A stretch of DNA of 64,000 nt from Candidatus Fervidifonticultor sextus (GTDB lineage Bacteria > Sysuimicrobiota > Sysuimicrobiia > Sysuimicrobiales > Humicultoraceae), in the NCBI GenBank assembly GCA_031459875.1, contig JAVKHQ010000017.1, forward strand, positions 1 through 64,000, given 5' to 3'. Below are positions 1 through 64,000 of this stretch, in pieces. The notes under the pieces are model-generated. The model saw only the letters and a program-made list of their open reading frames with translations, had not been told where the DNA came from and did not search any database. How positions within the stretch are numbered: the first letter of the stretch is position 1; each line of letters opens with the position of its first letter. The position numbers were made by a program, and so were the translations under genes.

Positions 1-183
1 GACGCCCACGTCCAGATCTTCGGTGATGGTCGTGAAACCGGGATCGAGGAAGTTGGCGTCGGCTGACCGCACGAACACCAGTGTGCCCCCTGGCTGGCTT
101 GGAGCTGGCCAGCTTGGGCGCGTCAGAATGGCCACCGCGATCACAGCCACCAGTAGGGTGAGCACCCTCACTGCCTGCATCAT
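1..183 (-). CDS. ABC transporter substrate-binding protein, peptide/nickel family 5 (N-terminal part; runs off the window)
   Basis: Manual translation MMQAVRVLTLLVAVIAVAILTRPSWPAPSQPGGTLVFVRSADANFLDP shows a signal peptide plus the GGTL...LDP motif; GGGAGG SD upstream; ATGA overlap with the GntR stop. Confidence 0.75.
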   Translation of the reverse strand, partial: MMQAVRVLTLLVAVIAVAILTRPSWPAPSQPGGTLVFVRSADANFLDPGFTTITEDLDVGV

Positions 184-887
184 CGTGTCCCTCCCGTCAC
201 AGAGGTTTTTGACGCCGCGGATGCCCGCGTCGTTGCCAGATCCGTCTCTCGGCGCTCCAATTGTTCGATGAACATCCCGGCGGTCTCGCGTAGGTGCGCG
301 ACGGTCACGCTCCTGGCCCGGCGAGCGTCGCGTCGCCGGCACGCCTCCAGGATCTCTTGGTGGCGCTCCATGGAGAGGGGGATGTTGCGCTCCAGGGTGA
401 TGTACAGCCGGACGTAGCGCTCCATGTGCTGACGCAGGTGTTCGATCAACTGCACGAGCCGGTCGTAGCCTGATGCGCGGTAGATCGTCATGTGAAAGCG
501 TCGATCCGCTGGGATCCAGCGCGACGGATCGCGGGTACTCTCGCGCATTTCGTCCATCAGCGTCCGCAGCCGCCGGTCGTCATCGTCCGTCAGGCGCCGG
601 ACGCCCAGGGAGGCCGCTTCGCCCTCCAGGAGCTGACGCATCAGGAAGATCTCGCGGATCTCCTGGACCGACAGTTCGGAGACCGTCGCACCGCGGTACG
701 AGTGGGCGACCACAAGCCCCTCGGCGCTGAGTTGCCGCAACGCTTCGCGTACGGGCATCGGGCTGACCCCGAACTGCGCTGCCAGGTCCTCAATGATCAG
801 CCGAGACCCCGGCGCCAGCTGGCCCGTGACGATTCGTTCCCGCAGGTCCCGGGCGATGGACTCCTGGATCGTCAGGAATCTGGCCAT
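180..887 (-). CDS. GntR (FCD/FadR subfamily) transcriptional regulator
   Basis: wHTH LRERIVTGQLAPGSRL...LAAQFGVSPMPVREAL and FCD DRRFH; start re-assigned to MARFLT at 887. Confidence 0.92.
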   Translation of the reverse strand: MARFLTIQESIARDLRERIVTGQLAPGSRLIIEDLAAQFGVSPMPVREALRQLSAEGLVVAHSYRGATVSELSVQEIREIFLMRQLLEGEAASLGVRRLTDDDDRRLRTLMDEMRESTRDPSRWIPADRRFHMTIYRASGYDRLVQLIEHLRQHMERYVRLYITLERNIPLSMERHQEILEACRRRDARRARSVTVAHLRETAGMFIEQLERRETDLATTRASAASKTSVTGGTR

Positions 888-888
888 C

Positions 889-1695
889 CTAGTACTGCGG
901 CACGTCAGGGATGAAACTCTTCCGTTCGCCGGCGTGAAGATCCCGGAATTCGCGTGCCACTTCCACGAGCCTGGCCGCGGCCGCTTCAACGATCTTCATG
1001 CCCTTCTGGGCCGTCGCCAGCGTGGGGTCGCCGCCGATCCCGGTCTCAGTCTGGGTACTCCGCCAGTCTGTAAACCTGACCGGTGAGGCGCCCATCAGAT
1101 CCTCCCAGAAGTACTTCGTCTGCGCCCGGATGCCTGGGACGATCCGGTCGCGTTTCACATGCTCTGGATCCAGCGCGAGGTAGACGGAGGTTTCGAATTC
1201 GCACGCATGACTGGTCCCCCCGGGGAACGGCGACTCGCGGATCGCGCTGAACTCCTCAACGATGAGCGCCCAATAGGAGACCGAGGCGACCTTGGCCGGG
1301 CTCTGCAGCGTGGCCAGGCGAGCGGCCTGCTCCAGGAGGTGGGCGTTGCTCCCGTGCCCATTGACCAGGAGCACCCGGCGGAACCCCATGCGGCCGAAGC
1401 TCTTGGCCACATCGGTACAGTAGTGGACGAAGTGGTCAGGGTCCACGGTGACGGTGCCGGGGAAGTCCATGTTGTGCTCGTTGAACCCGTAGTGGATGGG
1501 AGGCGCGCAGAGCAGCAGGTCAGGCGCGGCGGCCGCGGCCCGCTCGCAGACCGCGGTGACCGAGAGGTTGTCGGTGTCCACGGGCAGGTGGGGGCCGTGC
1601 TGCTCGATGGCCCCCACGGGGACGAGCACCACACGGCGGGCCAGGGCAGCCTCCCTGACGTCCTCCCACGTCATCTTGGCCAGAGAATGACTCAT
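889..1695 (-). CDS. Creatininase/creatinine amidohydrolase family protein
   Basis: PVGAIEQHGPHLPVDTD, NGHGSN and HACEFETS motifs. Confidence 0.92.
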   Translation of the reverse strand: MSHSLAKMTWEDVREAALARRVVLVPVGAIEQHGPHLPVDTDNLSVTAVCERAAAAAPDLLLCAPPIHYGFNEHNMDFPGTVTVDPDHFVHYCTDVAKSFGRMGFRRVLLVNGHGSNAHLLEQAARLATLQSPAKVASVSYWALIVEEFSAIRESPFPGGTSHACEFETSVYLALDPEHVKRDRIVPGIRAQTKYFWEDLMGASPVRFTDWRSTQTETGIGGDPTLATAQKGMKIVEAAAARLVEVAREFRDLHAGERKSFIPDVPQY

Positions 1696-1703
1696 GAAGG
1701 CAC

Positions 1704-1726
1704 ATTATGATATTTGATCAGATATC
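1704..1726 (-). promoter_or_regulatory. -10 box (CATAAT) with overlapping 18-bp palindrome GATATTTGATCAGATATC, candidate GntR operator
   Basis: 16/18 self-complementary at 1709-1726; CATAAT on the minus strand lies 8 nt before ATG 1695. Confidence 0.6.
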
Positions 1727-1805
1727 GCACCTGTGACTTCGCCGCTGAGGGCGCGATTTCCTCCCGCAGTACAATTGGCGCCCATCGAGTCCGTCGAAGG
1801 CCGTC

Positions 1806-2060
1806 TCAAGAGGTCCGAAGGAACTGGCGAAAGGTCAGGGGAGTCACCTGAGCGGTCGCACTCACGAACCTGGTCAGCCACCAGCGGTACGTGGACAGGG
1901 TCGCCTGTGTGCACCCGGCCACCTGTTTGGTCAGCAGAAACGCCTCGACGGCATCAGAGAGGGGGTGAACGTTGGCTTTTTCGGCCCGTTTTGCAGGGGC
2001 CCAAACGGCTGAAACGCCGTCCTGATGCGGGTTGGCGCGCCCGGCGGGACTTGAACCCAC
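1806..2060 (-). pseudogene. Tyrosine integrase N-terminal (SAM-like) remnant abutting tRNA-Arg
   Basis: LSDAVEAFLLTKQVAGCTQATLSTYRWWLTRF...FRQFL then stop; no catalytic domain; frame is open back into the tRNA 3' half. Confidence 0.65.
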
Positions 2061-2108
2061 GACCTTTGGCTCCGCAGGCCAACGCTCTATCCGCTGAGCT
2101 ACGGGCGC
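2033..2108 (-). tRNA. tRNA-Arg, anticodon GCG
   Basis: 76-nt cloverleaf GCGCCCG...TTGGC-CT GCG GA-GCCAA...GGTTCAAGTCC...CGGGCGC-G-CCA. Confidence 0.96.
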
Positions 2109-2155
2109 GCAAGTGCGGCGGATCACCGGCACCGGCCGGCGCAACCGCGCCCTTC

Positions 2156-2164
2156 ATTGTAACA
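2156..2164 (-). promoter_or_regulatory. Extended -10 (TG-T-TACAAT) for tRNA-Arg
   Basis: TGTTACAAT on the minus strand about 47 nt upstream of the tRNA 5' end. Confidence 0.55.
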
Positions 2165-2277
2165 ACTCCCAGCCGCCCCTGCCAGCGGACCGCAGCCCGG
2201 CCCAGCGAACTCGCGGGTCAAAGCTCCTCATCCCCGGCCAGTCCAGCCCGGCCCCGCGGCCGGCGGACGGGCGTCCG

Positions 2278-3876
2278 TCAGCCCCTGCGCTGCTGGTGGA
2301 GGTGCAGGATCTTCCCCGACGCGGTGGCCTGCGGGGCCTGCCGCTCGACCCGGAGCAGGCGTGCGTCCCGCCACAGGAGGCCCATCAGGCGCTCCGGGCC
2401 CTGCCCTGCTCCGATCGCCGCCAGGAAGGTGCGGGCCACGTCGTCCGGGTCGAGGGGCCCGACCGACGGATGCACGAGCAGGCGGAGCAGCGGGCGTCCG
2501 TCGTCGGATTCCTCCTCGACGAGCTGGTAGTCCGCCGGGCCGCCTCCGAAGCGCGCCGGCAGCAGTTCCTCCAGCACGCGCACCACGTCTGCGTCTTGGA
2601 ACGTCATGCCGCCAGCCGTGAGCTTCTCGTGGCTGTGAATCGAGTGGATGTGGGTCGTCCACCCCACGGCCTCCAGCGGGCAGCCACAGGCCCGCGGGGC
2701 GACGACCGCCTGATCGCCGAGCGAGACGTTCAGGAGCACCAGGGAGGCAGTGGGACGCAACGACGTGACGAGGAAGGCCCCGGCGGGCAGGCTGCCGTCG
2801 TGCCCTCCTGCTTCGAGCGGGACCACTGCGTGGAGGTCGTGCAGCAGGTGGAGGTCGTCCGGCGTCTCCGGCGCCAGGCAGCCGTAGCCGATGTGACCGG
2901 ATTCCACCGTCGCATAGCGCGGCATCGCCTCGGCGCCGATTCGGCGGATCACGGACAGGCGGACCGACGTCGTGGGCTCGCCCCCGAGGGTGAAGCGCGC
3001 GCCGCGGAGGTCAATCGCCGCGGCAGCGGCGGCCTGCGCGAGCCGGACGGCCGCGCTGGAGAAGGTCGTGAGGTGGGGGGTCCTGCCGCTTTGCAGGACC
3101 TCCGCCATCCAGCGGGCGACCGGCAGCGGATCTTCGAGCGAGACGTACTGGGGCCGGGGCAGCGGGGCCCCGGCCAGGAGGCTGCTCCACCGGATCAGGT
3201 GGCCGCTCAACCGGTAGCGCGCGTGCAGTTCAGGCGACGCCGGATCCACCTGCGAGAACCAGCGCGCCGGTCGTGCGCCGCAGAAGCTCAATCGCAACAG
3301 GGTCTTGACGGCCGAGCCGCCGGGAACGCCCCAGAGCGCGTGCACCCACCCGCGGCCGCCCCACGCGTCGAGGGCGACGCTCAGATCTACGGCCTCGTCG
3401 CGCAGGCCCCCCAGGTCGATGCCGACCGCCGTGCGCGCGCCGCGGCTCCCGCTGGTCTGCGCCGTGAAGTGGACCGACGATCCCGGATTCCTCACCTGCT
3501 CGGGGCGCACGACAAACGTCGTGCTGCCCCGGACCACGGGCCGCCGGCCCTTGAACTCGTCGGCCGTGAGGAACACGCCAGCCCGGTAGAGGGTCCAAAG
3601 CGCCTGCTCGATCCCTTCTCGGCCCACCAGGGTGTGCAGGTCGGGGTACTCGCAGCCCGCCAGGCTCAGCAGCCGGCGGTACGGGCTGTCGGGGGGGGCG
3701 TAGACGGCCCGCCGCATCAGCGCCAGGAAATCGGCTTCCCGCTGCTCGAAGCGCCGGCGCAGGAGCTGGCGGGCTTCGTCGGCCGCCAGCGGGGACCGCA
3801 GGAAGCCTGGCAGGTGCCACAGCAGGTGCGCACCCACCTTGAGATCCTCCCACGAGACCGGGAAATCCGCCGCCAT
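2278..3876 (-). CDS. Uncharacterised PaaK/CapK-like (phenylacetate-CoA ligase-like) adenylate-forming protein
   Basis: TSGSRG P-loop, LGGEP, RYATVESG, VSLGD...CGCP motifs; start MAADFP at 3876. Confidence 0.6.
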   Translation of the reverse strand: MAADFPVSWEDLKVGAHLLWHLPGFLRSPLAADEARQLLRRRFEQREADFLALMRRAVYAPPDSPYRRLLSLAGCEYPDLHTLVGREGIEQALWTLYRAGVFLTADEFKGRRPVVRGSTTFVVRPEQVRNPGSSVHFTAQTSGSRGARTAVGIDLGGLRDEAVDLSVALDAWGGRGWVHALWGVPGGSAVKTLLRLSFCGARPARWFSQVDPASPELHARYRLSGHLIRWSSLLAGAPLPRPQYVSLEDPLPVARWMAEVLQSGRTPHLTTFSSAAVRLAQAAAAAAIDLRGARFTLGGEPTTSVRLSVIRRIGAEAMPRYATVESGHIGYGCLAPETPDDLHLLHDLHAVVPLEAGGHDGSLPAGAFLVTSLRPTASLVLLNVSLGDQAVVAPRACGCPLEAVGWTTHIHSIHSHEKLTAGGMTFQDADVVRVLEELLPARFGGGPADYQLVEEESDDGRPLLRLLVHPSVGPLDPDDVARTFLAAIGAGQGPERLMGLLWRDARLLRVERQAPQATASGKILHLHQQRRG

Positions 3877-4068
3877 AGCCGCTACGCCGCGATGGGATCG
3901 CCCTGCATGCAGAACACCTTGGCGATCTTCCCGCCGAGGAGGTTCGTGGAGAGGCCCGCAAGGCCGGGCGGGTCGTCGCGGCGGATTGCCAGGCGTGCCA
4001 CGGGTCTGCAGAAGGCTTCCTCCACGACGCGGAATAAGGGGGGTAGCAGGTTCTGCTGGAGGAGGCAC

Positions 4069-4163
4069 TGGCGGAGGAGGCGGGATTTGAACCCGCGAGA
4101 CGGGCTCATCACCCGTCCACCCGCTTAGCAGGCGGGCCGGTTACCGGGCTACCGTACTCCTCC
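4069..4163 (-). tRNA. tRNA-Ser, anticodon GCT
   Basis: 95-nt class II tRNA: GGAGGAG acceptor, CCCGC-CT GCT AA-GCGGG anticodon arm, long variable arm GACGGG/CCCGTC, TTCAAAT loop, G73-CCA. Confidence 0.92.
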
Positions 4164-4203
4164 ACATGCCCTGCCGCGGTCCACATGCCCTTGCCGCGAT
4201 CCA
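4161..4203. repeat. Imperfect tandem duplication (about 20 bp) in the tRNA-Ser 5' leader
   Basis: TCCACATGCCC-TGCCGCGG followed by TCCACATGCCCTTGCCGCGA then TCCA. Confidence 0.75.
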
Positions 4204-4305
4204 GGGCCACCCATCGGCGCACCGAACCGCGCGGTCTGGCGAGGCTAGCGTAGCATACGCCTCCCGCCGCCACAAGGCAGGCGGCGGTGCCGACGGTGTA
4301 GAATT

Positions 4306-4338
4306 TATAATGTGGACAGTATGTCCGCATAATGGACA
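4306..4338 (+). promoter_or_regulatory. TATAAT -10 with overlapping palindromes, candidate IclR operator
   Basis: ATGTGGACA-gta-TGTCCGCAT and TGTCC-GCATAAT-GGACA upstream of an operon ending in IclR. Confidence 0.65.
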
Positions 4339-4385
4339 AGAGGCACCTGGAGGTCTGGTAAGCCGACACCTCGGAGGTGAGGAGC

Positions 4386-5696
4386 ATGCTTAGACAGGGT
4401 GTGGTGGTTCCTATGCGGATCCTGGCCGTCAGTGCGGTGATGCTCACCGTCGGCCTGATCCCCCCCGCCTGGTCCGGGGAGGCGGTCACGCTGCGGTTCT
4501 CCAACTGGCACCTGGTGGAGACCGTCTGGGGAAGGTCGCTGCGCGAAGCCATCGCGATCTTCGAGAGTCAGAACCCGGGGATCCGGATCGCCCCCGAGCC
4601 GATCTCCTACGCCGAGAAAGAGCCGCGCTATCAGGCCGAGTGCGCGGCCAGGCGGATGCCCGACGTCGTGAAGCTGCACAACTTCTCGCTGACGATGTTC
4701 TTCGAACTGGGCTGCGCGGCCGACCTGACGCCCTTCGTCCAGAAAGAGGGGCCGGAGTTCCTCAAGACATGGTACGAGACGCCCATCAAGACCCTGACCT
4801 ACAAGGGCAAGCTCCTGGCGATGCCGGGAGACTTCATGTCCATGGTCCTGATCTACAACCGGGAGCTGTTCCGCGCCGCCGGGCTCGATCCGGGCAGGCC
4901 GCCCAGGAACTGGACCGAGTTCCTCGACTACGCCAGGCGGCTGACCCGCGACACCGACGGCGACGGCCGGATCGACCAGTGGGGATTCTCCATCCCGGCG
5001 TCCAAGAACCCCGGCCTGCCGCTGCGGATCGCGCCGGTGGTCTGGAGTTTCGGCGCCGATTTCCTCACGCCTGACGGCCGGCGCTCGGCCCTGGATACGC
5101 GGGAGTTCCGTGAAGCCTTCACCTACATCGTGGAGCTGGCCACGGTGCATCGGGTCGTCCCGCCAGGCGTCACCACCTTCGGCCCCGGTGACGTCCGCAC
5201 CCAGATGGCCCACCGTCGGGTGGCCATGAAGATGGGATCGGGCTGGTCGTATCCCATCATCAACGACATCAATCCGGCCCTGAAGGCGTACGATGCGCTG
5301 GAGGCCGCACCCGTGCCCGTGGGACGCAAGCAGGTCACGATGGCCTGGCTGTCGGGGTGGATCATGAGCCCCCACACCCGGCATCCTGAGGCCGCCTGGA
5401 AGTTCATCAAGTTCCTCACCAGCAAGGAGACCGAGAAGAAATTCTTCTTCGACAACCGGGTGATCTCGTCGCGCAAGGACGTCAACACGCTGCCGATGGT
5501 CCAGACCGACAAGTTCTCGAAGATGATCGTCTCGCAGCTCCAGTACGCGAGGCTGGAACCGCTCATCCCGGAGTGGCCCGAGATCTTCGACGCCTTCGCC
5601 ACCGCGCTGCAGGAGGCCATCACCGGGGCCAAGACACCTGACCGCGCCCTGGCCGACGCCCACGCGAGGGTCAACACCATTCTGGGGGCGCGGTGA
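4386..5696 (+). CDS. Carbohydrate ABC transporter substrate-binding protein (SBP family 1)
   Basis: Signal peptide, PDVV, LIYNRELFRAAGL..PP.NW.E; GGAGG SD before ATG 4386. Confidence 0.92.
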   Translation: MLRQGVVVPMRILAVSAVMLTVGLIPPAWSGEAVTLRFSNWHLVETVWGRSLREAIAIFESQNPGIRIAPEPISYAEKEPRYQAECAARRMPDVVKLHNFSLTMFFELGCAADLTPFVQKEGPEFLKTWYETPIKTLTYKGKLLAMPGDFMSMVLIYNRELFRAAGLDPGRPPRNWTEFLDYARRLTRDTDGDGRIDQWGFSIPASKNPGLPLRIAPVVWSFGADFLTPDGRRSALDTREFREAFTYIVELATVHRVVPPGVTTFGPGDVRTQMAHRRVAMKMGSGWSYPIINDINPALKAYDALEAAPVPVGRKQVTMAWLSGWIMSPHTRHPEAAWKFIKFLTSKETEKKFFFDNRVISSRKDVNTLPMVQTDKFSKMIVSQLQYARLEPLIPEWPEIFDAFATALQEAITGAKTPDRALADAHARVNTILGAR

Positions 5697-6622
5697 ACAC
5701 TGCGGGAGGCCGGCTCGGGCCGGCCTCCCACCTGTTCGGGGCGGCCAGGCGCATCGCGCGGATCCCCCGGCTGCGCGACCGCCATCTGGGGTACGTCTTC
5801 ATCGCGCCGACGATCCTGTTGCTGGTGGTCGTCCTGGCCTACCCCGCCTACCAGAGCGTCCGCTTGAGCCTGAGCCCCCGGGGCGGGATCGGGGGGCCGA
5901 CCCTCGCCCAGTACGTGGCGCTGGCGCAGTCCGACCTCTTCCGGCAGGTGATCTGGCAGACCGCGGTCTTCGTGGCCGCCAGCGTGGCGGCGCACGTGGT
6001 GCTGGGGCTCGCCATGGCCCTGGTGCTCAACCGGCCGCTGTGGGGCCGCACGGGCTTCCGGATCCTGGCCCTGCTGCCGTGGGTGGTCCCCGACGTGGTG
6101 GCCGGGATCATCTGGAAGTGGATCCTCAACCCCCTCTACGGCGTGCTCAACGACGCGCTGGTTCGCCTGGGGCTGGCCGCCAACCCGCTGGAGTGGCTGA
6201 CCAACCCGTCCCTGGTCCTGCCCAGCGTGATCCTGGCCAACGTGTGGCGGGGGTTCCCCTTCGTCATGATCATCTTCCTGGCCGGCCTGCAGAGCATCGC
6301 GACGGAACTGTACGAGGCCGCGGCCATCGACGGCGCGGGGTCGCTCCAGCGCTTTCGTCACGTGACCCTGCCGGGACTGCGCCGGGTCTTCATCGTGGCC
6401 CTGGCCCTGGACACGATCTGGGAGACCCGCCGGTTCGGCCTGGTCCAGGCCATGACCGGCGGCGGGCCGGGCACGCTCAGCGAGGTGCTCTCGACCCAGG
6501 TGTTCAAGCAGTACTTCCAGTTCTTCAAGTTCGAGTTCGCCTCGGCGATGGCCATCGCCATGACGGGGCTGCTGCTGGTCGTCTCGATCCCCTACGTCCG
6601 CATGATCGTCCGGGAGGAGTAG
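5693..6622 (+). CDS. Carbohydrate ABC transporter permease (MalF-like)
   Basis: EAA loop LYEAAAIDGA; 6 TM segments. Confidence 0.93.
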   Translation: MNTAGGRLGPASHLFGAARRIARIPRLRDRHLGYVFIAPTILLLVVVLAYPAYQSVRLSLSPRGGIGGPTLAQYVALAQSDLFRQVIWQTAVFVAASVAAHVVLGLAMALVLNRPLWGRTGFRILALLPWVVPDVVAGIIWKWILNPLYGVLNDALVRLGLAANPLEWLTNPSLVLPSVILANVWRGFPFVMIIFLAGLQSIATELYEAAAIDGAGSLQRFRHVTLPGLRRVFIVALALDTIWETRRFGLVQAMTGGGPGTLSEVLSTQVFKQYFQFFKFEFASAMAIAMTGLLLVVSIPYVRMIVREE

Positions 6623-6630
6623 CCACGGCG

Positions 6631-7479
6631 GTGGACCTGCCCGCCATCTACAGCCGCTCGCGCCCGGTGCTGGCGCTGGTCTACGTCTTCGCCGGCCTGG
6701 TGGGCGTCTTCGTCTTCTTCCCCTTCGTGTGGATGGTGCTGACCTCGCTGAAGACCGAAACCGAGGCCCTGCGGATCCCGGTGGTGTGGCTGCCCGACCG
6801 GCCGACGCTGGCCGCCTACGTCACCATGTGGCTGCGGAAGAACTACGCCACCTACTTCTTCAACAGCACGGTGGTCTCGCTGACCACGGCCGTGATCTCC
6901 ACGCTGCTGGGCGCCATGGCGGGCTACGGCTTCTCCCGCTTCGCCCTGGGCGGGCGCGGGTTCCTCATGGGGTTCGTGCTGACGACCCAGATGCTCCCGG
7001 GGGTCCTGGTGGTGGGGCCGTACTTCAGGATCCTCTCCGCCGTCGGCCTCTACGACACCCGCACCGGCCTCATCATCGCCTTCTTGACGATCTGCCTGCC
7101 GTTTGCCACCTGGATGCTGAAGGGATTCATCGACGGGGTGCCGAGAGAACTGGATGAGGCGGCCATGGTGGACGGGTGCAGCCGGTTTTGGATCTTCTTC
7201 GGGATCGTCCTGCCCCTGGTCCGGCCGGGCATGGTGGCCACCATGCTCTTCGCCTTCCTGCTGGCGTGGGGCGACCTGCTGTGGGTGGCGACCCTGACGC
7301 ACAGCGAGGGGATGGTCACGGTGACCCTGGCCATCGCCCGGACGGTGCTGGAGTTCTACGTGAACTGGCCGGAGATGATGGCCGGCGCACTCATGGGCGG
7401 GCTGCCCGGCATCGTGCTGTACCTGATGATGCAGCGGTGGCTGGTGGCGGGGCTGACGGCGGGGGCCATCAAGCAGTAG
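6631..7479 (+). CDS. Carbohydrate ABC transporter permease (MalG-like)
   Basis: ELDEAAMVDGCS, C-terminal GLTAGAIK; GTG start at 6631 within the long ORF. Confidence 0.92.
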   Translation: MDLPAIYSRSRPVLALVYVFAGLVGVFVFFPFVWMVLTSLKTETEALRIPVVWLPDRPTLAAYVTMWLRKNYATYFFNSTVVSLTTAVISTLLGAMAGYGFSRFALGGRGFLMGFVLTTQMLPGVLVVGPYFRILSAVGLYDTRTGLIIAFLTICLPFATWMLKGFIDGVPRELDEAAMVDGCSRFWIFFGIVLPLVRPGMVATMLFAFLLAWGDLLWVATLTHSEGMVTVTLAIARTVLEFYVNWPEMMAGALMGGLPGIVLYLMMQRWLVAGLTAGAIKQ

Positions 7480-7489
7480 GAGGCGGCCG

Positions 7490-8530
7490 ATGCGCGGCGT
7501 GATGAAGGTGGGTCGAGGGCCCGGCATGGTGGAACTCCGCGAGGTGCCCGATCCGCAGCCGGGGCCGGGCGAGGTCCTCATCGAGGTGGCCGGCGCCGCC
7601 ATCTGCGGCAGCGACCTGCACATCTACCACGACCGGCACCCCTACTGGCCGCCGGTCATCCTCGGGCACGAGTTCGCCGGGACCGTGCGGGCGGTCGGCG
7701 AGGGCGTCAGGGGGTACGCCCCTGGAGACCGGGTCGTGTCCGAGACCAGCACGGGGAGCTGTGGGGTCTGCTTCCTGTGCCGCAGCGGCAACCGCCAGAT
7801 CTGCCAGGACAAGCGCGCGCTGGGGATCGGGACCCACGGCGCCTTCGCGCCGTACGTGATCGCCCCCGCCTCACTGCTCCACCGGGTGCCCGACGGCCTG
7901 GCGCTGGCAGAAGCCGCGCTCGCCGAGCCGACGGCCATCGCCGTCCACGCCGTGGTCGAGCGCGTGGGGGTCTCCCCCGGCGAGATCGTGGTGATCAGCG
8001 GCCCCGGGCCCATCGGGCTCATGTGCCTGCAGGTCGCGCGGGCCGCGGGGGCCGGCCTGATCGTCGTCAGCGGCACGGCCTCAAGCGCCATGCTGCGGCT
8101 GCGGGTCGCGCGGGAGGTCGGCGCCGACGTCACCGTGAACATCGCCGAGGAAGACCTGGCCGACCGCGTCGCGGCGCTCACCGGCGGTCGCGGCGCCGAC
8201 GTGGCCTTCGAGACCTCGGGGGCGCCGGCGGCCGTCGAGGTGCTCCCCCGTCTGGTCCGGCGGCTGGGGCGGGTCGGCGTGCTGGGGGTGACCGGGCAGC
8301 CGGCGGTCCCATTCCCGTCCGATGTGGCCCTCTTCAAGGGGCTGGAGGTGCACTACTCGTTCAGCAGCAAGCACACGAGCTGGGTCACGGCGCTCCGCCT
8401 GCTGGCGTCCGGCCGGGTGCGGGCGCGGCCGCTGCTGACGACGGAGGTCCCGCTGGAACGGTGGCAGGAGGCATTCGAGGCGCAGGAACAGGGCAGAGCG
8501 ATCAAGGCCCTCTTGATCCCTTCCCGTTGA
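7490..8530 (+). CDS. Zinc-dependent alcohol/polyol dehydrogenase (MDR)
   Basis: ICGSDLH, GHEF, CGVCFLC...C structural Zn site, GPGPIG. Confidence 0.93.
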   Translation: MRGVMKVGRGPGMVELREVPDPQPGPGEVLIEVAGAAICGSDLHIYHDRHPYWPPVILGHEFAGTVRAVGEGVRGYAPGDRVVSETSTGSCGVCFLCRSGNRQICQDKRALGIGTHGAFAPYVIAPASLLHRVPDGLALAEAALAEPTAIAVHAVVERVGVSPGEIVVISGPGPIGLMCLQVARAAGAGLIVVSGTASSAMLRLRVAREVGADVTVNIAEEDLADRVAALTGGRGADVAFETSGAPAAVEVLPRLVRRLGRVGVLGVTGQPAVPFPSDVALFKGLEVHYSFSSKHTSWVTALRLLASGRVRARPLLTTEVPLERWQEAFEAQEQGRAIKALLIPSR

Positions 8531-9279
8531 CCGTGGACCTGGCCGGTCGGCGCGCCCTGGTGACCGGCGCCGGGCGGGGCATCGGACGGGCCATCGCCCG
8601 TCGGCTCGCCGCGTCGGGGGCCAGCGTCGTGGTCAACGACCCGCACGCGGACGATGCCGAGGCGGTCGTCGAGGCGATCCGGCACGCCGGCGGCCGGGCG
8701 GCTGCCTGGGCGGCCGACGTCTCCGACTATGACGCGGTGGTGCGGATGGTCGCTGCCGCGCAGCAGACCTTCGGCGGATTGGAGATCCTGGTCAACAACG
8801 CCGGGATCATCCGCCGGGGGACGCTGGAGACCATGAGCCTGGATGACTGGCACCGCGTCATCGCGGTCAACCTGACCGGGACCTTCTACTGCTGCAGGGC
8901 GGCGGTGCCTCTGCTGAAGGCGGCCGGAGGCGGCCGCATTATCAACATCGCCTCCATCGCCGGCAAGGCCGGTGATCTCACCTCGGCTCCCGGCTACGGT
9001 CCCTCCAAGGCCGGAATCATCGCCCTGACCAAGTCGCTGGCCCGCGCGCTGGCGCCGTGGGGGGTCACGGTCAACGCCGTGGCGCCCCATGCGGTCGAAA
9101 CCGAGATGAGCGCCCAGTGGTCTTTGGAGACCCGCGCGGCGGTACTCGCCGGGATCCCGCTGGGGCGGCTGTGCACCGAGGACGAGGTGGCCGCGGCGGT
9201 GCTCTTCCTGGCCTCACCGCTGGCGGGATTCATCACGGGCGAGACGCTGGACATCAATGGGGGAGCGTGGATGGATTGA
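8527..9279 (+). CDS. Short-chain dehydrogenase/reductase (FabG-like)
   Basis: TGAGRGIG, NNAG, YGPSK, NAVAP; TTG start overlaps the upstream TGA. Confidence 0.92.
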   Translation: MTVDLAGRRALVTGAGRGIGRAIARRLAASGASVVVNDPHADDAEAVVEAIRHAGGRAAAWAADVSDYDAVVRMVAAAQQTFGGLEILVNNAGIIRRGTLETMSLDDWHRVIAVNLTGTFYCCRAAVPLLKAAGGGRIINIASIAGKAGDLTSAPGYGPSKAGIIALTKSLARALAPWGVTVNAVAPHAVETEMSAQWSLETRAAVLAGIPLGRLCTEDEVAAAVLFLASPLAGFITGETLDINGGAWMD

Positions 9280-10376
9280 GGCCGGCCGGCGAGACCTCGC
9301 GGGGACCACTGCCGGGGGCGGCGGCCGCTCGCTTCGCGCCGCCAGCCCTCCACGCGTTCGTCGTCGGGGCCCTGGTGCAGTCCGGCGCCCGGACCGACGA
9401 CGCCCACCTGGTCGCCGACGGCCTCGTGGCCGCCGACCTGCGCGGGGTCCACACCCACGGCGTGGTCCGGACCGGGGTCTACGTCGCCCGTCTGAGGCGC
9501 GGATCGTACGACCCGCACGCCTCGCTCACCCCGCTGCGGGATCGCGGTCCAGTCGTGCTGGTCGACGCAGGTGCCGGGCTCGGGATCGCCATGGCCACGC
9601 GGGCCATGGACTTGGCCGCCGAGCGGGCGGGGCTCCACGGGGTCGGCATTGTCGGTGTGCGCAACAGCAGCCACTGCGGGATGCTGGCCCACCTGGCGCT
9701 GCGGGCGGTGCGGCAGGAGATGATTGGCATCGTCGTGAGCAACGCCGACGCCCAGGTGGCGCCCTGGGGCGCGCGCGCCAAGTTCCTGGGCACGAACCCG
9801 CTGGCCATCGCGGTGCCCGCCGGAGAGGAACCGCCGCTGGTGCTGGACATGGCCACCAGCGTAGTCCCGCACAGCCGGGTGCAGGCCGCGGCGGCGCGCG
9901 GCGAGGCGATTCCCGAAGGGTGGGCGCTGGACCGCCACGGCCGGCCGACGTCCGATCCCGCCGAGGCGCTGCGCGGGGCCCTGCTGCCGTTCGGCGGGCC
10001 GAAGGGTTCCGGCATCTCGCTGATGATCGATGTGCTGGCCGGGCTCCTCGTCGGGGCCCTCTCCGGGCCGGAGATCCCACCCCTGTATGAGCGCCTCGAC
10101 GAGGCGCAGCGCCTGGGGCACCTGCTGATGGCCCTGCCGGTCGAGTCGTTCGGGCCTGCCGACGCCTTCGCCCGTCGCGTCGATGCCCTCATCCGTCAGG
10201 TGCGCGCGTTGCCCCTGGCTGAAGGACACGAGCGTGTCTACCTGCCCGGCGAGATCGAGCACGAACGGATGGTCGACTACAGCGCCCGGGGCATCCCGCT
10301 GCCGCCCGAGGTCCGCGCCGAGATCGGGCGGCTGGCTGCCGACCTCGGGCTGCCCGCGCCGGAGGCGATGGGGTGA
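9276..10376 (+). CDS. Ldh_2 family (AllD/ComC/YiaK-like) 2-hydroxyacid dehydrogenase
   Basis: ADLRGVHTHG, NSSHCG, GTNPLAIA, DMATS, GGPKGSG, YLPGE. Confidence 0.92.
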   Translation: MRPAGETSRGPLPGAAAARFAPPALHAFVVGALVQSGARTDDAHLVADGLVAADLRGVHTHGVVRTGVYVARLRRGSYDPHASLTPLRDRGPVVLVDAGAGLGIAMATRAMDLAAERAGLHGVGIVGVRNSSHCGMLAHLALRAVRQEMIGIVVSNADAQVAPWGARAKFLGTNPLAIAVPAGEEPPLVLDMATSVVPHSRVQAAAARGEAIPEGWALDRHGRPTSDPAEALRGALLPFGGPKGSGISLMIDVLAGLLVGALSGPEIPPLYERLDEAQRLGHLLMALPVESFGPADAFARRVDALIRQVRALPLAEGHERVYLPGEIEHERMVDYSARGIPLPPEVRAEIGRLAADLGLPAPEAMG

Positions 10377-11167
10377 GCAGGAGCCCGCGGGGGGACGTGC
10401 AGTCCGTCGAGCGCGCCCTGTCGCTGCTCGTCGCCCTCGGCGAAGCCGGCCGCCCCTTAAGCGTCCGCGAACTCAGCGACCTGGTTTCGCTCCCTCGTCC
10501 GACGGTCTACCGCCTGCTCCAGACGCTGCAGCGTCACGGCGCCGCCAGCGCGACCGACGGCGGTTTCGTCGTCGGTCCCCGGATCCTGTGGCTGGCGGCC
10601 CAGCGGCTCGAGCACACCGAACTGCGCGCCGTCGGGCGACCCTTCCTGCTGGACCTGCGGGATCGGACCGGCGAGACGGTCCACCTGGCCGTCCTGGAGC
10701 AGGGGCAGGTCGTCTACGTGGACAAGGTGGAGTCGCCCGGCCCGATGCGCATGGCCTCGGCTGTGGGCAAGATCATGCCGGCGCACTGCACGGCGCTGGG
10801 CAAGGCCATGCTGGCCCACCTGCCTTCTGCGCAGGTGCGCGATATCCTGGCGCGGCGTGGGTTGCCGCGGCGGACCCCGCAGACCATCACCGACCCCGAC
10901 AGGCTGTTCGCGGAGCTGGATGCCGTCCGGGCGCGGGGCTACGCCATCGACAATGTCGAGAACGAGGAAGGGATCCGCTGCGTGGGAGCCGCCATTCTGG
11001 ATCACCAGGGCCGGGTGGCGGGCGCTGTCAGCCTCTCCGGTTCCGCGCGCAGCCTGACGCTGGATCGCATTCGCCGGGACCTCGGCCCTCGCGTCCGGGA
11101 GACCGCCGAGCGGGTCTCGCGGGCCATGGGGTGGCAGAACCCCTCGCCGCCCGGCGGTCGCCGATAG
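10373..11167 (+). CDS. IclR family transcriptional regulator
   Basis: VQSVERAL HTH, TGETVHL, HCTALGKAMLA, GIRCVGA. Confidence 0.94.
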   Translation: MSRSPRGDVQSVERALSLLVALGEAGRPLSVRELSDLVSLPRPTVYRLLQTLQRHGAASATDGGFVVGPRILWLAAQRLEHTELRAVGRPFLLDLRDRTGETVHLAVLEQGQVVYVDKVESPGPMRMASAVGKIMPAHCTALGKAMLAHLPSAQVRDILARRGLPRRTPQTITDPDRLFAELDAVRARGYAIDNVENEEGIRCVGAAILDHQGRVAGAVSLSGSARSLTLDRIRRDLGPRVRETAERVSRAMGWQNPSPPGGRR

Positions 11168-11212
11168 GCGCGGGGACGCCTCGCCACCTGCACCCCGCAA
11201 TGTGACAAATTT

Positions 11213-11980
11213 GTGACAGACGCGCCATACCTGTTGTTGGAGAGTGAGCGCGAGTGCATCGCGAGGGTCTCAACGCACGAGAACTTCGCCGATCCCGATC
11301 GGTTCGTGAACAACTTCATCCCTATGGTCGTGGACACCGGCCGGAACAAGGTGCTGGTCGACAGCGGGAATGGTCCGGGCGGTGTCGCGCGAGGTGTCGG
11401 CCGGATGGCCACCCACCTCCAACTCTTCGGGATCAGGCCTGACGAGATCGACACGATCTTCATCACGCACGGCCACGGCGACCACTACAGCGGGCTGACG
11501 ACGGCCGACCGCTCGCCAGCATTTCCGAACGCCCGGATCGTCATGGGCGAGGCGGAGTACAACTACTGGGCCACGCTGGCGAACGTCCCGGAGGGAGTGC
11601 GCACGAACCTGAGGACGCTGCGCAGCCGCATGACGCTCGTCGGGCCGAACTACGAGATCGTGCCGGGTGTGTCGACGGTCTTGACTCCGGGGCACACGGT
11701 CGGGCCCATGGCCGTCCTGGTGAGCTCCGGCGGCGCGTCGCTCATGCACTTCGGCGATGCAGGTGGGCACTATCTGCTGTCGTTCCGCTTCCCCGAGCAC
11801 TACCTGGGCTTCGACGCCGACAGGGAGCTCGTGGTGCGCACGCGCCGCGAAATGTTCGACCGCGCTGCCACCGACCGGCTCATGGTCGTTGGGTACCATT
11901 TTCCCTGGCCCGGTCTCGGTTACGTCCGACGCAAGGAGACGTACTTCGAATTCGTGCCTGCGCCGCTCGCGCTGTTCTAG
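11213..11980 (+). pseudogene. MBL-fold metallo-hydrolase, probably 5'-truncated
   Basis: LVDSG, THGHGDH, PGHT, YHFPWPG motifs; family-like sequence begins only at about ENFADPDRF and no SD is evident. Confidence 0.6.
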
Positions 11981-12001
11981 CCGTCGCGCGCAGACGTCAT
12001 G

Positions 12002-12032
12002 ACGGGTGCCCTCTGACTGAGAGGGCACCCGT
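12002..12032 (+). terminator. Perfect 13-bp GC-rich stem-loop after the MBL gene
   Basis: ACGGGTGCCCTCT-gactg-AGAGGGCACCCGT; no U-tract. Confidence 0.55.
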
Positions 12033-12226
12033 GCGTGATGGCCGTCTCCCGGGTCCTCGGAGAGTTCCGCCGAGCAGGAGTCCGCAGTTCTCCGGCAGCC
12101 CTATCGCGCGATTGGGAAGGAGACCTCGTTGGCCTGGGGGCCCAAGCTCCCTCCGAGCGGATGACGCGGGCCATGGGGTGGCATGGTCCTGCCCCGTAAC
12201 CCGCCTGGGAGTCGGCTAGAAAAAAG

Positions 12227-13383
12227 TGTCCTGTTTGGACGTAGTGTTTGCACTGGAGGCTTGGCCTTTGACGAGAACAGGAGGTCCATCGCCTAGGCTC
12301 CAACCGAGGTTTGGGGACGCACCGAACCTTGGGAGGGGATGGGCAGATACCCTCGAGGACAGGGTACTGCGTCACCGGTGCGCGGTCATCCGGCGGGCAG
12401 CGGCGCTGGGCAACGTGAGCCAGGCGTGCCGGGAGTTCGGCATCTCGCGGACCCTCTTCTACCGCTGGCCCAGGCGACTGGTGCGCTACGGCCCCGAGGG
12501 GCTGCGGCCCCGGCCAGTCCGCCCGACCCGCTGGCCGCGGCAGGCTGCGCCCGCTCTGGAGCACGCGGTCCTGGCCTATGCGCTGCTGTGGCCCACGCAT
12601 GGGCCGGCCCGGATCGCGGCACACCTGTGGCAGCCCCGCTGGGGCGGCTGGCGGGTCAGCGCCTCGGGCGTCTACAGCATCTTGCGCCGGCAGGGCCTGC
12701 AGACCCGGTGGGAGCGCCTGACGCGGCTGGAAGCCCACAGCGCCGCGGCGGTCGGCCTGGTCACCGAGCGCACCCGTCCCCGGCTGGCCCGGGCGCACCT
12801 CGAGGCGTAGCGCCCGGGCGATCTGGTGTCGCTGGATGCCTTCTACATCGGGAAACTCAAGGGCGTGGGGAAGGTCTGGCAGCTCACGGCCTGCGATGCC
12901 GCCTGCTCGTATGCCTTGGCCGTCGTAGTGCTGCGGGTCACGGTCCAGGGCACGATCCGGTTCCTCCGGGAGCACGTCGTGCCGGCCTACCGGCGGGCGG
13001 GCCATCCCATCGAGGCCGTGCTGACCGATGGCGGCCCCGAGTGGTCGCCTGCCTTCACCCGCGCCTGCCGGGCCCTGGGGATTCAGCATCGTCGCACCAC
13101 ACCCCGTCATGCCTGGACCAACGGGCTTGTCGAACGGCTGCAGGGCACGATCCTCACCGAGCTGTGGCGCGTGGCCTTCCGGCGCACCTACTACACCAGC
13201 CTGGACCAGCTCGACCGGGATCTGGTAGGCCTACCTGCGCTTCTACAGCTGCGAGCGCCCGCATCAGGGCTACTGCCTCAAGGGGCGCACGCCGGCATCC
13301 GTGTTTCTCGGCCGGTCAGCTGCGTGAGTCATGATGGACTCGGTTGGAGCGACAAGATGCAAACACCTGGTCCGTACTGGACA
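12227..13383 (+). mobile_element. IS481-family insertion sequence (inactivated)
   Basis: TGT...ACA ends with imperfect 26-bp IRs (20/26): TGTCCTGTTTGGACGTAGTGTTTGCA vs TGTCCAGTACGGACCAGGTGTTTGCA; internal HTH plus DDE transposase. Confidence 0.85.
12346..13327 (+). pseudogene. IS481 DDE transposase pseudogene
   Basis: GNVSQACREFGISRTLFYRW, PGDLVSLD, LTDGGPE, TNGLVER; start codon lost, in-frame TAG at 12808-12810, frameshift near 13225 before YLRFY...ERPHQG. Confidence 0.85.
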
Positions 13384-13384
13384 G

Positions 13385-13855
13385 GCCGAGTTCGCCGCGG
13401 AGCAGTGCGGCCGTCATCACGCCACGTTGGCCTCCCGCCGGAAGTTCGGAGGCGATATTTTTATACTTCGCGGTGGCCGCGCCACGCCTGGGAGCTTCGG
13501 TGGGATATGTCGCGCGCGTATGCGATGACGCGTTCGGCAGGCGTTTCTGGACCTCTGGCGGCGTGAAGGCCTGGGCGTCTCCCAGGCTAAGTCGGACGTC
13601 GGCGGCTGCACCGGCATCCACTTCATCGCGCTGTGTGAGGGGATTGGCCACGAGTTCGCCTACTGTCGAGATGGATCGGCCGCTTCAGGAATCTTACCGA
13701 CGGATGTGGATCCGACAACCTGCGGGCGGCCCGGTTTTTCACGTAGGCGAGGACTTACTAGCGATCTCTTGAGTCGTGCCGCGCCGCCGCAGGCGGCACC
13801 ATCACGGCAGCAAGGCGTATGGCGTGGTGGTGAGTTGTGACCTCTGACGGCCGAG
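13385..13855 (+). pseudogene. PfkB/KdgK-like sugar kinase remnant
   Basis: Frameshifted fragments AEFAA...FGGD, FAVAAPRLGASVGYVARVCDDAFG, TGIHFI, HEFAYCRDGSAAS, VFHVG..LAIS*, GVVVSCDL*RP. Confidence 0.75.
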
Positions 13856-14044
13856 AGTCTGCGACGGTGAAGACTGTCCCGACCAGGGCGCGGGTTGGGG
13901 CATTCATGGTGATCAGCCGAACCGTTCTGATTTCCCGGATGTAGTCCGCCAGCCGCATCTTGTCGTTGCGGCCGGGCGTTGGCTCTCCAGACGCCGAGAC
14001 CCGCGTCCACGACCGGGGGACTTGCTGAACAAGCCCGGATTTTC

Positions 14045-14109
14045 TTGACACGCGCGCTCGGTGTGCCTATCGTATTTTTAGACAAAACGCTTGTTTTACT
14101 GAATGAAAC
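14045..14109 (+). promoter_or_regulatory. sigma70-type promoter TTGACA-N17-TATCGT with downstream palindrome GTTTTACTGAATGAAAC (candidate IclR site)
   Basis: Exact -35 at 14045 with 17-nt spacer; AT-rich GTTT-N9-AAAC palindrome 14093-14109 over the IclR start. Confidence 0.65.
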
Positions 14110-14981
14110 CAAACGAGACTCCAGAGCATTATGCTCTCGACCGGTACACGGTCCGTGTGGTGGATCGCGCCCTCGAAGTTCTCGAGCTACTGAGGGACGC
14201 GGGAAGGCCGCTGGCACTTCATGAGATCAGCAACCGCCTGGGAATAGTGAAAAGTTCCGGTTTTCGGCTCCTCTGCACCCTGGAGCGTCGGGGCTACGTC
14301 GAAAGGGCGGACAGCAACGGTGGATACCGACTCGGCGCCAGATTGCTCAGCTATCGTGATGCCAGCATGACCCACCGGCCCCTTACCGAGGTTGCCCTTC
14401 CTCACATGCATCGGCTCCACGAGGCGTTTGGTGAGACCATCAACCTGGGTGTGCTGCGTGATGGAGAAGTCCTCTATCTGGAGATGCTGGAAAGCCCGCA
14501 CTCGTTCAGGATGGCCGCCCGAATCGGGACACGGTCCCCAATGCACTCAACCGCTCTTGGGAAGGCCATAGCAGCATACCTGCCCGCTGAGGAAGTCGAG
14601 GCCATCATCCGGGTCCGGGGTCTGCCGGCTCTTACACCGCGCACGATCACCTCACCGGCCGGCTTCAGGCGTGAGCTTGCAAGGATCAAGGCCAGAGGAT
14701 ACTCAGAGGACAACGGTGAGACCGAACCCGAAGCCAGCTGCCTGGGCGCACCCATTTTCGGCGCGAGCGGAGAGGTGGTGGGCGCCATCAGTCTGTCCGG
14801 ACCCACCAGCCGCGTGCGGCCAATCAAGGCGAAGGCTGCCAGGGCGCTGGTTGAGGCCTGCGCGGCGATCTCCCGGGGGATGGGCTTTGGGGTTTTGATG
14901 GCAGGATCGGCGCAGGAAACGGGAACCTTGAGGTCGGCGACAATGGCCGGGCGTCGCGCCGCGGCAAAGACCAGGAGGTGA
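14103..14981 (+). CDS. IclR family transcriptional regulator
   Basis: VRVVDRALEVL, FGETINLG, HSTALGKA, ASCLGAPI. Confidence 0.93.
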   Translation: MKPNETPEHYALDRYTVRVVDRALEVLELLRDAGRPLALHEISNRLGIVKSSGFRLLCTLERRGYVERADSNGGYRLGARLLSYRDASMTHRPLTEVALPHMHRLHEAFGETINLGVLRDGEVLYLEMLESPHSFRMAARIGTRSPMHSTALGKAIAAYLPAEEVEAIIRVRGLPALTPRTITSPAGFRRELARIKARGYSEDNGETEPEASCLGAPIFGASGEVVGAISLSGPTSRVRPIKAKAARALVEACAAISRGMGFGVLMAGSAQETGTLRSATMAGRRAAAKTRR

Positions 14982-15047
14982 GAGTCTCCAAGGACAACGG
15001 TGCGCGGAGTTGAGGTGAAGGCGTGCATCCGATGAGGGGGGATAGGA

Positions 15048-16352
15048 ATGAAGAAACTGATGTTGGCATTGCTCGTCGTCGCGGTCATGATGGCGGCAAC
15101 GTACGGTGCCCAGGCCGCGCCCAGGGTCGCCCTCACATTTACAGTCTGGACCTTCGCTGTCGACACCATCAAGGACAACATCCGACGGTTCCAACAGGTC
15201 TACCCCAACATCGATGTAAAGCTTGTCGACTACGGGTGGGGTCAGTACAACGACACGATTGTTGCCAACATGGTGAGCGGCTCCGACGTGCCGGACATCC
15301 TCTACAGCAGCGACCACTGGCTGCAGCAGTGGGCGGCCGCGGGATGGATTGTGCCACTGGAGGACCACTTCCCGCATGTCAAGGACATGGCTAAGACTTT
15401 CTCCCAGTACGCAGTGGATGGCATGACCTACAACAAGAAGCTCTACGGGCTACCGTACTACGCTGACCCAATGGGGTTCTTCTACAATGAGCGGATCCTG
15501 AAGCAGGCGGGGTTCGGCCGAGCACCCGCTACCTGGGAGGAGCTGCTCCAGCAGGCCAAGGTCATCAAGGACAGAGGTCTGGTCAGGTTCCCGATAGGGT
15601 TCGGCTTCTCGCAGCAGGAGCCGTTTTCCATCGAGGTCTTCATCTCGATGGTCTACTCGTTGGGCGGGGATCTCTTCGATAACCTGCTGAACCCGCAGTT
15701 CGACCGGCCAGGTGGAGCGACGATCAAGGTAATCGAGTGGGTACGGGATGCGCTGAAGGCAGGGGTGCTCAACCCCGAGTCGCTGCAGTGGGACGGGGTA
15801 CAGTCGGCGAGCGCCATGCGAGCCGGCACGCAGGTCTACACCGTAGCCCGGGCTTCAGCCCTTTGGGGATACAACGACCCGAAACAGTCAAAGGACGCCG
15901 GCCACTTCAGGCTGGCGTTGATGCCTGGCACGACGCGTGACACAGTTGGGTTCGTGCGGTTCTACGCCATGTCTAGCCAGGTTCCGAGGCGTGGTCCGGA
16001 TGCCCTCGATGCAGCCTGGAAGTTCCTGAATTATTTCGGCGGCCCCGGGCCGGATAACTCCTACCCGGTGGTCAGAAGGTGGGCGATTGACTTCGGTCTT
16101 GGGTTCGCGCAGATGCCGCTGTATAAGGACAGGGACATCATCCAGAGCTTCAGCAAGTGGGTAGACGTTCAGCTCCTGCAGTATATTGGCCAGCGCCACG
16201 CGCGGGTCAAGCAGGGCCTTACCCCCTGGTTTGCGCAGTGGGACGTCTTCTCAAGGGCGGAGCTGCAAAAGGCGTACCTGGGCCAGCAGACACCTGAGCA
16301 GACGGTCAGGAATATGGCCCAGAAATGGAATGAGTTGAGGGGACGCAGGTAA
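15048..16352 (+). CDS. Carbohydrate-type ABC substrate-binding protein
   Basis: MKKL signal peptide, PDILY, LYGLPY...FFYN...P.TWEEL. Confidence 0.9.
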   Translation: MKKLMLALLVVAVMMAATYGAQAAPRVALTFTVWTFAVDTIKDNIRRFQQVYPNIDVKLVDYGWGQYNDTIVANMVSGSDVPDILYSSDHWLQQWAAAGWIVPLEDHFPHVKDMAKTFSQYAVDGMTYNKKLYGLPYYADPMGFFYNERILKQAGFGRAPATWEELLQQAKVIKDRGLVRFPIGFGFSQQEPFSIEVFISMVYSLGGDLFDNLLNPQFDRPGGATIKVIEWVRDALKAGVLNPESLQWDGVQSASAMRAGTQVYTVARASALWGYNDPKQSKDAGHFRLALMPGTTRDTVGFVRFYAMSSQVPRRGPDALDAAWKFLNYFGGPGPDNSYPVVRRWAIDFGLGFAQMPLYKDRDIIQSFSKWVDVQLLQYIGQRHARVKQGLTPWFAQWDVFSRAELQKAYLGQQTPEQTVRNMAQKWNELRGRR

Positions 16353-16371
16353 CCGCCCGTCGCAAAATACC

Positions 16372-17319
16372 ATGACCGCCGCTCGTGATACGGGGTCGCC
16401 GGCAGCGGTGTGCCTGGGCCGGGCAGCGCCCCGGCCCAGGCGGCCTCTCCAGCTCTACCCGTACCTATCCATTCTGCCGGCGCTCCTGGTGATTGCGCTG
16501 GTTAACGTCTATCCCCTGCTTTACGCACTTGATCTGAGCCTACATCGGAATGTTTTAACAGATCCCCTCAACCATCCGTTCGTTGGCCTTCGGAACTTCA
16601 CCGAGACCTTCGGCAGCTACTATTTCGTACGGTCGCTGCACACCACACTTCGGCTTACCGGTTTCATCATTGCTGGGACGATTCTATACGGTATCCTGGT
16701 GGGCCTCTACCTAAACCGTCCCGGTCGACTTCCGGCCTGCCTGCGAGTGGCAATCCTGTTGCCGTGGGCGATCCCTACGGTGATGGCCGGCATCATCTGG
16801 CGGTGGCTGTTCAATGGCAACTACGGCGCAATCAACGCCATGCTGGTCGGTGTTGGCATCATCCCTGAGTACGTATCATGGCTGGGCAGCCCGGTGTTGG
16901 CCCCGCTGACGCTGGTGGTCACGCACGTCTGGAAGTGGGGCCCGCTGGCGGCCATCATGTGCTTGGCGACCCTTCAGGTGATTCCAAAAGAGCTGTACGA
17001 GGCTACCTACATTGACGGCGGCGGTGCCTGGGCCGCGTTTCGGTACATCACCCTTCCGTTCCTCCGGCCGACTCTGATGCTGTTGCTCATCTTGGAGACG
17101 ATCATGGGCCTCGTGACCTTTGATCTGATCTACGTGCTCACGGGCGGCGGCCCTGCGGATGCGACGATGATGCTGGCGTGGTATGCCTACGCCGAGATCT
17201 TCCGGTTCCTGAACCTCGGCAAGGGGGCAGCCATGGCATTTGTGATCGGCGCCTTGACCCTCGTGCTGGCCCTGGTGTACATACGGCTGCTCCGAACCGA
17301 GGAAGCATACACAATATGA
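16372..17319 (+). CDS. Carbohydrate ABC permease (MalF-like)
   Basis: IPKELYEATYIDG, LTGGGP. Confidence 0.92.
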   Translation: MTAARDTGSPAAVCLGRAAPRPRRPLQLYPYLSILPALLVIALVNVYPLLYALDLSLHRNVLTDPLNHPFVGLRNFTETFGSYYFVRSLHTTLRLTGFIIAGTILYGILVGLYLNRPGRLPACLRVAILLPWAIPTVMAGIIWRWLFNGNYGAINAMLVGVGIIPEYVSWLGSPVLAPLTLVVTHVWKWGPLAAIMCLATLQVIPKELYEATYIDGGGAWAAFRYITLPFLRPTLMLLLILETIMGLVTFDLIYVLTGGGPADATMMLAWYAYAEIFRFLNLGKGAAMAFVIGALTLVLALVYIRLLRTEEAYTI

Positions 17320-18209
17320 AGGCTAACTCACCCCGACTGCCGATGCGCGTGGGGCTGTTGCTGGCCGGGCTGGCCATTGCCATCTTCGTACTGGGCCCCA
17401 TCGTGTGGTTTCTCGATTCGAGCTTCCAGTACGATTGGGAGCTGTTCACCGTCCCGCCACGCTTCATTCCCACGCAGCCGACTCTGGACAACTACCGGTA
17501 CATCATCACACGTGTGCCGCCGCCAAGCTATGCTGGTGGCGTCATGGGTCGGCGCGCCAGTGGGGAGGCCCTTAGCATCATACCGGCACTGCAGAACTCA
17601 TTCATTGTTGCCACCAGCGTAATGGTCTTGAACCTATTGTTTAGCACCTTGGCTGCATATACATATGCGCGACTTCGCTTCAGGGGTCGCGATCTGACCT
17701 ATGGATTTATCCTTACAAGCAGGTTGATACCGGCCATCTCCGTCGCCATTCCGCTATTCGTACTGATCCAGCGGCTGGGACTGCTGGACACTAAAGCCTC
17801 CCTCGTACTGGTCTATGTGTCCTTCACCCTTCCGTTTACCATGTGGTTTCTGATGAAGTACTTCGCATATCTACCCCCCGAGGTGGAGGAAGCGGCACTG
17901 ATCGATGGGTGCACGCGCTTCGGTGCGCTCGGACGCGTCGTGGTTCCCATGGCCGCTCCCGGGTTGGCAGCCGCGGCGGCCTTTGCCTTCATGGGAGCGT
18001 ACAGCGAGTTTCTCTACGCTCTGTTCCTGACACGAACAATGACGTCAAAGACGGCGCCAGTCGTGCTGGTGGCGACGGCAATCAACCATGACGTTAGCTT
18101 CGCGCTCTCGTTCGCGGCGCTGGTACTGTCCATAATCCCACCGGTGCTCTTCGCGCTGGTTTTCCGGTCGTTCATAACCAGGGGGTTCGTAGGTGCGCTT
18201 GGACGTTAA
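17316..18209 (+). CDS. Carbohydrate ABC permease (MalG-like)
   Basis: EVEEAALIDGCT; ATGA overlap start at 17316. Confidence 0.92.
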   Translation: MKANSPRLPMRVGLLLAGLAIAIFVLGPIVWFLDSSFQYDWELFTVPPRFIPTQPTLDNYRYIITRVPPPSYAGGVMGRRASGEALSIIPALQNSFIVATSVMVLNLLFSTLAAYTYARLRFRGRDLTYGFILTSRLIPAISVAIPLFVLIQRLGLLDTKASLVLVYVSFTLPFTMWFLMKYFAYLPPEVEEAALIDGCTRFGALGRVVVPMAAPGLAAAAAFAFMGAYSEFLYALFLTRTMTSKTAPVVLVATAINHDVSFALSFAALVLSIIPPVLFALVFRSFITRGFVGALGR

Positions 18210-19656
18210 GGGGAATCAGGAACTGCGTATGTACATCGGCGGCCAGTGGGTGGAGGCGTCCTCGGGCGCGAGAATCGTGGTCACGAGCCCTGTAACTGGC
18301 GAGCAACTCGCCGTGGTGCCGCGAGGCACGCGGGAGGACATCGGGCGAGCGGTGAGGGCCGCGCGCCACGCGCAGCCTGGGTTTGCCGCCATGACAGCCT
18401 TCGAGCGCCGAGATCTCTGCCACGCCATTGCGAGAGCTATCACGAGGGCGCGTGAGGCGCTGGCCGCGTATCTTACCCTGGAACAGGGCAAACCTTACCA
18501 CAGCGAGGCTCTTGCCGAAGTAGACGTCACCGCGAGGATGTTTTCTATGGCCGCGGAGGACATCACGCGCCTGGAGGCTGCCGTGATCCCCAGCGCTGAT
18601 CGAGTTAAGCGGATCTTGACGATACGCCAGCCGCGCGGTGTTTATGGAATCATCACACCGTGGAACTTCCCATTGGCCATCCCCGCCGAATACCTCTCTG
18701 CCGGCTTGGCCGCCGGAAATGCCATCGTTTGGGTTCCGGCGCCGACCACTGCGGGGTGCGCTGTCAAGTTGATGGAGTGTATAGTAGAGGCGGGTGTCCC
18801 CGAAGGCATAGTCAATCTGGTGACTGGAGAGGGCGCCGAGGTGGGTGATGAACTCGCTGGGCATCCTGAGGTTGATGCCATCGGATTTACCGGCAGTTCC
18901 TTCACCGGCCGGCTTGTAAGTTGCCGCGCCGCAGGCAAGCCGCAGTTGCTGGAGTTGGGCGGCAACTCGCCGACGATTGTTCTGGAAGATGCAGACGTGA
19001 GCGAGGCCGCAAGGCGAACTGGCCGGGGGGCCTTTCGGAATGCCGGTCAGATTTGCGATTCCACCGAGCGAATTTTGGTTCACCGACGGGTGCACGACCG
19101 CTTCGTGGAGGCCCTTCTGGAAGTGGCCGCTTGTTTTCGCCTGGGAGACCCCCGAGAACCGGAGACCACCCTGGGCCCGCTTAACAACGAGCGCCCCGCC
19201 CGGCAGATGGACCGGCACATCGAGGATGCCATCCAGAAGGGCGCGCGCGTTCTGATCGGCGGGCGCCCTCAGGGCGGATTTCCAACTCGCCTTTACTATC
19301 CTGCTACAGTGGTTGACGAAGTGCGACCACACATGCTGCTAAACCTAGAGGAGACGTTCGGGCCTGTGGCTCCCGTGATGACGTTCGACGACGAGGAGGA
19401 GGCGATATCCATTGCTAACGGCGTGCCTTCCGGGCTGGTTGCGGCTCTCTTCACCAGGGATCTTGGAAAGGCATTTAGGATCGCCGAACGGCTACAGGCT
19501 GGTATCGTAAACGTCAACGAGTCAACCGCCTATTGGCAGCCCCACACGCCGTTTGGCGGGTACTCGGGGAAGTCGAGCGGTGTGGGGCGCCTGGGTGGCA
19601 AGTACACACTTTTGGAGATGACCCAGATTAAGACGCTTGTCATCGATGTGGGGTAA
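18193..19656 (+). CDS. Aldehyde dehydrogenase (SSADH/GabD-like family)
   Basis: ITPWNFP, FTGS, LELGG, NAGQIC, EETFGPV, PFGG. Confidence 0.95.
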   Translation: MRLDVKGNQELRMYIGGQWVEASSGARIVVTSPVTGEQLAVVPRGTREDIGRAVRAARHAQPGFAAMTAFERRDLCHAIARAITRAREALAAYLTLEQGKPYHSEALAEVDVTARMFSMAAEDITRLEAAVIPSADRVKRILTIRQPRGVYGIITPWNFPLAIPAEYLSAGLAAGNAIVWVPAPTTAGCAVKLMECIVEAGVPEGIVNLVTGEGAEVGDELAGHPEVDAIGFTGSSFTGRLVSCRAAGKPQLLELGGNSPTIVLEDADVSEAARRTGRGAFRNAGQICDSTERILVHRRVHDRFVEALLEVAACFRLGDPREPETTLGPLNNERPARQMDRHIEDAIQKGARVLIGGRPQGGFPTRLYYPATVVDEVRPHMLLNLEETFGPVAPVMTFDDEEEAISIANGVPSGLVAALFTRDLGKAFRIAERLQAGIVNVNESTAYWQPHTPFGGYSGKSSGVGRLGGKYTLLEMTQIKTLVIDVG

Positions 19657-19661
19657 CAGCT

Positions 19662-20429
19662 ATGGACGAAGCGCGTATGCTGGCTTTAGCTGATCTTACG
19701 ACTTTGGAAGCTGCGAGCGCGTGGCCGCATGTGCGCGGAGCAGTCGTGGCCATTGGCTCTCTTGAGCAGCACGGTCCGAACCTGACGATGGGCGTGGATA
19801 CTGCCATCGCCGACGAGCTGGCTCGGCGTCTGGCCCAACAGTTTTACCCCCGGCTCATCTTGCTCCCGGCGGTGCCCTACGGCGTGTCATACCATCACAT
19901 GGGGTTTACCGGAAGCGTGACGCTGCGTGCCGAGACGCTAGATGCTATCGTGACAGATCTGGCGACCAGCTTGGCCCACCACGGTCTGCGGACGCTGATC
20001 GTCGTGAACGGGCACGGTGGTAACGCGGCACCACTCGTCGCCATTTTTAGCAGGCTGCGGTTCCAGGGGTTCCGTGTAGCAGCTTTGTCCTGGTTCGGCC
20101 TCGCGGGAGACGAAGCAGCCAGGGCGGCGCGATCCCCGCTGTATGGCCATGCCTGCGAGGTCGAGACATCCATCGCTATGGCGGTGACGCCCGAACTGGT
20201 CCGGCGCGAGGCTTTAGCACCTGGAGGTGTTAAGCCGCTGCCCTACCGACATGCCGACATCCGAGGTACCGCGCGTGTCGAGGTCTCGTACCGGTTCGAA
20301 GAACTGACGGAGAACGGTGCGCTCGGTAACGCCCAGATGGCATCGGCAGCGGTGGGGGAGCGGATCATCGCCACCACACTGGATCGCGCGAGATCGTTCT
20401 TGGAAGACTTCCTCAATGCGCAAGGTTAA
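19662..20429 (+). CDS. Creatininase family amidohydrolase
   Basis: GSLEQHGPN, HHMGF.G, NGHGGN, HACEVETS. Confidence 0.9.
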   Translation: MDEARMLALADLTTLEAASAWPHVRGAVVAIGSLEQHGPNLTMGVDTAIADELARRLAQQFYPRLILLPAVPYGVSYHHMGFTGSVTLRAETLDAIVTDLATSLAHHGLRTLIVVNGHGGNAAPLVAIFSRLRFQGFRVAALSWFGLAGDEAARAARSPLYGHACEVETSIAMAVTPELVRREALAPGGVKPLPYRHADIRGTARVEVSYRFEELTENGALGNAQMASAAVGERIIATTLDRARSFLEDFLNAQG

Positions 20430-20442
20430 TCAGGGGGCCATC

Positions 20443-21783
20443 ATGCAGGTGAGCGCGTCAAGCAGCGAGCGTCTGTGGAATCGCGCCCGTAGTGTGCTTC
20501 CGGGCGGGGTTAGCAGCAACATTAAGATGGAGGAGCGACCCCATCCGATGTTCTTCATACATGCGGAGGGTAGTCGGCTGTTCGACTGTGATGGCAATGC
20601 CTATATAGACTACTCGTGCGGCTACGGATCGGTGATTCTAGGACATGGGCACCCGAGCGTTGTAGCCGCACTGCAGGGTGCGGCTGCCCGGGGCTTCAAC
20701 TACGGTGGACAGCATGAGGGTGAGGTGATCCTGGCCGAAAAGCTGGTCTCTCTGGTGCCTTGCATCGAGATGGTCCGATACAACTCTACTGGATCGGAGG
20801 CTGTCGCGGCGGCGATTCGGTTGGCCCGGGCATACACTGGCCGTCCAAAGTTCATACGGTTCTCGGGGCACTATCACGGCTGGCTCGATGAGCAGCTGGT
20901 ATCTGCGCACTTTCCGGTCGACGAAAAGGCCACACCGCGCTTGGAGAGCGCCGGGCAGTGTTCCTCCTCAGCCGACAATGTGTTGGTTGCACCCTGGAAC
21001 GATGCAAGCGCGCTGGAGTGTCTTCTGGAGGCGCACAGTCGCGAGGTGGCTGCGGTGCTCATGGAGCCGATTATGTGCAATGGCGGTGTCATCATGCCGG
21101 TTGAGGGCTACCTCGAGCGCGCCCGCGAGCTGTGCACACGGCACGGGGTCCTTCTGATCTTCGACGAGGTCATCACAGGCTTCCGAGTACATCTGGGCGG
21201 CGCGCAGGCCCTGCTGGGTGTTACCCCTGATCTGGCTGTCTTCGGCAAGGCCATGGCCAACGGGTTTCCCATAAGTTGCGTCGGTGGCCGAAGAGAGATT
21301 ATGAACCAGATTGCCGCCGGGCGTGTGTTCCACGCGGGAACCTTCAATGGGAACCCACTGGGTGTCGCCACAGCGCTGGCGACCGTCGAGGAGCTGTCAC
21401 GGGACAATGGCGCGGCCTACCAACTACTGACCGCCATCGGACGTCGCCTGATGCAGGGCATCAGGGAAGCAGCGGCCGCCAAGGGGGTACCCGTGCTCGT
21501 GCAAGGTCCGGGTCCGGTCTTTTATACGTGGTTTACGCAGGTTGAATCGATTTGGAACTACGAGATCTCGGTGCGTATCAGTCGGGCACCCTACTCTCAG
21601 TTCGCCGCCGCCCTGCTGGCAAACGGTGTACGGGTGATCCCAGGTGGGCGTTGGTATGTGACCTGCAGCCATACCGAGGAAGATGTGGACCGGACCTGCG
21701 AGGCCGTGGAGCGCGCGCTTGAGGTCGTGCGTGTGACCGGTATTGGGCCGGTTTTGGAGGTGGTATCGGGAGGGGGGTCATAA
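20443..21783 (+). CDS. Class III aminotransferase, glutamate-1-semialdehyde aminomutase-like (not canonical HemL)
   Basis: PGGVSSN, GHYHG, FDEVITGFR, FGKAMANGFP, AGTFNGNP. Confidence 0.88.
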   Translation: MQVSASSSERLWNRARSVLPGGVSSNIKMEERPHPMFFIHAEGSRLFDCDGNAYIDYSCGYGSVILGHGHPSVVAALQGAAARGFNYGGQHEGEVILAEKLVSLVPCIEMVRYNSTGSEAVAAAIRLARAYTGRPKFIRFSGHYHGWLDEQLVSAHFPVDEKATPRLESAGQCSSSADNVLVAPWNDASALECLLEAHSREVAAVLMEPIMCNGGVIMPVEGYLERARELCTRHGVLLIFDEVITGFRVHLGGAQALLGVTPDLAVFGKAMANGFPISCVGGRREIMNQIAAGRVFHAGTFNGNPLGVATALATVEELSRDNGAAYQLLTAIGRRLMQGIREAAAAKGVPVLVQGPGPVFYTWFTQVESIWNYEISVRISRAPYSQFAAALLANGVRVIPGGRWYVTCSHTEEDVDRTCEAVERALEVVRVTGIGPVLEVVSGGGS

Positions 21784-23276
21784 TGCGCGTCGCTGTGGGC
21801 GGCATCATGCAGGAGACCAATACATTCTGCGCCCTCCCGACAACCCTCCAGGACTTCGCGCCCTATATACTTCGGGGCGACGCTGTAGTATCTGCTTTTG
21901 AGGGAACCCGGACGCCAGTAGGTGGATTCCTCGATGCCGCCCGGACAGAGGGGTTCACCACGTTGCCAATCTTCTTTGCGAGGGCCGTCTCGAGCGGATT
22001 GACCGAGGCGCACGTTTTTGAGGAGCTGACTGGAGAACTGGTAGGTGCGTTGGAAGCCGTCAAGCCCGTGGACGGCGTCCTCCTGGCACTGCATGGTGCG
22101 ATGGCAGCCGAGGGGATACCGGATGCAGACGGAGAGATCGTCCGACGTGTGAGGGACCTCGTGGGATCCGAACTGCCGATTGCGGTCGAAGTCGACCTCC
22201 ACGCCAATATCAGCACCCGTCTCGTTGAGAGTGTCAACGTCCTGGTCGGCTACGATACGTATCCCCACGTGGATACCTACGAGCGCGGTGTGGAGGCAGG
22301 AACCCTTCTAGCGCGTACCCTGCGGGGGGAGATCCGCCCAGTCCTGGAGATGGCCTCGGCACCCTTATTGTTGGTTCCTCAGATGCAGCAAACCGCCAGG
22401 CCCCCGATGGCTACACTGCTAAGAGAGGCACATCGCCTAGAGACCGAGCCCGGAATGCTGTCAGTAACTGTCGCGGGAGGCTTCTGCTACGCAGATGTAC
22501 CACACGCCGGGTTCTCTGTCGTGGCCATGGCCGACGGCAACCGGGCCCGTGCCGACGCCGCCGCACGGCGCGTGGCTGAAATGGCCTGGACGGTTCGGGA
22601 TGCCTTTGCTGTCCGGAACGTCTCGGTAGCCGATGCGGTAGCTGAAGCCCTGGCTGCTCCTAAGGGGCCCGTCATAATGGTGGATGTTGGGGACAACATC
22701 GGCGGTGGAGGGCCCGGAGACGGTACGGTACTCCTGCAAGCCCTAATGGGAGCTGGCGCCACCGGGGCGGTCGTGACGATTGCGGACGCTGACGCAGTGG
22801 CGGCGGCAGCTGCCGCAGGAGTTGGCAGGCCCGTGCAGACCACCGTCGGAGGCAAGACGGATGTGCGCCACGGATTCCCGGTTCCTGTGGCGGGGAGGGT
22901 CCGCAGCATAGGCGATGGCCGCTACGTCAACAAAGGGTTCTACATGACTGGAGCTCTCGTCGAGACGGGACTTTGCGCGGTCATCGAGGTCGATGGCATT
23001 GAGGTGCTACTCACCGAACGCAGGACTCCCCCCTTTGACCTCGAGCAGCTGCGAACCATGGGCATAGAACCCACGCAACGGCGAATCATCGTGACAAAGG
23101 CGGCCGTCGCTTGGCGCGCTGCCTATGAGTCCATTGCCACAACCATCATCGAGGTAGACACCCCGGGAGTTACCAGCGCAGATCTATCGAGATTCACTTT
23201 TCACCGTGTGCGCAGGCCGATCTACCCGCTCGATCCCTCCGCTCAATACCCTCCAGCTGAATCCTGGCCAGCGTGA
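21783..23276 (+). CDS. M81 family metallopeptidase (MlrC-like)
   Basis: GGIMQETNTF, LHGAM, DLHAN, YPHVD, DNIGGG, RPIYPLD. Confidence 0.93.
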   Translation: MRVAVGGIMQETNTFCALPTTLQDFAPYILRGDAVVSAFEGTRTPVGGFLDAARTEGFTTLPIFFARAVSSGLTEAHVFEELTGELVGALEAVKPVDGVLLALHGAMAAEGIPDADGEIVRRVRDLVGSELPIAVEVDLHANISTRLVESVNVLVGYDTYPHVDTYERGVEAGTLLARTLRGEIRPVLEMASAPLLLVPQMQQTARPPMATLLREAHRLETEPGMLSVTVAGGFCYADVPHAGFSVVAMADGNRARADAAARRVAEMAWTVRDAFAVRNVSVADAVAEALAAPKGPVIMVDVGDNIGGGGPGDGTVLLQALMGAGATGAVVTIADADAVAAAAAAGVGRPVQTTVGGKTDVRHGFPVPVAGRVRSIGDGRYVNKGFYMTGALVETGLCAVIEVDGIEVLLTERRTPPFDLEQLRTMGIEPTQRRIIVTKAAVAWRAAYESIATTIIEVDTPGVTSADLSRFTFHRVRRPIYPLDPSAQYPPAESWPA

Positions 23277-23309
23277 GATCGCCAGAGCGGGCTCCCTCGT
23301 CACAGCCGT

Positions 23310-24662
23310 CTATCCCGCGAACCGCCCTATGATCATCGCCATGTGCTTGATTCCCTGTATGTAGTCCGCCAGCCGCAGGTTCTCGTTGGGGCTGTGGGCG
23401 TTCCCGTTCCAGTGCCCGACCCCGGTCCCCACCGCGGGGGTACCGAACGGCCCGCAGACGACCGCCATGGGACCGGTGGCCGCCATGGTCGGGAGGACTA
23501 CCGGTGCGTGCCCGTAGACCTCGCTGGCGGCCTCGGCCACGACCTCCACGATGGGCGCATCGAACGGGGTCTTCCACGGGTCTTCCAGGCTGAGGGGTTT
23601 GACCGCGATGTCCCCGAAGGCCTCGCGGCGCAGGTGCTCGCGCAGTTTCTGGAGGACGTCTTCGGCCCGCTGGTTGGGCACCAGTCGGAAGTCAACCTTG
23701 GCGCTGGCGCGCCGGGGCAGCACCGTCTTGGAGCCGGGGCCCTGGTAGCCCGCCGACAGCCCGCAGATGGTGCAGGTGGGCTCGAACAGGCTCCGCCGCA
23801 GCAACTCGACGCCGGTGACGCCCCTGACGAAGGCCGGGATCCCCAGGTCGCGGCGGATCGCCTCGTCGTCGCGCTGCCCGGCGATGCGCTCCAGGTGCGC
23901 GACCTCGGCGGGAGTGGGCTGGACCACGTCGTCGTAGAACCCGTGGATCCGGACCTGTTCGTGGTGACCCTTGAGGCTGGCCAACGCCCACACCAGCCGC
24001 CAAGCCGGGTTCGGGATGATGGCACCGGCCGACGAGTGGAGGTCGCGGCGGGCGCCGGTGGCCTCCAATTCGACATAGCAGATGCCCTTGACGCCCAGGT
24101 AGATGTTGAGGATATCCCGGTGGTCCTTGCTGCCCGATTCCCAGATACACGCGTCGGCCCTGGCGAGGTCGGGGCGCTCGCGCAGCGCCGCAGCCAGGTG
24201 CGGGCTGCCGACTTCCTCCTCGCCCTCGATGAGGAACTTCACGGTGACCGGTAGCCGCCCGCGCACGCGCAGGTGCGCGTCCACGGCCGCGATGCGGGCC
24301 ATGATGTTGCCCTTGGTATCCTGCGCGCCCCGGGCGTAGAGCCGGCCGTCGCGGACCTCCGCCGCGAAGGGATCGGAGCGCCACTCGTCAATGGGATCGG
24401 TCGGCTGGACGTCGTAGTGGCCGTAGAACAGCAGCGTGCGCGGGGCCTGGCCGGGGATCTCGGCGGCGACCAGGGGCGGGCCGCCGGAGACCGCCTCGAG
24501 GTGGGCGGGGATCCCCCGGGCCTGCATCTGCGCGACCAGCAACTCCGCGCACTCCTGCAGTCCGACGCCCTGGGCCGAGACGGACGGCTGTCGGCACAGG
24601 CGCTGCAGGTCGTGGATGAACGCCTGCTCGTGCGCATCGATGTACTGGAAGACGTCCTTCAT
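23310..24662 (-). CDS. M20/M25/M40 family metallo-dipeptidase
   Basis: YGHYDVQP, ARGAQDTKG, EGEEEVGS, AHSPNE; start MKDVF at 24662. Confidence 0.93.
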   Translation of the reverse strand: MKDVFQYIDAHEQAFIHDLQRLCRQPSVSAQGVGLQECAELLVAQMQARGIPAHLEAVSGGPPLVAAEIPGQAPRTLLFYGHYDVQPTDPIDEWRSDPFAAEVRDGRLYARGAQDTKGNIMARIAAVDAHLRVRGRLPVTVKFLIEGEEEVGSPHLAAALRERPDLARADACIWESGSKDHRDILNIYLGVKGICYVELEATGARRDLHSSAGAIIPNPAWRLVWALASLKGHHEQVRIHGFYDDVVQPTPAEVAHLERIAGQRDDEAIRRDLGIPAFVRGVTGVELLRRSLFEPTCTICGLSAGYQGPGSKTVLPRRASAKVDFRLVPNQRAEDVLQKLREHLRREAFGDIAVKPLSLEDPWKTPFDAPIVEVVAEAASEVYGHAPVVLPTMAATGPMAVVCGPFGTPAVGTGVGHWNGNAHSPNENLRLADYIQGIKHMAMIIGRFAG

Positions 24663-25423
24663 GGGCTCCCCCGGCGCCGGGTGCCGGGTCGGTCGAACGG
24701 GATCCAGGGGATCTCGGCGACCTCGAGCGCGCCCCCACCCGTTCCGGCGTCCAGCCGCGCCTGCCACCGCGCCAGCGACGACAGCCAGCGGTCGAGCCGG
24801 ATGCCGAAGGACGCCGCCGGACAGGCCCGCAGCGTGTCGATCCCCGCCGCCAGTTTCGTTCGGGCGCCGTGGAGGTTCCCCTTCTCCAGGTGGTAGAAGC
24901 CGGCGGCTACCAGGATGATCCCGTGGTAGAAGGACCTGTCTTCGGGGGACGCAGCACGCCAGGCGTCCTCCAGGAACTCGTGGCACTCGAAGAAGAGCCC
25001 GCCGTTGAAGAGGGCCGCGCCCTTCCAGACCACCGGGGGCATCCCGCGGGGGCGGCGCCTCGCCTCGAGCCAGGAGATCACGCCGGCCGCACGGTGCACC
25101 TGCCGGGCCATGTAGGGGAAGTGGGGTTCGAAGCCGGACGCCAGCGCGAGCTCATCGCCCCGGCGCTGGAGGATCCCGGCCTCGACCAGCGGCCCAAGCG
25201 CCCGACGCCCGTGCCCCGCGCCCGGCCTCCGCGCCGCCCCGGCAACGTCACCCAGCGGGACGACGAACCGCCGCTCTGCAGGAAGCCCGCGTCGCAAGCG
25301 GCCGGCGGCCAGATGGCAGAACGCCGCCAGCCAGGCCACCGCCGCACGGTGGACGCTGCGCTGCGGGCCGGCGATCGCCGAAAGCGCCAGCGCGCTCAAT
25401 GCGTGCTTGAGGCGGACGTACAC
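24659..25423 (-). CDS. DUF309 domain protein with an N-terminal extension
   Basis: LFNGGLFFECHEFLEDAW...YHGIILVAAGFYHLEKGN. Confidence 0.85.
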   Translation of the reverse strand: MYVRLKHALSALALSAIAGPQRSVHRAAVAWLAAFCHLAAGRLRRGLPAERRFVVPLGDVAGAARRPGAGHGRRALGPLVEAGILQRRGDELALASGFEPHFPYMARQVHRAAGVISWLEARRRPRGMPPVVWKGAALFNGGLFFECHEFLEDAWRAASPEDRSFYHGIILVAAGFYHLEKGNLHGARTKLAAGIDTLRACPAASFGIRLDRWLSSLARWQARLDAGTGGGALEVAEIPWIPFDRPGTRRRGSP

Positions 25424-25426
25424 GCG

Positions 25427-25789
25427 CTACGTGGCCTTGCTCTTCTGCTCCACGAAGTTGATGCGCAGGTTGGCGATCAGCGTCTCGACCTCCCGGCGCG
25501 CGGTGTCGGCGAGCCGCGGTCGGACCAGGTCGGCCAGGCTCGCGGCGGCGTCGATGGCCAGCTGGGCCTCGTCCAGTTTTTGCTCGAGCTTCCCCGTCGA
25601 CGGGTTGGGAATCAGCCCCATGGTCTCCCACGCTTTGGCGGCCAGGAGGTTCAGGCACGTGGTGACCAGGGACAGCGCGTCCGGCGGCATGCCGGCCGCC
25701 TTCGGCGAGGGCGAAGCCTCCGGCGCCGGTTCGGCCTGCGGGGCCGCCTCGGGCTGCGGGACTTCCGGGGGGGAAGGGGACTTTGTCAT
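25427..25789 (-). CDS. DUF1844 domain protein
   Basis: AWETMGLIPNPSTG...LDEAQLAID...LRINFV. Confidence 0.8.
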   Translation of the reverse strand: MTKSPSPPEVPQPEAAPQAEPAPEASPSPKAAGMPPDALSLVTTCLNLLAAKAWETMGLIPNPSTGKLEQKLDEAQLAIDAAASLADLVRPRLADTARREVETLIANLRINFVEQKSKAT

Positions 25790-25831
25790 CGCTGTTGCCT
25801 CCTGTCAACCGCAGAGCGGGTCGGGATATCG

Positions 25832-27862
25832 CTACTCCGCCGGTGCCGGCGTGGGACGTTCCCGCGTGAACCACTGGATCACCCCCACGCCCACCACGGC
25901 CGCGATCGCCACGACGTCCTGCAGGGCCGAGGGGTAGATCAACACCACCCCGGCCACCGCCAGCACCAGCCGTTCCACCATGGACGACCGGCGCAAGAAC
26001 CAGCCGGTGGTCGCCGCCGCCAGCGCCGTGAGCCCGAAGGCCGCGGTCGCGGTGACGTAGGCCACCGTCTCCCACGGCGCCTGGAGGAGCAGGCCCATCC
26101 CCGACCGGTGGATCGTGAACATGAACGGCACGACGAAGGCCGGCAGGGTGTACTTCCAGGCCATCATCATCGTGCGGAAGGGCCGGCCGCCGGTCAGCGC
26201 CGCCGCGGCCAGGGGCGACAGCCCCACCGGCGGCGAGACCTCCGAGAGGATGGCGTAGTAGAAGATGAACATGTGGGCCGCCAGTTCGGAGACGCCGAGT
26301 TTGGTCATGGCCGGCGCGACGATGACCGCGGCGATGATGTACGTGGCGGTGATCGGCAGGGCCAGCCCCAGCAGCCAGAGGGCCACGGCGGCGAAGACCA
26401 GCGTCGGCAGCAGGGCCCCGCCGGAGTACGCGATGATGACGTCGGAGACCTTGAGGCCCAGTCCGGTCAGGTTGACGACCCCCACGATGATGCCGGCGGC
26501 CGCCGTGGTCACGGCCACGTTGAGCACCTGGCGGCTGCCGTTGTCCAGCGCGGTGATCAGGCCTGCGGGGTCGACGACGAAGCCGCCCAGGCGCACCCCG
26601 CCTCCGGAGGCCCGCAGGCCGTGGTCTGAGCCTGCCCGCCGGAGGGTCACCAGCGCAGTCTCCCGCCGCAACAGGCTCGTGACCGCCGCGATGACCGTCG
26701 CCCAGAAGACCGCCTTGATGGCGGTGAACCCGATGACCATGAAGAGCGGGATCAGGACCAGCGCCGAGAGCAGGTAGCCGTAGCGCAGCACCAGCCGCCT
26801 GGCATCCCCGGCAGCGATCTCGACTTGCTTGAGAGCCATCCGGCGGGCGTCGAACTCGATCATGAGCATGATCGAGAAGTAGTAGAGGAACGTGGGGATG
26901 ATGGCCATGACCACCACAGTCAGGTAGGAGATCTTGAGCATCTCGGCGATGATGAAGGCCGCGGCGCCCAAAATCGGCGGCGAGATCACCGCGCCGATGC
27001 CACCGGCCGACAGCAGCCCCCCGGCCGACTCCCGGTCGTAGCCGGCGCGCTTGAGCAGCGGATAGGTGATGGCGCCGACGGTGACGGTGGTGGCGACGCC
27101 GCTGCCCGACGGACCGCCCAGCAGGAACGAGGCGATGGTGGTCGCCTGCCCGGGCGCCGTCCGCCGGCCCCTGGTCAGCGCCAGGGCCAGGTCGACGAAG
27201 AACCGGCCGGCGCCCGAGGCCTCCAGGACGGCGCCGTAGATGGTGAACAGGATGATGAACGTCGCCGAGACTTCCAGCGGGACGCCGAAGATGCCCTCCA
27301 GCGTGATGTAGAGCTGCCCCACCACGCGGACCAGGTCGTACCCCCGGTGCGTCCAGGGCTCAGGCAGCCAGGGCCCGACGAACGCGTAGACGAGGAATGC
27401 GATGACCACGACCAGCAGGGCGTTGCCCACCGTCCGCCGGGTGGCCTCCAGGACCAGGAGGATGGTGATCACGCCGAAGATCAGATCAGGCCTGCTGGGC
27501 ACGTACGCCCGGTAGATGAAGCGTTCGAAGTCCACGAACACATAACCCAGCGCCACGATGCCGGCCGCGGCCAGGACCAGGTCCCAGAGCGTGGGGCCGC
27601 TGCGCTGGAGCGACCGTCGGGTCCCCGGGTAGAGCAGGAAGCTCAGCACGAGGACGAACATCAGGTGGCGGACCAGGTGGATCTGGCGGATGAAGGGCAC
27701 CAGCGCGGCGTACAGGTGGTAGAGGGACATGACAACCGCCAGGACCGTGACGGCGGTCGCCCACCGGCCGGCGAGCTTCCGAGTCTTGCCCTCGTACTCT
27801 TCGACGAGTTCTTTGAGTTCTTCTTCGGATTTCGGAAGCACGGCCTCGTCGCGCGGTTCCAT
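25832..27862 (-). CDS. TRAP transporter fused 4TM/12TM permease
   Basis: EGIFGVPL, SGSGVA, PPILGAAAF, AAHMFIFYYA..S..SPPVG. Confidence 0.93.
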   Translation of the reverse strand: MEPRDEAVLPKSEEELKELVEEYEGKTRKLAGRWATAVTVLAVVMSLYHLYAALVPFIRQIHLVRHLMFVLVLSFLLYPGTRRSLQRSGPTLWDLVLAAAGIVALGYVFVDFERFIYRAYVPSRPDLIFGVITILLVLEATRRTVGNALLVVVIAFLVYAFVGPWLPEPWTHRGYDLVRVVGQLYITLEGIFGVPLEVSATFIILFTIYGAVLEASGAGRFFVDLALALTRGRRTAPGQATTIASFLLGGPSGSGVATTVTVGAITYPLLKRAGYDRESAGGLLSAGGIGAVISPPILGAAAFIIAEMLKISYLTVVVMAIIPTFLYYFSIMLMIEFDARRMALKQVEIAAGDARRLVLRYGYLLSALVLIPLFMVIGFTAIKAVFWATVIAAVTSLLRRETALVTLRRAGSDHGLRASGGGVRLGGFVVDPAGLITALDNGSRQVLNVAVTTAAAGIIVGVVNLTGLGLKVSDVIIAYSGGALLPTLVFAAVALWLLGLALPITATYIIAAVIVAPAMTKLGVSELAAHMFIFYYAILSEVSPPVGLSPLAAAALTGGRPFRTMMMAWKYTLPAFVVPFMFTIHRSGMGLLLQAPWETVAYVTATAAFGLTALAAATTGWFLRRSSMVERLVLAVAGVVLIYPSALQDVVAIAAVVGVGVIQWFTRERPTPAPAE

Positions 27863-27870
27863 GGACCCCC

Positions 27871-28347
27871 CTACGGAGACTGCGGTCGGTTCAGGTAGAC
27901 GCGGGCGCGGGGCATCCGGGCCATCCTCACCCGGACCGCCTCGCCGGTGCCGACCCGGTACAGCGGGACCTCCAGCGTGCCGAACACCAGGCGCTGCTGG
28001 CCGGTCTGACCGATCCTGATGGTGAGTTCCTTAAAGGAAGGGCCCCGCCTCTCGGAGACCACCCGGGAGCCACGGCGCTGGTAAGGGGGCTCGAGGATCA
28101 GGTATTCGAGGACGGCCTGTTGCGTACTGCTGATCTCCACCAGCCGCAGCAGGCCGCCAGTGACCACGAACCGTTCCGTGGTGGGGGCGTTGAAGAGGGA
28201 GTTGGTGTAGTTCAGGTCCACCGTGTCGCCGTCGCTGACCGGGACCCGCCAGAGCAGCCGGCCGGTGCCGGCATGGGCGACCTCGACGACGCTGACCGGC
28301 AGGAGCAAGATGGCGGCCGCGGCCGCCAGGGCGGCCGCGGCCGCCAC
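27871..28347 (-). CDS. DUF1850 family protein (TAXI-TRAP accessory)
   Basis: N-terminal TM, YTNSLFNAPTTERF; lies between TAXI receptor and fused permease. Confidence 0.75.
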   Translation of the reverse strand: MAAAAALAAAAAILLLPVSVVEVAHAGTGRLLWRVPVSDGDTVDLNYTNSLFNAPTTERFVVTGGLLRLVEISSTQQAVLEYLILEPPYQRRGSRVVSERRGPSFKELTIRIGQTGQQRLVFGTLEVPLYRVGTGEAVRVRMARMPRARVYLNRPQSP

Positions 28348-28360
28348 GAGCCCGATCCGT

Positions 28361-29338
28361 CTAGAACCCTTCGAGGCCCCGTTCCTTGTAATAGCGGATC
28401 GCCCCCGGGTGGAAGGGCACCGGCGAACGGCCCGCCAGCCCGATCAGGGTGATGTTGGCCGCTTCCTTGTGGATCTGGGCCAGTTCCGCCCTGCGCTCGA
28501 AGAGGAGCTTCGTGATCTGGTAGGCCAGCTCCGCATTGAAGTCCTGGTGCACGACCAGGAGGTTGGCGACCCCGATGGTCGGAGCGTCCGCCGCCATGCC
28601 CGGGTAGAACTCCTTCTGGATCACCGACCTGAAGTACAGGTTGCCGTACTTCCGCTGGAGGGTCGGGACCAGGGCGTCCAGCGGGATGAGCCGGATGCGT
28701 ACGCCGGGTGAGGCCGCCAGGTCCAGGACCGACGCGGTGGGCAGCCCGCCGCTCCAGAAGAAGGCGTCGATCTTGCGGTCCTTGAGCGCGTCCACCGACG
28801 GAGCCACGCCCAGGCGCTCGCGGCGGATGTCGCGGTCGGGGTGGAGGCCGGCCGCCTCCAGGATGCGCAGCGCCGTGATCTCGGTCCCGCTGCCGGGCGC
28901 CCCGACCGAAACCCGCTTGCCGCGGAGGTCTGCGATGCTGGCGATCCCGCTGCCCTCGATGGTGACCAGGTGGTTGAAGTTGTTGTACAGCGGCGCCAGC
29001 GTCCTGATCGGGACCGGCGAGCCGCGGAAGACCTCCTCGCCCTTGAAGGCGTCGTATGCCGTATCCGCCAGCGTCAGGGCCAGGTCGGCCCGCTTGGCCT
29101 GGATCAGCCGCATGTTGTCCACCGAGGCCGGCGTGACTTCGGCCGTGGCGGTCACGCCCGGAATGTGCCGGGAAATGAGCGACGCCAGCCCGCCGCCCAG
29201 GGGGAAGTAGACGCCGCCGGTCCCGCCGGTCGCGATGGAGAGGCGCACCGCGGGGCCGGCGGAGACCGGGCCGGTTCCGCCCGACGCAGCGGCAAGGGCC
29301 AGGGTCGCCACGCATGCCAGGATGGAGAGCCTGCTCAC
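28361..29338 (-). CDS. TAXI family TRAP transporter solute-binding protein
   Basis: IATGGTGGVYFPLG, SVDN, SVGAPGSGTE, PFHPGAIRYY; GTG start after AGGAGG. Confidence 0.94.
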   Translation of the reverse strand: MSRLSILACVATLALAAASGGTGPVSAGPAVRLSIATGGTGGVYFPLGGGLASLISRHIPGVTATAEVTPASVDNMRLIQAKRADLALTLADTAYDAFKGEEVFRGSPVPIRTLAPLYNNFNHLVTIEGSGIASIADLRGKRVSVGAPGSGTEITALRILEAAGLHPDRDIRRERLGVAPSVDALKDRKIDAFFWSGGLPTASVLDLAASPGVRIRLIPLDALVPTLQRKYGNLYFRSVIQKEFYPGMAADAPTIGVANLLVVHQDFNAELAYQITKLLFERRAELAQIHKEAANITLIGLAGRSPVPFHPGAIRYYKERGLEGF

Positions 29339-29383
29339 AGGTATCCGCCTCCTTGCAGGCCTGTCCGATTTCAGCATTCAAGA

Positions 29384-29409
29384 ATTCTGGCTGCACGGGG
29401 GATAATCCT
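29384..29409 (-). promoter_or_regulatory. AGGA-N18-GAAT sigma-H-like promoter for the TAXI-TRAP operon
   Basis: CAGGA-TTATCCCCCGTGCAGCCA-GAAT on the minus strand. Confidence 0.55.
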
Positions 29410-29527
29410 GTCACGCCGGCCGTGGGGTCCCGGCCGGCCCGGGGACGGTGCCGCCGACACTCGCCCGGGGAGCGGCGGGCCGGCATGTCGAACAGAGGGG
29501 TAACGGCATCCAGTGGGAGGTGGAGCG

Positions 29528-29749
29528 ATGGAGGGACCCTGGGGGCGGATCATCGGGATCAGGGAACTCATGGAAAAGGCGGGGCTCGATCCCGCCAGCA
29601 AGGAAGACTTCGCCCGCACCATGAACTGGCTGCGCGCGCGCAAGATCCCGTTTGCCTCGATCGGCAGGGCGGTGCGGGGCCGTGCGAGGGGCGTTCTGAT
29701 CCTCGGCGACCACCTGGAGGCGGCGATCGGGAGGCGCCGCGGCGAGTAG
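29528..29749 (+). CDS. Small basic hypothetical protein, possibly MerR/excisionase-like HTH
   Basis: GGAGGT SD; 73 aa MEGPWGRIIGIRELMEKAG...WLRARKIPF..IG..VLILGDHLEAAI. Confidence 0.6.
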   Translation: MEGPWGRIIGIRELMEKAGLDPASKEDFARTMNWLRARKIPFASIGRAVRGRARGVLILGDHLEAAIGRRRGE

Positions 29750-29856
29750 GCTGTGCCGCGGCAGGCGGGCTGCGCTGCGGCGAGGGGACTGCGCTCGCGG
29801 CAGGCCCCCTCCATCCCCCTACACGTGTGCGGTCCTCGGCCGATATGATGGAGGGG

Positions 29857-30417
29857 ATGGAGCCTTCCATGGGCGTGCGGATCAAGCGGTGGACCCGCGA
29901 CGAGTACGAGCGGCTGGTCGCAGCCGGGCACTTCCATCCGGAGGCGCGTCTCCAGTTGATCTGGGGGGAGATCGTGGAGATGACGCCTCAAAGCGCCGCG
30001 CACGCCACGGCGGTGGATGCGGTGCTGCATGCGCTGCTGGACATCTTCCGTGAAGGCCATCAGGTCCGCGCACAGTTCCCGCTCGCCCTCTCCGACGACT
30101 CCGAGCCGGAACCCGATGTCGCCGTCGTCAGAGGGCACCGCGGGGACTACTCCCGGTCGCACCCGTCATCGGCGCTGCTGGTCGTGGAGGTCGCCGACAC
30201 GACCCTGGCGTTTGACCGCGGCCCCAAGCTGGCCATGTATGCCCTGGCCGGCATCCCGGAATACTGGATCCTGAATCTCCCCGACCGCGCACTCGAGGTC
30301 TATCGCGAACCGACAGGCGACCGGTACCGGGTCACGCGACGACTGGGCCCGCAGGAAACGGTGGCTCCTGTGGCGGCGCCTGACGTGTGCCTTCAGGTCG
30401 CCGATCTGTTGCCTTGA
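29857..30417 (+). CDS. Uma2 family endonuclease (DUF820)
   Basis: WTRDEY, EPEPDVAVV, LVVEVA, KL.MYA.AGIPEYWILN. Confidence 0.92.
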   Translation: MEPSMGVRIKRWTRDEYERLVAAGHFHPEARLQLIWGEIVEMTPQSAAHATAVDAVLHALLDIFREGHQVRAQFPLALSDDSEPEPDVAVVRGHRGDYSRSHPSSALLVVEVADTTLAFDRGPKLAMYALAGIPEYWILNLPDRALEVYREPTGDRYRVTRRLGPQETVAPVAAPDVCLQVADLLP

Positions 30418-30429
30418 GGGGTTGGGAGA

Positions 30430-31320
30430 CTACCGCAGCCGCGGATCCAGGACCTCGCGCAGCCCGTCGCCGACCAGGTTCAGCGACAGGACCGTCACGA
30501 AGATCGCCAGGCCGGGCCACAGGGCTAGCCACGGGGCCTTCCCCAGGTAGGCCTGCGCGATGTTGAGCATGGATCCCCACGACGGCGTCGGCGGCTGCGT
30601 GCCCAGGCCCAGGAAGGAGAGTGTGGCTTCGAAGGTGATCGCCACCGCCATCGCCAGCGAGGCCTGGACCAGCACCGGCGAGAGGCTGTTGGGCAGGATG
30701 TGCCGCCACAGGATGCGGCCGTCCGCCGCGCCCATGGCGCGCGCCGCCTCGACGTAGGCGCGCTCGCGCTCGCTCAGCACCTGCGCCCGGGCCAGGCGGA
30801 TGAAGCCCGGCGTGAACACGATCCCGATGGCGATCATCGCCTTGGTCAGCCCGGTGCCCAGCACGGCGGCGATGGCCAGCGCCAGCACCAGGAACGGGAA
30901 GGACAGCAGCGCGTCGGTGAGCCGCATGACGAAGTTGTCCGGCCACCCCCGGAAGTAGCCCGAGGCCAGCCCCAGGGGCATGCCCACGGCAATGGCCAGC
31001 CCCACCGACACGATGCCGGCCAGCACCGAGGTCCGGGCGCCGAAGATCACCCGGCTGAGGATGTCGCGGCCCAAATCGTCGGTCCCGAGCAGGTGCGCGC
31101 GGGATGGGGGCTCAAGCAGCCGCTGGAAGTCGGTCTTGGTGGGGTCTGCAGGCGCCACGTACGGCGCGAAGGCGGCCGAGAGCACGACGAGCCCCACCAC
31201 CCACAGGCCGACCAGCGCCAGCCGGTTGCGCGCGTACCGGTGCAGGAAGTAGCGGACCCCCACCGTGGGGAAGCCGGGCGCCACCCGTGGGGGGACCAGC
31301 GTGGTCTCCCGCATCGCCAT
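30430..31320 (-). CDS. dppC: Peptide ABC permease (DppC/OppC)
   Basis: HLLGTDDLGRD, YVEAARAMGA, HILPN, PSWG. Confidence 0.92.
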   Translation of the reverse strand: MAMRETTLVPPRVAPGFPTVGVRYFLHRYARNRLALVGLWVVGLVVLSAAFAPYVAPADPTKTDFQRLLEPPSRAHLLGTDDLGRDILSRVIFGARTSVLAGIVSVGLAIAVGMPLGLASGYFRGWPDNFVMRLTDALLSFPFLVLALAIAAVLGTGLTKAMIAIGIVFTPGFIRLARAQVLSERERAYVEAARAMGAADGRILWRHILPNSLSPVLVQASLAMAVAITFEATLSFLGLGTQPPTPSWGSMLNIAQAYLGKAPWLALWPGLAIFVTVLSLNLVGDGLREVLDPRLR

Positions 31321-31321
31321 G

Positions 31322-32278
31322 TTAGGATTCCTCCTCCACCAGGCGGATGCGGGGGTCGAGCAGCGAGTAGATCACGTCCACGGTGAAGTTCACGAACACG
31401 ATGGCGACGGCGCTGAACAGCACCACGCCCTGCACCATGGGGTAGTCGCGCGTCAGGATGGATTCGACGGCCAGCCGGCCGACCCCCGGCACCGCGAAGA
31501 TCGTCTCGGTGATGACCGCCCCGCCCAGCAGCCCGCCCAACTGCAACCCCATGACGGTCACGACGGGGATCATGGCGTTCTTCAAGGCGTGCCGGAGCAG
31601 CACGAACCGCTCCGCCAACCCCTTGGCGTGGGCGGTGCGGATGTACTCGGTCCCCATGACTTCCAGCAGGCTGGAGCGCAGCAGGCGCATGACCAGGGCG
31701 GCCAGCGCCGTTCCCAGCACCGTGGCCGGCAGGATCATCCTCTTGATGTTGCCCGCGGGATCGAGCCAGGGTTCGATGTAGCCCGACGGCGGCAGCCAGC
31801 GCAGGTTCACGGCGAACAGGTAGATCAGCATGATCCCCAGCCAGAAGTTTGGGATGGAGATGCCGGCCAAGGCGACGGTGGTGGCCGCATAGTCGATGGC
31901 CGAGTGGCGCCTCCAGGCCGCCAGGATCCCCGCGGGGATGGCGATGGCCCAGGCCACGGCCAGGGCGATGACCGCGAGTTCGACGGTCACCGGCAGTTTC
32001 AGCAGCAACACGTCCAGCACCGGACGGCGGTCGCGCACCGATCTTCCCAGATCCCCACGGACGAGCCGTCCCAGCCAGAGGCCGTAGCGGACTGCCAGCG
32101 GGCGGTCGAGCCCCATCTGCTGGCGCAGGGCTTCGACGGCTTCCTTGCCAGCCTCGGTCCCGGCCATGACGAGCGCCGGATCCCCGGGAATGAGGTTGAC
32201 GAGCGTAAAGACGATCACGGTGACCAGGAACAGGACCGGAATCGTCAGCAGGAGACGATGCGCGATGTACCGGGTCAT
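31322..32278 (-). CDS. dppB: Peptide ABC permease (DppB/OppB)
   Basis: PGDP, GLDRPL, GDLG.S, YIRTAHAKG, ETIF..PG.G, LDPRI. Confidence 0.93.
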   Translation of the reverse strand: MTRYIAHRLLLTIPVLFLVTVIVFTLVNLIPGDPALVMAGTEAGKEAVEALRQQMGLDRPLAVRYGLWLGRLVRGDLGRSVRDRRPVLDVLLLKLPVTVELAVIALAVAWAIAIPAGILAAWRRHSAIDYAATTVALAGISIPNFWLGIMLIYLFAVNLRWLPPSGYIEPWLDPAGNIKRMILPATVLGTALAALVMRLLRSSLLEVMGTEYIRTAHAKGLAERFVLLRHALKNAMIPVVTVMGLQLGGLLGGAVITETIFAVPGVGRLAVESILTRDYPMVQGVVLFSAVAIVFVNFTVDVIYSLLDPRIRLVEEES

Positions 32279-32556
32279 GCGTCAGGCCCGAAGGGCGTCA
32301 CCCACCCCGTGCCGCTCCGGGCGCGCCCAACGAAGCGTTGAGCCAGCCTCGCGAGCCAGAGGACGTAGCGGATCACAACCGGCCGGTCTTTGAGGGTTTC
32401 GTTGATCGCCCGGGCCTCTTCGACCCAGGGGGCGTGGCCCAACAGTTCCTGGGCGGGATCACCAGGGGGGAGATTGATCAGGGCAAACACGATCATACTG
32501 GCCGCCAGCAAGACGAAGATGACGAGCGCGAGGGCCTGAACGATGGACCGAGCCAT
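32275..32556 (-). CDS. Stand-alone DppB N-terminal domain protein (93 aa)
   Basis: MARSIVQ...IVFALINLPPGDPAQELLG...DRPVVIRYVLWL; GAGGG SD; stop overlaps dppB ATG (ATGA). Confidence 0.6.
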   Translation of the reverse strand: MARSIVQALALVIFVLLAASMIVFALINLPPGDPAQELLGHAPWVEEARAINETLKDRPVVIRYVLWLARLAQRFVGRARSGTGWVTPFGPDA

Positions 32557-32606
32557 GGACACCCTCGGGGAGGCGGCGGCCGCCGCCTCCCCCGGTTCCA
32601 GCAGTC

Positions 32607-34130
32607 TTATGGGTTCAGCCACACATGGCGGAACCGCATCATGCCGTCCGAGATATGGACGAATCCCTGCACCCTGCGACTGGCCACCTTGTACTCCTTG
32701 GGCCACCAGAGGTAGAGGAACGGGAGATCTTCGTTCAGGATCGTCAGAATCTCGGCGTAGGCTCGCTTGCGGTGCTCAGGGTTGGTGAGGATGCGGGAGG
32801 CGTCCAGCAGGGTGTCCACACGGGGGTTCGAGTACCCGCTGTAGTTCAACCCTCCGTCGGTGACCTGCATGGAGTAGATGTTGCCGTCGGGATCTGGCCG
32901 GCCGCTCCAGCCGATGCGGATCGCCTCGTACCTCCGCGTGTTCAGCTGGCTCAGGATGGTCCCGAACTCCACGATCTCGATACTGGCGCGGATCCCGGCC
33001 TCGCCGGCCATGGACTGGATCACCTGCCCGATCTGTTGCTGCACGCGCCCTGGCGTCACCCTCAGCGTGAACGCAAACCCGCCGGGCTGCCCGCCCTCGC
33101 GCAACTTTGCCCGCGCCAGGTCCAGATTCCGTTCCGGAATGCGACCGTTTGGACCCGCGTCCGACCCCAGGAGCCCTGGAGGGAAGGGGCCGTTGGCCGG
33201 GGTCACCGTCTCACCGAATACCACCCGTGCCAGCGTCCTGCGATCAATGGCGGCGTTGAAGGCCTGCCGGAGCGCCTTGATGTTGAACGGCGGCGCGGTC
33301 GTATTGATCCAGATCCCCTGGTACCCGAGCCCTTCCCGCTCCAGCAGCCTGACGGCCGTCTCCGTCCGGAGCGGTGGGACGTCGGTGGGGGCGAGTCGGT
33401 CGATGATGTCGAGTTCCCCTGCCTTCAGATTTGCCAGCAGCGCCTGCTCGTCGGTGATCGTCCGGTAGACGATGCGGTCCACGAAGCCCGCATTCCTGTC
33501 CCAGTGCCGATCGAACCGCTCGAGGACCACCCGTTCAAGGGGGCGCTTCTCGACGAACCGGTACGGACCGCTGCCGACCGGCTCGCGGGCGAAGTCACGG
33601 CCCAGCCGCCGTGCAGCCGTCGGCGAGACCATCATGCCGGCGCGGTCGCTGAGGACGGACAGGAACGGGCTGAACGGTTTCTCCAGGTCGATCTGCACTG
33701 TCAGCGGATCTACCACGGTCACCCGTTCGACCAGCGCCACCTCGCTGCGCCGCGGCGAGCCGAATGCTCGGTCCAGCATCCGCTCGAAGTTGTACTTCAC
33801 CGCATCCGCGTTGAACGGCGTGCCGTCATGGAAGACGACATTCGGCCGGAGCTTGAATGTGTAGGTGCGGCCGTTGTTGGTGATCGTCCACGACGTGGCC
33901 AGCATCGGGACGATCTCCAGATCCTGGTTGATGTCCACCAGCTTGTCGTACAGGTTTTGGAAGACCTGGCGGTCGACGGCGGCGGTGGACTGATGAGGGT
34001 CCATGTTCGGCGGGTCCTCTCCGAGTCCGACTCGGAGAATGCCCCCCCGGCGCGGCGTCTGAGCCGAGGCCAGCCCACCGGCCAGCGCCACCACCAGTGT
34101 TGCAACGAGAACTGCTCGGTTCACCCCCAT
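32607..34130 (-). CDS. Peptide ABC substrate-binding protein (DppA/GsiB-like)
   Basis: GGILR...MDPH, LATSW, FHDGTPFNA.AV, PVGSGPY, SGYSNP. Confidence 0.93.
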   Translation of the reverse strand: MGVNRAVLVATLVVALAGGLASAQTPRRGGILRVGLGEDPPNMDPHQSTAAVDRQVFQNLYDKLVDINQDLEIVPMLATSWTITNNGRTYTFKLRPNVVFHDGTPFNADAVKYNFERMLDRAFGSPRRSEVALVERVTVVDPLTVQIDLEKPFSPFLSVLSDRAGMMVSPTAARRLGRDFAREPVGSGPYRFVEKRPLERVVLERFDRHWDRNAGFVDRIVYRTITDEQALLANLKAGELDIIDRLAPTDVPPLRTETAVRLLEREGLGYQGIWINTTAPPFNIKALRQAFNAAIDRRTLARVVFGETVTPANGPFPPGLLGSDAGPNGRIPERNLDLARAKLREGGQPGGFAFTLRVTPGRVQQQIGQVIQSMAGEAGIRASIEIVEFGTILSQLNTRRYEAIRIGWSGRPDPDGNIYSMQVTDGGLNYSGYSNPRVDTLLDASRILTNPEHRKRAYAEILTILNEDLPFLYLWWPKEYKVASRRVQGFVHISDGMMRFRHVWLNP

Positions 34131-34338
34131 CACCCCCGTGTTGAGGCTGCCTTGGTCCCGGCGTCGCAAACCGACCCTTCGCGACGAGGCTCTCCTTCAC
34201 GACGTGACACTGAATTCCTCCTGCCGTGGTTCTTTGGGAGCCGCAGACTGCGTACTGATGGCCGGTCGGCACGGGTGTATGTCGTTGAGTTTCGGGAAAC
34301 CGTCGGAGGGTTGCTGCGGAGGCTTGTGGTCGTGCAGC

Positions 34339-35313
34339 CTAGCCCTCCGCCGCCCGTCTCACCGCGCGCACGTTCTCCTCGGGGGCGTCGATGGGGATCA
34401 CGCACCCGGCCGAGACGATGAACTTGCTGGCGCCGGCCTGGGCGACGGCGTCTCTGACCTCAGCGACCACCTGCTCGGCCGTGCCCTTCCCGATGGTGTC
34501 CATGGCGTCCACGCCCCCGGCCAGGGTGCCCGAGAACAGTTTCCGCGCCTCCTTCAGGGAGGGATCCGTGCGTCGGTCGTGCCAGTTGATGATCTGGACC
34601 GGGTAGTCGGTGAGCTGCTCGAACATGATGCGCTCGCCGTGAATGTGGAGCAGGATGATCTCCGCGTGCCGGGCCGCGTCCAGCACCCGCAGGTCGTAGG
34701 GCCGGGCGAACTCCTCGTACTCCTCGATGGTCATGTACGCCGTGGACGCGCACTGGGTGGCGAAGAACAGCCCGTCTGCCCCTGCGGCCAGGCATTCCTC
34801 GGCGAACTTGGCGGTGGCCTCCGAGATGATGTCCAGGCCCTCGTGGGTCTCGTCCACCGAGTCTCGCAGATAGCGCAGCAGCGCGGTCTCGCCGGCCAGG
34901 GTCCGGGCGATGGTGAGCGGGCTGAAGATCGTGGCCAGGAGCAAGTCGTCCGGGAGCGCCTTGCGCAGCAGGCGGATCGTCTTCAACTCGCGTCCGTGCG
35001 CGCCCGTGGTGACGTCGATCCGCTTGAGTTTGGGCCAGTCGGTCTCCTTCTTGATCGGCCGGTCGGTGTAGTGCCGGACGCCCTCCCGGTTGGGCCTGTA
35101 GGTGGAGCGCAGCCCCCAGTCATCACCGTAGTAGCCGCTGGCCGGTGTGATCTTCAGGAAGTCCCAGTCGTAGGTCTTGTAGAATGCCACGTGGGCCTCG
35201 GCCAGCGTCTCGGCGCGCTGGTCGGCCTCCGGGAAGTGCCGCCACAGCGCCACCGGCGGTCGGTCCACCTGCGCGCCGTCGATCGCGGCATACACCCGTT
35301 CACGTTTCGTCAC
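34339..35313 (-). CDS. Uroporphyrinogen decarboxylase/methyltransferase (URO-D/CIMS) superfamily protein, not canonical HemE
   Basis: MTKRERV...DRPPVALWRHF, TIFSP, GADGLF, ILLHIHG, FIVSAGC; lacks the HemE RQAGR motif. Confidence 0.82.
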   Translation of the reverse strand: MTKRERVYAAIDGAQVDRPPVALWRHFPEADQRAETLAEAHVAFYKTYDWDFLKITPASGYYGDDWGLRSTYRPNREGVRHYTDRPIKKETDWPKLKRIDVTTGAHGRELKTIRLLRKALPDDLLLATIFSPLTIARTLAGETALLRYLRDSVDETHEGLDIISEATAKFAEECLAAGADGLFFATQCASTAYMTIEEYEEFARPYDLRVLDAARHAEIILLHIHGERIMFEQLTDYPVQIINWHDRRTDPSLKEARKLFSGTLAGGVDAMDTIGKGTAEQVVAEVRDAVAQAGASKFIVSAGCVIPIDAPEENVRAVRRAAEG

Positions 35314-36372
35314 CTAATCACCGCTCCTTTCCTGCACCGAAGGCATCGGAACACGGCATGAGGGGTCAGGCGGGCGCCGCGCCGCCTGTCCGCCTGCCAG
35401 GATCGCGCGCAGCGCTTCCATGGTGATGTTCCCGCCACTGAGGATCAGCCCGACGTTGAGGCCGGCGATGCGGTCCACCAGCCGCCGCGCCGCGGCCACG
35501 GCCGCCGCGCCGGCCAGTTCGGCAACCTGTCCCGTAGTTTCGAGGAGGATGCGTATCCCTTCCTCCATCTCCTCGTCGGTGACCAGGACCAGGTCGTCCA
35601 GCCGTTCCCGCATCATGGCCAGGGTCAGCGCGAACGGCGCTCGGGTGGCCAGACCCTCCGCCCGGGTACTCAAGGTCTCGAAGCTCGTCCACCGCCCTTC
35701 CTTCCAGGAATGGTAGACCGCGGGAGCGCCGGCGGCCTGCACGCCGATGATCTGGATGCGAGGGTTGACCACCTTGGCTGCGATGGTGTGCCCGCAGGCG
35801 CCCGATCCGCCGCCGACCGGGACGACGATCACGTCCAGGTCGGGGACCGTCTCGATGAGTTCCAGGCTGGAGGTGGCCACCCCGGCGATCAGATGGGGCT
35901 CGTTGCCCGAGTGGACGTAGCGGTAGCCCTCGGCTTCGGCCGTACGCTCCACCCACTCGCGGGCGTCGTCGAAATCGCGACCCACCTCGACGATCTCGGC
36001 CCCGAAATCGCGCATGGCCTGGAGTTTGACCGGGTTGGCATTCTGGGGGACGCCGATGATCGCCCGGACGCCGAAGAGCGCGGCCGCATAGGCGATGGAC
36101 TGCCCGTGGTTGCCCGTGGAGGCGGTGATGACCCCGCGGGCGCGTTCGCGTGGCGAGAGGCGGGAGACCAGGTTGATGCCGCCACGGACCTTGAACGCCC
36201 GGGTGGGATTGGTGTTCTCGCACTTGACGAAGGCGCGGCAGCCCAGCAGGCGGTCGAGGGCCAAAGAGGTGACCACCGGCGTCGGCCGCAGGTACGGCGC
36301 GATGGCGCGGCGCGCGTCCAGGACGTCCTCGAACCGCGGCCAGGACGACGGCGGCCAGGGGCTACGACCCAT
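35314..36372 (-). CDS. PLP-dependent threonine/serine dehydratase family protein (no ACT domain)
   Basis: KCEN.NPT.AFKVRGG, STGNHG, PVGGGSG, SGGN. Confidence 0.9.
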   Translation of the reverse strand: MGRSPWPPSSWPRFEDVLDARRAIAPYLRPTPVVTSLALDRLLGCRAFVKCENTNPTRAFKVRGGINLVSRLSPRERARGVITASTGNHGQSIAYAAALFGVRAIIGVPQNANPVKLQAMRDFGAEIVEVGRDFDDAREWVERTAEAEGYRYVHSGNEPHLIAGVATSSLELIETVPDLDVIVVPVGGGSGACGHTIAAKVVNPRIQIIGVQAAGAPAVYHSWKEGRWTSFETLSTRAEGLATRAPFALTLAMMRERLDDLVLVTDEEMEEGIRILLETTGQVAELAGAAAVAAARRLVDRIAGLNVGLILSGGNITMEALRAILAGGQAARRPPDPSCRVPMPSVQERSGD

Positions 36373-37228
36373 AGCGCCTCCTCATGTACGCGAGGACCTC
36401 CCGGTCCACCAGATCGTCCTCGCGCCAGCGCTCTTCAAAGTTCTCGACGCCACACCAGCGGCGGAAGGCGTCCCTGGTCTGCGGGCCGTAGACCCCGTCG
36501 ATGGGACCCTGGTAGAAGCCCGCCTTCGCCAGCATCTGTTGAACCATGCGGGCCACGTTGCCTGCCAGGCGCGTCAGGTTGGCGGCGTTCGTCGGTCCGA
36601 AGTAGAGGCGGTGCAGGTCCAGCAGGCGGCGCAGTTCGTCCACCGGGGTGGGATGGTCGTCCACCCGCAGGTCGATGTAGCGGTCGAGGGTGCCACCGTA
36701 GGACCCCTTTTCCCTGGCCACATAGAGGGCGGCGGACTGCTGGCCGCGGCTGTCGCCGCCCGCCGCCTGTCCCGCGGCCAGCGCAGCCACCAGGCGCTCG
36801 GGCAGCGGGCCGGCGGTGTCCTCGAACGCCTCGGCCATCGTGCGGATGACCGCCTCGCCGACCAGGATATTGCCCTGGCAGGTGTAGCCGTCACCGGAGT
36901 TGTGTCCGGCCCAGGGCATGCACTCGCGGCCGGTCCAGGCCGCGGCCCGGCCTGCTGCGTCCACCACGCCCACCTGGCGGTGGTCCCGCCCCTCGTCGCC
37001 TTCGGTCAGCCGGCGGAGCACCTCTGGAGCCGGCAGTCCTTGCCCGAGCAGCGCCAGCCCGTCCGGTCCGAATGACAGGTTGGCCCAGGCCTGGGTGGCG
37101 ATCGCACCGACGCCCGCCCGTGCCCACGGGACCACGGCGCCGACGGCCAGGAACTTGCTGGCGACGGCGACACCGACTTCGCCGGTAGCCGGATCGCGCG
37201 CGACGATGGAAAAGGTCGAAGGCCGCAT
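36362..37228 (-). CDS. DUF1028 (Ntn-hydrolase-like) protein with C-terminal peptidoglycan-binding domain
   Basis: TFSIVA, GAIATQA, QGNIL, GGDSRGQQSA, DLRVDDH; DGVYGPQT. Confidence 0.9.
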   Translation of the reverse strand: MRPSTFSIVARDPATGEVGVAVASKFLAVGAVVPWARAGVGAIATQAWANLSFGPDGLALLGQGLPAPEVLRRLTEGDEGRDHRQVGVVDAAGRAAAWTGRECMPWAGHNSGDGYTCQGNILVGEAVIRTMAEAFEDTAGPLPERLVAALAAGQAAGGDSRGQQSAALYVAREKGSYGGTLDRYIDLRVDDHPTPVDELRRLLDLHRLYFGPTNAANLTRLAGNVARMVQQMLAKAGFYQGPIDGVYGPQTRDAFRRWCGVENFEERWREDDLVDREVLAYMRRRYGS

Positions 37229-37241
37229 CGCTTCCCACCCC

Positions 37242-37838
37242 CTAATCCGTCGGCTGGCGAACGGGGAAGTCGGAGACCAGGTAGAACCGTCCTTCCGCGT
37301 AGTCTACGACCAGGAGGGACAGGTCTGGCAACGTCTCCACCTGCTCCCGCGTCGCCAGTGTGTTGAGCAGGCTGGCGCGGAACGCCAGCAGGATGACGGG
37401 GTGGCCCACCACGAGCGTCGTGCGGCCGTAGTAGCGGTCGGCGGTGGCGCGCAGGGCCGCCCGCAGGCGGTCTGCCCCTTCGGCCAGCGACTCGCCCTCC
37501 GCGGACAGGTGGTAGGACTCGAAGAGGCGGTCCAGCCAGTCCGCGTAGTCCTGCGCCGTGGCGAGCACCGACGACGTGCGGATCTCGTCCAGGCCGTCCC
37601 GCCAGGTGAGCGGCACCTGCCGGATGGCGGAGATCGCCTCCGCCGTCTCCTGGCTGGCCCGCTGCGGGCTTGCGACGATGGCGTCGAAACGGGGAAGCGT
37701 CGAGGCCGCCAGTTCGGCATCCAGCAGGCCCTGGGCCGACAGCGGCGGGCCCTCGGCCCCGCTGCGCGTCCAGTCCACCGCCCCGCGGCAGAGGAGCAGC
37801 AGCCGTGTTTGCAGCGGCTCGAAGACCGGGGTTGCCAC
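37242..37838 (-). CDS. Histidine phosphatase-fold protein with degenerate RHG motif
   Basis: LLLCRG replaces RHG; retains PLS..G, SP.RA.ETA, L.E, GES, LVVGH. Confidence 0.75.
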   Translation of the reverse strand: MATPVFEPLQTRLLLLCRGAVDWTRSGAEGPPLSAQGLLDAELAASTLPRFDAIVASPQRASQETAEAISAIRQVPLTWRDGLDEIRTSSVLATAQDYADWLDRLFESYHLSAEGESLAEGADRLRAALRATADRYYGRTTLVVGHPVILLAFRASLLNTLATREQVETLPDLSLLVVDYAEGRFYLVSDFPVRQPTD

Positions 37839-37893
37839 AGCGGTCAGGTCCCGGCCGCCGGCGCCTCCGTGTGCGGCGGGTACCGGGCGAACG

Positions 37894-38403
37894 TCATTCC
37901 AGGTCGCGCTTCATATGGTACATGTACCTCGAAAACCCCAGCGCCTCCCAGAACGCCACGGCCTCCTGGTTTCTCACCGCCACGGTGAGTTCCGCGACGG
38001 AGACGCCGGCCTCGCGCATCCACTCCAGCAGGGCCTCGACCAGGCGGCGTCCGATCCCTCGCCGGCGGAACCCCTCGCGGGTGACCACGTCGTGGATATA
38101 GCCGCGCCGCCGTTGCGCGAAGAACGGCGGGAGCAGGGAGATCCGGCCGACGGCAAATCCCAGCAGCCGGTCGCCCTGGACGCCGACCACCGCCAGCGCG
38201 TCATCGCGTCCCAGCAGGGAGCGGATGAAGTGGCGGTATTCGTCCTCCCAGTTCCCGGCCACGGCGAAGGCGTGATCCAGGCGGGCGTGGTGGACCGCCA
38301 GCTGGCCCCAGATCCCGACGATCTCCGGCACATCGTGGATGGTGGCCGGCCGGATCGTGATCTGGTCCGTCGCGTCCACCGGCGCTTTTCGGGGAGATCC
38401 CAT
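37894..38403 (-). CDS. GNAT family N-acetyltransferase
   Basis: TIRPAT..D, GYIHDVV...FRRRGIGRRL, N..AVAFW..LGF. Confidence 0.9.
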   Translation of the reverse strand: MGSPRKAPVDATDQITIRPATIHDVPEIVGIWGQLAVHHARLDHAFAVAGNWEDEYRHFIRSLLGRDDALAVVGVQGDRLLGFAVGRISLLPPFFAQRRRGYIHDVVTREGFRRRGIGRRLVEALLEWMREAGVSVAELTVAVRNQEAVAFWEALGFSRYMYHMKRDLE

Positions 38404-38559
38404 CGACCCGTCCCCTGCGGCCTTTCCCAGAAGGGTTCGGCCGGGCCGCCCGGACTCCTCCGGCCCTGACCTCGTGCGGCGTGCTATGGCGTAGCAGCCA
38501 CCGCCGATGCGCTTCGCGAGCGGTCCTGGGCCGCGCTGGGCTGGGGGGCGCCGCTGCCG

Positions 38560-38760
38560 GTGGCGATGCCCGCAGCGATCGCGACGCTGATGTTGATGGT
38601 CGTCGGAATCCCGCTGGCGGTGCTCCTGCTGCTGGTGCACGTTGTGACACTATTCGTCGGCCATGCGTCGGCCGGCCTGGCCATCGGCCAGCGGCTGGTC
38701 CCCGGGCTGTCCCGGTATGCGGCCGTCGCCATCGGCGACGCCCTGCCGGCATGCCGCTAG
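38560..38760 (+). pseudogene. Fragment of a multi-TM membrane protein (resembles the C-terminus of bactofilin-repeat membrane proteins)
   Basis: LMLMVVGIPLAVLLLLVHVVTLFVG..AGLAIG; no SD and abrupt ends. Confidence 0.35.
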
Positions 38761-39053
38761 CCGCCGGCGATGGCCCCCACCACGTAGAGGGGTTCGGCGC
38801 CGGATGCGACCTGAGCGGGCAGCGGGGTGTCCGGCGGCTCGTGGGAGAGGTCCCGCTGGCAGGCGAAGAACCGCAGGAACGGCCGGCGCTGCCGGGTGGC
38901 GTGGTCGCGGATCGTGCCGCGCAGCACCGGATAGCGGGCCTCCAGCGCGTCGAGGACCGCGCGGAGCGTCACCCGCCCCTCCACGCCCAGCGTCACCTCG
39001 CCGTCAACGCGCGCCAGCGTCCGCAGATGGGCCGGCAGCACGACCCGGATCAT
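38757..39053 (-). CDS. MoaD/ThiS family ubiquitin-like protein
   Basis: [11 protein letters not shown]...[11 protein letters not shown]...GAIAGG C-terminal diglycine. Confidence 0.9.
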
Positions 39054-40228
39054 GGCAGCGTCTGGACCTCCACGGACAGCACAGGCGGCAGGTCCCGCAC
39101 GATGGCAGTCCAGCTGTCGCCGGCATCGGCCGACGCGTACACCTGCCCGCCGGTGGTCCCGAAGTACACGCCGCACGGGTCGAGGGTGTCCACGGCCATC
39201 GCCTCGCGCAACACGTTGACGTAGCAGTCGCGCTGCGGCAGGCCCCTGGTGAGGGCCTCCCACTCGCCCCCACCCGTCCGGCTGCGGTAGACGCGCAGTC
39301 TGCCCTCGGGCGGATAGTGCTCGTGGTCGCTCTTGATGGGGACGACGTAGACGGTGTCCGGCTCGTGCGCGTGCACGTCGATTGCGAAGCCGAAGTCGCT
39401 GGGCAGGTTCCCACTGACCTCGCGCCACGACTCGCCGGCATCGTCACTGCGCATGACGTCCCAGTGCTTCTGCATGAACAGCACGCCGGGGCGCCACCGG
39501 TGCATCGCGATGCGGTGGACGCAGTGACCGACCTCGGCATTCGGGTCGGGGATGTACTCGGACTGCAACCCGCGGTTGATGGGGCGCCACGTGGTGCCCG
39601 CATCGTCGGTGCGGAAGGCCCCTGCGGCCGAGATGGCGATGAACATCCGTGCTGGATCCCTCGGATCCAGGAGGATCGTGTGCAGGCACAGCCCGCCGGC
39701 TCCCGGCTGCCAGTGGGGCCCGGAACCGTGACCGCGCAGGCCCGCGAGTTCCTGCCACGTCTGGCCGCCGTCGGTTGAGCGGAACAGGGCGGCGTCTTCG
39801 ACCCCGGCGTAGACGGTGTCGGGATCGCTCGGCGAGGGTTCGAGATGCCAGACCCGCTTGAACTCCCAGGGCCGCTGCGTGCCATCGTACCACTGGTGCG
39901 TGGTAAGCGGCCTGCCGGTTTGAGGCGAGGTGTCGAAGGTGAAGTTGCTGCTTACGCTGCCCGGTGGATCGTACGGCCCCGGGATCTTCTCCCCTCCGGG
40001 CACCTCCCACGTCTTCCCACCGTCGCGCGATCTCTGGATGATCTGTCCGAACCAGCCGCTGGACTGCGAGGCATAGAGCCGGTTGGGATCGGCCGATGAG
40101 CCTTTGACATGGTAGATCTCCCAGCCGCCAAAGAGCGGGCCACTGACGTCCCATTGCCTCCGTGTGCCATCCGACGAGAGGATGAACGCGCCTTTCCGCG
40201 TCCCCACCAGGACCCGTGCCCTGCTCAT
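39050..40228 (-). CDS. BNR/Asp-box beta-propeller protein (exo-alpha-sialidase-like)
   Basis: VGTRKG N-terminus; repeats [30 protein letters not shown]. Confidence 0.9.
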
Positions 40229-40462
40229 CGGTAGACCTCCCCTGAGGTTCCTGGGTGCCTGAGGCAGCTCCCCAGCGCATAGCTGCCGGCCGACGAGATC
40301 CTGCGTCCCCTCCCACGCGGGGGAGGCGGCTTCGACTTTCCGACGGCCGGCCGCCGTTCGTTACAGGGGACGCGTGCTGACGTCCTCCGATCGGGCGGCG
40401 CAAATCCAGCCGTTGCGCCTGAGCAAGGCGGCACCCCACGTCGGCGTCGTGCGTGCAGGGCT

Positions 40463-40490
40463 AGTGTATATACACACAAGATATTGTCAA
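40463..40490 (-). promoter_or_regulatory. TTGACA-N16-TACACT promoter overlapped by the perfect palindrome GTGTATATACAC
   Basis: AT-rich island in GC-rich DNA; palindrome at 40464-40475. Confidence 0.65.
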
Positions 40491-40677
40491 GTACCTCCGC
40501 CGCCTTGCCGCCTGCGATGGACCCCCGACGCTCCGGGGGACACTGCGGCTCAGAGGGGGACGACGCCTGCGCGGCGTGCTGGACCTAAACCCCCGCAGCG
40601 TCACCCGCGTCTACGTGGTAAACGGTAGACGACGGGGCACTGGAACCGCAGGCGACCGGGCAGGAGGGTGACGAGCC

Positions 40678-42144
40678 GTGCAGCAGGCGCTCGCCAGGTT
40701 CACCCCATCGGCGCACGATCCCTGGGATCGCGCGAAGGCCGCGCACCTGCTCAACCGGGCCGGCTTCGGCGGCCGGCCGGACGAGGTCGAGCGGGTCGTC
40801 CGGATGGGGTTGGACGCGTCGGTCGACGACCTGATCCACTTCGACCGCGTCCCCGAGAACTTCCCCCCGCCGGACTTCTCGAGCCTGCGCACGCTGTGGG
40901 AATCCGTGGCCACCCTCTACCGGAACCGGGCTCCGGAGCGGCAGCGCTTCGAGGCCCGGGTGATCGCCCAGCGCGCGGACAACGAGAAACTGGTGGAGTT
41001 GCGGCACTGGTGGATCGCGCGCATGATCCAGACCCGCCGGCCCCTCCAGGAGAAGATGGTCCTCTTCTGGCACGGCCTCCTGGTCTCGGGCCGACCCGAC
41101 GCGCGGCTGACCGAGAACCTCTACGCGCAGAACGAGCTCTTTCGCCGGCATGCCTTGGGCAACTTCAAGGCGCTGGTCCTCGCCATCTGCAAGGACCCGG
41201 CGATGCTGGAGTACCTGGACAATGAGAGCAACCGAAAGGGCCGGCCCAACGAGAACTTTGCCCGCGAACTGCTGGAACTGTTCACAATGGGCGTCGGCCA
41301 CTACACCGAGCGGGACGTCAAGGAGGCCGCCCGGGCGTTCACCGGCTGGACCCGTCGGGGGTTCGAGTTCTTCTTCGACGCCCGGCAGCACGACGACGGC
41401 GTCAAGACCTTCCTGGGCCGCACCGGCCCCTGGGACGGCGGGGACATCGTCGACATCATCTTCGAGCAGCCGGCAACCGCGCGCTTCCTGCCCCGGCGCC
41501 TGTTCGAGGCCTTCGCCTACCTGCGGCCCGAGGAAGAGCTGGTCGAGGACCTGGCCAGGATCTTCCGCGACAGTCACTTCGAGGTGGCGCCCGTCGTTCG
41601 CGCGATCCTGACCTCGAAGGCGTTCTACTCCCCCAAAGCCATGCGGACGCAGGTGAAGAGCCCGGCCCAGCTGGTCATCGGCACCGCCCGCCTGCTGGAT
41701 CTGGACCCCGCGCAGGTGCCGCTGCTGGCCCGGGCGATGGATCGGGCGGGGCAGTCGCTCTTCTTCCCGCCCAACGTGGGCGGATGGCCACGCGGGGAAT
41801 CGTGGATCACCACCGCGACGATGCTGGCCCGCTACAACCTCTCAGGCCTCGTGCTCACCGGGGGCGCCCCGGGCATCGCCAGGCGGCCGGCGGCGCCGCC
41901 ACCACTGCCGCCGGCCGCGGTGAGGATCGCCGACGGCGCGCGGACCGCGGGGGAGGTCGTCGACCGGCTGGCCGACGCGCTGGTCTTCGGGGGGCCAGAC
42001 GAGCGGCGTCGGGGCGCGCTGGTCAGAGCGCTGGGCGCCTCCGCCCCGGATGCGCCGTTTGCGCTGAGCAGTCCCGAGGCGGAGGCGAAGTTCCGCAGCA
42101 TGCTGCACCTGCTGATGTGCAGTCCCGAGTACCAGCTGGCCTGA
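40678..42144 (+). CDS. DUF1800 family protein
   Basis: AHLLNRAGFG, LQEKMVLFWHG, DPAML.YLDN, PNENFARELLELFT.G, PPNVGGW, SPEYQL. Confidence 0.93.
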   Translation: MQQALARFTPSAHDPWDRAKAAHLLNRAGFGGRPDEVERVVRMGLDASVDDLIHFDRVPENFPPPDFSSLRTLWESVATLYRNRAPERQRFEARVIAQRADNEKLVELRHWWIARMIQTRRPLQEKMVLFWHGLLVSGRPDARLTENLYAQNELFRRHALGNFKALVLAICKDPAMLEYLDNESNRKGRPNENFARELLELFTMGVGHYTERDVKEAARAFTGWTRRGFEFFFDARQHDDGVKTFLGRTGPWDGGDIVDIIFEQPATARFLPRRLFEAFAYLRPEEELVEDLARIFRDSHFEVAPVVRAILTSKAFYSPKAMRTQVKSPAQLVIGTARLLDLDPAQVPLLARAMDRAGQSLFFPPNVGGWPRGESWITTATMLARYNLSGLVLTGGAPGIARRPAAPPPLPPAAVRIADGARTAGEVVDRLADALVFGGPDERRRGALVRALGASAPDAPFALSSPEAEAKFRSMLHLLMCSPEYQLA

Positions 42145-42154
42145 GGAGACCGCC

Positions 42155-43420
42155 ATGAACCAGGGGATGACCCGACGCGAGTTCCTCCACAAGGGCCTGA
42201 CCATCGTCGCGATGGGGGCGACCGCACCCAGTTTCCTGACCCGCACCGCGCTGGCGATGACCAACCCGTGGGACCTCGCCCAGGTGCAGAGCCGCCCGGG
42301 GGTGCCCGACGACACCATCCTGGTCGTCGTGCAGATGGGCGGCGGCAACGACGGGCTGAACACGATCGTTCCCTTCCACGACGACGCCTACTACCGCGCC
42401 CGTCCGCGCCTGGCGGTCCCGAAGCAGGAGGTCATCCGCCTCACCGACGAGGTGGGGCTGCATCCCAGGATGGCGAAGTTCAGGGAACTCTACGATCGGG
42501 GCGCGGCGGCCGTCATCTTAGGCGTCGGGTACCCCAACCCCAGCCGGTCCCACTTCAAGTCCATGGAGGTCTGGCACACGGCCGATCCCGAGGGCCGCGT
42601 CCTGCGGGTGGGATGGATCGGCCGCTACTTCGACAGCAACTGCCCGGTCTGCGAGCAGCCCACCGTCGGGGTCAACATCGGGCCCTCGATGCCGCTGGCG
42701 ATGCGCTCGGCGGGCGGTCAGGGCGTGACCCTGGAGACCCCTGAGACGTTCCAGTGGATGCCGAGCCTGGAGGGCATCGGGGCGCGTGAGGAACTGGAAC
42801 TCTTCCGGATGCTCAACGCCCCGGCTCCTAATGAGCCCGGGACCATTGACTTCCTTCGGCACACGGCGATGAACGCCGTGCTCTCCTCGGAGCGGGTCCG
42901 CGAAGCGGTCCGCCGGTACCGGGGCGGGGTCGTGTACCCCACCCACCGGTTCGCCGCCAGCCTGCGGCTGATCGCCCAGATGATCGCCGGCGGCCTGCCC
43001 ACCAGGGTCTACTACGCCCACATGACCGGCTTCGACACCCACGCCAACCAGCAGGGTGTCCACGACGCGCTGCTGGAGCAGTTATCCACCGGTGTGGAGG
43101 CGTTCTACCGTGACCTCGAATCCCAGGGGAACGCCGACCGCGTGCTGGTCGTGGCCTTCTCGGAGTTCGGCCGTCGCGTGGCGGAGAACGGCAGCGGCGG
43201 CACCGACCACGGCACTGCGGCCCCGATGTTCGTCTTCGGGAAGCGGATCCAGCCCGGCCTCCACGGCCGGCAGCCCAGCCTGACCGATCTGGCCGACGGG
43301 GACCTCAAGCACGCCGTGGACTTCCGGTCGGTCTACGCCACGGTCCTGGACCGATGGCTGGGCGCCGACCCTGCCAAGATCCTGGGGGCGGACTTCGAGC
43401 GGGTACCGTTTCTGGCATAG
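42155..43420 (+). CDS. DUF1501 family protein with Tat signal
   Basis: TRREFL Tat motif, GGNDGLN, RSHF, GFDTHA, SEFGRR..EN..GTDHG, DFRSVY. Confidence 0.93.
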   Translation: MNQGMTRREFLHKGLTIVAMGATAPSFLTRTALAMTNPWDLAQVQSRPGVPDDTILVVVQMGGGNDGLNTIVPFHDDAYYRARPRLAVPKQEVIRLTDEVGLHPRMAKFRELYDRGAAAVILGVGYPNPSRSHFKSMEVWHTADPEGRVLRVGWIGRYFDSNCPVCEQPTVGVNIGPSMPLAMRSAGGQGVTLETPETFQWMPSLEGIGAREELELFRMLNAPAPNEPGTIDFLRHTAMNAVLSSERVREAVRRYRGGVVYPTHRFAASLRLIAQMIAGGLPTRVYYAHMTGFDTHANQQGVHDALLEQLSTGVEAFYRDLESQGNADRVLVVAFSEFGRRVAENGSGGTDHGTAAPMFVFGKRIQPGLHGRQPSLTDLADGDLKHAVDFRSVYATVLDRWLGADPAKILGADFERVPFLA

Positions 43421-43484
43421 CGGCCTCCTTGTCGGGACCGTCAGCGCGGCGGGGGCTCCTGCCCCCGCCGCCGAACGCTTCCAT

Positions 43485-44336
43485 ATGAACCCTTCCAGCA
43501 CGCTGTCAGACACCACCCTGTTCGCGCTGGACGTCGCGCGCGAGGCCGCCGACCTGGTCATGAAGATCCTCCCGGCCTCCCGGGCCGACAAGGAGGTCCG
43601 GCGCAAGTCGGCGTCCGACCTCGTCACGCGGGCCGACCACGAGGCGGAGCGCCTCATCGCCGACCGCATCCGCACGCGGTTTCCCGACCACGACCTGCTG
43701 GGCGAAGAAGGAGGCGCGGCGTGGGGGTCTGCAGGGCCTGCGGGTGGGCTGGCGGTCGCCGCGCGGAGGGCGGGGGACCGGCCGCGGTGGATCATCGACC
43801 CCCTCGATGGGACGGCCAACTTCGCGCACGGGATCCCGTGGTTTGGCATCTCGCTCGCGCTGGAAGAGCGCGGGGCCGTGCAGGCGGGAGTCGTCGCCGT
43901 TCCGCCGCTGGGTGAGGTCTTCGTGGCCGAGCGGGGCCGGGGCGCGTTTCAGGTCGGGAAGAACGGCACGCTGATCCGCCTGAATCCCTCCGAGACGGCC
44001 GACCTCGGCGCCGCCCTGGTCGCCACCGGCCTGCCGCGCGAGCCCGAACGCAGCCGTCATGTGCCCACCATCGCCCCGGTGATGCTCCGCGCGCTGGAAG
44101 TGCGAATCATGGGCGCGGCCGCCATCCACCTGGCCTACGTCGCGGCCGGGCGGCTCGACGCCTTCTGGGAGCCCGGACTGGCGCCCTGGGACCTGGCCGC
44201 AGGGCTCCTGCTGGTGGAGGAGGCCGGCGGCCGGATCAGCGACTGGAGCGGGAGGCCGCTGCAGCGCCTGGGCGGCGAGGTGCTGGTCTCCAACGGTCCG
44301 CTGCACCAGGCGATGGTGGACCTGCTGCACCGCTAG
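43485..44336 (+). CDS. suhB: Inositol monophosphatase family protein (SuhB-like)
   Basis: DLVT.AD, GEE, WIIDPLDGTANF, PWDLAAG. Confidence 0.88.
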   Translation: MNPSSTLSDTTLFALDVAREAADLVMKILPASRADKEVRRKSASDLVTRADHEAERLIADRIRTRFPDHDLLGEEGGAAWGSAGPAGGLAVAARRAGDRPRWIIDPLDGTANFAHGIPWFGISLALEERGAVQAGVVAVPPLGEVFVAERGRGAFQVGKNGTLIRLNPSETADLGAALVATGLPREPERSRHVPTIAPVMLRALEVRIMGAAAIHLAYVAAGRLDAFWEPGLAPWDLAAGLLLVEEAGGRISDWSGRPLQRLGGEVLVSNGPLHQAMVDLLHR

Positions 44337-45565
44337 TCGAGCAGCCCGCGGGCGACCGAGGCGAATTGGATCACACCCACGACGGTCAGGACCGCATAGG
44401 CGGCGCCGAACCCGAGCCGCATGGCCGGACTGGGTTCCCCCAGGACCGTGGAGAACAGGCCGGGATCCGAGAGCACAGCCACCCATGCGTGGATCGCCGC
44501 GAGCAGCGGCAGGGCCACCACCACCAGGGCCCACCAGCGTCCGGCCGTGGTCAGGGGGCCTGCGATCCACGAGGGGGTGATGGCGTCGGGATCGGCGGCG
44601 CCCAGCAGACCGCGCAGCAGCAGGATCCTCCGCATGCGCAGCAGCACGGTCAGGGCCAGTCCCGCCGCGACCAGCGGGTAGATGCGGGCCCACGCGTCCG
44701 GGGCCAGGGGAATCCACGCCGTGCGCGCCGTGAACAGCGCGAGCCGCTCACCCTGCTCGCGCTGTCTCGCCGCCAGGATCGCCAGCCGGGCCTGCTGCGC
44801 ATTCCGCCGGCTCCTCAGGCCGACCGCGGCGTCGGCGAGGCTGCGCTCGAGCGAGTGCACGGCTTGATCGAGCGCCGTCGCCACCTGCTCGCTGCGGGCA
44901 GACGCCGCCGCGAACGGGAGGCCGGGACCGTTGAGGCGCTGCCAGAACGCCGGATCCGACGCAAAGGCCTCCCGCAGAACCTCGTTGAGGACCAGGACGT
45001 GGCGGCCGACCCCCCCCTGGGCCGCCCCGAGGGCGTCCTCGATCTCCACAGGAGCGGGCCGCACGCGCCGCAGCGGCTCCAGCGCCGAATCCAGCACCGA
45101 CGCCAGCGCCTCGGTCTGCCGGCCGATCTCCCGGCGGATCGCCTCTTCAACCGTGACGGCTTCGTCTCCACCCTGGCCCGGCGCCCCGCCGGTCCGCGGG
45201 ACCGTGATGGTCGCCTTGTAGGGGTCGGTACCCGAGGCGGCGACGCTGCCGCGGGCGACCAGGTTGCCGATCGCACGCCGGAGTTCGTCCGGCGCGGCGT
45301 CCAGCGCGCGCCGGAACTGGTCCAGCGCCGCGGTCGAGGCGGCCACCGCCTTCTGGGCGTCGTCCGCGGCGGCGATCTGCGCTTCCGTCTGGCTGACCGC
45401 CGCAGCCAGCGCGGGGGCTGCGCTCCGCAACTGCACGAAGGGCAGCAGCACGAACAGGTGCAGATACGCCAGGACGAGCAGGACGGCGGCGAAGAAGAGG
45501 TGAAAGGCCCGCACCTCCGACGCGTAGGCGGCGAGGGTGCGGTCGCGGCCAGAGGTCTTCGTCAC
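44333..45565 (-). CDS. Hypothetical membrane protein (1 N-terminal TM, helical/coiled-coil region, 3 C-terminal TMs)
   Basis: GTG start after GGGGG; hydrophobic segments FHLFFAAVLLVLAYLHLFVLLPF and the C-terminal helices. Confidence 0.65.
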   Translation of the reverse strand: MTKTSGRDRTLAAYASEVRAFHLFFAAVLLVLAYLHLFVLLPFVQLRSAAPALAAAVSQTEAQIAAADDAQKAVAASTAALDQFRRALDAAPDELRRAIGNLVARGSVAASGTDPYKATITVPRTGGAPGQGGDEAVTVEEAIRREIGRQTEALASVLDSALEPLRRVRPAPVEIEDALGAAQGGVGRHVLVLNEVLREAFASDPAFWQRLNGPGLPFAAASARSEQVATALDQAVHSLERSLADAAVGLRSRRNAQQARLAILAARQREQGERLALFTARTAWIPLAPDAWARIYPLVAAGLALTVLLRMRRILLLRGLLGAADPDAITPSWIAGPLTTAGRWWALVVVALPLLAAIHAWVAVLSDPGLFSTVLGEPSPAMRLGFGAAYAVLTVVGVIQFASVARGLLD

Positions 45566-45711
45566 ACGTCCCCCGGGAGGGTGCTCCACGCGCGTGAAGT
45601 TTTGGCTATCGCGGGCGGCGATGCCTGCCTGGAGGGGTGCTGGCGCGGCGCCGCCGCATGGGCGGCAGGCGGGGTAGGGGTCGGGATCCTCCGGGTGCCA
45701 GCCACCTGGCC

Positions 45712-45736
45712 ATAGACCGACGCGTCGGTCTATAAT
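45712..45736 (+). promoter_or_regulatory. Perfect 22-bp palindrome ATAGACCGACGCGTCGGTCTAT overlapping TATAAT, candidate TetR operator
   Basis: Exact inverted repeat 45712-45733; TATAAT 45731-45736 lies 6 nt before the tetR GTG. Confidence 0.85.
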
Positions 45737-45742
45737 GGGGCC

Positions 45743-46348
45743 GTGATGCCGCCAGCGGCGAGGCGCAGCATTGTCGAGTCCAGCACCCGCGAGCGCCTTC
45801 TCCAGGCGGCCATGGATGTCTTCGCCGCACGCGGATACCACGGCACGACGGTGGACGACATCGTGGGTGCCTCGGAGACGTCCAAGGGCGCATTCTACCA
45901 CTACTTCCCAAGCAAGCAGGGCATCTTTTTGAGCCTCCTCGACCGGCTGGCCGAGATGGTCGAATCGAGCGTCGAGGCGGCCATCGGCGCCCGGGAGGGG
46001 GCCCTGGCCAAGGTCGAGGCGGCGCTGCGGGTCGTGCTGGAGGTGGCCTCTGAGCACCGCGACCTCGCCCGCATCCTGCTCATTGAGTCCGCGGCGCTGG
46101 GCCCCGAGTTCGAGGAGAGCCGCATCGGCATTCACCGGCGATTCGCCGCCCTGATCCGGCGCCACCTGGACCGTGCGGTCGCCGAGCGGGCGATCCCTCC
46201 CCAGGACACGCAGACCGCTGCTACGGCCTGGATCGGCGCCATCAACGAGGTCCTCACGCAAGAGCTTGCCCGCGGCGGAGACCTGATGGCCACGCTGCCG
46301 GCGCTGAGGACGCTGCTGCTCCGCAGCATCGGAGCGAAGGCCGAATGA
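45743..46348 (+). CDS. TetR/AcrR family transcriptional regulator heading the men operon
   Basis: TRERLLQAA..VFA..GY..TTVDDI...TSKGAFYHYFPSK; ATGA overlap with menF. Confidence 0.93.
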   Translation: MMPPAARRSIVESSTRERLLQAAMDVFAARGYHGTTVDDIVGASETSKGAFYHYFPSKQGIFLSLLDRLAEMVESSVEAAIGAREGALAKVEAALRVVLEVASEHRDLARILLIESAALGPEFEESRIGIHRRFAALIRRHLDRAVAERAIPPQDTQTAATAWIGAINEVLTQELARGGDLMATLPALRTLLLRSIGAKAE

Positions 46349-47916
46349 CCCCGCGTGATCTGCGATCCCCTGCCGCCGCGGTGTGGCTCGATGATCCCGC
46401 GGCGGGCCTGCACCTGATCGGCCCGCGGCTGCGCCGCGCCGCGGCCGCCGCCCGCCGGCGGGCGGCGGCCCTGCAGCGTCCGGTGGTCGCCTGGACGGGC
46501 GCGCGGGCGCCGCTGATGGACCCGCTGGACCTCCTGGCCCTCGACCCGGTCCGCGCCCACGACCCCGTGCTCTTCGCCCGGCCCGCCGGGTCGTTCAGCC
46601 TCCTCGGGATCGGCAGCGCATGGGGGTTCTCCGGCAGCGGTCCTGATCGCTTCACGCGTGCCCGCCTCGCCTGGGAGGCCCTCGTGGAAGACGCCGTCGG
46701 AGAGGCCGCCGGCGACGATGAGAGCCGCGGCGCCGTGCCGGCCGGGGCGGCGGACGCCTGGGGAGCAGGCCCGGTGCTTGCGGGCGGGTTCTCCTTCGTG
46801 TCCGTGCCCGGTGAAGGACCGCCATGGACGGGGTTCCCTGGAGCGTCGCTGCGGCTCCCGCGCGTGGCCGTGGCCGCCGTCGGAGGTGCGTGTTGGGTCA
46901 CGCTGGCCGTGGTGGCCCGACCCGACGCCTCTACCGCCGTGATCGACGGCGAGGTGGACGCATGCATCCACCTCGTGAAGGCTCTGGTGCACTCCGGCAC
47001 AGATCGGGCCGCCCGCCCCGGTGCATCGTGCGGGAGCCCGCCGCCGGCCGAGATCGTCTGCGAGGAACGCCCGCCGGCCGAGGTCTGGAAGGCCACCGTG
47101 GCCTCGGCTACCCGGGCCGTTAGAAACGGCGCGCTGGAGAAGGTCGTGGTCGCCCGTGCGCTGTGGGTGCGCGGCGGTCCCTTCGACCCCGCAGACACGC
47201 TCCGCCGGCTGCGCGACGGCTATCCCACCTGCACGCTGTTTGCCGTCGTCCGCGACGGACGCTGCTTCCTCGGCGCGACCCCGGAGCGCCTGGTCCGCGT
47301 GTGCGGCGGACAGGTCAGCGCCATGGCCCTGGCGGGATCTGCGCCGCGCGGGGCGACCGAGGACGAGGACCGGCGGCTGGGCGAGATGCTGCTGGCCAGC
47401 CCGAAGGATCGCATCGAGCACGCGGTGGTGGTGGACGCCCTGCGGGATGCGATCGCCGAGATGTGCGGGCAGGTCTCGGTGGCCGCCTCGCCTTCGCTGT
47501 TCAAGGTCGCCAACGTGCAGCACCTCGTCACGCCGATTTCCGCGCGGCGGCAGGACCATACCACGGTGCTGGACCTGGCGGGGCGGATGCATCCCACGCC
47601 GGCGGTCGGTGGCGTCCCCCGCGACGACGCACTGGCGTGGCTGCGCCGGCACGAGGGGCTCGACCGCGGCTGGTACGCGGGACCGGTGGGGTGGATGAAC
47701 CGCAGCGGCGAGGGCGAGTTCGCCGTCGCGATCCGGTGCGCACTGTTGCACCCGGAAGGCGCGACCCTCTTCACCGGGTGTGGGATCGTGGCGGATTCCG
47801 ACCCCGACCAGGAGTACGCGGAATCCTGCCTGAAACTGCGGCCGATGCTGGCGGCCCTGGGGGCGGGGGCGCGTGACCCCGCGCCCTCGGGGGGCCGGGG
47901 GTGGTCCGTGCCGTGA
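46345..47916 (+). CDS. menF: Isochorismate synthase
   Basis: KVVVAR, GATPERL, ALAGS, KDRIEH, HPTPAVGG, DRGWYAG, GCGIV..S...E. Confidence 0.92.
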   Translation: MTPRDLRSPAAAVWLDDPAAGLHLIGPRLRRAAAAARRRAAALQRPVVAWTGARAPLMDPLDLLALDPVRAHDPVLFARPAGSFSLLGIGSAWGFSGSGPDRFTRARLAWEALVEDAVGEAAGDDESRGAVPAGAADAWGAGPVLAGGFSFVSVPGEGPPWTGFPGASLRLPRVAVAAVGGACWVTLAVVARPDASTAVIDGEVDACIHLVKALVHSGTDRAARPGASCGSPPPAEIVCEERPPAEVWKATVASATRAVRNGALEKVVVARALWVRGGPFDPADTLRRLRDGYPTCTLFAVVRDGRCFLGATPERLVRVCGGQVSAMALAGSAPRGATEDEDRRLGEMLLASPKDRIEHAVVVDALRDAIAEMCGQVSVAASPSLFKVANVQHLVTPISARRQDHTTVLDLAGRMHPTPAVGGVPRDDALAWLRRHEGLDRGWYAGPVGWMNRSGEGEFAVAIRCALLHPEGATLFTGCGIVADSDPDQEYAESCLKLRPMLAALGAGARDPAPSGGRGWSVP

Positions 47917-49733
47917 GACCCGAAAACGCCACCTACGCCTATGTCGGCGCCTTCACAGACGAACTGGCGCGCTGCGGGATCAGGCACCTCTGCCTGTGCC
48001 CGGGCTCGCGCTTGACGCCGCTGGCGCTCTGCGCGGCGCGCCACCCCGCCATCAGGGTCTGGACCCTGATCGACGAGCGGTCGGCGGCGTACTTCGCGGT
48101 GGGGATGGCCAAGGCGCTGCGGCTGCCGGTCGCGGTGCTCTCCACCTCCGGCACCGCCGCGGCCAACTTCCTGCCGGCCGTTGTCGAGGCGCGCTACGGC
48201 CGCGTCCCCCTGGTGGTGCTGACGGCTGACCGTCCCCACGAACTGCGGGATGCCGGCGCCCCCCAGACCATCGATCAGATCCGGCTCTACGGCGTGCACG
48301 CCAAGTGGTTCGTGGATGTGGCACCGCCGCAGGCCGCCGAGCCCATGCTGCGCTACGTGCGGGCCCTGGCCGGGCAGGCCGCGGCCATCGCGCAGGATGA
48401 TCCCGCGGGGCCGGTCCACCTGAACTTCCCGTTTCGTGAACCGCTGGTGCCGGTTGCGGCGCCGGAGGAACTCCCGCCGCCGGAGAACCGGGTCGGCGAT
48501 GCCTGGGAAGGTCGGGGAGCCGGGCAGCCATACGCGCGCGCACACGCGGGACGCAGGACGCCGGACGCGGAGACGGCGGCGGTGCTGGCGCGCAGCCTGG
48601 CGCGGGTCGGGCGCGGCCTGATCGTCTGCGGGCCGTATGACGATCCGGCATTTCCGGAAGCCGTCAGCCGTCTGGCCGCGGCGCTGGGGTACCCCGTGCT
48701 GGCCGACCCGCTCTCCCAGGTGCGCTGCGGGCCTCACGACCGGACCCTGGTCGTCGACGCGTACGATCCGCTGCTGCGGGTGGGCGAGGTGGCCGGGATA
48801 CTGGCACCGGAGGTCATCCTCCGCTTCGGCGGCACCCCGGCATCGAAGCCGCTCGTGCAGTACCTGCAGGCGCAGCCGCGCGCGCGACACGTGGTCGTGG
48901 ACGGCGCAGGCGCCTGGCACGATCCCACCCGCCTGGCATCGGAGGTCGTCCACGCCGATCCGGTGGTGCTCTGCCAGGCGGTGGCCGCGCTTCTGGAGTC
49001 CGGCGCCGCGCGCGCATCTGCCGCCCCGGCCTCGGCGTGGACCGCCCGGTGGCTGCGCCTGTCCGGGGAAGCGCGCCTGGCCGTCCAGCAGAGGCTGGGT
49101 GCCGTCTGTGAACCCTTCGAAGGGAAGGTCTTTGCCGAACTGGCCGGACTGCTCTCCGATGGCGTGCTGCTCTATGTGGGCAACAGCATGCCCGTGCGCG
49201 ACCTCGACTCGTTCTTCCCCAGCACGCCCGCGGCGATCCGGTTTCTCGGCAACCGGGGCGCCAGCGGGATCGACGGCCTGGTGTCGTGCGGCCTGGGCGC
49301 CGCGGCCTCGGGCGCCGGCCCCGTGGTGCTGGTCCTCGGCGACCTGGCGTTCTACCACGACCTGAACGGACTGCTGGCCGGAAAACTCCACGGTCTGGCC
49401 GCCACCATCATCCTGCTCAACAACGACGGCGGCGGGATCTTCTCGTTCCTGCCCCAGGCCGGCTACCCCGAGCACTTCGAGGCGCTCTTCGGGACGCCGC
49501 ACGGGCTCGACTTCCGCCACGCCGCCGAGATGTACGGCGCCGGATTTCGCCGTGCAGACACCTGGGAGGACTTCCGCCTCCATGTTCGAGACGCACTGGC
49601 CAGCGGGACGCTCTCGGTCGTCGAGGTGCGCACCCGTCGCGACCGGAACGTCGTGCTGCACCAGGAGGTGTGGGCCGCGGTGCGCGCCGCCGTCTGCGCG
49701 GACCTGGCGGCCGCCTCCGGAAAGGCTCCCTGA
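47913..49733 (+). CDS. menD: SEPHCHC synthase
   Basis: CPGSR.TPL, DERSA, TSGTAAAN, TADRP, GPVHLN.PFREPL, NRGASGIDG, GDL.F.HD.NG. Confidence 0.96.
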   Translation: MRPENATYAYVGAFTDELARCGIRHLCLCPGSRLTPLALCAARHPAIRVWTLIDERSAAYFAVGMAKALRLPVAVLSTSGTAAANFLPAVVEARYGRVPLVVLTADRPHELRDAGAPQTIDQIRLYGVHAKWFVDVAPPQAAEPMLRYVRALAGQAAAIAQDDPAGPVHLNFPFREPLVPVAAPEELPPPENRVGDAWEGRGAGQPYARAHAGRRTPDAETAAVLARSLARVGRGLIVCGPYDDPAFPEAVSRLAAALGYPVLADPLSQVRCGPHDRTLVVDAYDPLLRVGEVAGILAPEVILRFGGTPASKPLVQYLQAQPRARHVVVDGAGAWHDPTRLASEVVHADPVVLCQAVAALLESGAARASAAPASAWTARWLRLSGEARLAVQQRLGAVCEPFEGKVFAELAGLLSDGVLLYVGNSMPVRDLDSFFPSTPAAIRFLGNRGASGIDGLVSCGLGAAASGAGPVVLVLGDLAFYHDLNGLLAGKLHGLAATIILLNNDGGGIFSFLPQAGYPEHFEALFGTPHGLDFRHAAEMYGAGFRRADTWEDFRLHVRDALASGTLSVVEVRTRRDRNVVLHQEVWAAVRAAVCADLAAASGKAP

Positions 49734-50560
49734 TGCCCCGGCTTGTCATCGACGGCGTGGGCATCAACGTGGAGACGGCGGGGAGTGGACCGCCCCTCGT
49801 GCTGCTGCACGGCTTCACCGGCAGCGCGGCCGGATGGGCGTCGGAGGTGGAGGCCTTTGCGCCGTGCCACCTGACGATCGCCGTAGACCTGCTCGGCCAC
49901 GGGCTGTCGGACGCCCCGCCCGACCCGTCCCGCTACGGTCTGGGCTACTGCATCGAGGATGTGCTCGGCGTGCTCGACCGTCTGGGCATCCCCAGGGCCG
50001 CTCTGCTCGGCTACTCGATGGGCGGCCGGGTGGCGCTGGGGGTGGCCATCGCGGCACCGGAGCGTCTGACGGCGCTGATCCTGGAGAGTGTATCGCCCGG
50101 GCTGCGGGATCCCCAGGCCCGCCGCGAGCGGGCGGCCCGGGACGCGGCGCTGGCGGCCCAGATCGAGCGCGACGGGATCGAGGCGTTTGTGGCCCGGTGG
50201 GAGCAGCATCCCCTGTTCGCCAGCCAGGCGCGGCTTTCGGGCGACGTGCGGGCGGCGCTGCGCGACCGGCGGCTGCGCAACACTCCCGTGGGCCTGGCCA
50301 GCAGCCTGCGCGGGCTGGGAATGGGCGCGCAGCCGGCGATGCACGACTTCCTCCCCGACATCCGGGTGCCGACCCTCCTTCTGGCCGGTGCGCTGGACCC
50401 GCAGTACTGCGCGGTGGGCCGGGAGATGGCCGCGCGCATTCCGGGCGCGCGGCTGGAGATCGTGCCGGATGCCGGGCACGCGGTGCACCTGGAGCAGCCC
50501 CAGGCGTTCCGCCGGCTGGTCCTGGAGTTCCTCGCGAAGGTCGGACAGGTCACGCATTGA
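49733..50560 (+). CDS. menH: SHCHC synthase
   Basis: LHGFTG, DLLGHG, GYSMGGR, AGH.VH.E; men-cluster context. Confidence 0.93.
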   Translation: MPRLVIDGVGINVETAGSGPPLVLLHGFTGSAAGWASEVEAFAPCHLTIAVDLLGHGLSDAPPDPSRYGLGYCIEDVLGVLDRLGIPRAALLGYSMGGRVALGVAIAAPERLTALILESVSPGLRDPQARRERAARDAALAAQIERDGIEAFVARWEQHPLFASQARLSGDVRAALRDRRLRNTPVGLASSLRGLGMGAQPAMHDFLPDIRVPTLLLAGALDPQYCAVGREMAARIPGARLEIVPDAGHAVHLEQPQAFRRLVLEFLAKVGQVTH

Positions 50561-50572
50561 GGTGAGCGTCTG

Positions 50573-51403
50573 ATGCGGGTGGCATGGCGGAAGGTCCGCG
50601 AGTACACGGACATCATCTATGAACACGGCGAAGGCGACGCCGGGGGCATCGCGCGGATCACCATCAACCGGCCGGAGGTACGCAACGCCTTCCGGCCCGA
50701 GACGACGATGGAACTGATCGACGCCTTCACGCGTGTCCGCGACGAGGCGGCCGTCGGCGTCGTCCTCCTCACCGGCGCGGGCCACGAGGCGTTCTGCTCG
50801 GGCGGCGACCAGCGGGTGCGCGGCCACGCCGGGTACGTCGGGAAGGACCAGGTCCCCCGGCTCAACGTCCTGGACCTGCAGCGCCTGATCCGGACGCTGC
50901 CGAAGCCCGTGATCGCCGTGGTGGCCGGCTACGCCATCGGCGGCGGGAACGTGCTGGCGACGGTCTGTGACCTGACCATCGCGGCGGAGAACGCCATCTT
51001 CGGCCAGACCGGCCCGAAGGTGGGGTCGTTCGACGCCGGGTACGGCTCGGCCTACCTGGCGCGCATCGTGGGGCACAAGAAGGCGCGGGAGATCTGGTAC
51101 CTGTGCCGGCAGTACACGGCGCAGGAGGCCCTGGCCATGGGGCTGGTCAACGCGGTGGTTCCCCTGGATCGCCTGGAGGAAGAAGCGGTTCGCTGGGCCC
51201 GGGAAATCCTCGAGAAGAGCCCGCTGGCCATCCGCCTGCTGAAGGCGGCGTTCAACGCCGATACCGACGGCCTGGCCGGATTGCAGCAGATCGGCGGCGA
51301 TGCCACGTTGCTGTACTACATGACGGAAGAGGCCAGGGAGGGCCGCGACGCCTTCCTGGAGAAGCGCAAGCCCGACTTTACGAAGTTCCCCCGCTATCCG
51401 TAG
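50573..51403 (+). CDS. menB: 1,4-dihydroxy-2-naphthoyl-CoA synthase
   Basis: [42 protein letters not shown]. Confidence 0.97.
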
Positions 51404-51409
51404 CGTCCC

Positions 51410-52369
51410 ATGCGCAGCGGTCCGACGTCCTTGCGCGGCAGCCCTCGGCCAGGCGCCGCAGGCGCCGCGCCCCGCGGAGCGCGGGACCGATGGCGGCCGT
51501 GGGTGCTGGCCGCCCGCATCCCCACGCTGCCCGCCGCGGTGGCGCCGGTGCTGGTCGGGACCGCGGCGGCGGCGGGCAGCGGGGCGTTCTCGGCCCTCCC
51601 GGCGGTCGCGGCTCTGGTCGCCTCGTTGAGCATCCAGATCGGCACCAACCTGAGCAACGACGCCTACGACTTCCTGCACGGCGCCGACAGGGCGGTGCGT
51701 CTCGGTCCGCCGCGCGCCACCGCCAGCGGCCTGCTCTCACCGAAGGAGGTGCTGACCGGCGCCTATGTGTGCTATGGGGTCGCCGCCCTGGCGGGGCTGT
51801 ACCTGGTGATGCTGCGAGGCTGGCCGATCCTGGCAGCGGGTCTGCTGTCGGTGGCCGCCAGCCTGGCGTACACCGCAGGCCCGTGGCCCCTGGCCTACCG
51901 GGGCCTGGGCGACCTCTTCGTCTTTATCTTCTTTGGGATCATCGGCACGGTCGGCAGCGACTTCGTGCAGACCGGCCTCGTCCGGCCCCAGGCGGTCTGG
52001 GCGTCCGTGGCGGTGGGGTTGCTGACGGTGGCCATCCTGGTGGTGAACAACCTGCGGGACATCGAGACCGACCGCGCGGCCGGGAAGCGCACCCTGGCGG
52101 TGCGGTGGGGCGTGCGTGGCACCCGTCTGGAGTACGCGGGCTGCCTGGCCGGCGCGCTCGCGGTCCCGGGGATCATGCGCGCGGTGGGGGTGCTGGGCGA
52201 CCGGTTCTGGCTGCCCTGGCTGGCGGTGCCACTTGCGGGCGTGCTCGCCCGCACGGTCCTCTGGCGCCTGGATGCGCCGGCGCTCAACCAGGCGCTTGGG
52301 CGCACGGCGCGGCTGCTGCTGCTCTACAGCGCGCTGTTGGCGCTCGCGCTCGTCCTCGGCGGGACATGA
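51410..52369 (+). CDS. menA: DHNA prenyltransferase
   Basis: R..TLPA, QIG.N..ND..DF..G.D, YT.GP.PL.Y.GLG, NNLRDI..D...GK.TLAV. Confidence 0.95.
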   Translation: MRSGPTSLRGSPRPGAAGAAPRGARDRWRPWVLAARIPTLPAAVAPVLVGTAAAAGSGAFSALPAVAALVASLSIQIGTNLSNDAYDFLHGADRAVRLGPPRATASGLLSPKEVLTGAYVCYGVAALAGLYLVMLRGWPILAAGLLSVAASLAYTAGPWPLAYRGLGDLFVFIFFGIIGTVGSDFVQTGLVRPQAVWASVAVGLLTVAILVVNNLRDIETDRAAGKRTLAVRWGVRGTRLEYAGCLAGALAVPGIMRAVGVLGDRFWLPWLAVPLAGVLARTVLWRLDAPALNQALGRTARLLLLYSALLALALVLGGT

Positions 52370-53877
52370 GCGACCGTCCCCCACCCGCCCTCACACCCGA
52401 CTGGCTTGGCCACCGCGCGTCGACCTACCCGGACCGTCCGGCGCTGGTCGCCGGCAGGACCCGCCTGACCTTCCGCGACCTGGACCGCCTGACCCGCAGG
52501 GCCGCCCAGCAACTGGCCGCGCTGGGCGTGGCCGAGGGGATGCGCGTGGCGCTCCTGCTGCCAGGCGGGGTGTCCTTCGCCGTGCTGACCCATGCGCTGG
52601 CGCGGCTGGGGGCCGTTATGGTGCCGCTGAACACGCGGCTGGCGCCTGCCGAGATCGCCTGGCAGGTGACCGACTCGCGGGCCGAGGTGGTGATCGGAGC
52701 CGACGGGATGGCCGATCCGGCCGGCGTCCGCACCGTCGGGCTCGACGCCCTGGCCGCCGCCCCCGACGCTGACGTCCCGCTGCGTGACCGCATCGATCTG
52801 GGCGCCCCTCAGGGGATCATCTACACCTCGGCCACCTCGGGCCGGCCCAAGGGCGTCGTGCTCACCTTCGGCAACCACTGGTGGAATGCCATGGCCTCGG
52901 CGCTCAACCTCGGCCTGCGCCGGGACGACTGCTGGCTGGCGCCGCTGCCGCTCTATCACGTCGGCGGTCTGGCGGTCCTGTGGCGCAGCGTCATCTACGG
53001 CATTCCCGCGGTCGTCCACGAGACCTTCGATCCCGAGGCGGTCAACCGCGAGATCGACGGCGGTCAGGTCACGCTGGTCTCGGTGGTCAGCACGATGCTC
53101 CAGCGCATGCTGGAAGCGCGGCGCGGCCGGCCGTATCCGCCGACCCTCCGGGCCGTCCTGCTCGGCGGCGGACCCGCGCCGCCATCGCTCATCGAGTCGT
53201 GCCTGGAGCAGGGCGTGCCGGTGGCGCCCACCTACGGGCTGACCGAGGCCGCGTCCCAGGTCGCCACGCTGCCGCCCGAACAGGTCGCGGCGCATCGGGG
53301 CTCGTCGGGCAGGGCGCTGTTCCCGGTCGAAGTGCGGATCGCGCCCCCCGGCGCGGCGGCGGACCGCGGCGGCTCCCCCGCGGAACCCGGTCGGGCCGGT
53401 GAGATCCTGGTCCGCGGGCCCACGGTGATGGCCGGGTATGCGGACCGGCCGGAGGAGACCGCGCGCGCCCTGCGCGACGGGTGGCTCCATACGGGCGACC
53501 TGGGCGCTCTGGACGAGGACGGGTACCTCTATGTGCTGGACCGGCGCGACGACCTGATCATCTCGGGCGGCGAGAACGTCTACCCGGCCGAGGTGGAAGC
53601 GGTCCTGGCCAGCCATCCGGCGGTGCTGGACGCCGCGGTCTTCGGCGTCGCCGATGCTGTGTGGGGGGAGCGCGTGGCGGCGGCGGTCAAACTGCGCCCG
53701 GGCGCATCGGTTCGTGAAGATGACGTTCGCGGGTTCTGCGCGGCGCGCCTGGCGCGCTACAAGGTGCCGACGCGGATCTGGGTCGTAGACGACCTGCCGC
53801 GGTCTCCCGCGGGCAAGGTGATGCGCCGGGCGCTGCGCGAGTGGGCCGAGGAGGCTGCGGCGCGGGAGCGATCATGA
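52366..53877 (+). CDS. menE: o-succinylbenzoate-CoA ligase
   Basis: YTSATSG.PKGV, LPLYHVGG, YGLTE..SQ, TGD.G, DRRDDLIISGGEN. Confidence 0.93.
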   Translation: MSDRPPPALTPDWLGHRASTYPDRPALVAGRTRLTFRDLDRLTRRAAQQLAALGVAEGMRVALLLPGGVSFAVLTHALARLGAVMVPLNTRLAPAEIAWQVTDSRAEVVIGADGMADPAGVRTVGLDALAAAPDADVPLRDRIDLGAPQGIIYTSATSGRPKGVVLTFGNHWWNAMASALNLGLRRDDCWLAPLPLYHVGGLAVLWRSVIYGIPAVVHETFDPEAVNREIDGGQVTLVSVVSTMLQRMLEARRGRPYPPTLRAVLLGGGPAPPSLIESCLEQGVPVAPTYGLTEAASQVATLPPEQVAAHRGSSGRALFPVEVRIAPPGAAADRGGSPAEPGRAGEILVRGPTVMAGYADRPEETARALRDGWLHTGDLGALDEDGYLYVLDRRDDLIISGGENVYPAEVEAVLASHPAVLDAAVFGVADAVWGERVAAAVKLRPGASVREDDVRGFCAARLARYKVPTRIWVVDDLPRSPAGKVMRRALREWAEEAAARERS

Positions 53878-54677
53878 GCCGCGATCCCGATCGCGAACCC
53901 GACCCTCGCGGCGCAGTGGACCGCGAGGCGGTCGGCGGCAGAGCCGGCATCCTGGCCGCGCCTCCGTCCGAGCGGCGCCTGTGGGTGCGCGAGGCGTTCC
54001 ACAGCATCGCCGGCCGCTACGACCTGCTCAACACGCTGCTGAGCGGGGGGCTGCACCTCCTCTGGAAGCGCGCGGCGGTTCGTGCGACTGACCTGGCGCC
54101 CGGCGGCGTCCTGGTGGACGTCTGCTGTGGGACCGGGGACCTCCTGGTGCTGGCCTCGCGTCTCCTCGGTCCGGTCGGCCGCACGGTGGGATTGGATTTC
54201 GCGCAGGGCATGCTGGCGGTCGCCTCCAGGCGTCTGCAGGTCGCGCGGCGGGGGGCCCCGGCGCTGCTCGTCTGCGCCGACGCGGAGGCCCTGCCGCTGG
54301 CGGACGCCACTGCCGACGCCGTCGCGTTCGCGTTCGGGCTGCGCAATGTCGCCCACCCGGAGCATGCCACGCGCGAGGCCTGCCGCGTCCTGCGGCCAGG
54401 CGGCCGGCTCGTCGTCCTCGACTTCGGCCGGCCCCCTTCTCCTGCCCTGCGGGTGGTCTACGACCTGTACTCCCGGACGGTGATCCCCAGGCTCGGGGGA
54501 TGGCTCTCGGGCCGGCGAGACGCCTACCAGTACCTCCACGATTCGATCCGGCAGTGGGCCGACCCCGAGACGCTGGCTGAGCTCATGCGTCAGAGCGGGT
54601 TCGACCGGGTGCGCTACCGCCTCCTGACGGGCGGTATCGCCGTGCTGCACGTGGGCGTCAGGCCTACCGGCCGATGA
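53874..54677 (+). CDS. menG: Demethylmenaquinone methyltransferase (UbiE/MenG)
   Basis: F.SIA.RYDLLN..LS.G.H..WK, D.CCGTGD, FGLRNV, AY.YL..SI. Confidence 0.93.
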   Translation: MSRDPDREPDPRGAVDREAVGGRAGILAAPPSERRLWVREAFHSIAGRYDLLNTLLSGGLHLLWKRAAVRATDLAPGGVLVDVCCGTGDLLVLASRLLGPVGRTVGLDFAQGMLAVASRRLQVARRGAPALLVCADAEALPLADATADAVAFAFGLRNVAHPEHATREACRVLRPGGRLVVLDFGRPPSPALRVVYDLYSRTVIPRLGGWLSGRRDAYQYLHDSIRQWADPETLAELMRQSGFDRVRYRLLTGGIAVLHVGVRPTGR

Positions 54678-55227
54678 CTTCGGCCACCTTCAGCCGCCCG
54701 CCGTCTTGCACCAGTTCGACGGTCACGAGGCGGGGCACGATGAACGTGGGCTTGAACCCGGTCCACACCGTCAGGTCCACGCTGGCCCCGCCGCAGCGCA
54801 CCTCGACCCGCTCGAAGCGGGCCTGCTGCAGGTAGGGCGAAAAGATCGCCCGGGCCGGCATCCCCGGATGCTCCAGGGTCTGCGTGTGCTCCCTGGTCGC
54901 CACGCCGGTGAATTCCCGCCAAGAGCGGCGATCCCAGTTCTGGGTCACGACGGCGATGTAGGCCATGGCGGCCTGCCGGGCGTCGTGCTGGTCTGGGCGT
55001 CTGCAGAGCATGCGGCTGCCGGGAAGCAGGAGCAGGAGGATCAAAGCCGCCCCGGCGACTCCCAGCGCCGTGTGCCGGGACGCCGGGTGCGACCGCGATG
55101 GACCCTCGGGCTCCTGGCGGACCACCAGCGTCTGGCAGCCCGAACAGAAGAACGCCTTTCGCGGCCGCAGCAGCGTCCCTTCGGCACCACATCGGGGACA
55201 GCGCACCGGGACGGTCATCCGACTCAC
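54664..55227 (-). CDS. Hypothetical zinc-ribbon membrane protein
   Basis: CPRCG...CSGCQ N-terminus, one TM, small C-terminal domain. Confidence 0.6.
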   Translation of the reverse strand: MSRMTVPVRCPRCGAEGTLLRPRKAFFCSGCQTLVVRQEPEGPSRSHPASRHTALGVAGAALILLLLLPGSRMLCRRPDQHDARQAAMAYIAVVTQNWDRRSWREFTGVATREHTQTLEHPGMPARAIFSPYLQQARFERVEVRCGGASVDLTVWTGFKPTFIVPRLVTVELVQDGGRLKVAEVIGR

Positions 55228-55239
55228 GGCCTCGCCCCA

Positions 55240-56331
55240 TCAGACGGGCAGGATCCGCACCTCCCGCGGCAGCAGGCTGAGTCGCTCGGCCCCCTGCGAG
55301 GTCACCACCACGATCTCCTCCAGCCGGACGCCGAACTCGCCCTCCAGGTAGATGCCGGGTTCGATGCTGAAGGCCATCCCCTCCTGCATGGGCGTCTCGT
55401 TGGTGTGGGTGACAGACGGCGGCTCGTGGCCGGAGATCCCGATCCCGTGCCCGGTGCGGTGGGTGAAGAACGCGCCAAACCCGGCGGCTTCGATCACCCC
55501 GCGCGCCGCCCGGTCCACGGCCGCCAGCGGCTCCCCGGGCTTCACCGCGTCCATGGCCGCCCGGACGGCCCGCTCCACGGCGGTGTGCACCTGGCGGTAG
55601 CGGGGCGAGGGTTCGCCCAGGTGGGCCATGCGGGTGATGTCGGAGGCGTAACCGTCCAGCCGCCCGCCCAGGTCCACCAGGACGGGCTCGCCCGCGCGCA
55701 GTTCCCGGCGGCCCGTCGCATGGTGCGGGTAGGCGGAATTGGGCCCGCCGCCGACGATGACCCCTCCCACCTGCGTCACACCCTGGGCCGCGAACGCATC
55801 GGCTGCGGCGCGCGCCACCGCGGCTTCGGTCACGCCAGGCCGGCACGCGGCAAAGGCGGCATCGACCGCGACATCCGCGGTGGCGGCCGAGCGGCGCATC
55901 AGGTCGATCTCGTCGGCGGTCTTGATCATGCGCACCGGGGCCATCACCTGGGATCCCGGGACGAAGGCGCTGTCCGGCCACTCTGCCTGCAGCAGGAGCA
56001 GGACGTCCGCCCGCATGGTGTCGCCGACGCAGATCCGCCGCGGCCGGCCCAGCCGCGCCCGCGCCTGCCGCAGGGCGTCGGCGGGTCCGTGGGCGTCGGT
56101 GTAGGTGAGGAACGGGACGTCCACGTAGCCGCGGGCCTGGCCGGCGTTCAGTTCCGGCACCAGGAAGACCGCGTCGCCGGCGGTGAGGAACAGGGAGCAG
56201 GGCCGTTCGTCGGGATGCGGGGTGAAGCCGACCAGGTAGAAGAGGTCGTCACCCGGCGGCAGGCTCAACAGGTCCACCCCCGCAGCCTGCATCTGGGCGC
56301 GGACGCGGGTCAGGCGGTCAGGGTGCATCAT
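55240..56331 (-). CDS. Xaa-Pro peptidase family (M24) protein
   Basis: R.IK..DEI, N.AYPHH, D.G...GY.SDITR, HRTGHGIG...HE, SIEPGIY..G.FGVRLE. Confidence 0.94.
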   Translation of the reverse strand: MMHPDRLTRVRAQMQAAGVDLLSLPPGDDLFYLVGFTPHPDERPCSLFLTAGDAVFLVPELNAGQARGYVDVPFLTYTDAHGPADALRQARARLGRPRRICVGDTMRADVLLLLQAEWPDSAFVPGSQVMAPVRMIKTADEIDLMRRSAATADVAVDAAFAACRPGVTEAAVARAAADAFAAQGVTQVGGVIVGGGPNSAYPHHATGRRELRAGEPVLVDLGGRLDGYASDITRMAHLGEPSPRYRQVHTAVERAVRAAMDAVKPGEPLAAVDRAARGVIEAAGFGAFFTHRTGHGIGISGHEPPSVTHTNETPMQEGMAFSIEPGIYLEGEFGVRLEEIVVVTSQGAERLSLLPREVRILPV

Positions 56332-56376
56332 GCGGGTCCTCCTCGATGGCATGCCGTCTGCACAGCCGCCTCCCCC

Positions 56377-57219
56377 CTACCCTTTCAACGCCCCCGCCAG
56401 CAGGCCCCGGAGAAAGTAGCGCCCCAGGAAGATGTACACCAGCAGCGTGGGGAGGGCGGCCAGCAGCGCGCCGGCCATCTGCACGTTCCACTCCACGATC
56501 TGGCTGCCGGCCAGGTTCTGCAGCGCGACGGTGATCGGCTGCCGGGCCGGGTTGTTGGTGATGGTGACCGCGAAGAGGAACTCGTTCCACACCGCCGTGA
56601 ATTCCCAGATCATCACGACGACGAAGGCGGGCACCGACAGCGGCAGCACCACATGGCGGTAGACGCCGAAGAACCCGGCCCCGTCCATCCGACCGGCCTC
56701 GACCATCTCGGTGGGCACACCCGCGTAGTAGTTCCGGAAGATCAGGGTCGTGATGGGGATGCCGTAGACGACGTGGACGAGGACGAGCCCGGCGATGGTC
56801 CCGTACAGGCGGACGCCCAGCAGGGTGCTGGTCCACTGCAGAAACTGCACCAGCGGGATCAGCACGCTCTGATAGGGGATGAACATGCCGAAGAGCAGCA
56901 GCGGGAAGAGCAGGTCGGCGCCCCGGAACTTCCACTTGGCCAGGACGTAGCCGTTGACGGAGCCCAGCGCCGCCGCCAGTACGGTGGCCGGGACGACCAG
57001 GGTGAGGCTATTGAGGAAGTTGGGCCGCAGCTTCTCGTAGGCGCGGCTGAAACTCTCGAAGGAAACCCCCGACGGCAGGTCCCACATCCGGCTCAGGCTG
57101 ACTTCCTGGAAGGTCTTCAGCCCGTTGATGACCAGCACGTAGACCGGCATGAGGTAGAAGAGGGCGAAGGCCGCGAGGACCGCGTAGAGGACCAGCCTCG
57201 CCGGCGCCACCCGCGGCAT
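56377..57219 (-). CDS. Carbohydrate ABC permease (MalG-like)
   Basis: [26 protein letters not shown]. Confidence 0.93.
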
Positions 57220-58146
57220 CTACCCCTCCGTCCGCATGCTGTGCCGCAGGTAGGGGATGATGAGGCTGCCCACCAGGACCAGCATGACGATGGCGATGGC
57301 GGCGCCGTCTGCGAAGCGGTTGCCGCGGAAGGTGGTCTCGAACATGAAGACGCCCGGGACGTCGGTGGAGAAGGCCGGGCCGCTGCCGGTCATGGCGAAG
57401 ACCAGGTCGAAGATCTTCAGGGAGATGTGCCCGAGCACGATGACGGCGCTGAGGGTCACCGGGTGGAGCAGGGGGAAGATCACGTGCCGGAAGACCTGCC
57501 ACTCGTCGGCGCCGTCCACCCGGGCGGCCTCCCACAGGTCCTCGGGGATCCCCCGCAGCCCGGCCAGGTACATGGCCATCGTGAACCCCGAGAGCTGCCA
57601 CGTGGCCGCCAGCACCACCGAGAAGATGGCGATGGTGGGATCGGTGTACCAGCGCGGCTGGAACGGCAGCCCGGCGGACTGGAAGAGCAGGTTGACCCCG
57701 GTGCTGGGGTTGAGGAGCCACTGCCAGGCGGTGCCGGTGACGATGAACGAGATGGCCATGGGGAACAGGAAGATACTGCGGAACAGCGACTCCCCCCGGA
57801 CCCGCTGCTCCAGCAGGACGGCGAGTCCCAACCCGATGGTGATGCACGCGGCCAGGAAGGTCGCGGTGAAGACCAGGGTGTTGCGCAGGTCGATCTGGAA
57901 ACGCGGGGTCTGGAAGAGCGCCAGGTAGTTGGACAGCCCGGCGAACGACAGATCGGGGACGAAGCTGTTCCAGTGGCTCAGCGAGACATAGGCGGTCCAG
58001 CCGATGAAGCCGTAGACGAAGACCCCGACCGCGGCCACCGAGGGCAGGAGGACCACAACCGCCAGGATGCGGTCCAGGTCCAGGTGGGGCCCGCCGACCA
58101 GGGGAGGGGCGGTGACGGCGCCCCTCCCCGCCGAGGCTACTTGCAC
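57220..58146 (-). CDS. Carbohydrate ABC permease (MalF-like); start uncertain
   Basis: F.GL.NY, YLAGLRGIP..L.EAARVDGA; nearest canonical start is the GTG at 58146 inside the SBP 3' end. Confidence 0.88.
   Translation of the reverse strand: MQVASAGRGAVTAPPLVGGPHLDLDRILAVVVLLPSVAAVGVFVYGFIGWTAYVSLSHWNSFVPDLSFAGLSNYLALFQTPRFQIDLRNTLVFTATFLAACITIGLGLAVLLEQRVRGESLFRSIFLFPMAISFIVTGTAWQWLLNPSTGVNLLFQSAGLPFQPRWYTDPTIAIFSVVLAATWQLSGFTMAMYLAGLRGIPEDLWEAARVDGADEWQVFRHVIFPLLHPVTLSAVIVLGHISLKIFDLVFAMTGSGPAFSTDVPGVFMFETTFRGNRFADGAAIAIVMLVLVGSLIIPYLRHSMRTEG
58101..58129. other. 11-bp GC stem-loop right after the SBP stop codon
   Basis: GGGGAGGGGCG-gtgacgg-CGCCCCTCCCC. Confidence 0.7.
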
Positions 58147-59399
58147 ATCTTGTTGGCCACGCAGGCCTGCTGGAGCGCCCGCTGCGCCGCGGCCATGTTC
58201 TTGTTGGTCACGAACAGGTTGACGATGTCGTTGAACTGGGTGGCGAAGCCCTCGGGCGCGGCCGACCCGTGCACTTCGCTGGGGACCAGGGCGTTCTTGA
58301 CGAAGTCCGCAGCCGACGACTGCAGGTAGGCATCGAACTTCTTGAGGTCGCAGTCGGTGCGCGCGCAGATCGACCCCTTGAGGGGGTTGAAAGCCTCCTG
58401 CCCCTCCTTGGAGCCCGCGACCTTGAGCCAGGCCAGGGCCTCTGCCCGGTGCGGCGCCTTCTTGGGCAGGCCAAAGGTGTCGGTCACGACGACAAAGACG
58501 CCGGATGTGCCCGGTGCGGGCGCCCAGCCGTAGTCGGCGCCGGCCTTCCAGCCCTTGGACGTGAAGTAGCCGGCGGCCCAGTCGCCCATGATGTTCATGG
58601 CGGCCTTCCGGTCGATCAGCATCTGGACGGCTGAATCCCACGTGCCGGCGGCGTGGTCGGCGTTTGTATAGCCCAGGATTCGGGCGAAGGTCTCCAGCGC
58701 CTTCTTGACGCCGTCTCCGGTCCAGGGCGTCTTCCCCGTCCACAGCCCGCGGTAGCCCTCGGCCCCCAGGCTGGCCAACAGGATGTCCTCGAAGAGGTGG
58801 GCAGCCTCCCATTTGTTCTTGTCGCCCAGCGACAGGGGGGTAATCCCTCTGGCCTTGAGGGCGTCGGCGACCTTGAAGAACTCCTCCCAGGTCTTCGGCG
58901 CCTGGAGCCTGTGGTCGTCGAAGACCTTCTTGTTGTACCAGAGGACGTTGCCGCGGTGGACGTTGACCGGCACCGAGTAGATCTCGCCCCGGTAGGACAC
59001 GATGTCGATCAGGTCCTTGGGGAACTTGGTCATCCACCCTTCGCTCTTCCACAGAGAGGTGATTGGCTCCATGAAGCCGGTCTTGACCCAGGTGTCGGTC
59101 AGTTCGGCGCCGCCGTGGACCTGGAAGGAGTCGGGAGGGTCGCCGCCCTGCATGCGGGTCTTCAGGACCGCTTTGGCGTTGGTCCCGGCGCCCCCGGCTA
59201 CGGTGGCGTTGATGATCTCCACCCCCGGGTTCTGCTTCTTGTAGATCTGGAACATGGCGTTGAGCCCGTCCGCCTCGCCGCCCGCGGTCCACCAGGAAAA
59301 AATCTCCAGCTTCTTAGCTCCCTGAGCCTGGATGCTGGAGAGTCCCGTCAGGAAGACCGCCAGGGTGAGGAAGACGAGCCAGCGGCTACACCTGGGCAT
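58137..59399 (-). CDS. Glucose/mannose-type ABC substrate-binding protein
   Basis: LEIFSWWTAGGEA, AGGAG.NA..VL.TR...G.PPDSFQ.H, PVNVHR.N, IMGDWA. Confidence 0.9.
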   Translation of the reverse strand: MPRCSRWLVFLTLAVFLTGLSSIQAQGAKKLEIFSWWTAGGEADGLNAMFQIYKKQNPGVEIINATVAGGAGTNAKAVLKTRMQGGDPPDSFQVHGGAELTDTWVKTGFMEPITSLWKSEGWMTKFPKDLIDIVSYRGEIYSVPVNVHRGNVLWYNKKVFDDHRLQAPKTWEEFFKVADALKARGITPLSLGDKNKWEAAHLFEDILLASLGAEGYRGLWTGKTPWTGDGVKKALETFARILGYTNADHAAGTWDSAVQMLIDRKAAMNIMGDWAAGYFTSKGWKAGADYGWAPAPGTSGVFVVVTDTFGLPKKAPHRAEALAWLKVAGSKEGQEAFNPLKGSICARTDCDLKKFDAYLQSSAADFVKNALVPSEVHGSAAPEGFATQFNDIVNLFVTNKNMAAAQRALQQACVANKMCK

Positions 59400-59447
59400 C
59401 GCGGCCTGCCCCCCCTTCGCGGGTTGTGACTGAAAAGTGTGATGCCC

Positions 59448-59541
59448 TTTCTGCGGTGGGCGCAGCCTCTCCTGCCGGGCTCTGGGCCGCTCCATCCGGC
59501 CTGCGCCGGCCCGGCAGGAGCGGCGCTCCCGTCCGACGAAT
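59448..59541. promoter_or_regulatory. Divergent sigma-H-like promoters (AGGA-N18-GAAA towards SBP; AGGA-N18-GAAT towards nth)
   Basis: Minus strand 59473-59448; plus strand 59516-59541. Confidence 0.55.
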
Positions 59542-59552
59542 CGGCGGCGGCG

Positions 59553-60413
59553 ATGCCACCCCGCGTCCGCGCGCCGGTTCCCCCCGACGTGCGCTTCCCG
59601 ACCGGGGAGACGCCGGCTGGAGCCCGGGCCCGCGCCGCGAAGATCGCGGCCCTCCTGGGCAACCGGTATCCCGTCACCAGGCTGCCGCTGCGGCACGAGA
59701 GCCCCCTGCAGTTGCTCGTCGCGACGATCCTCTCGGCCCAGTGCACCGACGCCCAGGTGAACAAGGTCACGCCCGCGCTGTTCGCGCGGTACCGCACGGC
59801 GGCGGACTTCGCCGCCGCCGACCTGCGGGAACTGGAAGGTTACATCCGCTCCACCGGCTTCTACCGTCAGAAGGCGCGGGCGATCGTGCGGATGGCCAGG
59901 ATGCTGGAAGAGCGGTTCGGGGGGGTCGTGCCGCAGACCATGGAGGACCTGCTGCGGCTCCCCGGCGTGGGCCGCAAGACGGCCAACGTGATCCTCGGCG
60001 GGGCCTTCGGCCGGCCGGGCATGGTGGTGGACACCCACGTGCGGCGCATCAGCCGGCGCCTGGGGCTGACCGTCCATGACGAGCCGGCCCGCATCGAGCA
60101 GGACCTGATGCGGCTCCTGCCGCCCGAGCAGTGGTCGGACTTCTCGCTGCGCCTGATCTACTTCGGCCGGCAGATCTGCACGGCGCGCCGGCCCCAGTGC
60201 CCGGCCTGCCCCCTCAGGCGCCTGTGCCCATCGGCGAAGTTCGCCGGCGCGCCGCCCTGGATGGCGGCGCGGCCCCGCCGTCGCCCGCCGTCTGCCCGGC
60301 GGCGCGGAGGAAGGACGGGAAGGCGCGGCAGATCGACCGTACCGGACAGGCCGCGCACCGCGGCCTCCGCGCCACACAGATCGTCGCGCCCAGGTCCATC
60401 AGCGCCTGGTTGA
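59553..60413 (+). CDS. nth: Endonuclease III
   Basis: LLVATILSAQCTD, LPGVGRKTANV (catalytic Lys), VDTHV, C-x6-C-x2-C-x5-C. Confidence 0.94.
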   Translation: MPPRVRAPVPPDVRFPTGETPAGARARAAKIAALLGNRYPVTRLPLRHESPLQLLVATILSAQCTDAQVNKVTPALFARYRTAADFAAADLRELEGYIRSTGFYRQKARAIVRMARMLEERFGGVVPQTMEDLLRLPGVGRKTANVILGGAFGRPGMVVDTHVRRISRRLGLTVHDEPARIEQDLMRLLPPEQWSDFSLRLIYFGRQICTARRPQCPACPLRRLCPSAKFAGAPPWMAARPRRRPPSARRRGGRTGRRGRSTVPDRPRTAASAPHRSSRPGPSAPG

Positions 60414-60993
60414 AGTCGGACGCCCGGCGCCCGGGCAGCAGCACCTCGGCCAGCGCCCACAGGGCGCGGTCGCGCTGCGGGGTGACTCCGCAGAAGACCC
60501 GCTGGAGCACCCGCCGCACGTTGGTGTCGAGGATCGGCGCCCTGCGGCCGTAGGCGAAGGACAGGACCGCGCCGGCGGTGGAGGGGCCGATGCCCTTCAG
60601 GGACAGCAGCGCCTCCCGGGCGTCGGGGACCTGCCCGTTGAATCGCCCCACGACCTCGCGGGCGATCGCGTGCAGCCGGACCGGCCTGATGTTGTAGCCC
60701 AGGGGATACCAGGCCTCGCGAACCGCGTCTACCGGCGCGGCCGCCAGCGCCTCGATGGACGGGTACTGCTTGAGGAACTCGCGGTACTTGGGGACCACCC
60801 GGGCGACCTGCGTCTGCTGCAGCATGATCTCCGAGACGAGGATGCGGTAGGGGTCGGTAGTACGCCGCCACGGCAGGTCGCGCTTGTGGCGGCGGTACCA
60901 GGCGAGCAGGCGGCGCACGAAGGCTCGCCGCCCCGCGGGGGTGGGGAGGGGGGTCGGGCGGGCGGGCGGACGGTGTGGGGGCGCAGGCGGCAT
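60214..60993 (-). CDS. mutY: A/G-specific adenine glycosylase-like protein, short form without C-terminal NUDIX domain
   Basis: RDLPWR...PY.I.VSEIMLQQTQV, LGY..R, GIGPSTAGA, LDTNVRRV, NQALMDLGA.IC...P.C..CP....C. Confidence 0.8.
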   Translation of the reverse strand: MPPAPPHRPPARPTPLPTPAGRRAFVRRLLAWYRRHKRDLPWRRTTDPYRILVSEIMLQQTQVARVVPKYREFLKQYPSIEALAAAPVDAVREAWYPLGYNIRPVRLHAIAREVVGRFNGQVPDAREALLSLKGIGPSTAGAVLSFAYGRRAPILDTNVRRVLQRVFCGVTPQRDRALWALAEVLLPGRRASDFNQALMDLGATICVARRPRCAACPVRSICRAFPSFLRAAGQTAGDGGAAPPSRAARRRTSPMGTGA

Positions 60994-61070
60994 CGTGGAC
61001 GTGGCGGGGAGCGCAAACGCGGCGGGCTCCGGCCGAGCCGGAGCCCGCCGGCACCCCGAGGTGGACCAGT

Positions 61071-61418
61071 CTATGCCTTCGCCGCTTCCGGCTTCCCGAA
61101 GCCGACCCACAGCCCCAGGAGGCCGATGACCAGGTGGATGAGGTTGTAGAGGACGTTCACCGGGAACAGGCCGAGCACGCTGCCGCCCCCCAGGAACCCG
61201 ACGAGGGCGACCAGGGTGTAGATGATCCCGAAGGCCTGGGCGCCGACCTTCACCGAGGTCCCCGTGAACCCCAGATAGGCCAGGATCACACCGCTGATCA
61301 GGTGGATAAGATTGTGTGTCGTGTTGAACTGGAGGGTGATGAATTCGGAGGTGAAGAACCCGATGACGCCGAGGACGATGAGGATGACGCCGACCCACTG
61401 GCAGTACGTCTTTGCCAT
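61071..61418 (-). CDS. DUF4383 family small membrane protein
   Basis: 4 TM; HNLIHLISG and YNLIHLVIG repeats; AGGAGG SD. Confidence 0.82.
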   Translation of the reverse strand: MAKTYCQWVGVILIVLGVIGFFTSEFITLQFNTTHNLIHLISGVILAYLGFTGTSVKVGAQAFGIIYTLVALVGFLGGGSVLGLFPVNVLYNLIHLVIGLLGLWVGFGKPEAAKA

Positions 61419-61455
61419 GGCAGACCTCCTTTCGTCGTCACGGTGCGCCCGTGGT

Positions 61456-61511
61456 ATTCGTCGTCGGCACGGGCCATTCCTCCGGAGGAGTCGACGTGCC
61501 CGCAGCGGAAT
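61456..61511. promoter_or_regulatory. Back-to-back AGGA-N18-GAAT promoters for DUF4383 (-) and ggt (+)
   Basis: Minus strand 61481-61456; plus strand 61486-61511, centred on TCCTCCGGAGGA. Confidence 0.6.
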
Positions 61512-61547
61512 CCACTGTGCACGTCAGCTCTCGAGGTGATGCCGTCC

Positions 61548-63167
61548 ATGCGAACAGGTCGGTCCACCGTGCTCGCCCGCCGGGGCATGATCGCCACCGG
61601 CCATCCCCTGGCGTCGGCGGCCGGTCTGCAGGTGCTGGCCGCGGGCGGCAACGCCATCGATGCAGCCGTCGCGGCGGCGGGCGTCCTGGGGGTCGTGCAG
61701 CCCATGATGAGCGGGCTCGGCGGAGACACGTTCATGCTGGTCTACCGCCGGGGCGAGGGTCGGGTCTGGGGCGTCTGCGCCAGCGGCCCTGCGCCCGCTG
61801 CGGCGACCCGCGGCTACTTCATCGACCGCGGCTATGCCACGATGCCGCTGCGCGGGATGCTGGCCGTCTCGGTCCCGGGGGCCGTGGCCGCCATGGAGGA
61901 GGCGCTCCGGCGCTGGGGCACCGGCCGGTTCACCCTCCAGCGCCTGCTAGAACCGGCGATCCGGTATGCCGAGGAAGGTGTCCCGGTGACGCGCAGGGTG
62001 GCGGGGTGGTTCCGTGAGACGGCGCCCGTCCTGGCCCAGTACCCGTCGTCGGCCGCGGTGTATCTGCCCGGCGGCCGGCCGCCGGAGGAGGGCGACATCC
62101 TGGTGCAGCGCGACCTGGGGGCCTCATTGCGCACGGTGGCCGCGGGCGGGGCCGAGGCCTTCTACCGCGGGCCGATTGCGGAGCAGATCGTCGCCTACAG
62201 CCGCAGCCACGGCGGGCTGTTCGAGGCTGACGATTTCGCGCGGTACAGCGTAGACGTCCACACCCCGCTGCAGACCACGTACCGGGGCCTCACCGTCTTC
62301 GCCACGGCGCCGCCGTCGCAGGGCTTCCTCCTCCTGGAGATGCTGAACCTCCTCGAAGGCTTCGACCCCGTGCCCTGGGGATCGCCCGACGGGATCCACC
62401 GGGCGGTGGAAGCCAAGAAGCTGGCCTATGCTGACCGCCTGGCCGCCGTGGGCGATCCGCGGTTCGTGGCCAACCCCCTCGATGTCCTGCTGGACAAAGC
62501 CTACGCGGCCCGCCGCCGTCTGGAGATCCACCCGACCCGGGCCGCCGAGGCGCCTGGCCCGGGGTTGCCCGCCGAGGTGCCCGGCGACACCACGTACTTC
62601 TGCGCCGCCGACGTTGAGGGCAACCTGGTGTCCTACATCACCAGCCTGTCCGCCATCTTCGGGTGCGGCGAGGTCGTCGAAGGCACCGGCATCATGCTGA
62701 ACAACCGCGCCGGCCGGGGGTTCGAACTGCGCGAGGGGCATCCGAACTGCATCGCGCCCGGGAAGCGGACGATGCACACCCTGACGCCATACATGGCGTT
62801 CCGGGATGACACCCCGTGGCTTGTGTGGGGGACACCGGGCGGCGACGCGCAGCCGCAGTGGAGTCTCCAGATCCTGCTCAACCTGATCGAGGCGGGCATG
62901 GGCCTCCAGGAGGCGATTGAGGCGCCCCGATGGCAGAGTTTCCCGGGGACCGATCCGGCCACGATCGGCACGCCGTTCGAGCTGCGGGTCGAGGACGGCT
63001 TTCCGCCCGAGACGCTGGCCGAACTGGAGCGCCGCGGCCACCGGGTGCGACCGCTGGCGTCTCCCGAGGGCGGCGGAGGCGCGCAGGCGATCCTGGTGGA
63101 TGCCGAGCGGGGGCTGTACTGGGGCGGTTCGGACCCGCGGGTGGACGGCTGCGCCATCGGCATCTGA
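61548..63167 (+). CDS. ggt: Gamma-glutamyltransferase family protein (cytoplasmic, YwrD-like)
   Basis: GGNAIDAA, SGLGGD.F, VPG, DTTY cleavage site, PGKR..HT, GTPGG, SDPR.DG; no signal peptide. Confidence 0.92.
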   Translation: MRTGRSTVLARRGMIATGHPLASAAGLQVLAAGGNAIDAAVAAAGVLGVVQPMMSGLGGDTFMLVYRRGEGRVWGVCASGPAPAAATRGYFIDRGYATMPLRGMLAVSVPGAVAAMEEALRRWGTGRFTLQRLLEPAIRYAEEGVPVTRRVAGWFRETAPVLAQYPSSAAVYLPGGRPPEEGDILVQRDLGASLRTVAAGGAEAFYRGPIAEQIVAYSRSHGGLFEADDFARYSVDVHTPLQTTYRGLTVFATAPPSQGFLLLEMLNLLEGFDPVPWGSPDGIHRAVEAKKLAYADRLAAVGDPRFVANPLDVLLDKAYAARRRLEIHPTRAAEAPGPGLPAEVPGDTTYFCAADVEGNLVSYITSLSAIFGCGEVVEGTGIMLNNRAGRGFELREGHPNCIAPGKRTMHTLTPYMAFRDDTPWLVWGTPGGDAQPQWSLQILLNLIEAGMGLQEAIEAPRWQSFPGTDPATIGTPFELRVEDGFPPETLAELERRGHRVRPLASPEGGGGAQAILVDAERGLYWGGSDPRVDGCAIGI

Positions 63168-63191
63168 GAGGGCGAGGCGCCACCTCGACGA

Positions 63192-64000
63192 CTAACTGCC
63201 GGCCTCCGCCTGCACCTCGAAGGGGCGGTCTGCGGGGAACAGCTCGATCCAGACGGGGCCGGGCGGCAGTACGATGTCCCGTCCGGAGGCGTCCGCAAGC
63301 GTCAGCGGTCCGGCGACGGTCCGCTTCCACGTTCCCTCGGCCATGCGCCCCTCGGTGAGCACGACCAGACGTCCGTGGCCGACCAGGTTGATCCGGCTGC
63401 TCGGGCGGCCGCGGACCAGCTCGTCCCGCCACTGGATGAAGAGGACGAGGATCGACGCCGGTGCGACCTGTATCCCGGCGGCATCGAGGTGCGGCCGGCC
63501 GTCCTGCTCGCGCCGGTAGCGGCGCTGCGCCGCATCGTACCGGTAGCGCACTGCATACAGCGGCCCGTAGTCGAGCGAGACCGCACCAGCGGGCGCGGCG
63601 CTGCGGGGAACGGTCAGGTGCTCGTAGGCGAATCGGTACGGCAGGTATCTCCGCCTGGTCTCGATCGGGCGTGTGCGCAGCGCCGTCTGGAGTCCGTCGA
63701 TGCTCGTATAGAGGTTGTGGGGCATCGGGCGGGCCGGGTCGCGCCAGAACGGTGCCGGTGTCCAGAACTCGTTGATCACGGGCAGCCTCTGGTTGACGAT
63801 CATGGTCTGGGCCTCGGCGCTGAAGCCGGCGTGGACCAGGACCGCCCCCAGGTCCTGCGCCAGCTCCAGCATGTAGCGCCGGACACTGCGGATCGGACCG
63901 ACTACCGGCGGGGCCTGCCGGCAGAAGGCGGTCAGGAAGCGTGTGATGCGCGCCTCGGTCGGTACCGCGAAGACCAGACAGGCATCGGCCAGGCCCGCCT
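63192..64000 (-). CDS. DUF3048 family protein (C-terminal part; runs off the window)
   Basis: GLADA..VF..E..ITRF, GPIRS.R.Y, HAG.S, PHNLY, G..WIE. Confidence 0.85.
   Translation of the reverse strand, partial: AGLADACLVFAVPTEARITRFLTAFCRQAPPVVGPIRSVRRYMLELAQDLGAVLVHAGFSAEAQTMIVNQRLPVINEFWTPAPFWRDPARPMPHNLYTSIDGLQTALRTRPIETRRRYLPYRFAYEHLTVPRSAAPAGAVSLDYGPLYAVRYRYDAAQRRYRREQDGRPHLDAAGIQVAPASILVLFIQWRDELVRGRPSSRINLVGHGRLVVLTEGRMAEGTWKRTVAGPLTLADASGRDIVLPPGPVWIELFPADRPFEVQAEAGS

Follow-up and report, generated by a model that had tools for sequence, protein, structure and literature searches.

MenR, a TetR-family protein encoded at the head of a menaquinone operon and paired with a conserved palindrome, as a predicted pathway-specific regulator

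Described repressors and the control of menaquinone supply

FapR of Bacillus is a repressor encoded by the first gene of its own lipid-synthesis operon, and is released by the precursor malonyl-CoA. The TetR protein described here, for which we propose the name MenR, is likewise encoded at the start of a biosynthetic operon, and negative autoregulation and metabolite-set expression are proposed for it as well; FapR differs in not belonging to the TetR family and in serving another pathway. DesT and FabR are TetR-family regulators of fatty-acid biosynthesis whose lipid-CoA/ACP ligands strengthen DNA binding. They are precedents for TetR end-product feedback on membrane-lipid biosynthesis; end-product co-repression is unusual among TetR proteins. 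They differ from MenR in that their ligands bear CoA or ACP and the menaquinone (MK) pathway is not known to be a target.

The best solved profile relatives of MenR are the FadR (YsiA) proteins of B. subtilis and B. halodurans (PDB 1vi0, 3whb/3whc and 5gp9/5gpa/5gpc; E about 1e-23 to 7e-23). FadR and MenR share their fold (TM 0.78-0.80) and two recognition-helix residues, a Gly and a Tyr, and the palindromic operator on promoters and the autoregulation of FadR are also predicted for MenR. The two differ in sequence (~22% identity) and in regulon, which is fatty-acid degradation for FadR and, by prediction, MK synthesis for MenR. Their operators also differ, the FadR box consisting of ATGA(A/G)T inverted repeats (PMC5397183) whereas the MenR palindrome has the form GACCGAC..GTCGGTC.

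For MK itself, a 2025 study describes the mechanisms by which bacteria set their quinone level as still elusive at the molecular level; in its accessible portion it cites only MenD feedback and global regulators, with men promoters under CRP and CcpA, and mentions no pathway-specific MK transcription factor (PMC12421875). Allosteric feedback of DHNA on MenD is described in reports on S. aureus (PMC9835592) and M. tuberculosis (bioRxiv 10.1101/841569). These mechanisms share with MenR the aim of quinone homeostasis, but their point of action is the enzyme or a global transcription factor, whereas MenR would be pathway-specific. No such pathway-specific MK regulator was found in the literature searched, and our data point to MenR as an undescribed one, paired with a conserved palindrome in several phyla. 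MenR with its sharply defined palindrome offers a directly testable handle on the control of the bacterial quinone level.

The tetR-men operon and its predicted operator

Direct reading of the sequence revealed a perfect 22-bp palindrome, ATAGACCGACG|CGTCGGTCTAT, at positions 45712-45733 of the window (the whole stretch of 64,000 nt analysed). This predicted operator, ATAGACCGACGCGTCGGTCTAT, to which no strand is assigned, has a conserved core at 45713-45732 and contains the 16-bp family motif GACYGACNNGTCRGTC at 45715-45730; relatives conserve no more than the inner 18-20 bp, (T)AGACCGACGCGTCGGTCT(A), and differ in the outer A/T pair. The original prediction placed such a palindrome over a TATAAT box, and indeed its 3′ arm has 3 nt in common with the -10 box TATAAT at 45731-45736 (plus strand). 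An 18-nt spacer separates the latter from a weak -35-like hexamer, TGGCCA (45707-45712, plus strand, 4/6 matches).

The palindrome motif has one match in the window at up to two mismatches, against 0.11 expected. The genome scan that the original prediction called for found a single perfect copy in the 3.05 Mb of the genome, at the tetR promoter, and five further sites at up to two mismatches, which are within chance because a control pattern gave 20. Scanning 45300-55300 with the sigma-70 consensus, a simple search which may miss weak or non-sigma-70 promoters, gave TGGCCA-18-TATAAT (45707-45736) as the sole promoter-like site, with 0.3 expected, and found no sigma-70-like site inside the operon. 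An internal menF promoter, which the original prediction had named as evidence against itself, was therefore not seen, and menF starts within the last 4 nt of tetR.

The tetR gene (45743-46348, plus strand, 201 aa) starts either with GTG at 45743, 6 nt past the -10 box, or with ATG at 45746. From this spacing its mRNA is probably leaderless; congener G005 has a matching layout, with TACAAT in the -10 position followed by 6 nt and GTG. Behind the palindrome the gene order is tetR-menF-D-H-B-A-E-G, with junctions of -4, -16, -1, +12, +6, -4 and -4 nt, and thus the seven men genes are linked to tetR by overlaps or gaps of at most 12 nt, as had been claimed. Gene identities were assigned from NCBIfam and Pfam profile scores against curated cut-offs, and all seven Men proteins score above their NCBIfam cut-offs. 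On the plus strand follow menF for isochorismate synthase (46345-47916; TIGR00543, 323.9 bits, cut-off 224.75), whose ATG overlaps the tetR stop (ATGA), menD for SEPHCHC synthase (47901-49733; TIGR00173, 453.7 bits, cut-off 244.2), menH for SHCHC synthase (49733-50560; TIGR03695, 251.8 bits, cut-off 208.55), menB for DHNA-CoA synthase (50573-51403; NF005637, 487.4 bits, cut-off 380), menA for DHNA polyprenyltransferase (51410-52369; NF004751, 310.8 bits, cut-off 264), menE for o-succinylbenzoate-CoA ligase (52366-53877; TIGR01923, 411 bits, cut-off 330.15) and, as the last gene of the operon, menG/ubiE for demethylmenaquinone methyltransferase (53874-54677, alternative GTG at 53841; TIGR01934, 225.2 bits, cut-off 158.35). 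It is followed by a Peptidase_M24 gene in convergent orientation on the minus strand (55240-56352). The cluster has no menC; a candidate lies elsewhere in the same genome (G000:C45:106149-107114; 338.4 bits, cut-off 200.65), identified with a model whose family includes racemases as well as MenC (o-succinylbenzoate synthase), and no palindrome was found near it.

MenR has a TetR-type helix-turn-helix domain at residues 19-64 (PF00440, 62.9 bits, cut-off 24) and matches TetR_C_24 with 38.4 bits. Its AlphaFold2 model (pLDDT 92.7) has nine helices in the all-helical two-domain TetR fold, and a structure search with this model gave 457 PDB matches at E<=0.001, the top ones all being TetR proteins. 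The nearest folds are the tunnel-type TetRs EthR, FadR and FasR (TM 0.78-0.80). G49 and Y52, the DNA-reading residues, correspond to Gly42 and Tyr45 of B. halodurans FadR, and in the ligand domain R127, D155, T156, W163 and E169 show little or no variation in any of the gene contexts. The top NCBIfam match, the ScbR-type gamma-butyrolactone receptor (NF041196), stays below its cut-off (64.8 versus 150 bits), as does the FadR/YsiA acyl-CoA sensor equivalog (NF053878, 48.5 versus 200 bits); the palindrome, AGACCGACGCGTCGGTCT, also lacks the inverted repeats of the FadR box.

Taken together with the comparisons below, these features make it likely that MenR is a TetR repressor dedicated to MK supply, which represses itself and the pathway and responds to a ligand. 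MenR, as one dimer or as two, would bind the 18-20-bp palindrome and block RNA polymerase at the single promoter, since the palindrome fills the promoter spacer and the -10 box. One mRNA, probably leaderless, would carry menR-menF-D-H-B-A-E-G, and MenR would therefore throttle itself together with the entire pathway (negative autoregulation). A small molecule may alter its affinity for DNA, either as inducer or as co-repressor.

Gene contexts of the orthologs and candidate ligands

Among 41 genomes of the same order, Armatimonadota/CSP1-3 "Sysuimicrobiota" MAGs, 40 have a MenR ortholog; the orthologs are 62-94% identical and occur across families f1 and f2 and in one f4 genome (G038). The next gene after tetR is menF in 20 of the 40, an SBP-ABC transporter in 10, a futalosine-pathway (mqn) gene in 2 and menA in 1; two loci are cut by a contig end and one came without a retrieved neighbourhood. 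All 7 SBP-ABC loci that reach far enough continue with menA, followed by menG in two (G025 and G031). An adjacent MK gene is missing in the other 4. One of them, G007, has the palindrome at a distant men operon, and in G027, G032 and G035 tetR is followed by pyrE-like and suf genes.

In 8 genomes (91-97% complete) with a tetR at the head of an ABC(-menA) cluster, searches detected neither MenD nor MenB nor MqnA. Their TetRs are 64-70% identical to MenR and have the same palindrome, and menA lies downstream in all 5 of these ABC loci that are long enough. The ligand may accordingly be sought among lipophilic molecules that every MK supply route shares, and we tentatively favour, at close to even chances, (demethyl)menaquinone/menaquinol or the polyprenyl-diphosphate co-substrate. 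It is possible, but on balance doubtful, that MenR directly senses the pool of prenylated quinones or this co-substrate, as a "quinone-stat" in at least four named phyla or candidate phyla, with one operator linking three non-homologous supply routes (classical men, futalosine mqn, and uptake plus prenylation) to a single signal, and with the NMT1/SsuA-like SBP-ABC transporter importing the naphthoate head group. If so, many carriers would be head-group auxotrophs that import naphthoate by this route. Co-regulation of the ABC transporter would suggest that head groups are salvaged and, in turn, that members of uncultured communities cross-feed quinones. The ligand would show what cells actually sense, and the MenR-operator pair is a possible biosensor in vitamin K2 engineering.

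The ligand could instead be the naphthoate head group itself, DHNA or, in futalosine organisms, its 6-carboxy isomer, acting as a classical TetR inducer, which we rate as the next choice, though less likely than not. Free head group would then take MenR off the DNA, leaving MenA and MenG (and the uptake genes) to use up a redox-active, toxic intermediate. TetR proteins most commonly respond to induction by a substrate, and DHNA is the substrate common to the full men operon and the ABC-menA-menG clusters; its toxicity and its feedback on MenD are documented (PMC12421875, PMC9835592). However, DHNA induction of the full operon would be a positive loop on DHNA synthesis, and futalosine organisms produce another isomer, yet the ligand-domain residues are conserved. 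The nearest folds, moreover, hold long lipid tunnels and not small aromatic pockets, which argues weakly in the same direction.

Of the ligands named in the original prediction, DHNA or a quinone still stands, but the CoA thioesters OSB-CoA and DHNA-CoA are disfavoured. MenE and MenB of the operon do make these two compounds, and the nearest solved sequence relatives, the two FadR proteins, are acyl-CoA sensors. That MenR binds either compound as FadR binds acyl-CoA is nevertheless improbable, because closely related TetRs with the identical palindrome occur in the 8 genomes in which MenD and MenB were not detected, and orthologs also head mqn operons; the score against the FadR equivalog is likewise far below its cut-off. 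B. subtilis FadR anchors CoA through Arg116, Asn120, Arg150, Arg153, Glu162 and Tyr174 (PMC5397183). Only one of the six is conserved in MenR (Glu162, as E169), while Arg150 aligns with a variable site and Arg153 with Ala, in an alignment of ~22% identity that makes this a weak test.

The palindrome within the order and in other phyla

Footprinting of the tetR-menF loci, also proposed with the original prediction, revealed the palindrome or a variant at the promoter of the tetR ortholog in 40/40 genomes that have one, these relatives being non-independent samples and nearly all MAGs. With at most one mismatch, the pattern AGACCGACNNGTCGGTCT gave 39 sites in 34/41 genomes: 33 directly upstream of the tetR ortholog (33/41 genomes by this strict pattern), 3 upstream of unlinked menF operons and 3 intragenic with one mismatch. 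The remaining tetR orthologs have GACYGACNNGTCRGTC variants in the equivalent position. Here and in the relatives, a palindrome of the TetR-operator type thus lies on the putative promoter of tetR itself or of a neighbouring gene; in almost all relatives the 16-bp core lies 6-8 nt past the end of a TTGACn-17/18-TAnnnT promoter, and in a few 2-14 nt past it. The number of motif matches per genome is not above chance (control 0-3 per genome), and the argument therefore rests on the position and perfection of the sites. In the three genomes where tetR is unlinked from menF (G007, G023 and G038), a second perfect palindrome was found upstream of the separate menF operon in every case.

Outside the order, men or mqn genes were found in 27/36 loci of the closest homologs (L045-L080), and the motif occurs exactly once in 28/36 of these loci, whereas a men/mqn-like match was found in 1/44 control loci whose TetRs are more distant. 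The motif lies upstream of tetR or mqnE in Chloroflexota and Methylomirabilota/Rokubacteria, and in 5 Rokubacteria/Methylomirabilota/Acidoferrum loci it stands ahead of mqnE and not of tetR. The association is evidently not confined to one genome, which the original prediction had recognised as a way in which it could fail; MenR is conserved in hot-spring Armatimonadota/CSP1-3 and as far afield as Chloroflexota and Methylomirabilota, attached to either of two unrelated MK pathways. Six Bacillota homologs have no adjacent MK gene and, together with the four such orthologs in the order, indicate that the MenR clade is not exclusively MK-linked.

The core of the original prediction, a dedicated in-operon TetR repressor that would act on the men operon via the palindrome, is supported by the order-wide and cross-phylum pairing, by the lack of a promoter-like site within the operon in our scan and by the way in which the palindrome follows the men genes where tetR is unlinked from them. 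That the TetR only autoregulates or serves an unrelated function, its adjacency to independently transcribed men genes being accidental, is very improbable: many TetR genes are simple autoregulators and some members of the clade lack a neighbouring MK gene, but the second palindromes on unlinked menF operon promoters (3/3), those on mqnE promoters at 5 loci in other phyla, the tetR/menF overlap with no internal promoter-like site, and the excess of MK genes in close-homolog over control loci all speak against it.

In a quick, unfinished tree search, a 70-row clade (58 MK-linked) was separated from 15 outgroup TetRs (none MK-linked) with an SH-aLRT of 97. In G012 and G020 the TetR reading frame extends past its usual end.

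Promoter, predicted operator and men operon in the window

Analysis of the window revealed a compact plus-strand unit spanning positions 45707-54677. A consensus scan found a weak -35 hexamer (TGGCCA, starting at 45707) and, after an 18-nt spacer, a perfect -10 box (TATAAT, 45731-45736), both on the plus strand. A perfect 22-bp palindrome, ATAGACCGACG/CGTCGGTCTAT (45712-45733), takes up the spacer and reaches halfway into the -10 box. It was read from the sequence as a predicted binding site (operator); its overlap with TATAAT, noted in the original prediction, was confirmed. The operator motif has one match in the window versus 0.11 expected at up to two mismatches, and the genome scan proposed with that prediction found a single perfect copy in the 3.05-Mb genome of Candidatus Fervidifonticultor sextus.

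The first gene, tetR, may start at a GTG (45743) or an ATG (45746), 6 and 9 nt past the -10 box; since these lie so close to it, the mRNA from this promoter is probably leaderless. The operon contains eight genes, tetR-menF-D-H-B-A-E-G (45743-54677, plus strand), with junctions of -4, -16, -1, +12, +6, -4 and -4 nt, which agrees with the tight linkage originally described. The first product is a TetR protein (PF00440, 62.9 bits; TetR_C_24, 38.4 bits), for which we propose the name MenR, and MenF, MenD, MenH, MenB, MenA, MenE and MenG/UbiE each scored over their curated NCBIfam cut-off. The gene after menG encodes a convergent M24 peptidase. Only one promoter, that at tetR, was found between 45300 and 55300 (consensus scan, 0.3 expected), and thus no internal promoter for menF. 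MenR dimers would bind the palindrome and block RNA polymerase, and a ligand would tune this binding; tetR and the seven men genes would form one transcript, and MenR would regulate itself because its gene lies on the same transcript as the men genes it would repress.

The sole menC candidate of this genome (contig C45, 106149-107114; TIGR01928, 338 bits) lies apart from the operon, with no operator found upstream of it at up to two mismatches; judged from sequence, this one step of the menaquinone (MK) pathway seems to lie outside the regulon. A search of the same genome for the futalosine pathway found no PF02621 gene. The region 45400-48400 was present in four DNA sequencing runs of one hot-spring study, one of which may be its source, with no RNA run listed. 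Upstream of the tetR promoter lies a divergent ORF (44333-45568, minus strand) with hydrophobic segments, which matched no Pfam family at E ≤ 1e-6 and which the 175-bp intergenic region could also serve. Positions 14001-22000 have a G + C content of 0.60-0.62, compared with about 0.70 elsewhere in the window.

Conservation of MenR and its operator in the order

Forty-one genomes of the same order, nearly all of them MAGs, were searched for tetR orthologs (best E-value ≤ 1e-40), and one was found in 40 of them, the exception being G029, which is 72% complete. The association extends across the order and into other phyla, so it is not confined to this genome, which was one of the refuting conditions of the original prediction. 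Orthologs from families f1 and f2, and from one f4 genome (G038), share 62-94% identity with MenR; all others share 43-53%. The repressor is more conserved than MenF, which has 43-56% identity in the same f1 loci and 88% in a congener.

The strict pattern AGACCGACNNGTCGGTCT, with at most one mismatch, gave 39 sites in 34 genomes, of which 33 are directly upstream of a tetR ortholog, three are second perfect copies and three are one-mismatch sites within ORFs (two in G014, one in G028). The latter adjoin no MK gene and were regarded as chance matches, as was a one-mismatch site in the genome of Ca. F. sextus itself (contig C13, 645-664), in which the conserved GAC beside the centre is altered and for which the control pattern gave more matches. 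The number of matches per genome was no higher than with the control pattern (0-3 per genome); what is beyond chance in these sequences is the perfection and the position of the sites, not their number. Seven orthologs missed by the strict pattern have variants of it at the same place, such as GACTGAC-TG-GTCAGTC, and the family motif is therefore GACYGACNNGTCRGTC. Footprinting of the tetR loci, as originally suggested, thus placed the operator directly upstream of tetR in 33 cases by the strict pattern and in seven others by its variants. Two unpublished genomes, G013 and G022, are included in the counts of orthologs, sites and MenD, MenB and MqnA, and locus L011, from G022, was among those read for gene context and promoter layout. 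Leaving both genomes out reduces the sample to 39 and the sites at tetR promoters from 33 to 31, with no effect on the conclusions.

Almost every relative has a TTGACn-17/18-TAnnnT promoter whose end is 6-8 nt (in a few, 2-14 nt) ahead of the 16-bp core, and the site therefore covers the transcription start. Only in Ca. F. sextus and its congener G005 does the -10 box lie within the 3′ arm of the operator, with the GTG 6 nt later. Two promoter geometries around one invariant sequence, putatively both repressive, would be expected of a protein-binding site and would not be predicted by a structural RNA or DNA element. A terminator or REP-like element was ruled out, as the sequence itself is invariant, not its pairing only, and lies on promoters.

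Gene context of the operator within and beyond the order

Among the 40 orthologs, tetR is directly followed by menF in 20, by genes for an NMT1/SsuA-like binding protein, an ABC ATPase and a permease in 10, by menA in one and by futalosine genes in two (mqnE and a PF02621 gene in G030; mqnP-mqnL-mqnE-PF02621-mqnC-PF02621 in G026). Two of the remainder are at a contig end, four have no adjoining MK gene and one (G013) is outside the context count. In all seven ABC loci that extend far enough menA comes next, followed in two (G025, G031) by menG; the other three end at contig ends. Repressor and operator head such a binding protein-ABC ATPase-permease-MenA cluster in L025:1460-6836 (G025) and in loci L026, L027, L031, L032, L128, L129, L048 and L049. 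In genomes where MenD, MenB and MqnA were not found, such clusters look like a system that imports a naphthoate head group from outside and prenylates it, which would mean DHNA auxotrophy with salvage.

Three genomes (G007, G023 and G038) have a men operon with tetR not adjoining menF, and in each a second perfect palindrome lies just downstream of the promoter before the separate menF-D-(H)-B-A-E-G operon. The men genes thus keep the operator when parted from tetR. In G007 (L130:3097-4975) tetR stands alone, directly beside the same convergent M24 peptidase gene that the window has after menG (54677-56352). The whole men operon, preceded by an operator copy of its own, is on a different contig; from this arrangement the operon looks to have been relocated together with its operator. 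In genus g8 (L014:1498-2337 of G012, and L015 of G020) the TetR reading frame continues well past the point where it normally stops, and it starts about 200 nt downstream of the operator.

Beyond the order, one genome per species was scanned, which yielded 80 loci, divided into the best 36 (L045-L080) and the more distant 44 (L081-L124). The closest are from Armatimonadota/CSP1-3 MAGs (NCBI name Candidatus Sysuimicrobiota), among them Ca. Fervidifonticultor secundus; homologs with 35-55% identity occur in Chloroflexota (Anaerolineales, Ktedonobacterales, Dehalococcoidia, Thermoflexus), Rokubacteria/Methylomirabilota, a MAG named Ca. Acidoferrum and Bacillota. Men or mqn genes were found in 27 of the best 36 loci, ABC genes alone in two and none of these in seven; among the 44 distant-TetR loci, which served as control, one had a men/mqn-like match, a 32% acyl-CoA ligase. 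The motif occurs exactly once, at up to one mismatch, in 28 of the best 36. Twenty-three of the 28 have it 15-118 nt ahead of the point where the tetR match begins. The other five (L051:4387-8851, L053, L057, L058 and L076, from Rokubacteria/Methylomirabilota/Acidoferrum MAGs) have it 20-70 nt ahead of mqnE, at a distance of about 3.5-3.9 kb from tetR. In these five the operator precedes mqnE-PF02621-mqnC and tetR is at the far end of the cluster, past a divergent PF02621 gene, with no motif found before tetR itself at up to one mismatch. In L065:8989-15270 (a Dehalococcoidia chromosome), L067, L070, L072, L059 and L062 the genes after the homolog are mqnL (UbiD-like), mqnP, a UbiX-like gene and, here too, those for an SsuA-like binding protein and ABC components; these Dehalococcoidia and other Chloroflexota loci hold late futalosine steps and a transporter, the early mqn genes not being in the locus. 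Locus L080, from the cultured Thermoflexus hugenholtzii, has a homolog and carries the motif before mqnP.

A quick IQ-TREE analysis of 85 rows (leaving out L007, L011, L015, L016, L029, L047 and matches below 150 residues) separated a 70-row clade, 58 of them MK-linked, from 15 outgroup TetRs, none of them MK-linked (SH-aLRT 97). As relatives share ancestry, these counts are not independent events, and as most are MAGs, genes not found are not necessarily absent. The clade contains two subgroups without MK neighbours, a Bacillota group and one of family f4 with two Bacillota MAGs; in the annotated loci of the second, a phosphoribosyltransferase gene comes after tetR. The latter (L037:1443-2694 of G027, L038, L042, L044, L077 and L078) carries the operator variant AGACYGACYRGTCAGTCT and no MK genes beside tetR; in G027 a pyrE-like phosphoribosyltransferase gene and then a suf operon follow, and in L077 a gene with a weak phosphoribosyltransferase-domain match.

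The original observation is thus confirmed, and dedicated TetR control of the men operon is supported by these comparisons. MenR is probably a TetR repressor with an unusually portable regulon, namely menaquinone supply by any route.

Ligand and relation to known regulators

MenR has all TetR-family features that could be checked in the sequence or in the structure model, which has nine helices (pLDDT 92.7). Foldseek found EthR, EthR2, FadR and FasR as the nearest folds (TM 0.78-0.80, about 21% identity), a result generic for TetR proteins that singles out no ligand. These four proteins are known for long lipid tunnels. Residues R127, D155, T156, W163 and E169 of the ligand domain vary little or not at all between the three gene contexts, which suggests one ligand class common to all MK routes.

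Our leading, still tentative, candidate is (demethyl)menaquinone/menaquinol or polyprenyl diphosphate. The naphthoate head group is possible and somewhat less likely; other ligands take up the remainder apart from the CoA thioesters. The latter (OSB-CoA, DHNA-CoA) stood first in the original prediction and are favoured by the nearest solved relatives in sequence, the FadR proteins of B. subtilis and B. halodurans, which sense acyl-CoA (E about 1e-23), but they now appear improbable. A 64-70% identical repressor and an identical operator precede an ABC(-menA) cluster in eight genomes of 91-97% completeness (G006, G016, G021, G025, G031, G034, G037 and G040) in which MenD, MenB and MqnA were not found, and orthologs also stand first in futalosine operons, whose pathway yields none of these thioesters. 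DHNA and a quinone, the other ligands originally listed, are kept as candidates. Thiol-based quinone sensing, the QsrR/YodB type, was ruled out for MenR, which has no Cys in invariant or nearly invariant columns.

B. halodurans FadR reads bases with a Gly and a Tyr that correspond to G49 and Y52 of MenR. MenR nevertheless falls below the FadR equivalog cut-off, its palindrome differs from the FadR operator, and the CoA anchors are missing; of the six anchoring residues of B. subtilis FadR named in PMC5397183, only Glu162 has a conserved counterpart, a further but weak argument against CoA thioesters given the low-identity alignment. By these sequence criteria MenR is not a FadR.

In the literature searched, with subscription journals and RegPrecise-type regulon databases outside its scope, no dedicated transcription factor, TetR or other, was named for men or mqn genes. 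Neither MenR nor MqnR gave a match as a name together with menaquinone, and the word menaquinone was absent from the two CSP1-3/Sysuimicrobiota genome papers. Controls described for the classical MK pathway are allosteric DHNA feedback on MenD (S. aureus, PMC9835592; M. tuberculosis, bioRxiv 10.1101/841569) and global regulators such as CRP and CcpA at men promoters, as cited in PMC12421875. Within that literature, the MenR regulon is undescribed. In its proposed function MenR resembles FapR, whose gene comes first in the biosynthetic operon that it controls, and DesT and FabR as TetR-type lipid feedback regulators.
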